Positions 1-64,000 of a stretch of DNA of 64,000 nt are shown in pieces. The notes under the pieces were generated by a model that saw nothing but the letters and a program-made list of their open reading frames with translations, was not told the DNA's origin and searched no databases. The stretch lies in the NCBI GenBank assembly GCA_963737155.1, contig CAVTRN010000002.1, positions 1,088,001-1,152,000 of the forward strand. The letters run 5' to 3'. Origin of the DNA: Nitrospirota bacterium (GTDB taxonomy: Bacteria > Nitrospirota > UBA9217). Numbering within the stretch: position 1 is the stretch's first letter; every line of letters starts with the position of its first letter. Position numbers and translations under genes: made by a program.

Positions 1-522
1 ATGCGGGGTATGGACGACGATTCGATAAAGTATTATAAAAAAGCGATCAGCCTGGATGAAAATTTTTCCGAGGCTTACAACGCGGCCGGTGTCGTGTATG
101 AAAAGCAGCAGAAATGGGACGATGCTATCAAGTACTTCCAAAAGGCACTGGAGAATAAGCTTTATACTACTCCCCATATCCCGTATCTGAACATGGGAGA
201 CGTGTATATGGCTCAGAAGGATTATCCGAAAGCCGTTGAAGCCTACCGCAGCGCGAAGCAGTATGCCAATCAGGATTTCATTGTTCTTGAGCTTGCTTCC
301 GCGCTGGCCGAGGAGGGAAAAACCAAGGAGGCAATCAGCGAGTATCAGGAAGGGGTGAGCATGGCGCCACAGAATGTCGACATGCGTTACGGCTTGGCAC
401 TGGCGTATCTCAAAGATGGGAATAAAACGTCCGCTGTCCATGAATTCAAGAGAGTCACGGAACTTGCGCCTGAAAGCAACCTTGCTATAAAAGCAAATGA
501 TTATCTTAAAACCCTGAGGTGA
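1..522 (+). CDS. Tetratricopeptide repeat protein, PilF/PilW-like (probably 5'-truncated by window edge)
   Basis: Tandem TPR motifs (YKKAISLDENFSEAYNAAG; YFQKALEN-LYTTPHIPYLNMG); lies directly upstream of rodZ as in pilF-rodZ loci. Confidence 0.8.
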   Translation: MRGMDDDSIKYYKKAISLDENFSEAYNAAGVVYEKQQKWDDAIKYFQKALENKLYTTPHIPYLNMGDVYMAQKDYPKAVEAYRSAKQYANQDFIVLELASALAEEGKTKEAISEYQEGVSMAPQNVDMRYGLALAYLKDGNKTSAVHEFKRVTELAPESNLAIKANDYLKTLR

Positions 523-532
523 TAGGTGATGA

Positions 533-1369
533 ATGGGTACGGTAGGTAAATACCTGCAAGATGCGAGGGTTGCCCGCGGGATCGACTTGCGGGAGGCCGC
601 GCAGCAGACGCGCATCAGTCCACGCTACCTGAAAGCTCTCGAAGCTGAGGATTTTTCCCAGCTTCCCGGGGAAGTATTCGTCAAGGGATTTCTAAAAAGC
701 TACGGGAAGTTCTTGCAGCTTCCGGAGTCCGAGATTATGGAGCGGTATGCGCAGATTCAGCAAAAAAACACTTCCGCAGCCCCGCCGGCGCCCGCCGTGC
801 CGGCGGCCACGACCGTAGCTGAGGTTCATCATGTTCCGTCGAAATTTCCTCTAGAGCCCATGCTGTGGGTTGCAGGCATCGTGGTTGTACTTGTCCTTTT
901 TCTCTTTTCGGCGTTTCCGAGGCGGCAGCATGTAAAAGAGACGCAGGAGGGAAGTCTGACGTCGGCCGGGTCCGGCGAACTATCCTCCTTTCCAGTCCCG
1001 ACGGCTATGCCAGAAAAGCTTTACCTTAAGGTTGTTGCTCTCGAGGACACCTGGCTTCTGATCCGGACTGATACGAGTCCTGAGAAAAAAGCGATGCTGA
1101 TCAAGGGCGAGAGCCTTATCTGGAGCGCTGATGAAAGGTTCCTGCTGAGTTATGGCAGCGCGGGCGCTCTGAAACTTGTGCTGAATGGGAAAGAGTTGAC
1201 GGTCGACGAGCCGAAGAACGCGGAGATCAGGGATCTGACCATTATTTCTTCGGGAGTCGTAAACCGGAAAATAAAGGTAAGAAATTCCGCTGTATCAAAA
1301 CCGAAGTTAAAGCCGGACTCAAATTTACAACCATCTCAATCCACATCAGCGCCCGTCCGCGTGCGGTAG
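533..1369 (+). CDS. rodZ: RodZ-like cytoskeleton protein (HTH + TM + DUF4115)
   Basis: N-terminal HTH (LQDARVARGIDL...YLKALEAEDFSQLPGEVFVKGFLKSY), one TM helix, C-terminal W-L..D / GSAGALKLVLNGK domain. Confidence 0.9.
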   Translation: MGTVGKYLQDARVARGIDLREAAQQTRISPRYLKALEAEDFSQLPGEVFVKGFLKSYGKFLQLPESEIMERYAQIQQKNTSAAPPAPAVPAATTVAEVHHVPSKFPLEPMLWVAGIVVVLVLFLFSAFPRRQHVKETQEGSLTSAGSGELSSFPVPTAMPEKLYLKVVALEDTWLLIRTDTSPEKKAMLIKGESLIWSADERFLLSYGSAGALKLVLNGKELTVDEPKNAEIRDLTIISSGVVNRKIKVRNSAVSKPKLKPDSNLQPSQSTSAPVRVR

Positions 1370-1737
1370 CCACAGCTGGCTTCTGCTCAACGAAAACACC
1401 GGCGCAAATGCCCCCGAAACCGGTTCAGTAGCCCCCCCGACGAAACAGCCTGCGAATCCAGATATCTATTGGCGGTGTTTTATACCGCACCAATTTATTC
1501 AGGTCTTCTCCCCGCGCTTTTCGATCCCCTCAATGCCGATGCCAGTTTCTCCCCCTGGGCGAGTTCATAGCTGTTGAGCTTGATGTGTCATTCTTCCGCC
1601 ATCTTTTCGAACCGCTTTCCATATGGTTATTTGTCGACGTTCCTAACCGAATATTCCCCCGATTTTGTCCATCACCCGAAAGAAACCCAGGCTACCGTAC
1701 GGGTATCAGGAGGTCGTCGGGGAACCCAATATGTTGT

Positions 1738-2175
1738 CTATACCATTCCTGTCGACTCCATTCGATCTACATGCGTACCTTTCCAGTATATCTTGCTGCA
1801 AGACCCGCAACGGAGAAAATAATCGTTTGCTTCATAAACATAAACCGGCACGAGATCCCGGGCTTCATCTTTGTCGATGGGTTTAAGAGTCTCGTTACAA
1901 TCTGAACAGCGAGTGAGGGGCGTTGCTCCGACCGGGCAGGCTGCAAGAACCTGGGCGACCTGTTCCTCGACCTGAACACTTGCGATCAGGAGGTGGTTTT
2001 CTGCAAGAGGTCGGCAAGCGAGACCGTGATCACGGGTAAGGATAATGCGGTTCTGCTCCAGCGATATGCGGATTATCTCGTTGTCGTCGAAACCGTTGTT
2101 ATAGAGGACATCGAATCCTCGCAGCCGCAATCGCTTCGTGAGCCTTCCGAGCATGACATCAGCAATGAATCTCAT
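1738..2175 (-). CDS. Mut7-C RNase domain protein
   Basis: MRFIADVMLGRL..RLRLRGFD start, ILTRD, RCxxCN and CxxC..YWKGTH motifs. Confidence 0.9.
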   Translation of the reverse strand: MRFIADVMLGRLTKRLRLRGFDVLYNNGFDDNEIIRISLEQNRIILTRDHGLACRPLAENHLLIASVQVEEQVAQVLAACPVGATPLTRCSDCNETLKPIDKDEARDLVPVYVYEANDYFLRCGSCSKIYWKGTHVDRMESTGMV

Positions 2176-2284
2176 AAAAGCATTAGATAGGAGACTATAG
2201 GCATTAGTGAGAGACGAGCGACGAAGAAAAAGAAGCAAGCCCCTATATTTTGTTTCTGCCTGTTGTCGGCTTGATATCTCTTGA

Positions 2285-4720
2285 CTAACTGAACCTTCTC
2301 AGCCTTAAAGAGTTTGACACCACGCTCACAGAGCTGAAGGCCATGGCAGCCGATGCGATCATGGGGTTCAGCAGTATTGAGAATACGGGGTACAGTCCAC
2401 CCGCCGCTACGGGGATGCCGATGATGTTATAGAAAAAAGCCCAGAACAGGTTCATCTTGATCGTTTTCATGGTCCGGCGCGAAAGCCTCACTGCTGTAGC
2501 TACAATGCGCAGATCGTCTTTGATCAGCGTGACATCGGAAGCTTCGATTGCCACGTCTGTGCCTGTGCCGATGGCAATGCCCACATTTGCCTGAGCAAGG
2601 GCCGGCGCATCATTAATGCCGTCACCGACCATGGCCACGATGCGTCCTTCTTCCTGGAGTGTTTTAACCATTTCCATCTTGTCATGGGGGAGGACTTCAG
2701 CAAACACACGCGATATGCCCAACTCATTGGCAATGGCCTGGGCTGTGCGACGGTTGTCGCCCGTCAGCATAACAACTTCAAGGCCGAGGTCCTGGAGTTC
2801 CCTAACTGCCTCCTTCGAATGCTCCTTAAGGGTGTCCGCGACGGCGATGATTCCAGCTGCTTTGTTGTCGACCGCAACGAGCATGGGAGTTTCCCCGCGG
2901 CTTGACAGCTTTTCAGACTCGGCCTGGAACGATGCGAAATCGATTTTGCTGTCCGCCATCAGACGCTTGTTGCCAAGCAATATGGTCTTTCCCCGAAGCA
3001 CGGCTTTGACACCATGGCCGGGAAGCGCTTCGAATTCATCGGCCTGTTCGAGGCCTACGTTTATCTCACGGGCTTTCTGCACTATCGCTTCGCCGAGAGG
3101 ATGCTCCGAACCTTTTTCCGCGGAGCCTGCATAAAAGAGGATTTCCCGCTCGCTCATGCCATCTCTGATAATCTCCGTGACTTTGGGCTTTCCACGCGTG
3201 AGTGTCCCGGTCTTGTCGAGAACGATCGTATTGATCTTCTGTGCCCGTTCCAGACTCTCGGCATTTTTAAAAAGAATACCTTTTTCTGCGCCTTTCCCCG
3301 TTCCTACCATGATCGCCGTAGGCGTGGCCAGCCCCATGGCGCACGGACAGGCGATGATGAGGACGGCGATAAAGTTCAGCAGTGCGAAAGTGAATCGCGT
3401 TTCCGCAGGTCCGAAAATATACCAGACCGCGAACGTGACGAGTGCAATGCTGATCACGGAAGGCACGAAAATACCGGAGATGTAATCGGCAAGTCGCTGG
3501 ATCGGCGCCTTGGAGCCCTGAGCCTCCTGAACCATGCGGATGATTTGGGACAGCATGGTTTCCTTGCCGACCTTGGTTGCCTCGAACGTGAAGGTCCCGA
3601 TCTTGTTGATCGTGGCGCCTATAACCTGATCGCCGGTCTTCTTGTCCACGGGCAGACTTTCTCCAGTAAGCATAGATTCATCGATTGAGGAGTATCCGTC
3701 CCGGATTACGCCGTCAACGGGTACCTTCTCCCCGGGACGCACGATGACGAGATCACCCGATTCGACGTCTTCAATAAGGATGTCCTGCTCCACACCCTCG
3801 CGAACAACTCGGGCCGTTCGCGGCCGTAGGCCGACGAGCTTTTTGATGGCCTCGCCCGCTCGGGTCTTGGCGCGCGCTTCTAAATACTTGCCGAAGAGGA
3901 CCAAAGTGATGATCATGGTCGCCGTGTCATAGTATGTGCCGCCATGGTTCCCATAGTGTCCTAACGCCGACGGAAAAAAGGTGAGCACAACACTGTAACC
4001 GTAGGCCGCGGACGTGCCGACAACGACCAGCGTGTTCATGTTCGTACTGCCGTGTTTGATCGAGGCCCAGGCATTCTGGTAAAAATGGCGGCCTACCCAG
4101 AACTGGACCGGTGTTGCCAGGAGAAACAGGATGAACCACATGGTCCGAGGAGGGACGACGTCAGTGATGGGGAGCATGTCCTGGAAACTGCCGATCATCA
4201 CCAACACGGAAAGGATGGCGCTCATGATGAGCTTGGTGCGGAGGTCCGAAAGTTCCTTCATCCGCGCTTCTTTTTCTATATCGAGAGCTGACCGGCCTTC
4301 CGCCTGCTGCGGAAGGCGGAAACCGGCTTTTTCAATGGTTCTTCGGATATCGCGTAAGCCGACCTGGCCGGGAACATATGCCAGCTCGATGGTTCCAGCT
4401 GTGCCATTTACAGCAGTTTTCAGCACGCCATCCATGGACGTTATGACCCGTTCGAGTTCACGTACCCGCGATACGTCAAGATCTATGACCGGAAGGACGA
4501 TTGTTTCCGTTACAGCCTGATAGCCGAGTTCATTGATGCTGGAAATGAATTTGTCCAGTTCCACAACCGCGGGATCAAATTCAACAACGGCTTTTTCATT
4601 AGCGTAATTGACGTTGGCGGCTTTTACTCCAGCCAGCTTTGAGAGGTCCTTCTGGATGGCAGCGGCACAGTTTACGCAGGTCATGCCTTTGACCGGAATA
4701 ACGGCTTTCTTAGTCACCAT
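2285..4720 (-). CDS. copA: Cu(I)-translocating P1B-type ATPase
   Basis: GMTCVNC HMA domain, [31 protein letters not shown] and MAFSS Cu(I) signatures. Confidence 0.95.
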
Positions 4721-5094
4721 GAAATCATTTTACCACAAAGGGTGACAGGGACAAAGCGATACAAGTATCAGGAAGAAGCGAAACCATGATCTCGCAGACC
4801 GCTGATGAGTTTTTTTCTCACCCGCGTTGAAAACCCCTGATCTTCAGGGTGGAAACATAAAGCGCTGGTTGCGAAGCAACCGGGTAAGCATTTTTTTGAG
4901 AAAAGTGTCCCAATATTCACTTTTCTGACGCCATTGAAGATGGTTAAGATATTTAGCATATACGATTTTAGCTATAATATTATGCAAATGCTATTATTTA
5001 AAATTTTAATTGAGTATTTTGTAAACTTGTGGTATTGTAAGCGCCACACGCTTAAGAAAGCGTATTTCAAATTCAATAAGGAGGGTTATAACAC

Positions 5095-5388
5095 ATGAAG
5101 AGGTTTTCAGCAATTATGGTGGTAGTGGTTCTGGCAGTATCCATGGCATCATTGGCTTTCGCTGCAGAGTCGAAGATGGGCACAATTAAGAGCGTTAACG
5201 CCGCGGCTGGCACGGTCGTTTTTTGCCCAGAGGGATCAACCCAGGATATTACACTTAAGGCTGACAAGTCCGTTGATCTCAGCCAAGTGAAGGCCGGCGA
5301 GAAGGTTAACGCGACCATCAATAAAAACATGCTCGAAAATGTCATGGCTGCTCCCGCGGGAGCTCCCAAAGCTTCAGTGGGTTGCTAA
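5095..5388 (+). CDS. Small exported beta-rich protein with C-terminal Gly-Cys
   Basis: SD AAGGAGG, signal peptide ending AFA-A, ends ...KASVGC, followed by a terminator. Confidence 0.85.
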   Translation: MKRFSAIMVVVVLAVSMASLAFAAESKMGTIKSVNAAAGTVVFCPEGSTQDITLKADKSVDLSQVKAGEKVNATINKNMLENVMAAPAGAPKASVGC

Positions 5389-5408
5389 TCTCTGCATTTA
5401 TCCAGTCA

Positions 5409-5440
5409 GGGAGTCCCCGGATAGGGAGACTCCCTTTTTT
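5409..5440 (+). terminator. Intrinsic terminator
   Basis: GGGAGTCCCC-ggata-GGGAGACTCCC followed by T7. Confidence 0.85.
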
Positions 5441-5664
5441 ATTGCGTTTAGTCATCTTACCAAATGAGAACACATCTTCTTCGAAGGCTCATCTAGGGAG
5501 AGCTGGCGCCAAGGTAAAAGTCGATTCAAAAGGGAATGTAGGAAAACAGCGATTTTGCCCCGTCGCAAAAATTCTTGATTTGTAGGGACGTTTGTTTTAT
5601 TATTGTGCGGCAAATTGATTGTGCGGTTTGAAGAAAAAAAATACGGATATTCGGGGAGGAAGTA

Positions 5665-5892
5665 GTGATTAAAGTGAACCAGGAAGAACTCAAACAAAAA
5701 ATCGAAAAACTGAAAAAGGTGGCTGTCGAAAAAGCGGCAAAGTCCGTAGGCAAGAAATCGGATCCCGAGGCTCGAAAAGCACTGAAACAGGTAAAGCGAG
5801 CTCAGCGGAAACTGCGCGTTGCAAAGACCTATAAGCAAGCCGAAAAGAAGGCGGCCGAGGGGCAAGCTGCAGGTGAGAAGGCTTCAGCATAA
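5665..5892 (+). CDS. Small Lys/Ala-rich basic hypothetical protein
   Basis: GGAGGA before GTG; helical, strongly basic sequence. Confidence 0.75.
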   Translation: MIKVNQEELKQKIEKLKKVAVEKAAKSVGKKSDPEARKALKQVKRAQRKLRVAKTYKQAEKKAAEGQAAGEKASA

Positions 5893-6294
5893 GCGGAAGG
5901 CAATGTGAAGTTCCCAGGTTTTTGTCATAGTATAAAGCTTGTTTTTTAAAGAGTAATTGCGGTCTGTGCACTCGGGATAACTGCTATTTCAGCCACGGTC
6001 GGCGTATGATTGCAAGAAGTCTCAGGGCCACCAATCCGGACAACAACGCAAAGAAGACAAAGTTAAGCCTGGAACAAAACAGTGGGAATTTTCCGTAAAC
6101 TGTCTTGTGCTAAAGCAGAATTGACAGCGCTTCAAAGTACTCTTGCAGAGGTCAGAAATTGTGTCAGCAATTCGGAAGAGCAGGCGAAACGGGGTACGGG
6201 CAAATTGATATTGGAAGGGCTGGAACCGCTTGTGATGAGGAAAGATCAAATATCGCGGACAGGGACGGCTGACAAAAATATATTGGCAAGGTCT

Positions 6295-7794
6295 ATGAAA
6301 ATTACTGTTGCTAGAGGCAGGATAGAAACATACAAAACCAGTGGCGCCGTACTGATGCTGTTTGATGAGGAGAAGCCCGGCAAGACGGCGGAGCGGGTAG
6401 ACAAAGCGTTGGGTGGAATGGTCAGCCGCCTCATGAAGCGCGGTGATTTCAAAGCGAGCCCCGGCGCGGTCCATCTCCTCTATCCTGCGGGACATATTCC
6501 CGCGGAGAGGTTGCTTCTTGCGGGGCTTGGCAAACGCGGCGACTTCACGCTGAACCGTCTTCGTCAAGCCTTGGGCAAAGCCGCTCCGGCATTGAGAGCG
6601 GTCGGAGCAAGGGATTTCGCCATTGCAGTGGACGAGCTTGGCCAAAACAGCGAGGAAATTGGCCAGGCAGTGGCTGAGGGCAGCCTGCTCGGCCTCTACC
6701 TTTTTTTGAAATATAAGACAACCGATGAGGGCAGCCGCACGAAGTCTATTCAAAAGATATCAGTGCTGACCGAAATGGGGTCCGCGGTCAAGGCCCTGCA
6801 GAAGGGTGTGAAGACCGGCGAAGTAATCGCGGAGTCCACGTCCATGGTTCGCGATATGGTAAACACCCCGGCATTAGACATGACGCCGACAGTTGTTGCC
6901 GCGAAAGCGCGTGAGATAGCACGGCAGTTCGGACTTAAGATCCAGGTACTCGAAAGACGGCAGATGGAAAAGCTTGGCATGGGTGCGCTTCTTGGTGTCG
7001 CCTTAGGTAGTGTCCAGCCGCCGAAGTTCATCATTGTCGAATACCGGAGAGGCGGCAGCAAGCCGGTCATCGCCTTGGTGGGTAAGACTATCACATTCGA
7101 TTCCGGTGGCATTTCCATCAAACCGGCCGAGAACATGGATAAGATGAAGGATGACATGTCCGGCGGAGCGGCGGTGCTCGGCGCGATCCGCACTGCTGCG
7201 GCGCTTAGGCTGCCGCTCAATATCGTGGCTCTGCTCCCATCAACGGAAAACATGCCGAGCGGTAGCGCGCTTAAGCCCGGTGATGTTCTTAGGACGTTGT
7301 CCGGACAGACCATCGAGATCATCAATACCGACGCCGAGGGCAGGCTCATTCTATCCGATGCCCTTGCTTATGCCTGCCGATACAAACCCGCGGTGATTGT
7401 GGATATCGCTACGCTTACAGGTGCATGTTCCATCGCTCTGGGGCAGGAAGCTGTGGGTATGCTTGGCACCGACGAAACGTATAAACAGATAATTCGCGAA
7501 GCCGGTCTTAAGACAGGTGAACGGGTTTGGGAGTTACCTCTCTGGGAAGAGTACTATGAGTTGATCAAGAGCGACATAGCGGACATGAAGAACGCCGGCG
7601 GAAGGGCAGGCGGAGTGATTACGGCAGCGGCGCTCTTGTCGAAGTTTGTGAAAAAATATCCATGGGTCCATCTCGATATCGCGGCGATGGCCTGGAGTGA
7701 GAAAGACAAGCCTTTTACGCCGAAAGGCGCCACTGGTGTTGGAATGAGGCTCCTGACGCAGTTCCTCCGTGATTACGCGGCGAAAGCCAAGTGA
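6295..7794 (+). CDS. pepA: Leucyl aminopeptidase (M17)
   Basis: VGKTITFDSGG, MKDDMSG, NTDAEGRL, WVHLDIA; start moved to MKITVARG. Confidence 0.95.
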   Translation: MKITVARGRIETYKTSGAVLMLFDEEKPGKTAERVDKALGGMVSRLMKRGDFKASPGAVHLLYPAGHIPAERLLLAGLGKRGDFTLNRLRQALGKAAPALRAVGARDFAIAVDELGQNSEEIGQAVAEGSLLGLYLFLKYKTTDEGSRTKSIQKISVLTEMGSAVKALQKGVKTGEVIAESTSMVRDMVNTPALDMTPTVVAAKAREIARQFGLKIQVLERRQMEKLGMGALLGVALGSVQPPKFIIVEYRRGGSKPVIALVGKTITFDSGGISIKPAENMDKMKDDMSGGAAVLGAIRTAAALRLPLNIVALLPSTENMPSGSALKPGDVLRTLSGQTIEIINTDAEGRLILSDALAYACRYKPAVIVDIATLTGACSIALGQEAVGMLGTDETYKQIIREAGLKTGERVWELPLWEEYYELIKSDIADMKNAGGRAGGVITAAALLSKFVKKYPWVHLDIAAMAWSEKDKPFTPKGATGVGMRLLTQFLRDYAAKAK

Positions 7795-8269
7795 CAAGTA
7801 ACTGGTACGTGATAAACACTTCTCAATATTCGAATATATTTTGAAGCTTGTTTGAGATTTAAAATTTTTATCCTCCATGGATATACACCAGATTGAGATA
7901 TTTTACACGCTTGTCAAGTTTTGCGGTTTTTCCAAGGTAGCGGAAAACTTCTTCTCCCCAACCCGCAGCAAGCGAGCATATCAAGAAACTGGAACATGAT
8001 TGTCTGCTAAACTCATGGATCGGCTCGGATAGTAGGCTGTGCCTACCGCGGCGGGGGCAATTCTCGTCCGCCATCATCCTTCGCAAGAGAGTAGACTGTT
8101 CCCCTCTGTGTCAGCCCGTTATTGAGTTGATCCTGAAAGAAAAATGAGCACCTTCTGAATATCAAGCCGGCAACAAACAGGGAATATCCTCTGGCCTCTT
8201 CCACAAATCCCTTGACTCTTTGACGCGGCGCTTCTAAAATAATGGAACTTTCTTTGCACTCGGCCCTGG

Positions 8270-8902
8270 ATGCACACTAATCTTACATATGAAGAAGCCC
8301 GGTCGAATAGTGAAAAGGTCCTCATCAAGGGCCAATTCTACAAGGCCGATGTATTTATTACACGGTCCAGCGACGGCCGTTTTATCGTAAAGGACTTTAC
8401 GCAAAAGGGGTTCTGGGAGCGGAACGTCGTTGGAAGGATCGTCGTCAGTCGAGAAGCCCGAGCCTATGCGGCGCTGGCAGGGATTGACGGACTGCCGACG
8501 CGTTTCAAGCGATTGTCGCCGTTAGCGCTTGCACTAGAATATCTGGAGGGAAAGGACCTTGGTGCCGTTGAACAAAAGGAAATTGGGCCTGACATCATCA
8601 GCCAGTTTGAAGGGATCGTGAAGGAAATCCACGATCGCGGCTGGGTCCACCTTGACCTTCATCGCAGAACGAATATACTCCTTGTTAGCGGCAAAGTGTA
8701 CATCGTGGACCTTGCCTCCGCCTTGCATCCGGGCGGCGTCCTCATTATCGGCCGTTGCCTTACCCGGATGATCGGCCTTGCGGACCGGTTGTCCCTCATT
8801 AAATTAAAAACGATATTCGCTCCCCAGGCATTGACCTCCCAGGAGCGGATCTGGCTCAGGATCAGGAACAGGATCATGCCGACGAAATGGAATATGCCAT
8901 GA
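8270..8902 (+). CDS. RIO1/Kdo-like atypical kinase (phosphotransferase)
   Basis: IVKDF lysine, REARAY, HLDLHRRTNILL catalytic loop, IVDLASA. Confidence 0.75.
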   Translation: MHTNLTYEEARSNSEKVLIKGQFYKADVFITRSSDGRFIVKDFTQKGFWERNVVGRIVVSREARAYAALAGIDGLPTRFKRLSPLALALEYLEGKDLGAVEQKEIGPDIISQFEGIVKEIHDRGWVHLDLHRRTNILLVSGKVYIVDLASALHPGGVLIIGRCLTRMIGLADRLSLIKLKTIFAPQALTSQERIWLRIRNRIMPTKWNMP

Positions 8903-8978
8903 TGGGTGAACAGACGACGAGGCACTCATTTGCCCGGGTATCAGTGATGCCGGTGTTCTCTCTAGAATAATATCGATC

Positions 8979-10985
8979 ATGCCTAAATTCAAGATCACTT
9001 CGAATTTCAAGCCCACCGGTGATCAGCCTGAGGCTATTGACAAGCTTTCCCAGGGAATCATCAAGGGGTTGCCGAACCAGGTTCTTCTGGGCGTGACCGG
9101 ATCAGGTAAGACCTTTACCATGGCGAATGTCGTGGAGCGCGTGCAAAAGCCGACGCTCGTCATCGCGCACAACAAAACGCTGGCCGCACAGCTGTACAAT
9201 GAGTTTAAAGAGCTTTTTCCCGGCAACGCCGTAGAATATTTTGTTTCCTATTACGACTACTATCAGCCGGAGGCCTACCTTCCAACAACAGATACCTACA
9301 TCGAAAAGGACTCCTCCATCAATGAGCAGATTGACCGCATGCGCCACTCCGCGACAAATGCACTTTTAGAAAGAGACGACGTGATCGTCGTAGCCTCGGT
9401 CTCGTGCATTTACGGACTGGGTTCGCCCGAAGCGTACCGCGGAATGCTGCTGTTTCTGGAAAAAGGGCAGCATATCGAGCGGAACGATATCCTGCGCAAA
9501 CTCGTGGAAATCCAGTACACGCGAAACGACTTCGATTTCCAGCGGGGTACATTCCGGGTACGTGGAGACGTGGTCGAGATCTTTCCAGCATCTCACGAAA
9601 GCACGGCGATCCGCGTCGAGATGTTTGGTGACGATATCGACGGCATATCGGAATTCGATCCGCTCCTGGGTACGCCCCTGAACAAACTGGACAAAACCGC
9701 GATTTATCCGAGCAGCCATTACGTGATCCCTGAAACGCGCATGAAAGATGCCATCGACGGGATCCACGCGGAGCTTCGCGACCGCATCCAGTATTTTCGC
9801 AAAATGAATAAATTGATAGAAGCTCAACGCATCGAGCAGCGAACAATGTTCGATCTCGAGATGATTCAAGAGATGGGGTATTGCCACGGTATTGAGAACT
9901 ACTCGCGCCATCTTTCGGGACGGTCTCCGGGTGAGCCGCCGCCTACGCTCCTTGATTACTTTCCCAAGCACTTCTTACTGATCGTCGACGAATCGCACGC
10001 TACGATTCCGCAAATCGGAGGCATGTATAACGGCGATCGAGCCCGAAAGCAAACGCTCGTGGATTTTGGATTCCGGTTGCCATCGGCGCTTGACAATCGT
10101 CCGCTTAACTTCGAGGAGTTCGAATCGCGGATACACCAGACTGTGTATGTCTCGGCAACACCCGCTGATTTCGAGGTTGAAAAAGCCGGGAACAGGATCA
10201 TTGAACAGGTCATCCGTCCCACGGGCCTCACGGACCCGAAAATCGCGATCAGGCCGGTTAAAGGCCAGGTTGACGACCTGCTGAGTGAAATCGGGAAACG
10301 GGCGGAGGCAAAAGAGCGAGTGCTTGTAACCACGCTGACGAAGCGCATGGCTGAGGACCTGACCGAGCATTACAAGGAATTAAACGTCCGCGTTGCCTAT
10401 CTGCATTCCGACATCGACACTCTGGAGCGGGTAGACATAATCCGAGATCTGCGGCTGGGCAAGTACGACGTCCTGATCGGCATCAATCTCCTCCGTGAAG
10501 GCCTGGATATTCCCGAGGTATCGCTTGTCGCCATTCTCGACGCCGACAAGGAGGGGTTTCTCCGCTCAACGCGCTCGCTCATCCAGACCATGGGCCGTGC
10601 GTCGCGCAACGTGAACGGCGAGGTGATTCTCTATGCAGAGAACATCACCGATTCGATGCGCAATGCGATTAATGAAACGAACCGGCGGCGGACAGTGCAG
10701 GAGGAGTACAACAGGAAGCATAACATTACACCGACAACCGTGAAGAAAAACATCATGGCCGCGCTCAGAACCGTTTATGAACAGGATTACTTCACTGTTC
10801 CGATCACGGCCGAAGAAGCAGGAGGGGATGTTGCGACCGTGGACATTCCCATGCTTATTGCACGACTGGATAAACAGATGCGGGCAGCGGCTAAGGAACT
10901 TGATTTTGAAACCGCCGCCGAGCTTCGGGACAAAATCAGATCTTTGAAGCAGCGGGAGTTGGCCGTTGGGGTAAAAGTGGAGTAG
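8979..10985 (+). CDS. uvrB: Excinuclease ABC subunit B
   Basis: [33 protein letters not shown]-terminal UVR domain. Confidence 0.99.
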
Positions 10986-11009
10986 GGGCGGCAGAGTCAC
11001 AATGCGGAA

Positions 11010-11166
11010 TTGTCCAAGGATGCTCAGACACTTCTGGAATATTTTGTGTGGGTCGATAGTATGCGAGACCTTTTCGATCAAGAGAGAAAAGTCGAGCGCG
11101 GAAAAGACGATTTCACCGACATAATTATCGACAGGTCTTATTGGTGCGGTGGTTTGTATGCCGTTG
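11010..11166 (+). pseudogene. Truncated hypothetical gene interrupted by the intron remnant
   Basis: Protein-like frame (...YWCGGLYAVVE) that runs straight into the intron-derived sequence. Confidence 0.35.
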
Positions 11167-11330
11167 TCGAGTCCAGTGTTATACATGGCGCATCCAAATG
11201 TTTGCTTCACCACGCTGGGTTTTTCGGACCTGGCAGCTCGTACGACTGCCTAACCAGCCGAATCGCCGTCTACGGACCCGTACGCACGGTCGTGTGACAG
11301 GAAAGCCCGTGCGGGCCTACCTGTGTTGAT
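11167..11330 (+). mobile_element. 5'-truncated group IIC intron remnant (RT/maturase C-terminus + domains V and VI)
   Basis: Frame SSPVLYMAHPNVCFTTLGFSDLAARTTA* resembles a IIC RT C-terminus; then GAATCGCCGTCTACGGACCCGTACGCACGGTCGTGT (DV, CGC triad) and a DVI hairpin ending ...TTGAT. Confidence 0.85.
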
Positions 11331-11462
11331 TGGTTTTCCAGTCAGCGTCGTGTCACGAAGCTTGCCGTGTCTCCCCCCGAGGCCCTCCTCGTTCAACCAC
11401 AAATGTATCTCGCCAATATCCTCGTTTCCCGAAGGGAAAATCCATGGTACAATAAGCATGCA

Positions 11463-13298
11463 ATGACCCTCGAAGAAAAACTCAAGAACCTCCCCGACGA
11501 GCCAGGAGTCTATATGATGATGGACGCCCGGGGGCACATTATTTATATCGGCAAAGCTGTGTCGCTTGTGAACCGAGTAAATTCCTATTTCCAGAAAGGG
11601 CCGAAAGGCGAGAAGACCGAGCTTATGGTGCGCCAGATCGCGGACCTTGAGACTATTGTGACGCATACCGAGCTTGAGGCCCTGATCCTCGAATCGAACC
11701 TCATCAAGAAACACCACCCGCGGTACAACATTATTCTCCGGGACGACAAGAACTATCCTTATCTTCGGTTCGACATCAAGTCGGAATATCCTCGGCTCGA
11801 AGTCGTCCGGCGATTGAAAAAGGACGGGGCCGCATATTACGGGCCCTATGTCCCTGCTGGCGGCATGTGGGAGTCACTCGCGCTCATTCGCAGGACCTTT
11901 CCGCTCGCCTCATGCAGGAAGGAACTGGGAAAGAAACCGGAGCGTGCTTGCGTCCAGTTCCAGATTGGACGGTGTCTGGGGCCGTGCACCGGCGGGGTCG
12001 ACAGTGCAGCGTATCGTGATGTCGTTTCCCAGGTCCGTCTCTTTCTCGAGGGCAAGAACCGCGATCTTCTCGACATGCTCAAGCGTCGCATGGAGGAGGC
12101 GTCGGAGAAGACGGAGTACGAGCGCGCGGCAGAACTCAGGGACCGGATCGCAAAGATCAATGGCGCTTTCGAGAGGCAGAAGGTCATCTCCCCAGGGTTC
12201 GAGAATCAGGATGTTGTTGGAATCGCATCCGAAGCGGGCCGTGCGGACATCCAGGTGCTCTTCATCAGAAACGGAATGATGCTCGGGCGGAAAGACTTCT
12301 ATCTCGACGACGTGCGCGGTTTGTCGAACGAAGATATCCTCGGCGACTTCCTGCGCCAATTTTATGCAAAGGAGATGATCGTCCCCGCCGAGGTCCTGCT
12401 GCCGTGCGAGGTGTCTGATCGGGAGGTATTCGAGAGATGGCTTTCGGAAAAGCGCGAAGCAAGGGTTGATGTCCTGGTTCCCCAGCGCGGACGCAAGCGC
12501 GAACTGGCGCAGATGGCATCGGATAACGCAGCCCAGTCGCTTCGCGAACATACGCTTTCCCGGAGGAGCAAGGAGAAAATCCTGGCGCGGCTCCAGGAAG
12601 AGCTGGGGCTCCGGAACCTTCCGCGCAGGATCGAGGCCTTCGACATATCGCAGATACAGGGAACAGAGCCAGTCGCGAGCATGGTCAGTTTCGAGAACAA
12701 CGTCCCGGATAAGCGGCATTATAAACGTTTCAAGATAAAAACGGTGACGGGCCAGGACGACTTTGCGAGCATGGCTGAGGTGATCCGGCGGCATTACACG
12801 AGGGCGAAAGAGGATGGAACGCTTCCCGATCTCATCCTTATCGATGGCGGCAAGGGGCAGCTCAGTGCTGCCCTTGACGTGCTGAAGGATCTGCAGATCG
12901 AGGAACCTGACGTCATCGGTCTCGCTAAGGCCCGCAGTGGGAATGAGGGTGTAGAGCGGGAGTTCGAGCGAGTCTTTCTCCCGGGCATGGAGGAACCGAT
13001 TATTCTTGACCCCTTGAGTGCGACTACGCACCTGGTGGCGCGGGCGCGCGATGAGGCCCATCGGTTTGCGATCACCTATCATCGGAAACTTCGTGAGAAA
13101 CGGGCTGTCCATTCAGAACTTGACGACATCCCTGGAATCGGAAAAGCCCGGAAGAAAGCGCTGCTTCGTCACTTTGGAAGTGTGGAGAAGATCAAACAGG
13201 CGTCGTTGGAGGAGTTGGCCGCTGTGGCGGGCATGACCGGAAAAGCTGCTGATAAAATAGCCGAGTTTTACGGGAAAAAATCGGCTGAAAAGGTTTAA
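11463..13298 (+). CDS. uvrC: Excinuclease ABC subunit C
   Basis: PGVY..YIGKA GIY-YIG domain, RIEAFDIS, PDLILIDGGKGQ, RDEAHRFA, HhH motifs. Confidence 0.99.
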   Translation: MTLEEKLKNLPDEPGVYMMMDARGHIIYIGKAVSLVNRVNSYFQKGPKGEKTELMVRQIADLETIVTHTELEALILESNLIKKHHPRYNIILRDDKNYPYLRFDIKSEYPRLEVVRRLKKDGAAYYGPYVPAGGMWESLALIRRTFPLASCRKELGKKPERACVQFQIGRCLGPCTGGVDSAAYRDVVSQVRLFLEGKNRDLLDMLKRRMEEASEKTEYERAAELRDRIAKINGAFERQKVISPGFENQDVVGIASEAGRADIQVLFIRNGMMLGRKDFYLDDVRGLSNEDILGDFLRQFYAKEMIVPAEVLLPCEVSDREVFERWLSEKREARVDVLVPQRGRKRELAQMASDNAAQSLREHTLSRRSKEKILARLQEELGLRNLPRRIEAFDISQIQGTEPVASMVSFENNVPDKRHYKRFKIKTVTGQDDFASMAEVIRRHYTRAKEDGTLPDLILIDGGKGQLSAALDVLKDLQIEEPDVIGLAKARSGNEGVEREFERVFLPGMEEPIILDPLSATTHLVARARDEAHRFAITYHRKLREKRAVHSELDDIPGIGKARKKALLRHFGSVEKIKQASLEELAAVAGMTGKAADKIAEFYGKKSAEKV

Positions 13299-13654
13299 TA
13301 CATGTAGCCGATGAGAGAGATAAAATTCGTCCTAGGTAAAAGCGAGTCGAGAACCAGGTTTATGTTAATAAACGAGAAAAAACTCGATTCCCCCTGCATC
13401 TTTTGCATAATCCTTTCGGAGCGAGCGCAGGTAGCTCTAAAATGGAGTAAAAGCTGAGGAGTTTATTCCCGGGAAGTTAAGGTTAAAAGTAATTTTATAA
13501 TCATATAGTGACATTAATTTTAGCCAATATATATTGCAACTCTACATATGGCGACAACCCGCAATAACCCCGGAAGCGACTTTTGCGATTGTAAAACATA
13601 TTTATCAGCCATGTGGTTATGTTAACCGAGACCCCCTATAATCGAGGAGATTTT

Positions 13655-14467
13655 ATGACAAACGAACAATGGCTGGAGATGTTTAGAGTCATCGGTGCGA
13701 AAATGCGAAGTGGAATCGCTGATATCCTGAACACAGAGGGGGGCAAGATTCCCCTCGGGAAAGGGGCGGGAGGCGATAAGACCTTCCCCGTGGATAAATG
13801 GGCGGAGGATATTATTATTTCCGGGCTGGAACAAATGCAGCGGGAAGGCGAAGCATTTACTCTTATCTCCGAGGAACTCGGGATTCGTAAATTCGGCGAC
13901 GGCAGAAAGGTCGTGCTGGTCGACCCCATCGACGGTAGCAACAATGCAAAGACGGGGATCCCTTTTTTTTCCTCATCAATGGCCCTCTTGAATGGCGATA
14001 CCCTCTCTGACCTCGCTGCGGGTTATGTGATCAACCTGTCCACGGGAGACGAGTTCTGGGCCCTCCGCGCCCAGGGTGCATATAAGAACGGCAAGCGCAT
14101 AAGGACATCGGCGACCGAAGGCATTAACATCGTGGCCTACGAGGCGTCATCTCCCTTAACCGATCTGCCGCGGCTCCTGCCGCTGCTGACGCGGGCGAAA
14201 CGGACCCGCTGCTTCGGATCCACGGCCCTGGATCTCGCGTACCTTGCATCGGGTGCAATCAGCCTGTTCGCTACAGCAACGGCCTCGCGGGCCTTTGACT
14301 ACGCCGCCGGTTTGCTGATCGTCGAGGAGGCGGACGGCGTGGTAACCGACCTCGAAGGACGGCATATCGACCACGTTGTAGCGGGTTTGGACAGAACGGT
14401 TCCTCTTCTCGCAAGCGCGCACGAACGTCTCCACGTCGCAGCGCTTGATTTGCTTGCAACAACATGA
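13655..14467 (+). CDS. Inositol monophosphatase / FBPase family protein
   Basis: ISEE, VDPIDGSNN, GSTALDLAYLASG, FDYAAG motifs. Confidence 0.9.
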   Translation: MTNEQWLEMFRVIGAKMRSGIADILNTEGGKIPLGKGAGGDKTFPVDKWAEDIIISGLEQMQREGEAFTLISEELGIRKFGDGRKVVLVDPIDGSNNAKTGIPFFSSSMALLNGDTLSDLAAGYVINLSTGDEFWALRAQGAYKNGKRIRTSATEGINIVAYEASSPLTDLPRLLPLLTRAKRTRCFGSTALDLAYLASGAISLFATATASRAFDYAAGLLIVEEADGVVTDLEGRHIDHVVAGLDRTVPLLASAHERLHVAALDLLATT

Positions 14468-14519
14468 CAATCCCGTTCAGCAGTATTGACATACCATACT
14501 TTTTATGTAATTATGAAAT

Positions 14520-15443
14520 ATGGCCCTTGTTAACCACACCACGCGTGAAATCAACACAAAGATCGTATATTATGGCCCTGGACTCTGCGGGAAAACGACG
14601 AACATTCACCTTATTTACCATCGGATCTCGCCGAATCAGCGCGGGAAACTCATCTCGCTGGCCACGGAGACTGATCGAACATTGTTTTTCGACTTCCTTC
14701 CAGTTGAGCTGGGCACCATTAAAAATTACAAAGTGCGGTTCCATCTCTATACCGTACCAGGCCAGGTATTTTATAATGCCACGAGGAAGCTTGTGCTCAA
14801 GGGCGCAGACGGCCTTATTTTCGTGGCCGATTCTCAGCGCGCTCTGTTGGAGGCAAACCTCGAGAGCTTGGCGGATCTTCGCGATAACTTAGCCGAGCAA
14901 GGCGTCAATATCATCGAGTTTCCCATGGTGATTCAGTATAACAAACGGGATCTTCCCGACGTTCTTTCGGTAGAGGATCTGAATGCGTCGCTCAACCCGC
15001 GGAATGCGCTTTATTACGAGGCTGTTGCGACGACCGGAGAGGGCGTCCTGAAAACATTTACCGCTATATCCAAGCTTGTGCTGCAGGATATGCAGAAATA
15101 TCCGGAACGCCACAACTTTTCGTTGAACGATGTCGTCGGCAAGGGCGAGAGGCGCTCCGAGCCGTCCGAAGACATCATGAAGGATGTGCCGCCGTCGGAA
15201 CCGTCTATGACTGGAGTTGCCGCGGCTGAGGCGAAATCGGAAATGGCGGCGTTCGTGAATGCCGTTGATGCAAAGGTGAAAGTGAACCTGGGAAAAGCCT
15301 CTATGGAGGATGGTGGCATCATCCTTCCCTTTGACATCGTGAGCGGAGATCGGGAGGAACAGTTCGAGCTTCATATTGCAATCGATATGGAGGCGCCCCT
15401 TTCCAAGCGCTTCAAAGTTATTATAAAAAATTTCAAAAAATGA
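14520..15443 (+). CDS. MglA-family small GTPase with C-terminal extension
   Basis: KIVYYGPGLCGKTTN, DRTLFFDF, YTVPGQVFY, QYNKRDL. Confidence 0.9.
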   Translation: MALVNHTTREINTKIVYYGPGLCGKTTNIHLIYHRISPNQRGKLISLATETDRTLFFDFLPVELGTIKNYKVRFHLYTVPGQVFYNATRKLVLKGADGLIFVADSQRALLEANLESLADLRDNLAEQGVNIIEFPMVIQYNKRDLPDVLSVEDLNASLNPRNALYYEAVATTGEGVLKTFTAISKLVLQDMQKYPERHNFSLNDVVGKGERRSEPSEDIMKDVPPSEPSMTGVAAAEAKSEMAAFVNAVDAKVKVNLGKASMEDGGIILPFDIVSGDREEQFELHIAIDMEAPLSKRFKVIIKNFKK

Positions 15444-15545
15444 ATATTACGCGCGGACGTGGAGCCCTAGACGCTGAAGACGAATTCTTCTGGCGACCGT
15501 AATCCATATTGAAACAGTGGCATTGATCACGTTCATGAGGTTTCT

Positions 15546-16259
15546 ATGTCTAAGGTAACAGTGCTTATACCTGCAGCGGGCATGGGAAAGAGAATGGGCA
15601 GGGCCATCGCGAAGCAGTTTCTTCCCCTGGGTGACAAACCCATGCTTGCTCATACCCTCTTGGTATTCCAGCGTGTTTCAGAAATCGACGAGATCATCCC
15701 GATCCTTTCGCAGGAGGACATGGAAAATTGTCTCGCAGCTATAATCGAACAGTACCACATTACAAAAGTGAAGACCCTGGTCGTGGGCGGCAAGGAGCGG
15801 CAGGACTCGGTGGCAAACGGTCTGCATAAACTCGAGAGGGACGCATCGGTGGTGCTCATCCATGACGGGGTGAGGCCTTTCGTAACACCCGAGATGATCA
15901 AGGAAGCCGTGGACTATGCCAGGAAAGGCGAGTGTGTGACCGTAGGCGTGCCGATCAAGGACACCATCAAGGAAGTGAACGACCAAGGGATAGTGCGTCA
16001 GACCCTGGAGCGCAGCAAGCTCTGGGCCATTCAGACACCTCAGGCATTCCCAGTCAGGACCCTTAAACAGGCGTACGGGGAAGCTTCCTTAAGGCAAAGG
16101 TATGGCACAGACGATGCGACGCTCGTTGAGCGAATGGGCGGTAAAGTGCGGGTGATCATGGGAAGCTATGATAATATCAAAATCACGACGCCTGAAGACT
16201 TGGTGTTGGCGGAGGAGATACTGAAGAGGCGCTATGATGCGGATCGGGATAGGTTATGA
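15546..16259 (+). CDS. ispD: 2-C-methyl-D-erythritol 4-phosphate cytidylyltransferase
   Basis: [33 protein letters not shown]. Confidence 0.97.
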
Positions 16260-16713
16260 TGTTCACCGTCTCAGCGGTGGCCTCAAGCTCGTCATAGGCG
16301 GTGTGGACGTTCCCTCTGAGCAGGGACTTGTTGGCCACTCCGATGCCGATGTGCTGCTCCACGCGATCTGCGACGCCCTGCTTGGAGCGGCAGGGCTCGG
16401 CGACATTGGCCGGCATTTCCCGGATTCCGCTCCGAAATACAAAGGTATTTCCAGCCTGATCCTGCTCCGGGAAGTGCACCGGCTTCTCAAGGAAACGGGC
16501 TATCGCGTCAACAATATCGACGCCACCATTGTGGCAGAGCGTCCGAAAATGGCCCCTCATGTGCCCGCAATGACGGCGAATATCGCTGCCGCTGTCAACG
16601 TTGACCGGTCTATGGTCAATGTGAAGGCGACTACGACCGAAGGGCTCGGGTTTGCGGGAAAGGGCGAGGGAATGGCCGCCTATGCCGTTTGTACAATCAG
16701 GAAATCGGAGTAA
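16234..16713 (+). CDS. ispF: 2-C-methyl-D-erythritol 2,4-cyclodiphosphate synthase
   Basis: [26 protein letters not shown]. Confidence 0.97.
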
Positions 16714-16714
16714 T

Positions 16715-17470
16715 ATGACATATTTTATTCTAATTGTTTTTGTTTTTCTGGTCACGGTTGCGCCGGCCTTTCCACAGGTTGATGATCAGACGGGGAGCCA
16801 GAAGCAGAAAGAACAGGAACAACAAAAACACTTCCTGTATGAGTGGACCGACAGCAAGGGCATTGTTCATATTACCGACAGTCTCAGTAATGTTCCGGAG
16901 AAATACCGGTCCGAAGCACAGAGGTTAGAAACCCCTTCGGGAGCCGAGGGAACGGAAAGCCAGCCGGGAGAACAGGGCACAATAGATCATCCCGATTACT
17001 CTAAAGAAGAGGAAATTCTGCAGAACCAGAAGGAAGCATGGCAAAGTCGTATGAAGGCAGCGAAACAGCAATTGGCAGACGCCGAGCGGCGCTACCAGGA
17101 GCTGTCGCAGAAGAGGGATGAATTGCTTGGGAGTTGGGGAGGGCCCGCATCGGGACACTTGGAAGGCCGGGAGGAAGCTGCCCGCATAGAACAGCAGCTG
17201 AAGCAGGTGCAGAAGGAGATTGATGATACACGGCAACAGATAAGGGTGGTGATCCCCAATGAAGCGCGTAAGGCCGGGATCCACCGGGATGGCTTAGAGA
17301 ATGATCGCAAAAGAATGCTGATTGAAAACTTAGCAATGTTGAAATCGTCAATGATGATAAACGTGCAAGACAATTCTCAGTGGTGTAGCTCTCCTGCCGA
17401 TCAGTGCGTGTCACGCCGAAGGTTTTTTAAATTGTTGGTCAGTACTCTTCAATCCGCAATGACAACATGA
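16715..17470 (+). CDS. Exported DUF4124-domain coiled-coil protein (probable frameshift near 17281; likely native stop 17304)
   Basis: Signal peptide, [21 protein letters not shown] motif, coiled coil; PPGWLRE* lies in the shifted frame. Confidence 0.8.
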
Positions 17471-18123
17471 GTGATATCATTCGAAAGATCAGAAAAGATT
17501 TTCATGCAGCACTTTCCATGGATCCTGCCGCTACGAACAGACTAGAGGTCGCTCTGACGTATGCAGGTGTTCACGCGCTTCTGCTCTACCGTTTCGCCCA
17601 CTGGCTGTGGACAAAACGCATTCCTTTTGTTCCGCGTGCTCTGTCACAGTTAGGACGGTTCCTGACGGGCATTGAAATTCATCCCGGTGCGACAATAGGC
17701 TCGGGGTTGTTCATTGACCATGGGATGGGAGTGGTAATCGGCGAGACAGCGGAGATCGGCGATAACGTCACGCTGTTTCAGGGGGTGACGCTTGGAGGAA
17801 CGGGCAAACAGCGGGGTAAACGACACCCGACGTTGGGGAGCCACGTTGTCGTGGGTGCCGGCGCAAAGGTGCTTGGCCCCATAAAAATTGGCGATTATGT
17901 CAAGATCGGTGCTAACTCGGTGGTGCTTCAGGATGTGCCGGATCATTCAACCGTGGTCGGCATTCCCGGGAAAATTGTTAGAATCAAGGACGAACGCGTT
18001 CCCGATGAAGCGCTTCTCGACCATATCCACATCCCCGATCCCATCGCGGACCGGTTCATCGATCTTCAGGTGCAGATCGATTCACTGAAAAGAGACTTGG
18101 AGAATCTTCGACAAAAAAAATGA
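17467..18123 (+). CDS. cysE: Serine O-acetyltransferase
   Basis: [35 protein letters not shown]. Confidence 0.97.
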
Positions 18124-18165
18124 TTGCAAAAATCCTGATAGGTGATGAGTCAGGCTTAAACATCG

Positions 18166-18585
18166 TCAATCCTCTATGATTTTATAACTGTGCTTGATTG
18201 TTCCCGCCTTCGCTAGTGTTGCCCCGACTGAGCAGTACTTATCGAGGGACAAGGCAATAGCTCTTTCAACTGCCTCCTTTTCAACACCCTTACCCCTCAC
18301 GACATACTCGATATGAACTGATTTGTACACTTGCGGAGGGTTTTCGGCCTTTTCTCCCTGTATATTGATTTCAAGACCTGTGACGGGCTGACGTTTTTTC
18401 CGAAGAATTGATATAACGTCCATACCCGAGCAACCGCCGAATCCGACGAGCAGCAGTTCCATGGGCCGGAATCCCGCATTGTGACCACCGGCTGTATCAT
18501 CGGCGTCCATGTTCAGGGTATGACCAGACGTTGCATTGCCTGTAAACAGCATATCATGCATGAGAGTTACTTTTGCTTCAACCAT
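18166..18585 (-). CDS. OsmC/YhfA family protein
   Basis: RPMELLLVGFGGCSGMD and KYCSV two-Cys motifs. Confidence 0.92.
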   Translation of the reverse strand: MVEAKVTLMHDMLFTGNATSGHTLNMDADDTAGGHNAGFRPMELLLVGFGGCSGMDVISILRKKRQPVTGLEINIQGEKAENPPQVYKSVHIEYVVRGKGVEKEAVERAIALSLDKYCSVGATLAKAGTIKHSYKIIED

Positions 18586-19442
18586 GTTTTCTGACTCCAT
18601 TCCTGTAATGAAATAAAAAGCGGTCTAAAAATTTAATCATCGTACCAGAAAGTCTTTGTGGCTGTCAATGGCCATTCCTAAAAACATAAAAATTTATCTC
18701 CCGCAACGATGACGGCAGCTGTTATATCCTGCACAAAACCATCCAAAGCTCGGACTGATCCGCGATAAATAAGCTGCCGCACCTAGGCCCGACGTGCTGA
18801 TTGCAGGTATTCAGATCCAGTGCGCAAATGCCTGTCTCGCCGGCCGACAACGATGACAGCGACAGCGGGGTCGGCAGGCAGCTTCATAAGCGTTGGTCTG
18901 TTGCGTTAAGGCAGGACCAATCTCAGTGACCTTTTTGAGGTTGCCAAGCCTTTTTTTCAGCGAATGTGGGAAGTCGCCCTCGTGGCGCGTCTAGATCATT
19001 TTTCTGGTTATGACTGAATACGCGAAAATACAGAGCGACAACACCCGAAGCAGTTTCCTCCTCTTAAATATTAAGTGTCCCGATTGGCATTTGCGGAACC
19101 TGCGGCAGTTTAATTGCTTTCCGTCCGTTTCTGATCGGTTCAACACTTATACCTTGTTGCTTTGAAATATGTTTAATTTAATAATGATATTATGATATAT
19201 ATACTAATATTTTATAACAAAAAATAAGCAGCGTCTGGTCGTATTTTTAATTACATTCGTTTTCTTTGGGGAAAATAGACAATAACTAAATAACTTTAGT
19301 ATTATTTAAAAAAATCGGCATATTAAGCGTTTCTCTACAGAAATAATGGTGAAGACGCCATAATTCAAGGACTCACCTCGTTATCAGAATATATAAGATT
19401 ATGATTAATAAATGGATTAATTTTTAAAGATCACATTGTCTG

Positions 19443-19457
19443 TGGCACTTAAATTGC
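19443..19457 (+). promoter_or_regulatory. sigma54 -24/-12 promoter upstream of dsrA
   Basis: TGGCAC-TTAAA-TTGC, preceded by ~300 bp AT-rich DNA. Confidence 0.65.
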
Positions 19458-19585
19458 GGGAAAATAATTTGATTTCATTGCTTATCCATAAAAGGCATGT
19501 AACTATTTGTAATAATTTAGTTGTTAAATGAATATTCGCAACCGTGATAATTATATGCGTTTATAGCAGAATTAATTTTTTTTAT

Positions 19586-19614
19586 TTGACTAAAACAGAA
19601 AGTACACTTACAAT
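19586..19614 (+). promoter_or_regulatory. sigma70-type promoter of the dsr operon
   Basis: TTGACT-N17-TACAAT with T-rich UP element. Confidence 0.7.
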
Positions 19615-19856
19615 CGCATTTCCTGACGTTGCTAAAGAAGTGATGTTTCATCGATAATTATTTACCTGCCCACCTCAGTTCACTAATAAAACCGTTAGCA
19701 GAAAGGGGGATCATTCACCATAATTCTGATAATTTCGCAGTCTGTCATTTGCGAATGGTTGCGAACGCCATAGATCAGAACCTCCATTTTCGCAAATACT
19801 TTTGAGTTCACCGAATGAATAATGTACTGATATAAATCTATAAGGAGGATTTCCTA

Positions 19857-21035
19857 ATGAGCAAAGATGGTAAGACACCAATGCTAGACGACCTGGAAAA
19901 AGGCGCATGGCCGAGTTTCGTAAAAGAGATCAAAACAGCCGCAAAGAGAAGCAACACGGCTCAAGATCTTCTCGGCATCCTGGAGAGATCTTATAGGGAC
20001 AAAGTCACCCACTGGAAGCACGGAGGGATTGTGGGCGTACTTGGTTACGGCGGGGGCGTTATCGGACGTTACTGCGATCTTCCCGAAGAGTTCCCCGGTG
20101 TGGCCCATTTCCATACCGTTCGTGTAAACCCCCCGTCAGGTTTTTTCTATACCTCCAAGGCACTCAAAGAACTGTGCGATATCTGGGATAAATACGGCAG
20201 CGGCATGACGAACATGCACGGATCTACTGGTGATATGATTTGGCTTGGCACTCAAACCGACAAGCTCGAGCCAATCTTCGCCGAGATAACTGCAAAGGGA
20301 TGGGACCTCGGCGGTTCCGGTTCATGCCTTCGTACTCCGAGTTCCTGCGTGGGCATGGCACGCTGCGAGTTTTCGAACATCGATACTATGAACATCTGCC
20401 ACACCTTCACCCAGAAATTCCAGGATGAACTCCATCGTCCTGCATTCCCTTACAAATTCAAGATCAAGGTATCCGGCTGTGCCAATGACTGCACTGCGGC
20501 AGTGGCACGCGCCGACATGTCCATCATCGGCACCTGGCGCGACAACATCCGTATCGACGCGGCTGAGGTGAAGAATTATTCCAAGGACATGGACATCAAG
20601 ACGGAAGTAACCGATATGTGCCCGACCCACTGCATGAGCTGGGACGGCAGCAGTCTCAAGATTAACGACAAGGATTGCAACCGCTGCATGCATTGCATAA
20701 ACCGCATGCCGAAAGCATTGCGTCCTGGCAAAGAGAAGGGCGCGACCATCATGTTGGGCGGAAAGGCCCCAATCGTGACGGGCGCTCTTATGAGCTGGGT
20801 TCTTGTTCCCTTCATGAAGCTTGAGGCACCCTATGATAACCTGGAAGACCTTATCCGCAAGCTGTGGGAATGGTGGGATGAGCATGGAAAGAATCGTGAA
20901 CGTATCGGCGAACTCGTCGACCGTATGGGCATGAGATCCATGCTTGAAGCCACCGGCATCCCGCCGGTCCCGCAGATGGTAAAGGCACCGAGGACCAACC
21001 CCTATGTGTTCTGGGCAGAGGGTGAAGTGCAGTAG
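19857..21035 (+). CDS. dsrA: Dissimilatory sulfite reductase alpha subunit
   Basis: HWKHGGIVGV.GYGGGVIGRY, CVGMARC, HRPAFPYKFK, GCANDC, RERIGE. Confidence 0.99.
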   Translation: MSKDGKTPMLDDLEKGAWPSFVKEIKTAAKRSNTAQDLLGILERSYRDKVTHWKHGGIVGVLGYGGGVIGRYCDLPEEFPGVAHFHTVRVNPPSGFFYTSKALKELCDIWDKYGSGMTNMHGSTGDMIWLGTQTDKLEPIFAEITAKGWDLGGSGSCLRTPSSCVGMARCEFSNIDTMNICHTFTQKFQDELHRPAFPYKFKIKVSGCANDCTAAVARADMSIIGTWRDNIRIDAAEVKNYSKDMDIKTEVTDMCPTHCMSWDGSSLKINDKDCNRCMHCINRMPKALRPGKEKGATIMLGGKAPIVTGALMSWVLVPFMKLEAPYDNLEDLIRKLWEWWDEHGKNRERIGELVDRMGMRSMLEATGIPPVPQMVKAPRTNPYVFWAEGEVQ

Positions 21036-21076
21036 TCATACACTGATTCGAATAATATCAAGGAGGGAAACCTATA

Positions 21077-22150
21077 ATGGCTGACAAACCGAAAAGAATA
21101 ACAGATCTTGGTGCACCCGACTACCATAAATTTCTGCCTCCCGTAATCACAAAAAATTATGGAAAGTGGAAGTACCATGAATATATCAACAAAGGTACGA
21201 TGAAGCATGTGTCCGAAACCGGCGACGAGCTGTATACTGTCCGCATCGCAACGTCCCGTCTTGTAAGCACCGACTTCATCCGTGAGATGTGTGATCTCGC
21301 TGAAAAATTCAGCGGCGGGCACCTCCGCTGGACGACCCGCCATAACGTCGAATTTTTCCCGGCAAAGGAGCAGGTTGACGCTCTTCAGGTAGAACTCAAG
21401 AAACGCGGCCACCTTGTCGGTGGTATCGGCTACGGCATCAGCAATGTGGTACATACTCAGGGATGGATCCATTGCCACACCCCTGCCACGGACGCTTCGG
21501 GTGTTGTGAAGGCGGTCATGGACGAACTTCATGAATACTTTACCACGAAGAGTCTTCCGGCACGCGTCAGAATCGCCTTGGCCTGCTGCCTGAATATGTG
21601 CGGCGCAGTCCACTGCTCTGACATTGCCATACTCGGGATTCACCGCAAACCCCCGAAGGTAAACGAGGCTACGCTCGGAAACCAGTGCGAAATTCCGACG
21701 ACTATTGCATCGTGCCCCACGGGCGCCATCAGCCCGAACCCGGCAACGAAATCAGTGAAAATCAAGGCCGAGCGCTGTATGTATTGCGGCAACTGCTATA
21801 CCATGTGCCCATCACTTCCGATCGCCGATGGGACTGGTGACGGCATTTCCATCTATGTCGGTGGCAAGGTGTCGAATGCACGCGGGCCAGCCCGCATGTC
21901 CAAGCTTGTTATCCCGTTTCTTCCGAACAATCCGCCACGCTGGCCCGAAACGGTCAAGGCGGTCAAGCATCTTGTCGAGGTCTATGCTCAGAATGCTAAA
22001 AAACATGAACGGATGGGCGAATGGATCGAGCGCATCGGCTGGGAGCGGTTTTTCAAACTGACCGGCCTGGCATTTACGTATCAGCACATTGATGACTTCA
22101 CCTTTGCCCGTGATACATTCAGAATGACCCCCACATTCAAGTGGGAATAA
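21077..22150 (+). CDS. dsrB: Dissimilatory sulfite reductase beta subunit
   Basis: [48 protein letters not shown]. Confidence 0.99.
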
Positions 22151-22173
22151 GCCTTATCGTCCGGACTCCATGT

Positions 22174-22204
22174 CGGCCCCGGTATTCATCCGGGGCCGGT
22201 TTTT
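22174..22204 (+). terminator. Terminator-like hairpin between dsrB and dsrD
   Basis: CGGCCCCGG-tattcat-CCGGGGCCG then GTTTTT. Confidence 0.6.
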
Positions 22205-22240
22205 CTGATGCTGTGAACAACATAACCGGAGGGGGAAACT

Positions 22241-22477
22241 ATGGACGCCGCAGAACTGCAGAAAAAAGTTTATGAACTGGTAGAAAAGAACATGGGGAAA
22301 AAGAAGATGAAAGCCGGCGACATCACTAAGGCCATGGAAGCCGAAGGCGCAAGCAGGGATGAAGTCAAGGCAGCCATTCGTGAGCTTGTTGACGGCGGCA
22401 GGCTGGTGTATTCGTATTTCGGCGGAAGTTTCATAGAAATTCCTCATACGGAAGGCTCGGCCAACCCACAATCATAA
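22241..22477 (+). CDS. dsrD: DsrD winged-helix protein
   Basis: 78 aa directly after dsrB; VKAAIRELVDGGRLVYSYFGGSF fits the DsrD C-terminal pattern. Confidence 0.85.
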   Translation: MDAAELQKKVYELVEKNMGKKKMKAGDITKAMEAEGASRDEVKAAIRELVDGGRLVYSYFGGSFIEIPHTEGSANPQS

Positions 22478-23895
22478 TGCAGAATATTCCGAGGCTGGTG
22501 CTTTCAGCCACCCGGGGAGGGCTCGGCAAGACAACGCTCTCAATCGGGATTGTCGCTGCTTGGAGAAAAGCCGGCAGACAGGTTGCGGTTTTTAAAAAAG
22601 GGCCTGATTTCATCGATGCGGGTTGGCTGGGCGTTGCAGCCGGAAAACCCTGCTACAATCTTGATCTTTTCATGATGGGGCAGGAGTGCATCAAAAAGTC
22701 ATTCCAGGAACATACAAAGGGTTCCGATGCCGCCATCATTGAAGGCAACAGGGGACTCTTTGATGGTGTTGATGAATCAGGGACTTACAGTACGGCACGG
22801 CTAGCCGGTTTGTTAAAAGCTCCGGTGGCGCTTATTGTCGACTGTACAAAAGCTACGAGTACCGTCGCAGCAACGGTATTAGGATGCAGACAGTATGATC
22901 CATCGGTCAATCTGGCGGGGGTCATCCTCAATAATGTATCGTCAACGCGTCACGAGAGTGTAATCAGAAAGGCTATCGCACAAAGCAGTGATCTCCCTGT
23001 AGTTGGTGCAGTCCCTCGGCAACGGGGGGATGCTTTTCCGGAACGGCACATGGGATTGACGCCGTTTCACGAACATCCTGAAATGCAGCAGGCAATATCT
23101 TCGTCAACGTCCCTTGTGGAAAGCTATCTTGATCTTGATGCGTTGTGGTCAATTGCCTGTGCGACGCCGGAGATCGAGTGTGCGCCGAGCGCATCAGCCG
23201 ATGACCCTGTCACGACACGAGGTGATCGGGTCGTGATTGGAGTGATCAGGGATCGAGCGTTTCAGTTTTATTACCCTGATAACCTGGAGGCACTGGAGAG
23301 CCAGGGGGCCACGCTCAGAGAAATAAACGCGCTTCACGACAGGGCACTGCCCGGTGATATCGATGCGCTCTATATTGGCGGCGGTTTTCCCGAAACTCAG
23401 GCCGCGGAGCTGGCGGGAAATGAAAGTTTTTGCGCATCAGTGCGGAATGCGGTGGAAACCGGCTTGCCTGTTTACGCTGAGTGTGGCGGACTCATTTATC
23501 TTGGTAGGAGTCTTATCGTCGGCAGTGAACGCTTTCCTATGACCGCAGTGCTGCCGGTTGATTTTGTGCTTGAAAAAAGTCCGCAGGCGCATGGTTATAC
23601 GATCCTGAAAACAAGCGACTCAAGCACGTTCCTTGAAAAAGGCATTGGCATTCGTGGTCATGAGTTCCACTATTCCAGGATTTACCATATTGACGGAAAT
23701 CCGTTAATGGCGTATCATGTTGCGAGGGGTTCCGGTATAAATGGTATGGGGGATGGCATCATCTATAAAAACGTATTAGCTTCCTATACTCATATCCATT
23801 CCTTGGCTACACCGCAATGGGCACCTGCCATGATACGCATTGCCCGTAAACGCCGCAATGCTCTAGTCGAACTAAGAGAACAGGGGATCTCGTGA
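22477..23895 (+). CDS. dsrN: Siroheme amidase (CbiA/CobB-like)
   Basis: GGLGKTT, KKGPDFID, EGNRGLFDG, PERHMGL, AECGG, HEFHYS; dsr context. Confidence 0.92.
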   Translation: MQNIPRLVLSATRGGLGKTTLSIGIVAAWRKAGRQVAVFKKGPDFIDAGWLGVAAGKPCYNLDLFMMGQECIKKSFQEHTKGSDAAIIEGNRGLFDGVDESGTYSTARLAGLLKAPVALIVDCTKATSTVAATVLGCRQYDPSVNLAGVILNNVSSTRHESVIRKAIAQSSDLPVVGAVPRQRGDAFPERHMGLTPFHEHPEMQQAISSSTSLVESYLDLDALWSIACATPEIECAPSASADDPVTTRGDRVVIGVIRDRAFQFYYPDNLEALESQGATLREINALHDRALPGDIDALYIGGGFPETQAAELAGNESFCASVRNAVETGLPVYAECGGLIYLGRSLIVGSERFPMTAVLPVDFVLEKSPQAHGYTILKTSDSSTFLEKGIGIRGHEFHYSRIYHIDGNPLMAYHVARGSGINGMGDGIIYKNVLASYTHIHSLATPQWAPAMIRIARKRRNALVELREQGIS

Positions 23896-24251
23896 ATCCA
23901 GGGACAAGGGGGAGTATTGAGCCAACCTGCCCTTTTTGCAGTAGTAAACTTGAACCTCCCAAAACCATGGTTCTCAATGTCATGGAAAGCGTTGAGGGGG
24001 GAACATGCAAGACCTGTGGCGCGTTCTACATCGCCGATCCGACGGGCAAGAACCTCGGAGAGGTGATGATGCAGGCGCTCGGGGTGGTGGCGGAAACGTT
24101 GTCAAAAGACATGGCTGACATGGTTCTCGGAGAGGATTACGAAGACGCGGTTTTGAATTATGATATCCGGACACATCGTTCCACAGGGATCAGCAGAGGT
24201 TTTAATGGCCAGGGACGGCTTTATATACTAAATGTAAAACGCAAATTATAA
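23892..24251 (+). CDS. Hypothetical protein with CxxC...CxxC (Zn-ribbon-like) in dsr operon
   Basis: CPFC and CKTC; overlaps dsrN stop by 4 nt. Confidence 0.8.
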   Translation: MNPGTRGSIEPTCPFCSSKLEPPKTMVLNVMESVEGGTCKTCGAFYIADPTGKNLGEVMMQALGVVAETLSKDMADMVLGEDYEDAVLNYDIRTHRSTGISRGFNGQGRLYILNVKRKL

Positions 24252-24364
24252 TGGCGGGCATTAAGGTTTGTTTTGAGCGGACCACGGGTGATGCAGGAAC
24301 CGGGAATTACAGTTGAGGGAGCTAATGAGGCGCCCGAACACAATTAACGAAAGGGGACAAAAAG

Positions 24365-24700
24365 ATGGGAACAATTTCGGTAGCGGGTAAAACGATCGAA
24401 GTGGATGAGGACGGCTTCCTGGCTAATCTGGACGACTGGAGTATGGATGTGGCCAAATACTTTGCGGAGGTTGAGGGAATCGAGATGTCCGACCAGCACT
24501 GGGAAGTAGTGAATTTCCTCCGTGACTACTACAAGCAGTATCAGATCGCGCCCATGATCAAGATTCTGGTGAAGGAGATCGGCAAGAAACTTGGGCCCGA
24601 AAAAGGCAATACCAAGTACCTTTATGAGCTTTATCCGGGCGGTCCGGCAAAGCAGGCTTGCAAAATCGCGGGTCTTCCGAAACCGACTGGCTGCGTATAG
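24365..24700 (+). CDS. dsrC: DsrC sulfur carrier
   Basis: DEDGFL..W, GPAKQACKIAGLPKPTGCV with both C-terminal Cys (CX10C). Confidence 0.98.
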   Translation: MGTISVAGKTIEVDEDGFLANLDDWSMDVAKYFAEVEGIEMSDQHWEVVNFLRDYYKQYQIAPMIKILVKEIGKKLGPEKGNTKYLYELYPGGPAKQACKIAGLPKPTGCV

Positions 24701-24863
24701 TAACTAGAAATTTCCCGAATTAATTCGGTTGTGAGCGCCTCTAACTTTTAAAGTGGCGGCCTGACCTGAGGAAAAAGTATCGGCCGACTTTACCTGATAT
24801 GCGGCAAGTGTCAGGGTGTGCGACAACGGTCGGGTACACAAAATTCAGGAGGAAGTGACCGTT

Positions 24864-25049
24864 ATGTACATGGTTGCAGTTGACAAAAAAAAGTGCGACG
24901 GTTGTGGCACCTGCGTAAATGTTTGTCCTCAATCCGTTTTCAAAATGGAGGGAGACAAGTCTGAACCGGTGAACATGTCCGAATGCATTAATTGCCTTAC
25001 CTGCGTTGAGAATTGCCCGCAGCAGGCGATTACGGTTACTGAGATATAA
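24864..25049 (+). CDS. 2x[4Fe-4S] ferredoxin (copy A)
   Basis: CDGCGTCVNVCP and CINCLTCVENCP; SD AGGAGG. Confidence 0.95.
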   Translation: MYMVAVDKKKCDGCGTCVNVCPQSVFKMEGDKSEPVNMSECINCLTCVENCPQQAITVTEI

Positions 25050-25073
25050 TGCGGTAACATTGAGTCATACCGA

Positions 25074-25108
25074 AAGGGGATAGTTGAAAAATTATCCCCT
25101 GTTTTTTT
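25074..25108 (+). terminator. Intrinsic terminator after ferredoxin A
   Basis: AGGGGATAGT-tgaaa-AATTATCCCCT then T7. Confidence 0.7.
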
Positions 25109-25135
25109 ATATCGAACTTGCTCTCGGGAGGTGAG

Positions 25136-25438
25136 ATGATGAAGCTAGCGGTTTTTTTAAGCGATTGGAGAAGGACGGAGAACAGTTTTGAGAGAATGAA
25201 AGCCGACAAGCTCGGCGTTATTCTCGTCGGCAACGGAATCTATCATGCTGTGGTGAAGGAAGGCGGGAAGGAATCCCCCGTGCTTTCGAAGGCGGGCGCG
25301 AACTTCTACGTTCTGTCTGACGATCTGGAAACGAGAGGATATACGGCGGCGAATGTGAATTCAAAGGTGAAAATCATCGGATATGGCGATATCGTCGATC
25401 TGATCATGAATGATTACGAAAAAACGGCGTGGTTGTAG
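25136..25438 (+). CDS. dsrH: DsrH/TusB-like protein
   Basis: ILVGNGIYHA, FYVLSDDLETRG, IGYGDIVDLI...W pattern of TusB/DsrH. Confidence 0.8.
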   Translation: MMKLAVFLSDWRRTENSFERMKADKLGVILVGNGIYHAVVKEGGKESPVLSKAGANFYVLSDDLETRGYTAANVNSKVKIIGYGDIVDLIMNDYEKTAWL

Positions 25439-25555
25439 AAATCCGAAAGCGGGGCGCGCTATGGCGGAGGGGGGATTGCAAATGGACGTTATCCTATCCA
25501 CTGCAGGACAGAGGCACCCTGTATCAAATACGACAATTTTATAAGGAGGAGAACT

Positions 25556-25915
25556 ATGGGAGAACTGACAATTGGATCGTTCCCTTCCCTGGTCGGCTCG
25601 ATGTCACTGGATTTTACCTTTAAACTTGCCGAGGCGGCAATCGGCAAAGGGCACAAGGTAAATTTGTGGCTGTCCGGCAACGCGGTGATGATGGCCAAAA
25701 AGGGACAGAAGGCTTTCAAAGATTATTCGCACATGGAAAAACGCATGAAGGAACTTATCGCCAAGGGAATGGAGATTACCGTGTGTGAGGCCTGCGCGGA
25801 AGCGCGAGGTTACCATAAGGAAGACACTCCCGAGGGCATGAAACGCGCCAGTATGGACTGGTATTTGGCGAAGACCGTGAAGACCGACAAGCTGCTTCAT
25901 ATCGGAGGTGAGTAA
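25556..25915 (+). CDS. dsrE: DsrE/TusD-like sulfurtransferase
   Basis: KLAEAAIGKGHKV.LWLSGNAV, VCEACAEARG. Confidence 0.8.
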   Translation: MGELTIGSFPSLVGSMSLDFTFKLAEAAIGKGHKVNLWLSGNAVMMAKKGQKAFKDYSHMEKRMKELIAKGMEITVCEACAEARGYHKEDTPEGMKRASMDWYLAKTVKTDKLLHIGGE

Positions 25916-26329
25916 ATGGGCGCCGTAAAAATATTGTTTGTAGTGCAAAGACCGCCGTACAAGAGCGAGAACCCCCGCCTTGCGCTCACCCATGCTATTT
26001 CAAGCCAGACGGCAGAGATTTATATGGATGACGGGGATTCCGTGGTGCCTACCCTTGTGTTCGTTGGCGACGGAGTGTTGAACGCCGTGAAGAACCAGCA
26101 GGCCATGAAGCTCTACGGTGTGACGAGCACCGAAAGTCATATCAAGAATAGCTTGCTTGTTGACGTGCCCGTCTGGGTATGCAAGGAAGATATGGAACAT
26201 TTCGGCCTGAAGGAAGACCAGATGATCACCGATGCTGAAGAGCTCGGCGGGGAGCTGAAGACGAAATTCGTCAGTTTCGCAGAGATTCAAAAAGAGATGG
26301 AATCGGTCAAACATCTTCTCTTCTTCTAA
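25916..26329 (+). CDS. dsrF: DsrF/TusC-like protein
   Basis: ILFVVQRPPY, FVGDGVL..VKNQ, VWVCKEDMEHFGL. Confidence 0.75.
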   Translation: MGAVKILFVVQRPPYKSENPRLALTHAISSQTAEIYMDDGDSVVPTLVFVGDGVLNAVKNQQAMKLYGVTSTESHIKNSLLVDVPVWVCKEDMEHFGLKEDQMITDAEELGGELKTKFVSFAEIQKEMESVKHLLFF

Positions 26330-26389
26330 TGTTACGTACCCTGCAGCAATTGCTGCAGGGATGTTTGCTATCAGTTCATCAAAGAAAAA

Positions 26390-26905
26390 ATGAAGCTTAA
26401 AGAGCATTTAACGGAAAAGAAAACCGACATTCTGCGAAAATGGTTTGATGCCGTTGTGGAGACCTATCCGAACGAGACGTCCACCTTTTTAAAAAAGCAG
26501 AAAGCCCAGTTTACGAATCCCGTCGGTTATACGCTTTCGGAAGGGCTCGAACATCTTTTCGACGCACTGCTGCGGGGAATGCTTCCTGACACCGTATCAC
26601 GGTTTCTCGACAGCATTATAAGAATCCGCGCCATCCAGGCATTCACCCCTTCCGAGGCCGTTTTATTCATTTTCCAGCTCAAGAAGCTGGTCCGTCAGGA
26701 ACTCGGGACTGAGATCCTGCACCAGCAGGGGATTGTCGAGGAACTGGCGGCCTTTGATTCAGCGACCGATGATCTGGCTCTCTATGCGTTCGATCTTTAC
26801 ATGAAATGCAGGGAAAAAATTTACGATATCAAGGCAAACGAAGCTAGAAACATGACCTTCAGGCTATTGCAGCAGGCGCGTCTTATCGTTGACAACCAGG
26901 ACTGA
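26390..26905 (+). CDS. dsrT: DsrT (RsbRD N-terminal domain protein)
   Basis: W..V.ETYP, FTNPVG, IRIRAIQAFTPSEAV, AFDLYMKCREKIY; directly before dsrM. Confidence 0.92.
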   Translation: MKLKEHLTEKKTDILRKWFDAVVETYPNETSTFLKKQKAQFTNPVGYTLSEGLEHLFDALLRGMLPDTVSRFLDSIIRIRAIQAFTPSEAVLFIFQLKKLVRQELGTEILHQQGIVEELAAFDSATDDLALYAFDLYMKCREKIYDIKANEARNMTFRLLQQARLIVDNQD

Positions 26906-26958
26906 GGCCGGTGAAGACCGTTCCGAGCTGTTAACCTAAAACGAAAAGAGGTAACGAA

Positions 26959-27951
26959 ATGAAAGCCTTATCTGCATTCATCGTAGTACTGTTCCTTGTA
27001 CTAGTTGCCTATATGGGGGTGGAGACGGCAAATGCGCACTTTCTCTTTGGCGTTGTTTTCCCCTACGCGGCTGTTGCCCTCTTCATCGGGGGCATGATCT
27101 TCCGAATCCTCAAATGGGGCAGCGCGCCGGTCCCTTTCCGCATTCCGACGACTTGCGGGCAGCAGAAGTCGTTCTCATGGATCAAACACAGTAAGCTTGA
27201 AAATCCTTCGGGAACAATCGGGGTGATGGGCAGGATGGCTCTCGAAGTCCTGTTTTTCCGTTCGCTTTTCAGAAACCTCAAAACACAAATGCAGGACGGT
27301 GGAAAACTGACGTATGGAGAGGCCAAATGGCTCTGGGCCGCCGGTCTGGCATTTCACTGGTCTTTTCTCATCGTACTTATCAGGCATTTACGGTTCTTTA
27401 CCCAGCAGGTACCGGCGGCAGTGCAGATGGTCGCGGAGCTCGACAGCTTCCTCCAGATTGGAGTGCCGCTTCTATACATGACCGATGCCGTACTCCTTGC
27501 TGCCGTAACCTATCTCTTTATTAGAAGAATCAGCTTGCCCCAGGTTCGTTATATCTCCCTCATGAATGATTATTTTCCTCTGTTCCTGATCTTTGGGATT
27601 GCGCTTTCCGGTGTGCTCATGCGGTACTTTTTTAAAACAAACATCGTGAGCGTAAAGATGCTTGCCATGAGCCTCGTCAGCTTCAAACCGGAAGTTCCCC
27701 AGGGGATAGACGCGATCTTCTACATTCACCTGTTTCTCTTGTGCACGTTGTTTGCTTATTTCCCGTTTAGCAAACTTGTGCATATGGCCGGCGTATTCAT
27801 GAGCCCCACCCGTGTGCTGGCTAATACCAGCCGTGTGAAGCGGCATATTAACCCCTGGAATTACCCCGTCCATGTTCATACCTATGAAGAATACGAAAAC
27901 GACTTCAGGGCAAAGATGAAAGATGCCGGCCTGCCGGTAGAAAAGGAGTAA
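26959..27951 (+). CDS. dsrM: DsrM membrane b-type cytochrome
   Basis: PVPFRIPTTCGQ, EVLFFRSLFRN, FHW..HLR, YFPFSKLVHMAG. Confidence 0.97.
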   Translation: MKALSAFIVVLFLVLVAYMGVETANAHFLFGVVFPYAAVALFIGGMIFRILKWGSAPVPFRIPTTCGQQKSFSWIKHSKLENPSGTIGVMGRMALEVLFFRSLFRNLKTQMQDGGKLTYGEAKWLWAAGLAFHWSFLIVLIRHLRFFTQQVPAAVQMVAELDSFLQIGVPLLYMTDAVLLAAVTYLFIRRISLPQVRYISLMNDYFPLFLIFGIALSGVLMRYFFKTNIVSVKMLAMSLVSFKPEVPQGIDAIFYIHLFLLCTLFAYFPFSKLVHMAGVFMSPTRVLANTSRVKRHINPWNYPVHVHTYEEYENDFRAKMKDAGLPVEKE

Positions 27952-27953
27952 TC

Positions 27954-29573
27954 ATGGCGAAACTTCCGAAACCAGAAGAATTAGCGAAAGTTGATTACAC
28001 GCTGCCGAAGACGGGCTGGATGGAAACGCCTGTCGTGTTTAAAGAGGGCATGTTCTGCCATGGGTCGAAGCCGAAAAGCCTCGAGATTGTCGGGTTCCCG
28101 AACCCGCGTGATTGGCGGCCAGCGGATGCGGACTGGAAGCTGCCTGAGAACTGGAAGGAAATCCTGATTAAGGGTATTGCGGACCGACTGAAAAAATACC
28201 GGTCCTTCCAGCTCTTCATGGACATCTGTGTACGCTGTGGCGCCTGTGCTGACAAGTGTCACTTCTTCATCGGTACCGGAGACCCGAAGAACATGCCGGT
28301 TCTCAGGGCCGAGCTTATCCGCTCGGTTTACCGTCAGGAATTCACGCTTGCCGGAAAAATTCTTGGTAAGATGGCAGGAGGGCGAGAACTGACGCTCGAC
28401 GTACTGAAGGAATGGTGGTACTACTTCTATCAGTGTACGGAATGTCGCCGCTGCTCGGTATTCTGTCCCTACGGCATCGACCAGGCCGAGATTACAATCA
28501 TTGGCCGGGAACTCCTCAATGAACTCGGCCTCAACATCGAGTGGATCGCCGGTCCCGTATCGAACTGCTATATGAAAGGTAATCATCTCGGTCTCGAACC
28601 GCACACGATTATCGGAAACCTGGAATATATGCTGGACGACATTGAGACTGTGACCGGGAAAAAGATCAAACCTACATTTAACAGAAAAGGCGCGGAGATT
28701 CTCTTTGTTACTCCGTCCGGCGATCTTTTCGCGGACCCGGGTACATACACTTGTATGGGTTACCTAATGCTGTTTGAGGAGCTCGGCCTTGATTATACTT
28801 GGAGCACCTACGCGTCAGAAGGCGGAAATTTCGGCTTCTTTACCACGAACGAGATGGCGAAGCGGCTCAATTCCAAAATATATGCCGAAGCCAAGCGTCT
28901 CGGCGTGAAGTGGATCTTAGGAGGAGAGTGCGGTCACATGTGGCGGGTGCTCTCACAATATATGGACACCTGGAACGGTCCGGCTGATTTTCTCGAAGTG
29001 CCGAAATCGCCGATCACTGGCACGGTCTTCGAACAGGCGAAGTCAATGAAGATGGTCCATGTTGCCGAGTTCACCGCCGACCTGATACGAAACAACAAGC
29101 TTAAACTCGATCCGAAGCGGAATGACCACCTCAAGGTTACGTGGCACGATTCCTGTAATACCGCGCGCGGTATGGGCCTGCTTGAAGAACCACGATACGT
29201 GCTCAAAAATGTGGTGAATCACTTCTACGAAATGCCGGAGGATACGATCCGCGAAAAGACTTTTTGTTGCGGCAGCGGCACAGGACTGAATGCGTCGGAA
29301 GACATGGATCTCCGCATGAAGGGCGGGTTCCCCCGCGCAAACGCCGTCAAGTTCGTGCAGGAGCATCACGGAGTTAACATGCTTGCCAATGTGTGCGCCA
29401 TTGACCGAGCGACGCTCAAGGCCCTCATGGATTACTGGGTGCCGAGCGTGGGGGTCTGTGGACTCCACGAATTGGTGGCGAACGCTCTCGTTATGACGGG
29501 CGAAAAGGAGAGGACGACCGACCTGCGCGGCGAACCCCTTCCATTAGCTGAAGTGAAGGAGGGAAAAGCCTAA
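27954..29573 (+). CDS. dsrK: DsrK Fe-S subunit (HdrD-like)
   Basis: CVRCGACADKC, CTECRRCSVFCP, GECGH, HDSCN, FCCGSG. Confidence 0.98.
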   Translation: MAKLPKPEELAKVDYTLPKTGWMETPVVFKEGMFCHGSKPKSLEIVGFPNPRDWRPADADWKLPENWKEILIKGIADRLKKYRSFQLFMDICVRCGACADKCHFFIGTGDPKNMPVLRAELIRSVYRQEFTLAGKILGKMAGGRELTLDVLKEWWYYFYQCTECRRCSVFCPYGIDQAEITIIGRELLNELGLNIEWIAGPVSNCYMKGNHLGLEPHTIIGNLEYMLDDIETVTGKKIKPTFNRKGAEILFVTPSGDLFADPGTYTCMGYLMLFEELGLDYTWSTYASEGGNFGFFTTNEMAKRLNSKIYAEAKRLGVKWILGGECGHMWRVLSQYMDTWNGPADFLEVPKSPITGTVFEQAKSMKMVHVAEFTADLIRNNKLKLDPKRNDHLKVTWHDSCNTARGMGLLEEPRYVLKNVVNHFYEMPEDTIREKTFCCGSGTGLNASEDMDLRMKGGFPRANAVKFVQEHHGVNMLANVCAIDRATLKALMDYWVPSVGVCGLHELVANALVMTGEKERTTDLRGEPLPLAEVKEGKA

Positions 29574-30001
29574 TGAAACTCTATGACGGAGGTAAAATAC
29601 TCATCGGGCTGGCGGTTTTCCTGGCGTTTGCCCTGTTCCCGTTCTACTACAATATAGGTAAAGTGAACGCCAAACCTGATCCGAAAACGGATACACCGGA
29701 AATCCAGGAGTGGGTAAAAGTTAACGGTAAAAAGGAATGCGTCGAATCGAAGGAGTTCATGCAAAGAGAGCACATGCAGCTTCTGAACAACTGGAGAGAC
29801 GCGGTTGTCCGCAATATGTACCGTGTCTATGTCAGCTCTTCAAGTGGCAAACAGTTCAATATGAGCCTCCAGAATGGGTGTTTGCATTGTCATTCGAACA
29901 AGAAACAGTTCTGCGACCAATGCCACAACTACCTGGCGGTCAATCCGTACTGCTTTGATTGTCATATCCAGCCGATGGAAAAGGAGGAGAACAAATCATG
30001 A
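29573..30001 (+). CDS. dsrJ: DsrJ triheme cytochrome c
   Basis: CVE...M..EHMQLL..WRD plus CLHCH, CDQCH, CFDCH. Confidence 0.96.
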   Translation: MKLYDGGKILIGLAVFLAFALFPFYYNIGKVNAKPDPKTDTPEIQEWVKVNGKKECVESKEFMQREHMQLLNNWRDAVVRNMYRVYVSSSSGKQFNMSLQNGCLHCHSNKKQFCDQCHNYLAVNPYCFDCHIQPMEKEENKS

Positions 30002-30828
30002 GCCTGGACAGGAGACAATTTTTGAAGATTGCCGGTATCTCCTCCATTCTGGGGTTCGGCGCCTCGGTCGCGTCTGCAACGCATACGATCTGGGAAAAAG
30101 GTCTAGAGCCACCGCAAATTGAACCGAACAAAGATGCTTTGATTGCAACCCGGTGGGCTATGGTTGTTGATATGAGCAAGTTCAAGACCGATGAGGACAT
30201 CAAGAAGGTTACCAGCGCATGCCATCAGACACATAATGTCCCAGATTTCCGCAATCCTGACGGAACTGTGGACGAAAAATTCGAAATTAAGTGGATTTGG
30301 AAAGAACCTTACGACCGCACTTTCCCGGGCGCGGAAAACAAATTCATGAATGAACGTATAAAGGAAATGCCCTTTATCGTGCTCTGCAACCACTGCGACA
30401 ATCCGCCGTGCGTGCGGGTCTGCCCGACCAAGGCGACATTCAAGTTAACGAACGGAATCACCATGCAGGATGAGCACCGTTGTATCGGGTGCCGTTTCTG
30501 CATGGCCGCCTGCCCTTATGGATCGCGTAGCTTTAACTGGACCGATCCGCGCAAAGCGCTCAATCCGGCAACGGAAAACAAGGCATATCCCACAAGGACC
30601 AAGGGCGTAGTGGAGAAATGCACCTTCTGCTCTGAGCGACTTCAGTTTGGTAAAATTCCGGCCTGTGTAGAGGCTGCTCCTCAAGGCGCCATGTTTTTCG
30701 GGGATATAGAAGACCCCAATTCCGATGTCAGAAAAATCGTAACGACCCAACTTACTACCCGGCGCAAGCCGGATCTGGGGACCGGACCGGCAGTCTATTA
30801 TCTGATAGGAGGGAGCGACCATGCTTGA
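29998..30828 (+). CDS. dsrO: DsrO periplasmic Fe-S protein
   Basis: Tat signal DRRQFLK; CNHCDNPPCVRVCP, CIGCRFCMAACP, KCTFC. Confidence 0.96.
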   Translation: MSLDRRQFLKIAGISSILGFGASVASATHTIWEKGLEPPQIEPNKDALIATRWAMVVDMSKFKTDEDIKKVTSACHQTHNVPDFRNPDGTVDEKFEIKWIWKEPYDRTFPGAENKFMNERIKEMPFIVLCNHCDNPPCVRVCPTKATFKLTNGITMQDEHRCIGCRFCMAACPYGSRSFNWTDPRKALNPATENKAYPTRTKGVVEKCTFCSERLQFGKIPACVEAAPQGAMFFGDIEDPNSDVRKIVTTQLTTRRKPDLGTGPAVYYLIGGSDHA

Positions 30829-31993
30829 AAAGGCATTTGAGGGAGGAAAATCATACTGGGCATGGCTGATGTTTCTCGGCGCCCTTGCCCTGATCGGCGT
30901 TTACTATTATATTCAGCAGTTCCAATATGGGTTGGGTATCACCGGGATGAGCAGGGATGTCTCCTGGGGTCTGTATATAGGCCAGTTCACGTTCCTGGTC
31001 GGCGTCGCAGCTTCGGCTGTCATGCTGGTGATTCCCTACTATCTTCACGACTTTAAAAAGTTCGGGAAGATCGTGATTCTGGGAGAGTTTCTGGCCATCT
31101 CCGCGGTCATCATGTGCATTCTTTTCATCTTCGTGGATATGGGCCAGCCCATGAGAATCATGAACGTGGTATTGCATCCAACACCGAATTCGGTCATGTT
31201 CTGGGATTCCGTGGTGCTTTGCGGATATCTGTGCATCAATCTGCTGGTCGGATGGGTGACGCTCAGCGCGGACCGCAAAGGCATTGCACCGCCGAAGTGG
31301 ATCAAGTTCTTTATTTACCTTTCGATCCCCTGGGCGGTCAGTATCCATACTGTGACGGCGTTCCTTTATTCCGGTCTACCGGCGCGCGAGTTCTGGTTGA
31401 GTGCCGTCATGGCGGCGCGGTTCTTGGCATCGGCGTTCGCCGCCGGTCCGGCGCTGCTTATTGTTCTGGCGCTTATCGTGAGGAAGGTGTCCACATTTGA
31501 TCCAGGCAAAGAGCCTATCCAGGCGGTCGGCAAGATCGTAACGTATGCCATGTTCGCCAACGTATTTCTTCTGGGACTTGAGTTCTTTACGGCGTTCTAC
31601 AGCGGAATTCCCGGCCATTCGCTGCCCTTCAAGTACCTGTATGTCGGTCTTCAAGGCCATTCCGAGCTGGTTCCGCTCATGTGGACGTCGACGATTCTTG
31701 CAGTCCTGTCGCTGGTCTTGCTGGTATTCCCGCAACTGCGGAAGAAAGAAGGCCTGCTGGCATTTGCTTGTGTTTCACTTTTTATTTCACTCTGGATCGA
31801 TAAGGGTTTCGGCCTGATCATCGGCGGTTTTGAGCCGAATCCTTTCGAATATGTGCGTCCTTACTGGCCGACGATGCCGGAAGCGTTGATAACCCTCGGC
31901 GTCTGGGCCATCGGCATCCTTGTCCTGTCCATGCTGTATAAAATCGCTGTTTCCGTGCGAGAACGCATGGCTGGAATCGAGATTGAACATTAA
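30821..31993 (+). CDS. dsrP: DsrP membrane subunit (NrfD/PsrC family)
   Basis: GMSRDVSWGLYI.QFTFLVGVAAS, SIPWAVSIHTVTAF; multiple TM helices. Confidence 0.96.
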   Translation: MLEKAFEGGKSYWAWLMFLGALALIGVYYYIQQFQYGLGITGMSRDVSWGLYIGQFTFLVGVAASAVMLVIPYYLHDFKKFGKIVILGEFLAISAVIMCILFIFVDMGQPMRIMNVVLHPTPNSVMFWDSVVLCGYLCINLLVGWVTLSADRKGIAPPKWIKFFIYLSIPWAVSIHTVTAFLYSGLPAREFWLSAVMAARFLASAFAAGPALLIVLALIVRKVSTFDPGKEPIQAVGKIVTYAMFANVFLLGLEFFTAFYSGIPGHSLPFKYLYVGLQGHSELVPLMWTSTILAVLSLVLLVFPQLRKKEGLLAFACVSLFISLWIDKGFGLIIGGFEPNPFEYVRPYWPTMPEALITLGVWAIGILVLSMLYKIAVSVRERMAGIEIEH

Positions 31994-32016
31994 AAAAAGG
32001 TTGCCTATCATAGTGC

Positions 32017-32047
32017 AAGGGCCCCCCTTCGGGAGGGCCTTTTTTTT
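32017..32047 (+). terminator. Intrinsic terminator after dsrP
   Basis: AGGGCCCCCC-TTCG-GGAGGGCCT then T-run. Confidence 0.85.
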
Positions 32048-32058
32048 ACATTTCTTTC

Positions 32059-32087
32059 TTGATTTTATTCTTTCCGACGGGTAATAT
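32059..32087 (+). promoter_or_regulatory. sigma70-type promoter of ferredoxin B
   Basis: TTGATT-N17-TAATAT. Confidence 0.55.
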
Positions 32088-32134
32088 TACTTGCTTTTTG
32101 GAATTTTACTTTACTGAAGGAGGGTACAGACCCC

Positions 32135-32320
32135 ATGTACATGGTAACAATCGACAAAAACAAGTGCGATGGAGACGGCACCTGTGTGAACGTGTGTCCG
32201 CAATCGGTGTTCAAGGTTGAGGGTGGCAAAGCCGACGCGGTGAACATGTCGGAGTGCATCAATTGTCAGACCTGCGTGGAAAACTGCCCACAGCAGGCAA
32301 TTATCGTTAACGAAATATAA
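32135..32320 (+). CDS. Ferredoxin (copy B) with CxxDxxC first cluster motif
   Basis: CDGDGTCVNVCP and CINCQTCVENCP; SD AGGAGG. Confidence 0.95.
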   Translation: MYMVTIDKNKCDGDGTCVNVCPQSVFKVEGGKADAVNMSECINCQTCVENCPQQAIIVNEI

Positions 32321-32339
32321 ACCAATGCAGCGAATCATG

Positions 32340-32373
32340 AAAAAGGGGACCGATGTTAATCGGTCCCCTTTTT
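32340..32373. terminator. Bidirectional intrinsic terminator
   Basis: AAAAAGGGGACCGAT-gtta-ATCGGTCCCCTTTTT between convergent genes. Confidence 0.85.
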
Positions 32374-32414
32374 CAGCAGCGGGAAGGCATTCGAGAAAAA
32401 CCGGTGCCGTCAGG

Positions 32415-33188
32415 CTAATTCTTCTTTTCCACAAGCTTTTGGAACGCCGTAAAGATGTCGATAGGAATGGGAAATACGATGGTTGTATTTTTTTCCGAGC
32501 CGATCTCGACAAGTGTCTGGAGATAACGGAGCTGCAACGCGGTCGGATTTTTGCTGAGGACTTCTGCCGCTTCTGACAGTTTCGCCGATGCTTGAAGCTC
32601 GCCTTCCGCATTGATGATCTTGGCTCGTCTTTCCCGCTCCGCCTGCGCCTGGATCGCAATGGCCCTCTGCATCTCGGCCGGCAGATCCACGTTTCTGACC
32701 TCGACTGTAGTCACCTTTACTCCCCACGGTTCTGTCTGCTGATCGATCACTTTCTGCAGCTCTGCATTGATTGCCTCCCGGTTCGAAAGCAGGTCGTCAA
32801 ACATGTTCTGGCCGAGGATGCTTCTGAGTGTGGTTTGGGCGATGAGTGAAGTGGCGTAGTAGAAATCCTCCACTTCGACGACGGCTTTGCGGGGTTCGAT
32901 GATCCGAAAATAAACCACGGCGTTGACTTTAACTGTTACGTTGTCCCTGGTAATCACATCCTGGGACGGAACATCCATGGTAACAGTTCGAAGGCTTACG
33001 CGGACCATCTTCTGTATGCCGGGGATGAGGATGATTATGCCCGGCCCTTTTACTCCACCTTCCAGAGCAACCTTCCCGAGTGTAAATATGACACCCCGTT
33101 CATACTGCTTCAGTATCTTGACCGTGTTGAAGAAAAACCACACTAAGATGATTATCGCTACGAGTAGACTGAGACCTATTGCCTGCAT
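32415..33188 (-). CDS. SPFH/stomatin (slipin) family protein
   Basis: [49 protein letters not shown]. Confidence 0.95.
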
Positions 33189-33272
33189 GTTCAACCCTCC
33201 TTCATGAGTTTACTGACAAATTCGCAGCCACCAATGATGATCCGATGTCACGAGTATGATGCTATAGCGGTA

Positions 33273-34613
33273 TCAGATAATCTTTTTCACCTTCACTTTG
33301 AGTCCTTCAATCACCTCTACCTTCACCTTGTCGCCAGCTTTAATTGGCTCATCGCTCCAGGCATTCCAGAACTCCCCGCGCAGGAACACCTGACCGTTCT
33401 CACGGATGTCCGTTTTAGCTTTTCCTTCAAGCCCAATCATGCCCTCTTTGCCGGTATCCGCTTTTTCGCGGTGCACCCGTACAGCAAGGCGTACGGTAAT
33501 TATAAACAGAAGCGCAGAGAGAACCACGACCGGCACAATCACGGCCCAAGATATGTGTAAATAGGGGGAGGTCGATTCAATGAGCATGAGCGAGCCTATG
33601 GTCATGGCAATAACACCTCCGATACCGAGAACGCCATGGCTCGTGATAAAAGCTTCAGCGATAAAGAGGCCTACGCCGAGAATGATAAGCATCAGCCCTG
33701 CATAATTGATTGGAAGCGTCTGGAGCGCATAGAATGCAAGAATCAGGCAGATGGCGCCGGCAACTCCCGGGAATATTGCGCCTGGGTTCGAAAGCTCGAA
33801 ATAAAGACCGTAAAATCCTAAAATCATAAGAATATAGGCGACATTGGGATTGCTGACGATATTGAGAATTTTATAACGGAATCCCATGCTGATTTCCCGG
33901 ACGGTCGCACCATTGGTCTGAAGCTTTTTCTCCCCGCTTACGAGATCCACGGTTTTGCCGTCGATGTCCTTGAGAAGCGTCGGAATATCGGGCGCAATGA
34001 GGTCAATGACCTTTAGATTCAGCGCCTCCGTTTCGGTGATCGAAACACTTTGCCGGACCGCTTCTTCAGCCCATTTTTCGTTTCTTCCGCGCTTTTCGGC
34101 AATGCTCCGCGCCATGGCGGCGAGATCATTCACCACCTTAGTTTCCATAGTTTTGTCCATCTGCCCCTCCATGGTCACTGGATGGGCCGCCCCAATATGC
34201 GTGGTAGGGGCCATAGCGGCGATGTTTGCGGCAAGGGTAATGAAAACGCCGGCTGAAGCCGCGCGAGCTCCCGGGGGACCCACGTACACAATAACCGGAA
34301 TATCAGCGGACATCATTTTTTTTACGATTTCTCTCATGGCATCCACGAGGCCGCCGGGAGTGTCCAATTTGATAATGACTGCTTCGGCACCGGCCTGCGT
34401 CGCAGTGTCAATGACACTCGCTATATATTCGGCTATGATAGGAGTTATTGCTGCATCAACAGGTGCGACAAACACCTGTTTCCCCATGCCTCCAGAGGAA
34501 TGCCAGGTGGATTGTTTGTCTGTCCGCGAGCAGCCCGGGGGGGTAAATGCGAGAAAAAAAACGATGAGGAAAAGATGATAGATCGGTTGTGGCACAACGG
34601 TTTTCCCGTGCAT
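33273..34613 (-). CDS. nfeD: NfeD membrane-bound ClpP-class serine protease
   Basis: LDTPGG, ARAASAG, TM block, C-terminal GE.W OB domain; paired with slipin. Confidence 0.93.
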   Translation of the reverse strand: MHGKTVVPQPIYHLFLIVFFLAFTPPGCSRTDKQSTWHSSGGMGKQVFVAPVDAAITPIIAEYIASVIDTATQAGAEAVIIKLDTPGGLVDAMREIVKKMMSADIPVIVYVGPPGARAASAGVFITLAANIAAMAPTTHIGAAHPVTMEGQMDKTMETKVVNDLAAMARSIAEKRGRNEKWAEEAVRQSVSITETEALNLKVIDLIAPDIPTLLKDIDGKTVDLVSGEKKLQTNGATVREISMGFRYKILNIVSNPNVAYILMILGFYGLYFELSNPGAIFPGVAGAICLILAFYALQTLPINYAGLMLIILGVGLFIAEAFITSHGVLGIGGVIAMTIGSLMLIESTSPYLHISWAVIVPVVVLSALLFIITVRLAVRVHREKADTGKEGMIGLEGKAKTDIRENGQVFLRGEFWNAWSDEPIKAGDKVKVEVIEGLKVKVKKII

Positions 34614-34709
34614 AAATGTTCCTCTCGAATGTAAAAAGTATATACTCAATGTCCATGAGTGTCAAGAATAGCTTGACTTAAAAGGGGTTTTTCTGTAGCA
34701 TCGAAAGCG

Positions 34710-35270
34710 GTGATAAGCATGAGAGTGACCGGTGGCATGGGGAGGGGACAACGGCTGAAAGCTCCGTCAGGGTCGCGCGTGAGACCGACATCCGGCAAGG
34801 TGAAACAGGCCCTGTTCAATATTCTTGGCGACAGGGTTATTGATGCGGATTTCCTCGATCTCTTCGCAGGCGCGGGCGGCATCGGCATCGAGGCTCTTAG
34901 TCGCGGCGCCCGCCAGGCAACATTTGTGGATTCATCACGGGAGTCTCTTGCCATTGTCAGGGGCAATATTGAACAGACCGGTTTTGGGAGCCGCGCTCAC
35001 ACTGAGTTGTCTCAAGCTGAAACTTTTCTCAAAAGGCCATCAGAATCATTCGACATTATATTTCTCGACCCACCCTATGCGGACGAAATTCAGCCGTTGC
35101 TTGAGCTGATTGCCGCCACAGGGAAAGTAATACACACAGGCATAGTTATCGCCGAACACTTTAAGAAGCAGCCGTCTCCGGAGCAAGCAGGCTCTCTCGT
35201 TCTCTATCGCGAAGCGAGATACGGGGATACAGTGCTGGCTTTTTATAAAATGAGGACCTTTCCGGAATGA
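34710..35270 (+). CDS. rsmD: 16S rRNA m2G966 methyltransferase
   Basis: RPTSGKVKQALFNIL, LDLFAGAG, FLDPPY, RYGDT; upstream of coaD. Confidence 0.95.
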   Translation: MISMRVTGGMGRGQRLKAPSGSRVRPTSGKVKQALFNILGDRVIDADFLDLFAGAGGIGIEALSRGARQATFVDSSRESLAIVRGNIEQTGFGSRAHTELSQAETFLKRPSESFDIIFLDPPYADEIQPLLELIAATGKVIHTGIVIAEHFKKQPSPEQAGSLVLYREARYGDTVLAFYKMRTFPE

Positions 35271-35574
35271 GTGGGTTCCTAAAATATCGCACGAAAAACT
35301 GGGCATAAGCCGGAGCTCTTAAGTGTAAGGTCAGGCAATTTCAAATAGCAACATAACATTAGGCTGCCAAGTGTATCTAAGGTGGCATTCTATACTCAAC
35401 ACTGGAATAGCAGAATGAGTAATGGGCCATCAACCGATAATTAAAACCAAGGATCAACGTGGTTGGAAATCCGGAATAGAAAGCTGTGCGAAGTGAAAAT
35501 TTTGCCCGTGGATAATTCGTGGACGTGCATTGACGTATAAAAACGGCGTTACTTTTGACCCCAAGGAGTGAGCA

Positions 35575-36057
35575 ATGAAACACATTGCCGTCTATCCCGG
35601 AACCTTTGACCCCGTGACTAACGGTCATGTTGATTTAGTGGACCGCAGCCTTAGAATTTTCGACGAGGTGATTGTTGCTATTGCGGCGAACCCGAGGAAA
35701 CAGCCGCTTTTTTCCCTCGACGAACGCATTGACCTGTTTAGGAAGGCGATCTCGCGGTACAGGCGGGTGAAGATTGAAGGTTTCGACGGCCTTCTGGTTA
35801 ATTATGTTCGTGATAAAAAGGCGGTAGGCATCATCCGGGGTCTCCGCGCGGTATCGGATTTCGAGTATGAGATGCAGATGGCTCTGATGAATCGGAGATT
35901 GGATAGTGATATTGAAACGGTCTTTCTCATGCCTAACGAGGAGTATTCCTTCATCACGTCTACGATTGTGAAGGAAGCTGCCAGCTATGGGGGTGATATA
36001 TCCAGCCTCGTACCAAAAGTAGTAGTGGGGAGACTGAGGAAAAAGTTTGGGAAGTAG
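35575..36057 (+). CDS. coaD: Phosphopantetheine adenylyltransferase
   Basis: YPGTFDPVTNGH, RGLRAVSDFEYE. Confidence 0.98.
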   Translation: MKHIAVYPGTFDPVTNGHVDLVDRSLRIFDEVIVAIAANPRKQPLFSLDERIDLFRKAISRYRRVKIEGFDGLLVNYVRDKKAVGIIRGLRAVSDFEYEMQMALMNRRLDSDIETVFLMPNEEYSFITSTIVKEAASYGGDISSLVPKVVVGRLRKKFGK

Positions 36058-36190
36058 GTTTGGCTCCCAGAGGCAAAAGGCTGTTACCTGGGAATTGTGC
36101 ACATCTAAAGGCATTTATGACAAGAAATCCATATGTCTTGTAATTTATCCCCCCCGAAAAAATTTATCGTTAAATAGTTTATATGATATA

Positions 36191-36208
36191 TTGCGCAATG
36201 TTTCACAA
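36191..36208. promoter_or_regulatory. Rex-like palindromic operator
   Basis: TTGCGCA-ATGT-TTCACAA, 2 mismatches to TTGTGAA-N4-TTCACAA. Confidence 0.4.
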
Positions 36209-36388
36209 ATAGCAAATGTTTATCGAAGTAATGCCCGTACACGGAAAATTCCCGGAATGGATATGAAAAAGTTTTTGTATATTTTAGGTTGCTGTATTTT
36301 TTCTATTTTTCATTTACATGATTGCTAAAAGTACGTATTTTGGCGAGCGCGAAAGATTTGAAATTAATTTATCTGCTCAGGGGGAGTA

Positions 36389-36637
36389 ATGGGAGAATTG
36401 TGTAAGAGCGCTGACTGCTGTTATGCCGACTATTGTAGGAACAGTGGGAAATGCCCTGCTGTGACAAAAGAAACCAAAAAGGGAATTGCCAACAGTGTAG
36501 CGCACTTTGTCTGCAGCGATTGGCAGATATTCTCGTTATCGAGCACGCTTGAGAGTGACGGCAGGCGACTGGAAAAAATAGTTCAGGGAAAACAAACAGC
36601 CGAAGGTTGTGAGCCCTGTTTCAAATGTCCTTATTGA
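36389..36637 (+). CDS. Small Cys-rich hypothetical protein
   Basis: SD GGGGAG, 9 Cys in 82 aa, C-terminal CxxCxxCP. Confidence 0.6.
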   Translation: MGELCKSADCCYADYCRNSGKCPAVTKETKKGIANSVAHFVCSDWQIFSLSSTLESDGRRLEKIVQGKQTAEGCEPCFKCPY

Positions 36638-36700
36638 TACGCCCGGAAACACTTGCTCCGTCGATATGCATTTCTCTCTGTGTGCCTACCTCAGGTGACA

Positions 36701-37519
36701 TCATTTTTGTAATCTCTGTCTCATTGCCTCGTAGAGAATTACTGCGGCGGCCATTGCCACGTTTAGCGAATCGATTGCGGCTGCAACGGGAATACGGACG
36801 CGAAAATCGAGGTCGTCCTCAAGGTCCCGGGGCAGGCCCGCAGCCTCCTGCCCTAGGATCACTAGCGTCGGTTTCGTGAGATCAACGTCGAAATGGGTTG
36901 TTTCTCCGCTTAGGACGGTTGCCACGGTCTGAAAGCCTTTCGCCCTGCTTCTTCTGAGGAAAGTCGCTATGTCCCCTACAGGCACGACCGGAAGGCGCAG
37001 GATACTGCCCATCGAGGCGCGCACAGCCTTCGCATTATACGGGTCAACGGTGTTTGATGTTACGGCTACGCCTGATGCGCCCGCTGCTTCTGCGGTGCGG
37101 ATGATAGTGCCGAGGTTTCCGGGGTCTTGGAGCCGATGCGCAAGTACCACCATGTTCGCCTGATCAGAAATGAGTGCTTCTTCCGAATATTGTTTCATCC
37201 GGACTACGGCCATGACCGGCTGGGGTGTTTTGCTGTCTGATAAGATGTTCATCAAACGCTCCGATACCCAAAGAATCTCGACGCCCTTGCTCTCCGCCTG
37301 TCTGAGTACCCCTTTTCCATGGTGCTGAACGAGCGAAGGAGAAGCTATGACAATGTTGACTCCGATGTTGTCCCGAAGCGCCTCCTCGACTATCTTAATG
37401 CCTTCAATCAAGAAGGCCTGCTTTTTTCCCCGATGCTTGGGATCGGCGAGAGAATGAATACTTTTTATCGTGCTGTTGTCTTTGCTGGAAATTGGTGTAT
37501 GGGGGGTCGTCTTGTGCAT
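36701..37519 (-). CDS. TrmH/SpoU family RNA methyltransferase
   Basis: LQDPGNLGTIIRTA, RASMGS, LGQEAAGL, SLNVAMAA. Confidence 0.95.
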   Translation of the reverse strand: MHKTTPHTPISSKDNSTIKSIHSLADPKHRGKKQAFLIEGIKIVEEALRDNIGVNIVIASPSLVQHHGKGVLRQAESKGVEILWVSERLMNILSDSKTPQPVMAVVRMKQYSEEALISDQANMVVLAHRLQDPGNLGTIIRTAEAAGASGVAVTSNTVDPYNAKAVRASMGSILRLPVVPVGDIATFLRRSRAKGFQTVATVLSGETTHFDVDLTKPTLVILGQEAAGLPRDLEDDLDFRVRIPVAAAIDSLNVAMAAAVILYEAMRQRLQK

Positions 37520-37602
37520 GCGTGAAAGTATAGCATTAAAGCGGGAAGAATCGAACAAAAAAATCTGAGCCTGCCTTTTCCGGAAAAGAGGGGAGTGCAC
37601 CG

Positions 37603-37875
37603 CTATATTTTCATTATTCGTAACTGCTCCTGGTACTTTCGCTCCAAGTCCTGCCATTGTTTGAGCGATTCATAGCTACTTTCCCAGGTCGTGTAATCAT
37701 CTTTGAAATCACTTCCCTTGTCCAGCGTTCCGTTCCGGTATCCCTCGATGAAAGATGCCGTGTTCTTTTTGTGCTTTCGCTCCATCATGTTGAGAAATTC
37801 CACGATCCTCTTGATGGTATTACCACAGATCCTGAGTTCCCGGAGTCGAGATATGTCGAATTCATCGTTACGCAT
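37603..37875 (-). CDS. Hypothetical helical protein, divergent from iscR
   Basis: 90-aa ORF with AGGAAG SD-like site and protein-like composition. Confidence 0.65.
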   Translation of the reverse strand: MRNDEFDISRLRELRICGNTIKRIVEFLNMMERKHKKNTASFIEGYRNGTLDKGSDFKDDYTTWESSYESLKQWQDLERKYQEQLRIMKI

Positions 37876-37940
37876 GCCATCTTCCTGTTCATATAAATAT
37901 ACCACATTACAAAGTTTTGTGAAAAACAAGATGAAAAAAT

Positions 37941-37965
37941 ATACTTGACAGAAATAGTCAAGTTT
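37941..37965. promoter_or_regulatory. IscR type-1-like operator overlapping a TTGACA -35 box
   Basis: ATACTTGACAGAAATAGTCAAGTTT vs consensus ATASYYGACTRWWWYAGTCRRSTAT; upstream of iscR. Confidence 0.75.
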
Positions 37966-38048
37966 GTTATCGTTAGGTTAGCAGTCGATAGGAGCGAAGA
38001 AGTCCTGTTTCTCTCCGACCGCTCGGCAGCCGGATGGGGATGAAGAGA

Positions 38049-38525
38049 ATGAAGTTGTCCACAAAGGGGAAATATGGAGTGCGTGCTGTCTTTGAGATCG
38101 CCCGTCATTACGGCAAGGGGCCGATCACCATCAAGGAGATCGCCGACCGCCAGGGTATCTCCTTTTCCTATCTAGAGCAGATCCTGCACAAACTTGGGAA
38201 AGCGGGCGTGATCGAGAGTGTTCGCGGTCCTGCAGGCGGCTACCTCCTTGCTCGCAAACCTGCAGAGCTTACTATCGGTGACATCGTCCGGACGCTGGAG
38301 GGTCCCATTGCATTGTCTCATTGCTTGGAGCCTGGAGAATCAGGCGACTGCAATCAGGCCGATGACTGCGTGGCGCGGATGGTATGGGTTAAAGTGGGTG
38401 CCAAGATAGAAGAGGCCCTCGACAGCATCAGCTTCAACGATCTGCTGCAGAAGGAGATCCGGAAAACGTCCGTCCTTCTGAGACCCAGAAAGAAGACAGC
38501 AATGATAGGGAAGGGGGCATGTTAA
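38049..38525 (+). CDS. iscR: Rrf2 family regulator, IscR-like
   Basis: [24 protein letters not shown], three C-terminal Cys; heads iscS-iscU. Confidence 0.85.
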
Positions 38526-38526
38526 C

Positions 38527-39711
38527 GTGAGAAAAGTATATCTTGACCATGCAGCCACGACGCCGGTTCACCCGAAAGTGCTTGAGGCGATGATGCCTTA
38601 CTTTTCTGACAGGTTCGGCAACCCTTCGAATCTGCACGATATCGGCAGGGAGGCAAAAAACGCCATTGAAGAAGCGCGGGCAAAGACCGCATCACTCATT
38701 GGTGCGAAGCCTGAGGAAATTTTCTTTACGTCCAGCGGGGCGGAGTCAAATAATTTCGCGCTCAAGGGCATTGCCTATGCGAACAACCAGAAGGGCAAAC
38801 ATATTATCGTATCGCAGATCGAGCATTTCTCAATCCTCCACCCTGCGAAAACTCTCGAAAAATCGGGGTTCAACGTTACCTATCTCCCAACCGACAGACA
38901 GGGTCTCGTGAACCCGGAGGATGTGGGCAAGGCGATCACCAAGGATACCATCCTCGTCTCTATCATGCATGCCAATAATGAGATTGGGACGATTCAGCCG
39001 ATCGAGGAAATTTCCAGGATCACGAAGGATAAGGGCGTACTCTTCCATACCGATGCGGTCGCGACTACAGGCTGGATCCCGGTGAATGTCCAGACCCTTG
39101 GGGTAGATTCGCTTTCACTCGCAGGACATCAATTCTACGGACCCAAAGGTGCAGCAGCACTATATGTGCGCAAGGGTATCCGGATCAAACCGCAGATGGA
39201 AGGCGGAATCCAGGAGGACGGTCGCAGGGCGGGAACCGAGAACGTCCCCGGGATTGTGGGGCTCGGCAGAGCCGCGGAACTTACAGCAGTCGAGATCGAA
39301 CACCGGATGTCTTACCTCGCACCACTCCGTGACCGACTGCAAAAGGGCCTTATGGAAAAGATTGACCACTTGGTCGTCAACGGTCATCCGATAAGAAGGT
39401 TACCGCAGAATCTGAATATTTCCCTGTGGTATGTCGAAGGAGAATCCATGCTCCTGTTCCTGAACATGGACGGGGTCTCGATTTCGAGCGGATCGGCATG
39501 TACCTCGCGTTCCCTCAAAGCGTCGCATGTGCTGACCTGCATCGGCACGGATGCTGCGGTCGCAAATGGAACACTGCTGATGACACTCGGCATGGGCAAT
39601 ACCGAGGAAGACATTGATTATGTTATAGAGAAGCTGCCTCCCATCGTGAAACGGCTACGGGAAATGTCGCCTCTCTATGAAGATATGATTAAAAAAGAAA
39701 AGGTCCGGTGA
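38527..39711 (+). CDS. iscS: Cysteine desulfurase (IscS/NifS type)
   Basis: [29 protein letters not shown]; note [12 protein letters not shown] at the PLP-lysine motif. Confidence 0.9.
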
Positions 39712-39721
39712 GGAGGAAGCC

Positions 39722-40150
39722 ATGGAACAGTATAGTTCAAAAGTGATGGACCATTTCGCCCATCCGCACAACGTGGGTGAGATTGAGAATGCCGACGGGG
39801 TGGGTACCGTAGGGAATCCCGTATGTGGAGACGTGATGCGTCTCTATATCAAAGTTGAAGGGAACGTTATTGCTGATGCGAAGTTCAAGACCTTTGGCTG
39901 CGGCGCTGCTATCGCGACCAGCAGCATGGTCACCGATCTGGTCAAGGGAAAGACAATTGATGAGGCATTGAAGATTTCAAATGCTGCGGTGGCTGAAGCG
40001 CTCGGAGGACTGCCGAGGGTGAAAATGCACTGTTCTGTACTGGCCGAAGAAGCACTGAAGTCCGCTCTTGATGATTATTACAAGAAAAAAGGAATTCCTT
40101 CGCCCGTGCGTATGCCCGCAGAGTCAGGGCATGAGCATGACATGGAGTAA
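39722..40150 (+). CDS. iscU: Fe-S cluster scaffold IscU/NifU
   Basis: GNPVCGDVM, KTFGCGAAIA, KMHCS. Confidence 0.97.
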   Translation: MEQYSSKVMDHFAHPHNVGEIENADGVGTVGNPVCGDVMRLYIKVEGNVIADAKFKTFGCGAAIATSSMVTDLVKGKTIDEALKISNAAVAEALGGLPRVKMHCSVLAEEALKSALDDYYKKKGIPSPVRMPAESGHEHDME

Positions 40151-40235
40151 TAATATTGGAGTATGGATTTTTTGGCTTGATAATATACAGGATCGCAGAT
40201 GAGTCTGAGACCCTGAAGGGGAAATGGTTTTGTTT

Positions 40236-40478
40236 ATGGATGTTAAAATCATAAAACCCGACGTCGTTCTTGATTGTTTCGGTTTGGCTTGTCCTATGCC
40301 GATTTTAAAAACCTCGAACAAAATCAGGGAGATGGAGTCTGGCCAGGTGCTTGAGATCAAGTCCGACGATGACGGAATTGAAAAGGATATGCCAGCGTGG
40401 TGCAAGATGACGGGCAACGAGTACCTTGGGCTTGCCAAGGAGAACGGCGAATACCGGGTCTTCGTGAAAAAGACGTAG
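40236..40478 (+). CDS. tusA: TusA family sulfurtransferase
   Basis: LDCFGLACPMPI, GQVLEI.SDD, D.PAWC. Confidence 0.93.
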   Translation: MDVKIIKPDVVLDCFGLACPMPILKTSNKIREMESGQVLEIKSDDDGIEKDMPAWCKMTGNEYLGLAKENGEYRVFVKKT

Positions 40479-40967
40479 GCGATTTTCCCCCTGCGCAGTG
40501 CCTTGCGGGTGAAACTGCGGTTACGGTTTCATTGACGAAGTGGCTTGGTTCGCCGAGGGTAGATGCATGTGTCCGGCGTCTTCAGTTGTTCACCATCGAT
40601 CTTTTCTCTCCTACCGGCGATCAGCCGGTGCGAAACCTGTGTGAATGATGCAAAGACAGGTATTGCTCTTCTCCGTATTAACGTGCATCCCGCGTGTATT
40701 TTTGTGCCCATCCCTTATTTTCATTTGTCTGGGGGTTAACCCGAATTTTTCGCAGAGCCTAAAACTTACAATAAGCAATTTTTCTTTTGAGTTTGACAAG
40801 GTTGGGACGATAGTTTATTATCACTGCACGAAAGCAACGTCCCTGCAATCTAAGCGTGCTGGCACGATGAGCAGCGATTATTTTGAGCGCAATCCTGTGA
40901 TTACCCCCCGCCCTTCATTCCCCCCGCTTAGTGGGATGGTGGGCAACATTTTTTCAAGAGGAGTTTA

Positions 40968-42032
40968 ATGCAGACTATAGCAACACTCAAAGAAGGTGAC
41001 TGGGTCGAGGAAATCTATCTCGTCACGTCGAAACAGGTGTCAACAGCCAAGAATGGAGTCACGTATCTTTCGATTAAGCTCTCGGACAAAACCGGGGAGA
41101 TCGACGGCAGATTGTGGGACAATGCCGATGACGTGGCCGGGAAATTCGAACGGGAAGATTTCGTGCGCATCAAGGGCATGGCGTCGAACTACCAGGGATC
41201 AATGCAGATAAAGATGAAGACGCTTGAAAAAGTAGATGACGCCCGGGTTGAGATCGCCAACTTTATCGAAGCATCTCCGCGGAACATCGAGGAGATGGTG
41301 ACAGAACTCCGCGCGGTTGCGCCTACGGTGAACAGCAGTCATCTTCGACAGCTTATGAATGCCTTCTTGAATGACCCATCGTTTATGGAGGCATTCAAGC
41401 GCGTGCCTGCCGCTAAAACACTCCATCATAATTACATCGGCGGACTTTTGGAGCATGTTCTGGAACTTATCAGCCTCTCCCGGGACGTGGCGAAGCACTT
41501 TCCCTCGATCGATCTCGACCTACTTACGGTTGGCTCTTTTCTCCACGACATCGGCAAAGTCCGGGAGCTGACGGTGAGAAAATCAATCGGCTATACGACG
41601 GAAGGCCGGCTGCTCGGTCATATCTCGCTAGGCTACGAGATGATCGCCGGGAAAATAAATGCCATTCCGGGATTCCCTCCGGAGCTGGCCATGCTGCTCA
41701 AGCATATCATATTATCACATCATGGAGAGTATGAGTTCGGCTCTCCCAAGAGGCCCAAGATCCAGGAAGCCATAGTCATTAACTACCTGGATGACCTATC
41801 GGCAAAAATCAACAACTTCCAGGCTACATTGAAAAAGGAAAATGTGGCTGTCGGCGAGTGGACCGCCTTCAGTAAAATGCATAATCGGTATCTCTACCGG
41901 CAACTGGCTTATACCGAACTGGCGGGGGAAGCCGAGGAGACTGAAGAGAACAGAACGTCGGGCGCCGGGACCAGGAAGAGGCAGAACGATATGGGGCCCG
42001 ACTCTTCGGGTAAGCTTCCACTTGATATTTGA
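40968..42032 (+). CDS. yhaM: YhaM/Cbf1-like 3'-5' exoribonuclease (OB + HD)
   Basis: OB fold (L.DKTGEIDGRLW), PAAKTLHHNY.GGLLEH, LHDIGK, SHHG.YEFGSP. Confidence 0.92.
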   Translation: MQTIATLKEGDWVEEIYLVTSKQVSTAKNGVTYLSIKLSDKTGEIDGRLWDNADDVAGKFEREDFVRIKGMASNYQGSMQIKMKTLEKVDDARVEIANFIEASPRNIEEMVTELRAVAPTVNSSHLRQLMNAFLNDPSFMEAFKRVPAAKTLHHNYIGGLLEHVLELISLSRDVAKHFPSIDLDLLTVGSFLHDIGKVRELTVRKSIGYTTEGRLLGHISLGYEMIAGKINAIPGFPPELAMLLKHIILSHHGEYEFGSPKRPKIQEAIVINYLDDLSAKINNFQATLKKENVAVGEWTAFSKMHNRYLYRQLAYTELAGEAEETEENRTSGAGTRKRQNDMGPDSSGKLPLDI

Positions 42033-42097
42033 TGATATGTTGAGGACCATCATAAAACAAACTATGCCGGTCAACCCCAGTTGATGTTATAAAATTC

Positions 42098-42268
42098 GGT
42101 CCTTCCGGAACGAATGTGGGAAGCACCAGAATATAGATAGAGGGAAATACTTAATCCCAGTAGCTAAGGTGGAAAGCCTAGCATAATTGGGTTGTCATCC
42201 CTTTTGAGTGCGAAAGCAGCCTAGATCGCGAAATAGTGGGGTTCCGACACTTAACCCTGAAGCCACTG
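42098..42268 (+). ncRNA. Unidentified structured RNA candidate
   Basis: Nested stems with GAAA/GGAAA loops and a possible pseudoknot; no ORF; TGnTATAAA just upstream. Confidence 0.4.
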
Positions 42269-42290
42269 ACTGTAATTGATAATTGATAAA

Positions 42291-42491
42291 GTACAGGACA
42301 TCCTGGACAGATTTTATGTTCAGGATATCGTGGACTCCCGTATTTTACTTGATATCAGCATGGGTACAGGGAGATGCTTTTAACTGCATAAGCATTAGGC
42401 GAAATTGCCTTTACCCCTTATAAGCTGCCCTATTAAACAGTAGCTATTCCATGATGTTGTGACCATTTTTCGTGTCCACGATGTCCTGAAC
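42291..42491. repeat. Symmetric element: two 18-bp repeats (27-bp period) facing two inverted copies; MITE- or operator-like
   Basis: Copies at 42291, 42318 (+) and 42447, 42474 (-); 42318 and 42474 copies 17/18 identical. Confidence 0.65.
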
Positions 42492-42536
42492 GTTGTCCGA
42501 TAATAATTATAGAGAATTTCGAGAGAAAGGGTCTTT

Positions 42537-43442
42537 ATGTTCGGTGTTTTTCGCAGTCTGAACGACGGGCTTGCAAAAACAAGAAAAAATCTGACCGATA
42601 AAATCGGCAAGGCGATCCTCGGCGAGAAAATTGATGAAGCACTTCTCGACGAACTGGAAGAGGCGCTGATTTCATCCGATGTCGGTGTCGAGACCTCTTC
42701 GCTTGTGCTCAGGGACCTGAAGGAACGCTTCAAACGCAATGAGCTTACCTCTCCCCAGCAGGTAAAGGACCGGCTTAAGCAAATCCTGATTGAAATCCTG
42801 TCAGCGCGGCCATCAACCTTTTCCCTAAATGCCGCCCCCGCGATCGTGCTCGTCGTTGGCGTCAATGGAACGGGAAAAACAACCACGATCGGTAAGCTGG
42901 CCTTCCGCCTTCGGGCGGAAGGGAAAAAAGTCATGCTTGCAGCGGGAGATACGTTCCGTGCAGCAGCGTCAGAACAGCTTTCGATCTGGGGTGAGCGTGC
43001 TGGTATCCCGGTGATCAAGCACAAAGAAGGAGCCGATCCTGGCGCCGTCGTGTTCGATGCTATTGCGGCCGCAAAAGCGCGTACTGTCGATATACTTATT
43101 GTAGACACGGCCGGCAGACTGCATACGAAGTCGAACCTCATGGAAGAACTCAAAAAAGTAAATCGCATTATATCGCGTGAGTTGCCGGGTTCCCCCGACG
43201 AGACCCTTCTGGTCCTTGATGGAAGCACTGGCCAGAATGCGCTTGTGCAAGCAAAAATGTTTAATGAGGCGGTTGGCATTACCGGCATCGTACTCACGAA
43301 GCTTGACGGCACGGCGAAAGGCGGCATCGTGTTTGCCATCAACAAAGAGCTGGGGATTCCGGTAAAATTTTTGGGAATCGGCGAGGCGATCGAGGATCTG
43401 AAGAGCTTTGATCCACAAGAGTTCGTCAACGCGCTGCTGTGA
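42537..43442 (+). CDS. ftsY: Signal recognition particle receptor
   Basis: GVNGTGKTTTIGKLA, DTFRAAA, DTAGRL, TKLDGTAKGG. Confidence 0.98.
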   Translation: MFGVFRSLNDGLAKTRKNLTDKIGKAILGEKIDEALLDELEEALISSDVGVETSSLVLRDLKERFKRNELTSPQQVKDRLKQILIEILSARPSTFSLNAAPAIVLVVGVNGTGKTTTIGKLAFRLRAEGKKVMLAAGDTFRAAASEQLSIWGERAGIPVIKHKEGADPGAVVFDAIAAAKARTVDILIVDTAGRLHTKSNLMEELKKVNRIISRELPGSPDETLLVLDGSTGQNALVQAKMFNEAVGITGIVLTKLDGTAKGGIVFAINKELGIPVKFLGIGEAIEDLKSFDPQEFVNALL

Positions 43443-43502
43443 ACAAAGGGGAAGGAAGCTATTGGCGGTTTTCTCACTCCCTCTGCATGTATCGGAGAAA
43501 CC

Positions 43503-43790
43503 ATGGAACGGGTTCAGGTTGAGATCTATGGCCAAATATACAGCTTAAAAGGCACGGACGATCCCTCCCGCATACGCGAGCTTGCCGCGTACGTCGACGC
43601 GAATATGAAGAACATCGAAAAAGGGACCGGCACCGTCGATTCTCTCCGGGTCGCTATCCTGACTGCGCTCACCATTGCCGACGAACTCTTTCGTTTGAGA
43701 GTGCAATACAGCGAACTCGGGATGACTGCTGATAATGCGGTGAATCGCATCCTCAGTATTACGGAGCATATCGGAGATGCTTGTCAGTGA
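43503..43790 (+). CDS. zapA: Cell division protein ZapA
   Basis: V.IYGQ.Y, LAAYVD..M, VAILTAL.IADEL; followed by 6S RNA. Confidence 0.92.
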   Translation: MERVQVEIYGQIYSLKGTDDPSRIRELAAYVDANMKNIEKGTGTVDSLRVAILTALTIADELFRLRVQYSELGMTADNAVNRILSITEHIGDACQ

Positions 43791-43949
43791 ACACCGCCCC
43801 AGTTAATACCGGGTGATGTCATTATTAAATATAGAATGTATGCAACTTGAAACTCGCCGATTGTACGTATGCTTAGCTGCCATCCCGCCACTTTTACTCT
43901 TGCCATTTTCTGTTGATTCTGGTATATATACATCAAGAATGAGGAAAAG

Positions 43950-44131
43950 AGTCCCCCTGCTTTGCGCGTGATAGATATAACTTGTTCCTCGTGAAAAAAA
44001 ATTAAAGGGAGCTATCTTCTGGAAAGGGTGTGCATGCCCAGGCAAGACTGGGAAGCCTGAACTTTTCATTATGGCGCCCACCTGGCGTAGACCAGGAATC
44101 AAGTCTATCTACACGGCAAAAGCGGGGGATT
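43950..44131 (+). ncRNA. ssrS: 6S RNA
   Basis: ~180-nt rod with complementary ends (TCCCCCTGCTTTGC / GCAAAAGCGGGGGA), central bubble, GGGAGC and GCGCCCACC motifs, zapA-downstream synteny. Confidence 0.9.
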
Positions 44132-44675
44132 TTTATATAGTTCTTTTTTAGTATGGTCGGAGTCGAAAAATCCTTCGAACCATTGGAACTCTTTAATTAA
44201 ATAAAGAATAATAGCGCATGCTTTTGAAAGGGGCGAATGTAAGGAAGGCTCCGGCGCTTGTGATAGCCATGTAACAGCGGTTTCTTGGTATTGAAAAGAG
44301 TCAGGATATCAATTTGGATCGGCCTTCAATACCTCAATACCGCACGAAAATTGTTTGACCGTCTGGGAAACATATTAAGATCATGGGGAAATTCTCAAAA
44401 ATTGCTTATAGACAACGAGGGGGGCATCGGAGAGTGTGTTCCGGGAAGCTGCTTATATATAATTGTGCTGGTGCTGTCAGCATAGGCAGCCGTACGGTAC
44501 AATTCCCGGGAAAGTCAACTGGTTCCCCGCATCTTTCATTTTCCCCAAATTTCATGGTATGTTCTGATACGGTTTAACGCCGTTCTTTTCGTCCGCTATC
44601 GCGCGCCCACCAAGCCCTCCCGAAATAATTCTGTTGGGTCTCAAGAACTTCAAAAAGAATGTTTCTCAGGAAACT

Positions 44676-45971
44676 ATGTACCCAGAACCGTCGGAGCCGC
44701 CGCTCGCGTGGAAAATGCGTCCCCGTGACCTGAGCGAGTTCGTAGGTCAGGAGCATATTCTCGGCGCGGGCAAGCTTCTTCGCAGGGCCATTGAAACTGA
44801 CCGGTTCATGTCGCTTATTCTCTACGGCCCCCCGGGCGTAGGTAAGACGGCGCTGGCGCACCTGATCGCGGAGAGAAGCCGCGCTCATTTCGTGTCGCTT
44901 AATGCTGTTACCGCAGGAGTTGCCGACATCCGGAAAGTGTCCCAAGAGGCCGCCGAAGAGCGCGGGCGAAGCGGTGAAAGAACCATTCTTTTTATCGATG
45001 AGATCCATCGTTTTACGCGCGTGCAGCAAGACGCGCTCCTGCCCGATGTGGAACGAGGCAATATAACCCTCATCGGCGCGTCGACTTCGAATCCCTTTTT
45101 CGCAATTATTCCCGCGCTTTCATCCCGCTCCCAGATTTTCGAATTCAAGCCTCTCGGGGATGAAGACCTCAGAACGCTGATTCTCCGGGCACAGTCGAAC
45201 AAGGAGCGGGGCCTCGGAAATCTTCAGATGGTGCTTACTGCTGCAGCGCTCGATTTTCTGGTCGCCCGATCGAACGGTGATGCGCGGCGCGCCCTGAATG
45301 CGCTCGAGATCGGTGCGCTGTCTACCGCGCCCGGCCCTGACGGCGTCGTAAACTACGATGTTCACATCGCCGAAGAGTCGATCCAGAAAAAGGCGCTGGT
45401 TTATGATGAAGATGAACATTACGACACGATTTCTGCCTTCATCAAAAGCATGCGGGGAAGCGATCCTGACGCGGCGCTTTACTGGATGGCGAAAATGATC
45501 GTTGCGGGTGAGGACCCCCTTTTCATTGCCCGCAGGATCGTGATAGCTGCGAGCGAAGATGTGGGGAACGCGGACCCCCGTGCGATTATGATTGCGACCG
45601 CTGCGTACCAGGCCGTGGAGCGCATAGGCATGCCCGAGGGTGCGCTTCCGCTGGCGCAGGCTGCAACATACATCGCGTCGGCGCCCAAAAGCAATGCATC
45701 GTACCTAGGCATAAAGCAGGCGATGAAGGACATTGAAGAAGGCACACTCTTGCAGGTCCCGGATCATCTGAAGGATGCCCATTATAAGGGCGCCGGACGG
45801 CTCGGCAGAGGCAGGGGATACAAGTATCCGCATGATTTTCCGGGTCACTATGTGGCCCAGGATTACCTCCCGCAGAAGCGGGAGTATTACAGGCCCACGG
45901 AGCAAGGTGAGGAAAAGAGGATCAAGGAACGTCTTGCCGGGCTGAAAGGGAAACATCAGGAGGGAGCATGA
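44676..45971 (+). CDS. rarA: Replication-associated recombination protein A
   Basis: [45 protein letters not shown]. Confidence 0.97.
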
Positions 45972-47527
45972 TGATTGTGTATATTGTACTATTGGTGGTA
46001 GGAATGGCCGGAGGATTCAGCCTGGGGCTGCTGATCAAGGGGAAGGTCGCCGCCGGCAAAATCCGCGACGCCGAGGGTGAGGCCGCGAAGATCATTGCGA
46101 ATGCCGAACGAGAGGCAGAAACAAAGCGCAAAGAAACGGTGCTTGAAGCCAAAGACAAACTCTACCAGGCACGGGCGGATATTGAGAAAGAAAACCGTGA
46201 AAAGCGACAGGAGATCCAGAACCAGGAACGCCGCCTCACGCAAAAGGAAGAAAATCTTGAAAAGAAAGTGGACTTTGTTGAAAAGCGGGAATCCGATGTC
46301 ATCCGTCGTGAACGGGAACTGACGGCGCGGGAAAAGGTTGCGACCGAGAAGGAAGAGCGGTTTGAGATGGGACTTCGCGAGCAACGCCTGATGCTAGAGA
46401 AAATCGCAAATATGACCGCGGAAGAGGCCAAACGCCAGCTCATGATGTCCATGGAGGATGAAGCGAAGCATGAGGCGGCTAAGACCATCAAGCGGATTGA
46501 GGACGAGGCCAAGGATGAGGCCGACAAAAAGTCGAAGAACATCATCAGCCTTGCGATCCAGCGCTATGCGAGCGACTATGTCGCCGAAGCCACCGTGTCG
46601 GTCGTCAACCTCCCGAATGACGAAATGAAGGGCAGGATCATCGGACGCGAAGGAAGAAACATCAGGGCTATTGAAGCGGCGACGGGGATTGATCTGATTA
46701 TTGATGATACTCCGGAGGCGGTCATTCTCTCGTGCTACGACCCGCTTCGCCGGGAAATCGCGCGGCTCACCATCGAAAGGCTGATTCAGGACGGCAGGAT
46801 CCATCCTGCGCGAATAGAGGAGATTGCCGAAAAGGTCAAAAAAGATCTCGACATCACAATGAAAGAAGAAGGCGAGAAGGCGGCTTTTGATCTTGGCATT
46901 CATAACATGCATCCCGAGATTATCAAACTAATCGGCAGGCTTAAATACCGTACGAGTTACGGACAGAACGTGCTCATGCATTCCCGTGAGGTGGCCTACT
47001 TCGCCGGCATCATGGCAGCCGAGTGTGGTGTGGATCAGAAGCTGGCACGGCGTGCGGGCTTGCTGCATGATCTGGGCAAGGCTATCGACCACGAGGTAGA
47101 GGGGACCCATCCCCAGATCGGCAGCGACCTTGCGAAAAAATACGGCGAGTCGGCCAAAGTGATCAATGCCATTATGACCCACCACGGCGACGGTGAACCG
47201 AACTGTGTCGAGTCCGTGCTCGTATCGGCGGCAGATGCGCTTTCAGCGGGAAGGCCAGGTGTGCGCCGCGAGACGCTTGAGAGTTACCTCAAACGGCTGG
47301 AGCAGCTTGAGTCGGCGGCAAATTCCTTCAAGGGCGTGGATAAGTCCTACGCTATTCAGGCAGGCCGCGAAATCAGGATTATTGTAAAGCCTGAGGATCT
47401 TTCGGACGCTCATTCAGCCCAGCTTTCAAGGGACATCGCCAAAAAGATCGAGCAGGAACTCTCCTATCCCGGCCAGATCAAGGTAACGGTAGTTCGGGAG
47501 AGCAGATATGTGGAGTACGCAAAGTAA
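45968..47527 (+). CDS. rny: Ribonuclease Y
   Basis: N-terminal TM + coiled coil, KH ([13 protein letters not shown]), HD (LLHDLGK). Confidence 0.98.
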
Positions 47528-47617
47528 CAAAAAAACAGAGGGCAAGTGACAGATAAAATAGAGGAAGGACTCGTGGCTTTTGCCCCTGTCTTTCCTCTGT
47601 TGTTTGCAGGGGGGGCA

Positions 47618-48394
47618 TTGAAGGTTCTCTTCATTGGTGACATCATTGGCGAGCCGGGCAGGAAGATGGTCCGGGCGCAGATGCGGGGTCTCGTGGACAA
47701 GCATAGCCCTGATCTCGTGATTGCAAACGGCGAGAATGCAGCAGGAGGATTCGGGATAACGTCGGAGATCGCCGAAGAGTTATTCTCTATGGGGATTCAC
47801 GTGCTCACCTCGGGCAATCATGTGTGGGATAAAAAAGAGATAGAGCCTTATCTTACGAAGCAGGACCGGCTCATCAGGCCTGCTAATTATCCGTCGGGGA
47901 ACACGGGATACGGAAGTGTGGTCATATCAACGGGCTCTGGCAAAGCAGCTGTTTTGAACCTCGAAGGCAGGGTATTCATGTCGAACCTGGAAGATCCCTT
48001 TCGTGTTGCCGAGCGCGAGATCGCGAAACTCAAAAAGGAAACGTCCGTGGTGATCATCGATTTCCACGCAGAAGCGACCTCTGAGAAAATCGCTCTTGCC
48101 TGGCACGTTGATGGTCAGGCAAGCGCCGTTATCGGCACTCATACTCATGTACAGACCGCCGACGAGCGCATTCTGTCGGCGGGAACGGCGTTTATCACCG
48201 ACGCAGGCATGACGGGACCCACGGATTCCGTTATAGGTGTGAAGAAGGAACAAGCCATAGCCCGCTTTTTATACCAGACACCGCATCGATTCGAGATTCC
48301 TAAAGGCCCTGTGCAACTAAATGCCGTTGTTATCGATGTTGACGGCGAAACGGGAAGGGCGAATTCAATAGAAAGAATCCATCTGAAATCGTAG
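47618..48394 (+). CDS. ymdB: YmdB-like (TIGR00282) metallophosphoesterase
   Basis: FIGDIIG, NGENAAGG, DFHAEATSEK, GTHTHVQTAD; follows rny. Confidence 0.93.
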   Translation: MKVLFIGDIIGEPGRKMVRAQMRGLVDKHSPDLVIANGENAAGGFGITSEIAEELFSMGIHVLTSGNHVWDKKEIEPYLTKQDRLIRPANYPSGNTGYGSVVISTGSGKAAVLNLEGRVFMSNLEDPFRVAEREIAKLKKETSVVIIDFHAEATSEKIALAWHVDGQASAVIGTHTHVQTADERILSAGTAFITDAGMTGPTDSVIGVKKEQAIARFLYQTPHRFEIPKGPVQLNAVVIDVDGETGRANSIERIHLKS

Positions 48395-48406
48395 GGTTTA
48401 CCGGCC

Positions 48407-49642
48407 ATGGGGCAAGGTGCAAACAAGACTCACATTGCAACGGTCACTCAGCTCACAAACCAGATTAAAACTCTCCTCGAGGGCACGTTCCCGGATATCT
48501 GGGTAGAAGGAGAAATTTCGAACCTCAGTATTCCCCAATCTGGACACGCCTACTTTACGCTGAAAGACGAGCATAGCCAGATCCGGGCGGTGATGTTTCG
48601 TTCAGCGCAGCGGTATCTTAAATTCACGATTCAACATGGCATCCAAGTGATCTGCCGCGGGCGGATAAGCGTCTATGAGCCGCGTGGCGAGTACCAGTTC
48701 ATAATCGATTATATCGAGCCGAAAGGCGTGGGAGCACTTCAACTGGCCTTTGAACAGCTTAGGACGAGGCTTGAGAAGGAAGGGCTCTTCGATCTCGATC
48801 GCAAAAAAGCACTGCCACTCCTTCCTCGGCGCATCGGTATCATTACGTCTCCGACTGGCGCCGCGATCCGTGATATCCTGCGCGTGATCAAACGACGGCA
48901 CCCGAAGATGCACATCCTTATATATCCTGTGCCCGTTCAGGGAACAGAAGCCTCCCCCGCCATCGTCGAAGCATTGCGCCATTTCAGCAGCGAATTAAAC
49001 GTGGACGTCATTATTGTAGGGCGCGGAGGCGGTTCTCTGGAAGACCTGTGGGCTTTCAACGAGGAAGCCGTTGCCCGCGCCATTTATGCTTCGGCTATCC
49101 CCATCATATCCGCAGTCGGACACGAGACCGATTATACAATAGCGGACTTCGTGGCTGACTTACGCGCACCGACCCCTTCCGCAGCAGCTGAGATGGTAGT
49201 GGAAAGCGAAGCGGCGATCCTGGAAAGACTCTCCATGATGGACGCTAGCCTGCGGAGAAGCATCAGACAGACACTGGAGCGGGGACGCACGTTTCTCCGT
49301 GAACAAGTACGGCTTCTCGGTGATCCGCGGAGAAGATTGGACCAGTTTAGCCAGCACGTAGACGATTTGCTGCACCGCATTACCCTGGAACTCCAGCACC
49401 ATCTGCACCGCGAGCGCGCCCGCCTGAGTACCATGAGCGCGGGATTAGACCACTTGAACCCCCTAAGCATTCTCTCAAGAGGGTACAGTATTACAAAAAC
49501 GCATCCGGTGGGGTCCGTCATAAAAAATGCCGACATGGTAAAAACGGGCGACATGATCAGAACAAGATTGCACCAGGGAGAGGTCCTGTCTAGAGTGGAG
49601 CGGACAGATGCGGGAAACAGAGACGAAAAAAATCTGAGATGA
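48407..49642 (+). CDS. xseA: Exodeoxyribonuclease VII large subunit
   Basis: WVEGEISN, GRGGGSLEDLWAFN, SAVGHETD, APTPSAAAE. Confidence 0.97.
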   Translation: MGQGANKTHIATVTQLTNQIKTLLEGTFPDIWVEGEISNLSIPQSGHAYFTLKDEHSQIRAVMFRSAQRYLKFTIQHGIQVICRGRISVYEPRGEYQFIIDYIEPKGVGALQLAFEQLRTRLEKEGLFDLDRKKALPLLPRRIGIITSPTGAAIRDILRVIKRRHPKMHILIYPVPVQGTEASPAIVEALRHFSSELNVDVIIVGRGGGSLEDLWAFNEEAVARAIYASAIPIISAVGHETDYTIADFVADLRAPTPSAAAEMVVESEAAILERLSMMDASLRRSIRQTLERGRTFLREQVRLLGDPRRRLDQFSQHVDDLLHRITLELQHHLHRERARLSTMSAGLDHLNPLSILSRGYSITKTHPVGSVIKNADMVKTGDMIRTRLHQGEVLSRVERTDAGNRDEKNLR

Positions 49643-49803
49643 TTCACGGTCTCTTATGAAGAGGACATGCTCACGCAGACGTTCAAGTTTTAGCGTTACA
49701 AAAAATGTAATATGTAATTGCAAAAGGGAATCTATTTCTTTCACCGATGTTTTTTTGTCGGTGTTTTTTGACACGATTGTATTATTGTGCTACCTTATAA
49801 CCT

Positions 49804-51897
49804 ATGCCAGAAGAGCTTAGACAAACCGAGACACTTTCTCCCGAAATCCATGATGTTTTGCGGAGCCTAGTCTCCGCAATCCGGGCCGTCAAACTCTATC
49901 CCCCCAATAATCCTGTTTATTCTCAATCGGTAACAAAATCCTATGAAGCACTCGCCCGTTTCCTGGCGGAGGCCCCGGAATACAACGTTCGCGTGCAAAA
50001 AACAAACTTTACCTACCGGCAAACCCCGATTGGAAAAGACGGTGAGTTGAACAAGACCATTGCCCAGGACCTCTATGCAAAAGGGCTTCGGGAAATTACA
50101 TTCAGCGCTGGCTTGAGGGAAGAAGAACTGATGGGTTTCTGCCAAGTCCTTGCCCTCTCGGCTGAAGAGCTTGCGATTAAAAGCGGAATTTCATCGATCC
50201 TCTGGGAAAAGGACGCATCCCACATCAAAGTGACCGAATCAGGACTTGACGAAGTCATTACGACAATGACAGACAGCGACCGGGAGTTCACGGCCACAGC
50301 TACATCATCTGGTGGCGTTGAACCACCGGATACCGGAAAGAAAAAGGCGGGAATACCTGGCAAAACGCTGATATTAGGAGATCTCCTAAGCAATCCTTTA
50401 GCATTTGGTGCTAGGATGCTCGAACTCGCGAAACAAACCAAAACTGATCGTGAAAGCGTGGAGGACCGCCTCTTTAACCTATATCAGCAAGCGGGGCACA
50501 AGATCCGGCAGGGGCAGCCAAGCCAGATCGAGGCTCTCTTTGAAGGCCTGGCTAAATCCGCCATGTCTCTTGAGCAGCCTTACCGCGAGGGGCTCATCGG
50601 GGGCAAGCTGTACGGGGACATGGACGCCGATCTGGCCGCTGAGCAGGAACCCCAGATCGAGAATCAGCTGCCTAGTGTGCTGCAGGAGATTCAGACAGGG
50701 CGTTTTTCCAATGCCTGGACCGTCCAGCAGGTGGCCACGCTCCTGAAAAGATCATCGTCTAAGAAAATCGAGCTTCCAACACCGCCGATTACGGCAGCCG
50801 CGCTGGTGGCGGCGCCGATTCCTGGCGACCTTAATGATATTGCACTTCAACTGTCGGAGTACAGCTCCGAAGAAATGATCGAACTCAAGGTATTGAGTGA
50901 CGCGGGGATGGAGAAGGACATCATCGAAGGGGCCATCCGGACGCTCATTCAACTTATTCCCATTGTGAAAAATCCGCAGCATTCGGTACCTTCAGAGCAA
51001 GAAATCAATTTCTTTTCCGGAATCGTCCACCAGCTCGAAGAATTGCTCAGTTATTTCCTGAGCAAAAAGGAATATGAGCAAGCCGCAAGAATCATCCGTG
51101 CGTTTCAAACTTCCGTTGACCCCGTATTCAAGCCGAGAATGGATGAGGCCCTTAAGAAGGCGGGATCAAAAACCGCCATCGTAACCGCGATCGGAGAGCT
51201 GCGGAAAAACTCAAAGAGTTCTCCTGCATATGTCAATGCATATGCGTATGTGTCCATCCTCGAACGGGAATCGACCGACGTTCTCCTGGAGATCCTGGCG
51301 GAGGAACAGGACCGGTCGGCAAGATTCTTTTATCTTGATCTGGTCAAGGACGTGGGAAGAAACCAGATCACACTGCTCGGTGAGCGTCTTTTGGACGAAC
51401 GCTGGTACTTGGTGCGCAATATCGTGAGCATCTTGGGGGAAAGTAAAACGGAACAGGCTGTTGCGCTACTCCGAAGGGCGGCGGATCATGCAAACATAAA
51501 AATTCGTCTGGAGGTTATCAAGGCACTTATCTTGATTGGCGGGAAAAAAGCGATCAGTGTCCTGGCAAAACTCCTGCGGGACAAGAACGAGGTCGTTCAG
51601 GTAACGGCGATTCGCGCCTTCGCGGATTTTCCCGGCATCGGCGTGGAGGAGTCAGCCCCTCTGGTGGCCTATCTGGAAGGGCGGGAACTTAAAAAAAAGG
51701 AACAGGAACTCACGCTTGAGGCTATCAGGGCCCTGGGGAAGATCGGCGGCCGGGACGCGGCGGAATTCCTGAAATCATATACAAGGATTCGGTGGTGGAA
51801 ATCAAGAAAACTACAGCGGGATCTTCGCGACGCCGCTAATAAATCCATGGAAGAAATTTCGGAGAGACAGGGCAATGGCGGACAGACAAAAGGATAG
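49804..51897 (+). CDS. HEAT-repeat domain protein
   Basis: C-terminal HEAT repeats (DERWYLVRNIVSILG, IRLEVIKAL, EAIRALGKIG). Confidence 0.85.
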   Translation: MPEELRQTETLSPEIHDVLRSLVSAIRAVKLYPPNNPVYSQSVTKSYEALARFLAEAPEYNVRVQKTNFTYRQTPIGKDGELNKTIAQDLYAKGLREITFSAGLREEELMGFCQVLALSAEELAIKSGISSILWEKDASHIKVTESGLDEVITTMTDSDREFTATATSSGGVEPPDTGKKKAGIPGKTLILGDLLSNPLAFGARMLELAKQTKTDRESVEDRLFNLYQQAGHKIRQGQPSQIEALFEGLAKSAMSLEQPYREGLIGGKLYGDMDADLAAEQEPQIENQLPSVLQEIQTGRFSNAWTVQQVATLLKRSSSKKIELPTPPITAAALVAAPIPGDLNDIALQLSEYSSEEMIELKVLSDAGMEKDIIEGAIRTLIQLIPIVKNPQHSVPSEQEINFFSGIVHQLEELLSYFLSKKEYEQAARIIRAFQTSVDPVFKPRMDEALKKAGSKTAIVTAIGELRKNSKSSPAYVNAYAYVSILERESTDVLLEILAEEQDRSARFFYLDLVKDVGRNQITLLGERLLDERWYLVRNIVSILGESKTEQAVALLRRAADHANIKIRLEVIKALILIGGKKAISVLAKLLRDKNEVVQVTAIRAFADFPGIGVEESAPLVAYLEGRELKKKEQELTLEAIRALGKIGGRDAAEFLKSYTRIRWWKSRKLQRDLRDAANKSMEEISERQGNGGQTKG

Positions 51898-53305
51898 CCC
51901 CGAATATGCGAGGCAGTCTTTCTATGCCAAGCAGCAGCTGATAGAATCGGCCAAATCGACGTTTCAGCTCCTCTCGGCGGTTATTAAGAACGCGACGCTC
52001 TATCCCGAAGCCCATCCTTTTCTGCTAACTTCCGCGGACAAGTTTCGCGGTAAAATCGGCGAGTTGCTCGTCAGCCGCAAGGAAGTCGCCTTCTTTTTAG
52101 TGGGAGGAGAACTCTTCTTTGAGACCTTTTCCATCCCAATTGACCAGGGGCTGTCGATGCTGATGGAACAATTTTCTGGCAGGGATATCGGCGGGTTGGT
52201 TTTTAAGCCGGGGCTCACGTCCCCGGAGCTCATCCAGCTAGCCACACTTTTGAACAGGGAACCAGAGATTCTCTCCGGCAAGGCTGACGTCAATGACTTG
52301 ATTGCTAAGAAGGGAATCACGCATATCGAGCTTCACCGGGTTCATCTTGTGGACAAGGATACGGGAAGCGCGATCAAGGAAGAAAAGAAAAAAGCATCTG
52401 AAATGTACAGGGAGGGCCTGGTTGCCGTCAAGGAAATGGTTCAGGCGGTACAACAGGAAAAGGCGTCCAGCCTACGCAAGGTGAACACGATGGTCCAGAA
52501 CATGGTTGATTATGTTTTGGATAACCGGGACGCTCTCATGGGTCTGTGCTGCATAAAAATGTATGACGAGTACACCTTCGTTCATTCGGTGAATACCTCG
52601 ATTCTTGCAGTTTCCCTCGGGTCTTTTCTTGCTTTTGAAAAGCAGCAGATAGCCGCGCTTGGCATCGCCGCTCTTATGCATGATATCGGGAAGGTGGACA
52701 TTCCCCATGAAATTATCAACAAGCCAGGCAAACTTACCTTAGATGAGTGGGAGCAGCTTAAACGTCATCCTGTTGAGGGAGCTCTGCTGCTCGCCGACAT
52801 CCCGGGAGTATCCAAGCTGGCAATGGTGACTGCTTTCGAGCACCACCTGCATGGAGGCCAGGGCTACCCGAAGGTAGAAGACAAATTTCAACTGCATCCC
52901 TTTTCGCAGATCGTAGCCCTTGCCGACGCTTATGAAGCGTTGACGGCCGCACGCGTTTACTATAGCGTTCAGATGCCGGCCGACCATGCTATCAGGATTC
53001 TCCTAGCGAAGCGCGGAACCACCTTCAATCCCGTGCTGGTCAAGGCCTTTGTCAATATGACAGGTATCTTCCCAATCGGCACTATCCTCAAATTGGATAC
53101 TGGGGAGTTCGGGTTAGTTCGGCATCAGACGCGCGATCTCATGAGGCCACGCGTGCTGCTGCTTACCAAATTCGACGGATCGGAAAAAGAAACGGGAACG
53201 GAGACCAGCCTTTTGGAAACAGCGGGCGGAAAATTCAAGCGTTCGATAGTCGGCACCATCAATCCCTACGAGATGAAACTCAGCCTAAAGAAATATCTGG
53301 AATAG
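51875..53305 (+). CDS. HD-GYP domain protein (c-di-GMP phosphodiesterase family)
   Basis: DEYTFVHSVN, MHDIGK, NKPGKLT, HP..G, EHHLHGGQGYP, ADAYEALT..RVY. Confidence 0.92.
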   Translation: MADRQKDSPEYARQSFYAKQQLIESAKSTFQLLSAVIKNATLYPEAHPFLLTSADKFRGKIGELLVSRKEVAFFLVGGELFFETFSIPIDQGLSMLMEQFSGRDIGGLVFKPGLTSPELIQLATLLNREPEILSGKADVNDLIAKKGITHIELHRVHLVDKDTGSAIKEEKKKASEMYREGLVAVKEMVQAVQQEKASSLRKVNTMVQNMVDYVLDNRDALMGLCCIKMYDEYTFVHSVNTSILAVSLGSFLAFEKQQIAALGIAALMHDIGKVDIPHEIINKPGKLTLDEWEQLKRHPVEGALLLADIPGVSKLAMVTAFEHHLHGGQGYPKVEDKFQLHPFSQIVALADAYEALTAARVYYSVQMPADHAIRILLAKRGTTFNPVLVKAFVNMTGIFPIGTILKLDTGEFGLVRHQTRDLMRPRVLLLTKFDGSEKETGTETSLLETAGGKFKRSIVGTINPYEMKLSLKKYLE

Positions 53306-53376
53306 CCCTGCCTGGACCTTGGAGGTCCTCACTGTCTGACTGGAGGCCAGCAGCGGTGTCCTACAAAGGAACAATC

Positions 53377-53584
53377 ATGAAAATTCTTCTTGTGCTTCCC
53401 AAGCGTCAAGGGGCTTTCTGGAGTTTTAAATATTCGTTGAGGTTTATCTACAATAAGAGAGTCTTCCTCCGTTCGGATTCTGACTATTGCCGCCGTGCCG
53501 CCGGCCGAATGGGATATCCGGCTCAAGGATATAAATGTCAAAACGCTCACCGACGCCGGTTTGCACTGGGCCGATAATGCCTGA
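53377..53584 (+). pseudogene. 5' fragment of a B12-binding radical SAM gene (HpnP/DUF4070-like), frameshifted and truncated
   Basis: MKILLVLP....FWSFKYSLRFI, then after frameshifts LPPFG / LTIAAVPPAEWDIRLKDINVKTLTDAGLHWAD*. Confidence 0.8.
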
Positions 53585-53824
53585 AAGCTCCCCAAGGTGC
53601 CACGTAGTACCAGCGGGTTAAAAAGGAGGGAAGGCTCACGAAAGTCGGCGCCTGGCAGTAATGAGGATTATTAAATCTGAAGTGATGAGAAAATGCAAGA
53701 AACTTCTCCCGATCGTGTGTATTCTGAAAACAGAGCATACTCATAGCATCTGCATTCCTATTCGGAAATCAGCGGCGAACGGCTGTTCCCCGGTTGAGGT
53801 ATTCGGAGAGGTCGCCGCACCCCT

Positions 53825-56353
53825 ATGATTTCCTATCCCATAGACAAAATCCTTCCCGAGCTGAAAGAAGCGGTTCGGAACAACTCCTCGGTCATTCTGC
53901 ATGCACCTCCTGGAGCAGGGAAGACTACCCGAGTGCCCCTCGCTCTGCTCGATGTGCTGCCGCGCAGTCAAGGCCGCATCGTCATGCTCGAACCGCGCAG
54001 GATCGCCGCGGTGACTGCGGCGCGATGGATGGCTGCAGTGCTGGATGAGCAGGCAGGGCAAACGATCGGTTACACAATCCGTTTTGACGCAAAAAAATCC
54101 GAGAAGACTCGTATCGAGATCGTTACTGAAGGCATCTTAACGCGCCGAATCCAGTCCGACCCTGGGCTTGACAATACGGCAATGATCATCTTCGATGAAT
54201 TCCACGAGCGCAGTATTCATGCGGACCTGGCTCTGGCGCTCTGTCTTGACATCCGCAGGGAATTGCGGACTGACCTGAAGATCCTCGTCATGTCGGCCAC
54301 GCTGGATTATGGACCCCTCGCTGCGTTGCTTGGTGCCGCGCCCGTCATCACCTCCTCCGGGAAGGCATTTCCCGTAGCCGACCGGTATTTCGCGGACAAG
54401 GCCGGAACCCTGCCGGCACGGATCACGCGGGCAGTAAGGACCGCAATGAAAGAGACTGAGGGAGACATTCTCGTGTTTCTTCCTGGATCGGGCGATATAC
54501 GGGCATGCCTGAAGGAGCTGCACGAGACTCCCGATATTCTTGAGGACCGTGTTTCAATCCACGGGCTTTATGGAGACCTTCCATTCGAGGAGCAGGAGCG
54601 CGCAATCATGCCCTCCATGGATCACCGAAAAATCGTCCTTGCCACGAATATTGCCGAAACGGGCCTGACCATACAAGGCGTGCGGGCCGTGGTCGACAGC
54701 GGACTCACGCGGACCCTTCGGTATGATCCTTCCACAGGAATGAACCGCCTCGTCACAGTGACTCTTTCGCAGGCATCGGCTGAACAAAGAAAAGGAAGGG
54801 CGGGAAGGCTTGGACCGGGGGTGTGCTATCGTCTATACGGTCATCAGGAGCTGCACAGTATGTTGGCTTTTGCCCAGCCGGAGATACTGGTGTCCGACCT
54901 CGCTCCCCTTGTGCTTGAACTTGCGGCCTGGGGTGTGAAAGACCCGCGGATGCTTTCCTGGATTGATATGCCGCCTTCGGCTTCCTGGGATGCTGGTCTG
55001 CAACTCCTGAAAGACCTGAGCGCAGTAGATTCTTCGGGTTCGATCACACGCTCCGGCCGTGCAATGGCGCGGCTTCCTCTTCATCCCAGGCTTTCCCGTC
55101 TCATGACAAGGGCGCAGGAACTGGGTTGCATTCGTCTGGGAGCGGATCTGGCCGCCATTCTTACCGAGCGGGACCTGTTTCGGCAGGGGACTTCGGACGG
55201 CAAGTATAACGACCCGGACGTTTCCGAAAGGGTCGAAGCGTTATGGAGGTGGAGATTGGGAGAGAAACCGCGGGAAAGTGTTGATCCTGCGGCACTTCGA
55301 TCTGTGGAAAGGACTTCAAAACAGCTCCTGCGTATGATGGAAGAACGGCCAGATGCGGCTGTTCAAGGCGGGGTGGATCACGAAATGCTTTCGCGGCTTC
55401 TGCTCTGCGCCTTTCCGGATCGGATTTGCAAGCGGCGCGAGGAAGGGGGAGGTCGTTTTATCCATAATCGCGGACGGGGTGTCCGCCTCTCTTTGAACAG
55501 CCACCTGGGTAGCAGCCCCTTTGTAATCGCTGTGACTGTAGATGCTGGTGAAAAAACAGAAGGCTTCATCCATATTGCCGCACCTGTTTCAGAAGCGCTT
55601 ATCAGGACCGAATGCGCGGCGCGCATTGAAACCGTCAGAAGAGTAGAATGGGACAGAAAGGAGAATAGGATTATAGCTGCGCGAGAGGAGCGGTTGGATA
55701 CCCTGGTCCTGTCGAAAAAACTAGTTATGCCAAGCGACAAGGAAACCGCTCCCATTGTTTGTGATGCGATTCGTGCGAATAGAGAGTTGCTGCATTTCAA
55801 CGGGGAAGCCAAGCAATTTCTGGGTCGTGTAAGATTGATAAGCAGTGCTTATCCTGAAGAGGACTGGCCGGACCTGACCGAGAACAAGCTCTTTTTAGGG
55901 CTTGGGGAATGGCTGCTGCCCTGGCTTGGAAAAGTGCGCAGCGCCCATGATCTAGCAGGCTTGGATATATCCCCTGCGCTCATGGCCCGACTTTCGTGGG
56001 AACAGGCGCGACTCCTAAACGAGCGTGCACCCTTGGCTATCGGTGTCCCGAGCGGGAACCGGGTAACGCTGGACTACTCGTCAGGGGAACAGCCTGTTCT
56101 TGCTGTAAAGATTCAGGAAATGTTTGGACTTGCCGATACCCCATCCGTGGCTGGCGGGAGGGTAAAAGTTCTCCTGCATTTATTGTCCCCCGCACGTAGG
56201 CCTGTACAGATCACGCAGGATCTGAAAGGTTTTTGGAACATCGCCTATCAGGAGGTAAAAAAACACCTGAAAGGACGCTACCCGAAACATCCCTGGCCCG
56301 ACGATCCGTGGAATGCGGTTCCCACGCGAAAAACAAAACCGCGGGGGACATAA
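53825..56353 (+). CDS. hrpB: ATP-dependent helicase HrpB
   Basis: APPGAGKTT, DEFHERS, MSATLD, QRKGRAGR, LLSPARRPVQITQDL, GRYPKHPWP. Confidence 0.97.
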   Translation: MISYPIDKILPELKEAVRNNSSVILHAPPGAGKTTRVPLALLDVLPRSQGRIVMLEPRRIAAVTAARWMAAVLDEQAGQTIGYTIRFDAKKSEKTRIEIVTEGILTRRIQSDPGLDNTAMIIFDEFHERSIHADLALALCLDIRRELRTDLKILVMSATLDYGPLAALLGAAPVITSSGKAFPVADRYFADKAGTLPARITRAVRTAMKETEGDILVFLPGSGDIRACLKELHETPDILEDRVSIHGLYGDLPFEEQERAIMPSMDHRKIVLATNIAETGLTIQGVRAVVDSGLTRTLRYDPSTGMNRLVTVTLSQASAEQRKGRAGRLGPGVCYRLYGHQELHSMLAFAQPEILVSDLAPLVLELAAWGVKDPRMLSWIDMPPSASWDAGLQLLKDLSAVDSSGSITRSGRAMARLPLHPRLSRLMTRAQELGCIRLGADLAAILTERDLFRQGTSDGKYNDPDVSERVEALWRWRLGEKPRESVDPAALRSVERTSKQLLRMMEERPDAAVQGGVDHEMLSRLLLCAFPDRICKRREEGGGRFIHNRGRGVRLSLNSHLGSSPFVIAVTVDAGEKTEGFIHIAAPVSEALIRTECAARIETVRRVEWDRKENRIIAAREERLDTLVLSKKLVMPSDKETAPIVCDAIRANRELLHFNGEAKQFLGRVRLISSAYPEEDWPDLTENKLFLGLGEWLLPWLGKVRSAHDLAGLDISPALMARLSWEQARLLNERAPLAIGVPSGNRVTLDYSSGEQPVLAVKIQEMFGLADTPSVAGGRVKVLLHLLSPARRPVQITQDLKGFWNIAYQEVKKHLKGRYPKHPWPDDPWNAVPTRKTKPRGT

Positions 56354-56648
56354 AGCCTCATTCAAATGATAGATGAAGAGCAAAAGGGAGCACTGACGTA
56401 CGGATTACGCTTGTGTTAACGTGAACATGAGCAGACCATCGTCTTTTGGGTAACCGCAGACTTTCTTATTGCAGACAACGAGAAAGAATGGCGCCTGGCA
56501 TAATATGCAGATCACGTTAGCTGTTAGAAACTGTTTGTTTAGTGAGCGTCTGCAAGTCGCTTATTCAAAGCATCGCAAGACTGAACAGGTGCAGACTGAG
56601 TGCGACATCTTCCGAAAAGCCGCCAACAAAATTCCTTCACTGATCATT

Positions 56649-57002
56649 TTACTTTGTAAATTTGGCGACCTCGACGGGTGCATTCTCGGCCGGTTCATTC
56701 TCATCGTTCTCCGCATTTTGTATCAGCTCGTCATATTTATCAGCAAGCTGCCATGCTCTTCGATAGAGATGCCGCGGCTGTCTCAGGACTATGCGAAACT
56801 GACCGTCATTGAATGAGACGGGCATAAATTCTCCAGCTTCCCGCGCCAAGATGTCTGCCTGTATAATTGCCCATTCACATCCAGTAGCAAATCCGCTGCT
56901 CTGTCCAACCGGGAATCCGGCTGCATAGCCTATTATCAATAATGCAACTGCCAATGCTATTACGGAAATTATTTTCATAAATGTTATCATTAATGTTTTC
57001 AT
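56649..57002 (-). CDS. Hypothetical membrane-anchored/exported protein
   Basis: SD GAGGGAGGG, N-terminal hydrophobic helix, sigma54 motif upstream. Confidence 0.75.
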   Translation of the reverse strand: MKTLMITFMKIISVIALAVALLIIGYAAGFPVGQSSGFATGCEWAIIQADILAREAGEFMPVSFNDGQFRIVLRQPRHLYRRAWQLADKYDELIQNAENDENEPAENAPVEVAKFTK

Positions 57003-57086
57003 AGTCCCTCCCTCTTAACAGTGATGTTTATAATACTAAAGTTAGGAATAAGGACATACCTATCTTGCAATATATATTGCATAAAA

Positions 57087-57102
57087 AGCAAGAGCAGTGC
57101 CA
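57087..57102 (-). promoter_or_regulatory. sigma54 -24/-12 promoter
   Basis: Minus strand TGGCAC-TGCTC-TTGCT ~85 bp before the 57002 start. Confidence 0.75.
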
Positions 57103-57189
57103 AAAAAATAACTTATTGTAAAATTGACGTTTTACATAAGGAGTGTTAAGAAAAATGATGGAATTATTCGTAATGAGTAGCCTATTTTG

Positions 57190-57393
57190 AACTGCTGATG
57201 CGTTTTGATGGCACTGCTTGAATCAAAGCCTAAGCTATTTCGATGCTGCCTCGAAGTCCTTCAAGTTGATCGCCTCTTCATGGAATGCAAGGACGACCTC
57301 CTGGTATCCCTCTGTGGTAAGCTCCTGCCGGTACCGGAAGGAGTATGAAAGCAAGTGACAAGCAACGATACTAATCCGGACTCCTGTTTTCAT
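57190..57393 (-). pseudogene. Decayed SnoaL/NTF2-like (ester cyclase) gene fragment
   Basis: SD + ATG, then ...VVLAFHEEAINLKDFEAASK*LRL*FKQ, resembling a SnoaL N-terminus with in-frame stops. Confidence 0.55.
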
Positions 57394-57518
57394 GATTTTC
57401 CCCTTCTTTCAGTATCCTTTTATTATTTGATTAAACACTCGTCGGCTAGGGACATACGGAAAGTTAATTGCAAAATTCCGGGGATTCGAGTATTGTTTCA
57501 ACAAATATTTCGACTGAT

Positions 57519-58817
57519 ATGAAACCTCGCATACTCCTGATAAATCCCTGGATCCATGATTTCGCCGTCTTCAACCTCTGGGCGCGTCCGCTTGGTCTAC
57601 TCAAGGCTGCTGAGCTTTTGAGCGCCTATGATGCAGATCTGCTCTTTATCGATTGCGCGGATTCCTTCCAGCCCAATAATTACGGAGCCGGTAAGTACCA
57701 ATCAGAGATCATCCAAAAGCCTGAAATGCTGAAAAGCGTACCGCGTTATTACAAGCGTTACGGCATGAGTGTTGAGGTGTTCATATCCAGGCTCAAATCA
57801 ATGATGCCTTTTGATATCGTGCTTATGACTTCAATCATGAGCTACTGGTATCCCGGTGTGCAGAATACAATCAGTCTTGTCAAGGAGGTGGCGGGAGACA
57901 TTCCGGTTATTCTCGGAGGTATTTATCCTACGCTCTACGCTGACCATGCATCCCAGCATTCGGGAGCAGACTCCATCTACGCCGGTTCTCTAAATGACCG
58001 TCTTCTGCCTATAATAAGGAGTTTCGGGATAGCGCTCAGTCCCGTGCGTGAACAGGTGCTGCACCATAATATGGGCCTTTACGCGCGGCATCCTTTCGCG
58101 CCGCTACTCACCTCAACAGGTTGTCCTTTTCATTGTTCCTACTGCGCATCGAGACTGTTGTCCCCGCGATACGAGCGAAGGCCGCTCGACGATATTGAAG
58201 GGGAAATTCAGGAACTCCGAACGCGGGGTGTCCGTGACTTTGTTTTCTACGATGACGCGCTTCTTTACGATGCGGATGATCACATTAAACCGTTGCTGGA
58301 GTCGACGGTACGCAAGGGATTCGATCTGCGGTTCCATGCGCCGAACGGACTGCATGCACGCTTTATTGATGATGAAATGGCCCGATTGATGAAACGGGCA
58401 GGTTTCATGACGGTAAGGTTGAGTCTTGAAACTATTGAGAGCGACAGACAGCAAGCCACCGGCGGCAAAGTAACGACCGATGGTTTCGAACGGTCGGTCG
58501 GGTCCCTGCAAGGGGAAGGTTTTACCAAGGGGAATATTGGCGCTTATCTCCTTTACGGTTTGCCCGGCCAGGCGCTCACTGAAGTGGAAGAGGGGATTGC
58601 ATTCTTAAAAAAGCTGAACGTCCGCATTTACCTTGCCGAATTCTCCCCGATCAGGGGCACAGGATGCTGGGACGATCTCGTGAAAAAGGGCATTATTTCG
58701 AGCGACCTCGATCCTCTTCTAACGAATAATACTGTTTTTCCCTATCTCTATTCAGGATATGATCCGGCTGAAGTGAACAGGATCAAAATCGACGTCAAGG
58801 AATATAATCGCACATAG
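57519..58817 (+). CDS. B12-binding-type radical SAM protein
   Basis: ILLINPWIHDFA, MSYWYPG, LGGIYPTL, TSTGCPFHCSYC, FYDDALL, PNGLH. Confidence 0.9.
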   Translation: MKPRILLINPWIHDFAVFNLWARPLGLLKAAELLSAYDADLLFIDCADSFQPNNYGAGKYQSEIIQKPEMLKSVPRYYKRYGMSVEVFISRLKSMMPFDIVLMTSIMSYWYPGVQNTISLVKEVAGDIPVILGGIYPTLYADHASQHSGADSIYAGSLNDRLLPIIRSFGIALSPVREQVLHHNMGLYARHPFAPLLTSTGCPFHCSYCASRLLSPRYERRPLDDIEGEIQELRTRGVRDFVFYDDALLYDADDHIKPLLESTVRKGFDLRFHAPNGLHARFIDDEMARLMKRAGFMTVRLSLETIESDRQQATGGKVTTDGFERSVGSLQGEGFTKGNIGAYLLYGLPGQALTEVEEGIAFLKKLNVRIYLAEFSPIRGTGCWDDLVKKGIISSDLDPLLTNNTVFPYLYSGYDPAEVNRIKIDVKEYNRT

Positions 58818-59028
58818 ACCGAGAGTCTCCGGCGGAAGGAATCCGTGTAATCCGATGACTGACATATCGGGATATTTCTGTCTCTTTCTGCTATACGCAG
58901 GCCGAAAAAAAATTATTTAACCCCGTTCCGGTTTTATGCTAGAATCAACAAAATAAAAACGAAAAGTATACAACCTGTCAATAGTTGCTTACTTACGAAT
59001 AAAATATTTAATTTCATGGGGGATTACC

Positions 59029-59487
59029 ATGATAATAACGGATATCGATCACATCAACCGCCAGATTGCTATGGCACCTATTCTGAAAAAAGCACTGTCT
59101 TTTTTGGGACGACCCGATATTCAGAATCTTGACGATGGTAAAATAGAGATCGATGGAGCTCGCGCGTTTGCAATTGTACAGCGGTACGAGACGATAAAAA
59201 CGGGGGCACCGAAATTCGAGTACCATCGCAAATATCTTGATATCCAAATCATTCTGTCCGGCGACGAGATCATCGGATGGGCGCCCGTGGAACGGATGAA
59301 AATAACTGAGCCCTATGACTCGGGCAGGGACATCTGCTTTGGCACCGTTGAACTAGGGAAGTGGTCCCCAGTGCGTCTGCAGGCAGGTCAGCTGGCAGTG
59401 CTCTGGCCTGAAGACGGTCATGCTCCAAGGATTTCGGCAGGAGACCCCGCCTTGGTGATGAAGATCGTTTTGAAAGTGGCAGTGTGA
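59029..59487 (+). CDS. YhcH/YjgK/YiaL family protein
   Basis: FEYHRKYLDIQIILSGDE, WPEDGHAP, KIVLKV. Confidence 0.93.
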   Translation: MIITDIDHINRQIAMAPILKKALSFLGRPDIQNLDDGKIEIDGARAFAIVQRYETIKTGAPKFEYHRKYLDIQIILSGDEIIGWAPVERMKITEPYDSGRDICFGTVELGKWSPVRLQAGQLAVLWPEDGHAPRISAGDPALVMKIVLKVAV

Positions 59488-59575
59488 AAATGTCAAAAGG
59501 AGAGTTAATTCGGGAAGCGGTATCGAATGATGATCAATATATGCATGCTATTTATTGATTCAGAATGTGAGAACA

Positions 59576-59869
59576 ATGAGGAGAAAAAACGGTCAAGAGA
59601 TTAAGAAGGAATTTGAAGTGCGCAAGGTCAGACAGATTATCGCAATTGCACTAACGTTATTTTTTATTTTGCTCTGCGCCATACTCAACGAGCGGCCGAT
59701 TCTTTATGCAAATTTTTCCAAGGGAGTGCTTGTCGGAGCACAGATCGTTGCTATTGCAGCATTTGTGGGCTTTTCGGCTCTTAATTGGAGATGTCCATCC
59801 TGCGGAAAATACATAGGCGGAGACATCGGCAGGAAAACGTGTAAAAAGTGCAAGGCAAGGTTGCGATGA
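59576..59869 (+). CDS. Small 2-TM protein with C-terminal Zn ribbon
   Basis: Two hydrophobic helices, NWRCPSCGKY..CKKC. Confidence 0.75.
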   Translation: MRRKNGQEIKKEFEVRKVRQIIAIALTLFFILLCAILNERPILYANFSKGVLVGAQIVAIAAFVGFSALNWRCPSCGKYIGGDIGRKTCKKCKARLR

Positions 59870-60131
59870 GAGAAACTAAGGTGTAAAACAGAAAGTACTG
59901 GAATCAGCAAACGCGGCGCTTGCCGACTACCCGCCCCCGTTCCCGATTTGCCCTTCTCTCTAGATTAAAAGCTGGGACAATTGAGGGTCAACGTTTCCCG
60001 CAAATCCCCATCCGTCTCTGCTTACTTCCGCCCTGCTCAGCATATTATCAGCGAGTAGGGAATAGAGACGGTATGTGCGTTCTTGCCGGTACGACCCGAA
60101 TAAAAACCAAGGATACTGGTCCCTGCTGAGG

Positions 60132-61343
60132 TTATACCTTCTCCAGCGCTTGCTTCAAGTCAGCGATTAAATCATCCGGGTCTTCAAGGCCCAGAGCGAG
60201 TCTTACCAGGTTGTCTGCCATGCCGATCTTTTTCCGGTAGTCCTCGGGATAGTCGAAGAATGACATCATCCACATCTGGGTCACGAGGCTCTCGCTTCCT
60301 CCGAGGCTGGGTGTGATGAGAAAAAGTTCCAAGGAGTCGATGAACTTGCGGGTCCCGGCGTCGTCGCCTTTCAGCAGGAACGTGACCACGCTGCCGAAAC
60401 CCTTCATCTGTTCCTTTGCGATGTTGCGGTCCGGGTGAGAATCGAGGCCAGGATACCATACTTTTTCTATCTTCGGATGAGCCTCGAGCATGCGCGCGAT
60501 GGCTAGGCCTGCCTCGTTGTGGTGTTTCATCCGGAGGCCGAAGGTCTTGAGACCGCGCTCGAGCAGGAAACAGGTAAGGGGGCCAGGTGTGGCGCCGATC
60601 ATGCGCTGCATGCGGTAAACGTCGTTCATGAGCTTGTCCGAACCGAGCGCAACGCCGGCAAGGAGGTCATTGTGTCCGCCCAGATATTTGGTAGCCGAGT
60701 GGACGATCACGTCAACGCCCATTTCCAGGGGCTTGATGTTATAGGGTGTTGCCAGCGTGGCGTCGATGATGGTCATAACCTGGTGCTGCTTTGCGACCCT
60801 CACCACCGATACAAGATCCAGGCACCGGAGATAAGGGTTTGTCGGCGATTCCGTGAAGATGATGTTGGTGTTCGGCCGGATTGCTTGCTCAATGGCTTCG
60901 GCAGTGGGGTCCACCATCGAAACCTGGATGCCGAACTCAGCAAGGAGATTCGCGGCGAAGTCGCGAGTCTGACGGTAGCAGTCGCTTGTGAATATGATAT
61001 GGCCGTCACGGCGCATGAAGGTCATGAGCGTCAGGATCACGGCGGACATGCCCGAGGAGAACAGCACCGCGCGCTCGGCGCTCTCGACAGCCGCAAGCTT
61101 GCGCTCGCATTCCTGCTGGGTTGGATTGCCGTAGCGGCCGTACTCGTGCTCGCGGATCGTTTTGCCTTCGCTCTTGGCTTTCATGAAGTCGTAGACTTCC
61201 TGTGTGTTGTTGAAGTAATAATTCGACGTGTGCACGATCGGCGTGGAAACCGAGAAATGCGCGTGGTGCACGCGATCCAGACCATGGATGGCGAGCGTAG
61301 CGGGATTCCAATTCTTGGGATGGGACGATTGATTATCAGACAT
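60132..61343 (-). CDS. metB: Cystathionine gamma-synthase (plant-like PLP transsulfuration enzyme)
   Basis: [49 protein letters not shown]. Confidence 0.85.
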
Positions 61344-62682
61344 TCATTGTTCTCCTATTCTTTAATGCCTGTTCCAGGGCTTTTTTGACAGCATCCACCG
61401 TGGGCGGTAACTCTATCGGTTTGTTGGCATAGGTACAGGGGAATTCGAGCTTTTTCTCGTGGTACTGGACTTTGAAATCAGTGAACTTGAGGCCGTGGGC
61501 TGTTGAAATGACCACGACCTTCTCTCTCTTGTCGATCTTACCCGTCTTCAGGAGTTTGAGCAGCGCGGCGAGAGCCACTCCCGTATGGGGACAGTTGAAC
61601 ATCCCTGTCGTGTCGCCCAGGGCAGCGGCATCGGCCAGTTCCTGCTCAGTGGCATCCATGACGATTCCGTCGAACTGCTTCAACGTCCTGATCGCCTTCT
61701 CGATACTTACGGGATTGCCGATCTGGATCGCGCTGGCCAACGTTTTCTGCGCCTGCATGGGTTCGAAGCTCGCGAAATTCTTGAGATATGAACGGTAGAG
61801 AGGATTGGCCCGCTCAGCCTGGGCCACGACGATCCTGGGTAACCTGTCGATGAGCCCAAGGTCGCGCATCATGAGCAATCCCGAACCGAGGGCCGAAACA
61901 TTCCCGAGATTGCCTCCGGGGATGATAATTACGTCAGGTACTTCCCAGTCAAACTGCTGCACGATCTCGATGCCTACTGTTTTCTGGCCTTCGATCCGGA
62001 GCGAGTTCATCGAATTTGCCAGATAAATGGTGTTGTCCTTTGTGATCTCTTGCACAACGCGCATGCAGCCGTCGAAGTCCGTATCGAGCGAAAGAACCAA
62101 GGCGCCGTTGGCGATTGGCTGGACGAGCTGGGCTATTGATATTTTGCCCTTGGGAAGGAGCACGATGGACTGGATGCCGGCGGCCGCGCAATAGGTGGCT
62201 AATGCGGCAGAGGTGTCGCCCGTGGACGCGCAGGCAACGGCCTGGATCGGGACTCCCTCGCTGATCATCTGCTTCACCTGGGACACGAGCACCGTCATGC
62301 CCAAGTCCTTGAAGGAACCACTATGGGAATTGCCGCAGAGTTTGATCCAGACGTTGTCAAGGCCTATGATTTTGCCGAACCGCTCGGCCCAGAAAAGGTT
62401 CGTCGCGCCTTCATACACTGAAACGACATTGTCGTCATGGATGTTCGGCAGGATCCACTCTTTCTTGCCCCACACACCGGAGCCGTAAGGCCACTGGGTG
62501 GACTTATAGCGGTCTTCGAACAGTTTCATCCATGCCTTGGAGCTTCGGTGCGCAAGAGCCTGCATGTCGTGCTGCACGCCCAAGAGCGATCCACAGGCTT
62601 CACAGCGATAGATGATTTTGTTCAGGGGGTATTGCGATTTGCATTGTTCATTGATGCATTGAAACCATGCTCGATATGACAT
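61336..62682 (-). CDS. thrC: Threonine synthase (plant-like clade)
   Basis: [52 protein letters not shown]. Confidence 0.95.
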
Positions 62683-63066
62683 ACGATTCACCCTCGGTTG
62701 TGCAATTTCACGGAAATGACCGTCTGAGCTTGGGAACAAAGATGATTTCACACCGTGCGTTCTTCGTATTCCCGGCGCTCTCCGGGCATCAGGAAATATA
62801 GCATAATGACCTGTGAAGAATCAATGCAAATTAACAGATGTGGGCGAGAATAGTTCATGGTTCAGAGTTCAAAGGGACGGTGGATAGAGCCTGCTGAATG
62901 CAGCGGTTTCTCGGGAAGACTGAAAACGGCATGAACGAAGGAAATTTGATTTCCCTATGTCAGTCATGACCGTTACACAAACCGATCTAGCCAAGATCAT
63001 TTGGTTGATTTGCCGACCTGTAAATATCCCTTTTTCTTGTGCGCTTTTTTATGTTAAAATAAATAC

Positions 63067-63633
63067 ATGCAAAACATTGACGTGAACAACAAACACGACG
63101 ATGCAACAATATCGGGTGGACCGGACGAGGTGCTGGATGTAAAGCCCGCTGATTACCTGAAGGCGGTGAAAACCAATCTGCGGAATGGCAAACAGAAGGA
63201 GGCTTTTGTCCTGTTGCAACAAGCTGCGGTGCGGTTCCCCGACGAGCCTCTTATTCTTTCTTATTATGGCTGTTTTCAGGCTCTGGTGGACAAGAAGTAC
63301 CGGAGTGGTGTGGAAACCTGCAAAAAAGCGATTGCCATGCTCAGGCAAAAAGGGGCTTTTGAGGAAGATCTGCTCTTTCCGGTGTTTTATCTCAATCTCG
63401 GCAGGGCCTATATGTCGGCGGGAAAGAAGCCTGACGCAATCGAGGCATATACAAAAGGGATGAAGTACGACTGCAGTAACGGCGATCTTCTTAGGGAATT
63501 GCGAGGTTTGGGAATACGACAAGCGCCTCCTGTTCCCTGTCTCGATCGATCTAACCCTATCAATAAATATATCGGCTTGATCCTTCGGGCGGTGGTGAAA
63601 AATACCGGGAAAGCGAATAGGAAACGTGCTTAA
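63067..63633 (+). CDS. Tetratricopeptide repeat protein
   Basis: LSYYG, C.KAI, FYLNLGRAY..AGKK..AI, followed by G.RQAPPVPCLDRSNPINKY.G. Confidence 0.8.
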   Translation: MQNIDVNNKHDDATISGGPDEVLDVKPADYLKAVKTNLRNGKQKEAFVLLQQAAVRFPDEPLILSYYGCFQALVDKKYRSGVETCKKAIAMLRQKGAFEEDLLFPVFYLNLGRAYMSAGKKPDAIEAYTKGMKYDCSNGDLLRELRGLGIRQAPPVPCLDRSNPINKYIGLILRAVVKNTGKANRKRA

Positions 63634-63913
63634 AGGTAGGAAATATCGAGAGGCTGTTCAGCTCAGGCGCTGTCAGAATAGATTGCGGTTGCCTTTTTTT
63701 GCGCTCAATGACTTGCTGCTTACCGTTCCTGAATCCTTAGTATTTTATTTCCATATATTATGAGGGCAGCCGAACCCTGCTCCAAATAGCTGTTCCAGAG
63801 TTTTGTTGCGGAGAAACCAAGTAAACTGAGCAAAAAGGCAGTGCTGTCGTCATTGACTAATTCTTTACCGACAACGGTTATTGTTTGGATCTCCGTATCT
63901 TTAGTGGGCTTAA

Positions 63914-63962
63914 CCTATATCCCCGCCCTGAGGAGATGGGGTTTTACGGTGCATAAGGATAA
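63914..63962. mobile_element. IS200/IS605-family end hairpin remnant (no transposase)
   Basis: CCTATATCCCCGCCCTGAGGAGATGGGGTTTTACGGTGC..GGATAA resembles the CCCCGCCCTGAAGGGCGGGG subterminal palindrome. Confidence 0.55.
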
Positions 63963-64000
63963 AAAAAGACCGTCGACTAAAGCATTCGCCGGTCATCGAT

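Follow-up and report, generated by a model that had tools for sequence, protein, structure and literature searches.

The delivery of sulfur to DsrC by DsrEFH proteins has been studied biochemically in two systems. In Allochromatium vinosum, the sections of the original work drawn on here describe a transfer from Cys78 of DsrE to Cys111 of DsrC with no transfer in reverse, and a Cys20 of DsrH that is essential in vivo (PMC3397948). In cable bacteria, the excerpts used of a 2026 paper describe a type II version of the complex, where TusA and Cys67 of DsrE exchange sulfur in both directions and DsrE hands it on to DsrC, and extend the transfer from TusA through DsrEFH type II to DsrC to organisms with reductive DsrAB (PMC13293266). 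The general idea of a DsrEFH relay working together with a reductive Dsr pathway was already published between 2022 and 2026.

We analysed a window of 64,000 nucleotides from a Nitrospirota genome rated 100% complete, for which an earlier note had proposed a hybrid dsr cluster with the reductive marker dsrD, an embedded DsrEFH-like relay and no dsrL. The locus represents a dsr operon with reductive-type DsrAB in a mesophilic Nitrospirota bacterium of the Thermodesulfovibrionia type, and the claimed order of its 17 genes, all on the + strand from 19857 to 32320, was confirmed in full: dsrA-B-D(like)-N-orf119-C-fdx-H-E-F-T-M-K-J-O-P-fdx. The alpha and beta subunits of dissimilatory sulfite reductase are encoded by dsrA (19857..21035, 392 aa; TIGR02064 565 bits, cut-off 392.85) and dsrB (21077..22150, 357 aa; TIGR02066 484 bits, cut-off 341.5), and the phylogeny suggested as a check places DsrAB in the reductive Thermodesulfovibrio clade, with DsrA grouping with Thermodesulfovibrio-like DsrA at a support of 0.994. 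The dsrD marker stands in part. The small winged-helix protein of 78 aa encoded at 22241..22477 sits directly 3' of dsrB in every related locus and 11 of 21 orthologues match the DsrD family at E<=0.01, but its own Pfam DsrD score (17.9 bits) falls below the cut-off of 24.2 and a profile of its orthologues reaches PDB 1UCR at E=0.16 only, so that its identity rests mainly on small size and fixed position after dsrB. Then follow dsrN (22477..23895, 472 aa), a sirohaem a,c-diamide synthase of the CobB-type amidases (NF002204, 440 bits), and orf119 (23892..24251, 119 aa), whose first 4 bases are also the last 4 of dsrN. The latter encodes a conserved protein with an N-terminal CxxC...CxxC that matched no family in Pfam or NCBIfam, is kept between dsrN and dsrC across related loci and finds its atlas look-alikes in unnamed clusters of Nitrospirota and Thermodesulfobacteriota. 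The product of dsrC (24365..24700, 111 aa; PF04358 161 bits, TIGR03342 165 bits) ends in C-x10-C-V and hence keeps both C-terminal cysteines.

Two 2x[4Fe-4S] ferredoxins of 61 aa, both matching Fer4 families, are encoded by fdx1 (24864..25049, from the ATG) and fdx2 (32135..32320), the second with CxxDxxC as its first cluster motif; a hand count on the sequences gave 49 of 61 identical residues. Downstream of the H, E and F genes, dsrT (26390..26905, 171 aa) was assigned from an RsbRD_N domain (77.9 bits) and its position, always upstream of dsrM in related loci. DsrM, K, J, O and P each exceed their NCBIfam equivalog cut-offs: dsrM (26959..27951; NF038037 531 bits, cut-off 300), dsrK (27954..29573; NF045796 730 bits, cut-off 400), dsrJ (29573..30001; NF038038 166 bits, cut-off 100), dsrO (29998..30828, starting at the ATG that precedes the twin-arginine motif; NF045797 285 bits, cut-off 200) and dsrP (30821..31993; NF045798 481 bits, cut-off 350). 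For dsrO, the listing of open reading frames puts the start earlier, at a TTG at 29959.

A consensus scan of the region for hairpins followed by T-runs returned 18 sites against 14.4 expected in shuffles, three of them, on the + strand, at gene borders of the operon. The one after dsrB (22172..22200, 11 pairs, 9 of them G-C, then a T-run) is a possible attenuator or terminator. Another lies between fdx1 and the H gene (25075..25100, 11 pairs, then a T-run) and is run through by one RNA-library contig from a relative, whereas that found 3' of the F gene (26339..26360, 9 pairs, 7 of them G-C) has a near-identical copy in the loose ends of the relative's RNA-library contigs, at 26338, in two of four runs. 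These four runs are peat metatranscriptomes of a single study, whose contigs with 90-95% likeness to the window include dsrAB and, on one single contig, fdx1-H-E-F (24854-26460). As the contigs belong to a relative, cannot prove a single transcript and come from a kind of library that may hold DNA, they give a weak hint that a dsr operon of this type is expressed.

The H (25139..25438, 99 aa, alternative ATG at 25136; PF04077 40.8 bits), E (25556..25915, 119 aa; PF02635 51.2 bits) and F (25916..26329, 137 aa; PF02635 41.8 bits) genes, the last with its start abutting the stop of E, all score above the Pfam thresholds and all under the NCBIfam TusBCD/DsrEFH equivalog cut-offs: 47.1-47.4 bits against 49.2 for H (TIGR03011, TusB/DsrH), 24.8 against 89.25 for E (TIGR03012, TusD/DsrE) and 34.4 against 94.15 for F (TIGR03010, TusC/DsrF). 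Nevertheless, the same models are matched by 32/32 orthologues of H, 25/32 of E (at E<=0.01) and 32/32 of F, in agreement with the DsrEFH-like module that had been claimed. The best PDB sequence match of H is DsrH itself (2HY5_C, E=1.6e-4), and the top fold match of the AF2 model of F (pLDDT 90.7) is DsrF (2HY5_B, E=1.5e-8, TM 0.77/0.80). The model of E (pLDDT 85) reaches a TM of 0.81 to DsrE (2HY5_A), but its best sequence match and top Foldseek rank is the uncharacterised YchN (1JX7). Judged from these matches, the trio is made up of one-to-one, remote homologues of DsrH/TusB, DsrE/TusD and DsrF/TusC. The motif CEACxxARG of E carries Cys77 and Cys80 in 65/65 orthologues, the former aligning with Cys78 of A. 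vinosum DsrE, and Cys89 of F is invariant. Moreover, E, F and H are predicted to form a heterotrimer: docking of F on E plus H gave an ipSAE of 0.73 (three runs at 0.81, 0.73 and 0.70, with at least 86% of contacts in common and a partner pLDDT of at least 89) against 0.29 for the best of three controls, a level attained by 58 out of 80 solved complexes and by 2 out of 110 mismatched pairs. Since solved look-alikes exist (2HY5, 2D1P), however, this result speaks for similarity and could stem from structures that the predictor has memorised.

The arrangement goes beyond chance: complete frames for H, E and F in that order occur in 64 of 72 related loci of public genomes, the other eight failing a filter of 80% coverage and intact frames at contig ends or frameshifts. 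The trio lies between dsrC-fdx and dsrT in the group of the window, and beside dsrC-T-MKJOP-fdx or the terminal fdx in 10 of 23 distant loci, another 12 of which have no dsr gene within the DNA fetched; its conservation next to dsrC or dsrTMKJOP in relatives, on which the earlier note had made its proposal depend, therefore holds. Of the 21 distant loci with enough DNA, 20 have a tusA gene no more than 400 bp downstream of F (PF01206 was matched by all four downstream frames tested); in the window's own group, tusA is adjacent in 0/42 loci. This trio-adjacent TusA has 65% identity to the one in a separate tusA-yedE ("YTD") cluster of our genome, but just 32% to the window's iscS-linked TusA. 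Such a linkage, together with the co-occurrence of trio and tusA-yedE cluster, points to the delivery of imported sulfane sulfur. Among 301 sampled Nitrospirota genomes, 118 have the trio (as detected by E), and 113 of these encode DsrA, counts in which related genomes are not independent samples. The trio is thus restricted to Dsr-encoding genomes with five exceptions in 118, found among 144 genomes without DsrA, and three of the five are at most 85% complete. Eleven families without DsrA (0/129 genomes) all lack it. A YTD-type DsrE is found in 94 of the 118 trio genomes and missed in 24 at the threshold used, whereas a Thermodesulfovibrio-like family with DsrA in 11/11 genomes has the trio in 1/11 and the YTD type in 0/11.

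The genes recommended for a genome-wide search were recovered in part: narG is present, as are sat-aprBA-qmoABC and a membrane pyrophosphatase, which complete the sulfate-reduction set at other sites of the genome than the dsr operon; no NrfA was found in the genome, and no SQR appeared among the 11 of 19 PF07992 matches named through NCBIfam or PDB, the others being qmoA, six proteins of 268-318 aa and a 2663-aa open frame. The trio probably loads sulfur onto DsrC, most likely as a relay from TusA through DsrE to DsrC, possibly enabling the pathway to work in the direction of sulfur oxidation or disproportionation as well. The sulfur transfer itself, its direction, the physiological role and any role of the ferredoxins are inferred, and the mechanism that we propose from homology with the two systems above is as follows. 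TusA carrying sulfane sulfur would persulfidate Cys77 of E; DsrC would dock on the E/F/H complex and receive the sulfur on its penultimate cysteine; the loaded DsrC would be turned into a trisulfide via DsrMK(JOP) and oxidised to sulfite by DsrAB; and AprBA and Sat would convert sulfite to sulfate. The oxidative branch so provided to a sulfate reducer might serve sulfur or thiosulfate disproportionation, or a nitrate-coupled, NarG-dependent oxidation of reduced sulfur. We give this explanation as a whole a probability of about 0.6.

It seems unlikely to us that the trio operates in the reductive direction, helping low-sulfate mesophiles to respire sulfate or sulfite, for instance by taking up or shuttling the zero-valent sulfur of a DsrC persulfide or trisulfide or by feeding sulfur derived from thiosulfate or polysulfide into DsrC and on to sulfide. 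In favour of this reading, and in part against an oxidative branch, the operon keeps the DsrD-like protein and DsrT beside DsrMKJOP and a DsrAB of the Thermodesulfovibrio clade, the sulfate-reduction set is complete, an enzyme for sulfide entry was not recognised among the 11 PF07992 matches so named, and a related Nitrospirota MAG, Ca. Sulfobium, is reported in a review to express its Dsr pathway under sulfate amendment (PMC10591310). On the other hand, both studied types of DsrEFH pass sulfur to DsrC and never back in the texts cited, most Thermodesulfovibrio-like genomes do without the trio, and the tusA linkage speaks for imported sulfur.

Quite improbable, in our opinion, is the replacement of DsrL by the two ferredoxins as redox partner of DsrAB in a reversible system. 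The absence of dsrL claimed for the cluster was borne out and no DsrL was recognised genome-wide. Three flavoproteins of the GltD/Fer4_20 type were considered and turned out to be a GltA-like protein, a GXGXG-fused glutamate synthase subunit and an MvhD-fused protein beside MetF/MetV. A ferredoxin gene is also a conserved neighbour of the trio, directly 5' of it in the window's group; in distant loci this gene separates dsrP from the trio or is oriented tail to tail to the latter. The same review passages call the physiological electron donor of the reducers' DsrAB unknown (PMC10591310). They also report, however, that most DsrD-bearing Nitrospirota, including cultured Thermodesulfovibrio, have no DsrL (PMC10591310), which makes its absence ordinary in reducers and not specific to this locus, and a ferredoxin after dsrP could equally serve DsrMKJOP. 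Lastly, a TusBCD-like biosynthetic relay (for tRNA 2-thiouridine or cofactor sulfur, with a DsrC/TusE-like acceptor and an incidental dsr location) is very hard to believe, even with the TusB, TusC and TusD models as nearest curated families and an Rrf2-iscS-nifU-tusA cluster 6-8 kb downstream of the operon within the window, since a housekeeping relay should not track Dsr in this way, the scores of the trio are all far under the Tus equivalog cut-offs and the trio-adjacent tusA of relatives is of the YTD and not the iscS-linked type.

The description of the trio as the DsrEFH of sulfur oxidisers placed in a reductive operon had to be abandoned, as the gene order is H-E-F, the scores lie below curated cut-offs, and the trio was found in 0/15 genomes with a canonical DsrE. 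Moreover, H has a cysteine in 0/65 orthologues, in contrast to the required Cys20 of A. vinosum DsrH, which suggests that the upstream donor step may differ. The YTD cluster of the same genome corresponds to the published context of DsrEFH type II, but its proteins are unrelated in sequence to the trio, which is a separate, divergent DsrEFH-like lineage with its own gene order.

The gene order that the earlier note had claimed for 19857-32320, a dsr cluster on a single strand, is borne out by the ORF listing and the family scans. The operon opens with dsrA (19857-21035) and dsrB (21077-22150), both on the plus strand, as are all the following genes, and both above the NCBIfam equivalog cut-offs. 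After them come a dsrD-like gene (22241-22477, 78 aa), dsrN (22477-23895), an ORF of 119 aa that overlaps the dsrN stop (orf119, 23892-24251), dsrC (24365-24700), a ferredoxin gene of 61 aa (fdx1, 24864-25049), the trio H (25139-25438), E (25556-25915) and F (25916-26329), dsrT (26390-26905), dsrMKJOP (26959-31993) and a second ferredoxin gene (fdx2, 32135-32320), with housekeeping genes flanking the cluster on its two sides. The genes dsrN and dsrT were assigned from the ORF listing and family scan and both ferredoxins from the family scan, whilst M, K, J, O and P each exceed their NCBIfam equivalog cut-offs, and DsrC, also above its curated cut-off, ends in two cysteines with the same spacing as in functional DsrC. 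The assignment of 22241-22477 to DsrD is weak by sequence: its product reaches 17.9 bits with the Pfam DsrD model (cut-off 24.2), 11 of 21 orthologues match this model at E<=0.01, and a profile of the orthologues retrieves 1UCR from the PDB at E=0.16 only. Size and a constant slot behind dsrB agree with a putative DsrD, and the aligned stretch shares 52% identity with the Thermodesulfovibrio-like copy.

Several features in and around the operon deserve a description. The orf119 product is a conserved protein with a CxxC...CxxC arrangement in translational overlap with dsrN; its place between dsrN and dsrC is shared by Nitrospirota families, with family f26 of our sample having it on the opposite strand, and its look-alikes in the Atlas are only unnamed clusters from Nitrospirota and Thermodesulfobacteriota. 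The two ferredoxins share 49 of 61 residues by manual count, which suggests a recent duplication, and in the first cluster motif of fdx2, CxxDxxC, an aspartate replaces the second cysteine, a pattern seen where a ferredoxin cluster converts between [3Fe-4S] and [4Fe-4S]. Upstream of dsrA lies a 1.25-kb A+T-rich and gene-poor stretch (18601-19856; the 18001-20000 bin has 41% G+C, its surroundings about 52%) with several promoter-like sites, the best of them at 19586-19614. At 38034-40478, 6-8 kb downstream of the operon, we find genes for an Rrf2 regulator, an IscS-like cysteine desulfurase, NifU/IscU and a TusA of 80 aa with a CPxP motif (40236-40478). A 6S RNA maps at 43951-44132 on the plus strand (Rfam RF00013, 97.6 bits), and the Rfam and tRNA scans gave no match within the dsr operon. 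Hairpins follow dsrB, fdx1, F and dsrP, the one after F recurring in the contig ends of relatives, and they are to be taken as leads only, with the promoter scan (19 hits, 14.4 expected from shuffles) and the terminator scan (18, 14.4 expected) both near expectation. Small shares of the region are covered in four peat metatranscriptome runs, all of a single study, with contigs 90-95% like the window, and thus from a relative, over dsrAB and over dsrC-fdx1-H; one contig spans fdx1-H-E-F into the start of dsrT (24854-26460), although contigs of such RNA libraries, which may contain DNA, cannot demonstrate a single transcript, and the uncovered parts (dsrN and most of dsrMKJOP) carry no meaning in these runs.

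Whether DsrAB belonged to the reductive or to the oxidative clade was addressed with a DsrA/DsrB tree rooted by paralogy, in which 21 operons were labelled by context, and the window fell in the clade that contains Thermodesulfovibrio. The same 14 members make up this clade in both halves of the tree (support 0.994 for A and 0.479 for B), and they include the other trio-bearing families as well as the Thermodesulfovibrio-like family f16, whose DsrA shares 82-87% identity with Thermodesulfovibrio-titled records. The operon of the window is of the reductive type, with DsrAB, DsrC and DsrMKJOP above the curated cut-offs and DsrAB grouping with cultured sulfate reducers; in agreement, a published tree places the DsrAB of Thermodesulfovibrionia in the reductive type (PMC11033732). 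Outside this clade fall families f2 and f6, which have a canonical DsrE (above the TIGR03012 cut-off) but lack DsrD, and whose DsrA shares 47-48% identity with that of the window. A second mixed form occurs in family f3, where canonical-type dsrE..dsrH genes stand directly upstream of dsrA-dsrB-dsrD-like (loci L123 and L124, genomes G035 and G062) and DsrA is 63-64% identical to that of the window. Since the trio-less families f16 and f28 are nested among carriers in this tree, the absence of the trio in them suggests loss and not repeated gain.

Profile and fold comparisons identify H, E and F, one to one, as remote homologues of the subunits of DsrEFH/TusBCD. All 32 H orthologues match TIGR03011 (TusB/DsrH), the window protein scoring 47.4 bits (cut-off 49.2), and all 32 F orthologues match TIGR03010 (TusC/DsrF), with 34.4 bits for the window protein (cut-off 94.15). 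In the case of E, 25 of 32 orthologues match TIGR03012 (TusD/DsrE) at E<=0.01, and the window protein reaches 24.8 bits (cut-off 89.25), against the 98-124 bits of the canonical DsrE of other Nitrospirota. Sequence searches of the PDB lead from H to DsrH of Allochromatium vinosum (2HY5_C, E=1.6e-4) and from E to YchN (7.8e-4) and then DsrE (0.12). For F, neither the single protein nor the profile gave a meaningful PDB match, and only the fold search identified it: the AlphaFold model (pLDDT 90.7) has DsrF, 2HY5_B, as its rank-1 match at E=1.5e-8. The model of E (pLDDT 85.1) has YchN at rank 1, the highest TMq, 0.81, being that of DsrE (2HY5_A). That the F lineage is isolated in sequence from canonical DsrF/TusC follows from a profile search of 1.84 billion representatives, which found only 32 matches at E<=0.001, many of them fragments and no canonical DsrF/TusC among them. 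Across 65 sequences (the window and 64 orthologous loci), E-Cys77, which aligns with A. vinosum DsrE-Cys78, and E-Cys80 are invariant (65/65), F-Cys89 is invariant as well, and H has no cysteine in any orthologue (65/65). Complex prediction of F against E+H gave 0.73 (runs of 0.81, 0.73 and 0.70), the best of three controls reaching 0.29, with at least 86% of contacts in common between runs and a partner pLDDT of at least 89. Of 80 solved complexes 58 attain this mark, as do 2 of 110 mismatched pairs, and the pass stands for likeness to the similar solved complexes 2HY5 and 2D1P, from which it may have been memorized; the predicted H-E-F interface concerns a 1:1:1 assembly only, type I being an alpha2-beta2-gamma2 complex that persulfidates DsrC.

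A locus scan with one genome per species yielded 72 loci, 64 of which have intact H, E and F genes in the order H-E-F, the remaining 8 having failed a filter that required 80% coverage and an uninterrupted ORF. Records with close relatives of E are nearly all titled as Nitrospirota, Nitrospirae or Thermodesulfovibrionales MAGs. The synteny on which the earlier note had made its reading depend holds throughout the window's group (42 loci with a full trio and an E identity of 80% or more), where the trio is kept beside dsr genes and the order dsrABDN-orf119-C-fdx-HEF-T-MKJOP-fdx is maintained as far as the DNA reaches. A more distant group, with E 55-63% identical to that of the window, shows three contexts: the trio comes after a co-directional dsrC-T-MKJOP-fdx (L057 and L060), it stands tail to tail with this operon or with the fdx at its end (8 loci), or dsr genes are absent from the stretch retrieved around it (12 loci). 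In 20 of the 21 distant loci with enough room, a gene of 81-83 aa starts within 400 bp after F, and the four that were tested were all TusA (67-79 bits). Neither an adjacent tusA nor an adjacent yedE occurs in the 42 loci of the window's group, and yedE was also missing among 15 selected annotated ORFs from the flanks of 7 distant loci. The TusA encoded behind F in the distant group shares 65% identity with that of a tusA-yedE (YTD) cluster in the window's own genome, whereas the iscS-nifU-linked TusA of the window shares only 32% with the former, and therefore the trio and the YTD module appear, from these identities, to have one TusA orthologue in common.

The occurrence of the trio was followed in a census of 301 Nitrospirota genomes, G000 included, with E scored by profile at E<=1e-25; these genomes are related to each other, so that the counts describe the sample and offer no basis for a statistical test. 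DsrA was found in 157 genomes and the E subunit of the trio in 118, of which 113 also encode DsrA, and three of the five carriers without DsrA are at most 85% complete. Seen from the other side, about three quarters of the DsrA genomes (113/157) carry the trio. Canonical DsrE is limited to 15 genomes, all of families f2, f3 and f6, and none of them has the trio. In the Thermodesulfovibrio-like family f16 all 11 genomes have DsrA, one has the trio and none a YTD-type DsrE. YTD-type E homologues are present in 107 of the 301 genomes, including 94 of the 118 carriers of the trio. In family f1, to which the window belongs, the genus g27 has the trio in only one of its six genomes, and a locus of this genus (L122, genome G090) has another dsrAB of more basal position, with dsrMK-like genes and dsrC behind it and no DsrD-like gene detected.

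The source genome (4.84 Mb in two contigs, C1 and C2, rated 100% complete, with the window at C2:1088001-1152000) supplies other genes that the earlier note had proposed to look for. The genes sat, aprAB and qmo are present elsewhere in the order adk-sat-aprB-aprA-qmoA-qmoB-qmoC-(CBS)-pyrophosphatase, NarG scores 1520 bits (cut-off 1084), and a search of the genome for NrfA found none. The earlier note had seen no dsrL in the cluster, and none was recognised in the genome, with all three GltD/Fer4_20-type flavoproteins explained by other contexts: a GltA-like protein, a GXGXG-fused glutamate synthase subunit next to a Glu_synthase gene, and an MvhD-fused protein next to MetF/MetV. The coupling of electrons to DsrAB by the ferredoxins in place of DsrL, put forward in the earlier note, is a conjecture; lack of DsrL is the reported normal state of DsrD-bearing Nitrospirota (PMC10591310). 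No SQR was recognised among the 11 of 19 PF07992 matches that were named, the other matches being qmoA, six of 268-318 aa and one open frame of 2663 aa; the best SQR candidate, L093, turned out to be NDH-2-like and another, L095, unrelated. Eight rhodanese matches occur in the genome, none of them inside the dsr cluster. The YTD cluster (C1:995173-997570, L103) consists of tusA and the gene of a YedE/TsuA-like transporter together with three short ORFs (101, 92 and 56 aa), the first of which matches DsrE weakly (19.8 bits) and has clustered cysteines at residues 63-68. It fits the published context of the arrangement re-named DsrEFH type II (PMC13293266) and coexists with the H-E-F trio in this genome. 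A tusA-dsrE2 pair adjoins dnaA at C1:766645-767371 (L104; NF047629 DsrE2, 209.2 bits, cut-off 210). Many related genomes have a DsrE-family paralogue with one in-frame TGA, which may encode selenocysteine (e.g., G015:C36:3983-4273 and G024:C11:194594-194824); the copy of the source genome (C2:579112-579501) has no in-frame stop and keeps a cysteine in a C-E-Q motif, and the same genome contains TGA-containing frames with molybdopterin and rhodanese domains.

What the trio does can be approached from the characterised relays. In A. vinosum, DsrE-Cys78 donates sulfur to DsrC-Cys111 in this direction alone, and DsrH-Cys20, dispensable in vitro, is required in vivo, possibly for an upstream donor (PMC3397948); in cable bacteria, the described route is an exchange between TusA and DsrE-Cys67 and then transfer to DsrC (PMC13293266). 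By homology, the most likely role of the trio is a sulfur relay from TusA to E-Cys77 and then to DsrC. Such a relay would supply sulfane sulfur to a DsrAB of reductive type working backwards, AprBA and Sat would then finish the oxidation to sulfate, and the electron sink could be either the reductive branch itself, that is, disproportionation, or nitrate via NarG. There is, on the other hand, real room for a role of the trio in the reductive direction, consistent with an H devoid of cysteine, with a genome where no sulfide-oxidising entry enzyme was recognised, and with the retention of the DsrD-like and DsrT genes in the operon. In a more far-reaching reading, tentative and with a probability of 0.3, the trio would be a third DsrEFH-like lineage outside the definitions of types I and II, specific to Dsr-encoding Nitrospirota of the Thermodesulfovibrionia type and dedicated to loading DsrC. 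The YTD system of the same cell (YedE-TusA-DsrEFH type II) would act upstream or in parallel, with one TusA serving both, and two relays in series or parallel plus DsrD would form a switch allowing either direction of one reductive-type DsrAB; Thermodesulfovibrio, which the DsrA tree places within the carriers, would have lost both modules on becoming a pure sulfate reducer.

Genomes have long been assigned to sulfur oxidisers by the presence of DsrEFH and to reducers by that of DsrD, and the metabolic predictions for thousands of MAGs depend on both. In our sample, 113 of the 157 Nitrospirota with Dsr have a DsrEFH-like module which falls under the thresholds of the standard models or is captured by them in part, and most of these 113 also have a second, unrelated DsrEFH-like system. 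If the trio loads DsrC, its carriers, widespread in soil, peat, aquifers and sediments, should be scored as potentially bidirectional or disproportionating organisms, not as plain sulfate reducers. Which relay feeds a reductive-type DsrAB is moreover testable, with small soluble proteins, an invariant cysteine, a named TusA partner and the Thermodesulfovibrio contrast at hand. The joint presence of dsrD and dsrEFH in one genome has been noted for Nitrospirota (PMC11406059), and a DsrEFH relay in reducers has been demonstrated for type II (PMC13293266, 2026). In the literature searched we found no description of the trio as a lineage separate from types I and II, of its cysteine-less H or its tusA linkage, of its mutual exclusion with canonical DsrE, or of its coexistence with a YTD cluster. 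We infer that the 2026 survey left this lineage uncounted, because its type II HMMs were built from BLAST hits to cable-bacterial proteins, bacterial type II is described as syntenic with tusA and yedE, and reductive dsrAB occurs in only 2.4% of type I genomes (PMC13293266).

Compared with known systems, the trio resembles type I (A. vinosum, PDB 2HY5; TIGR03012/03010/03011) in having three paralogous subunits of DsrE fold, each a remote homologue of one type I subunit, in the conserved DsrE active-site cysteine and the predicted trimer interface, and in its position beside dsrC, with tusA genomically linked in its relatives. It differs in the gene order, H-E-F instead of E-F-H, in scores below the curated NCBIfam cut-offs for all three proteins, and in the cysteine-less H, whereas A. 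vinosum needs DsrH-Cys20 in vivo (PMC3397948). Furthermore, type I goes with oxidative-type dsrAB and dsrL in the absence of dsrD, whereas the trio accompanies reductive-type DsrAB, a DsrD-like gene and DsrT without DsrL, and keeps apart from canonical DsrE (0/15 genomes). With type II, described in cable bacteria and many sulfate reducers, the trio shares a DsrEFH-like relay beside reductive DsrAB, the TusA association, a conserved cysteine in the E subunit and, by analogy, the same proposed function, the loading of DsrC for the oxidative direction (PMC13293266). The separation from type II, drawn by alignment with the YTD proteins of the same genome, lies in 33% identity over 52 residues for E and no significant alignment for F and H; the trio is also recognisable by Pfam, its proteins measure 99, 119 and 137 aa against 56, 101 and 92 aa for YTD, and its genes lie inside the dsr operon, whereas the YTD trio is next to yedE. 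A 'subtype 1' of type II, which might include this lineage, is given as 57% Nitrospirota (PMC13293266). As for E. coli TusBCD (PDB 2D1P), the fold family and the three-subunit logic coincide and no curated families come closer than the Tus models, but the trio scores far below the equivalog cut-offs (NF001237, NF001238 and NF010035), sits in a dissimilatory operon and has a distribution that tracks Dsr (113 of 118 carriers with DsrA), not tRNA modification.

The closest published remarks concern other Nitrospirota. The genes dsrABCHEF, aprAB and sat are listed in the magnetotactic Nitrospirota MAG LBB01, where they are read as sulfur oxidation or disproportionation (PMC9376291), and most Thermodesulfovibrionia with reductive dsrAB are said to 'possess dsrFH, but no dsrE' (PMC11033732), a statement explained by standard models that score the trio below threshold or partly. 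Both probably refer to the same genes as the trio; unlike our analysis, they stay at the level of annotation, do not separate the genes from types I and II, and are silent on the cysteine-less H, the tusA linkage and the coexisting YTD cluster. Finally, the Thermodesulfovibrio-like family differs in that 10 of its 11 sampled genomes lack the trio and all 11 the YTD-type DsrE, whereas the Thermodesulfovibrio dsr operon itself resembles that of the window in DsrA (60% identical) and DsrB (58-59%), in the common DsrAB clade and in the DsrD-like gene placed after dsrB.
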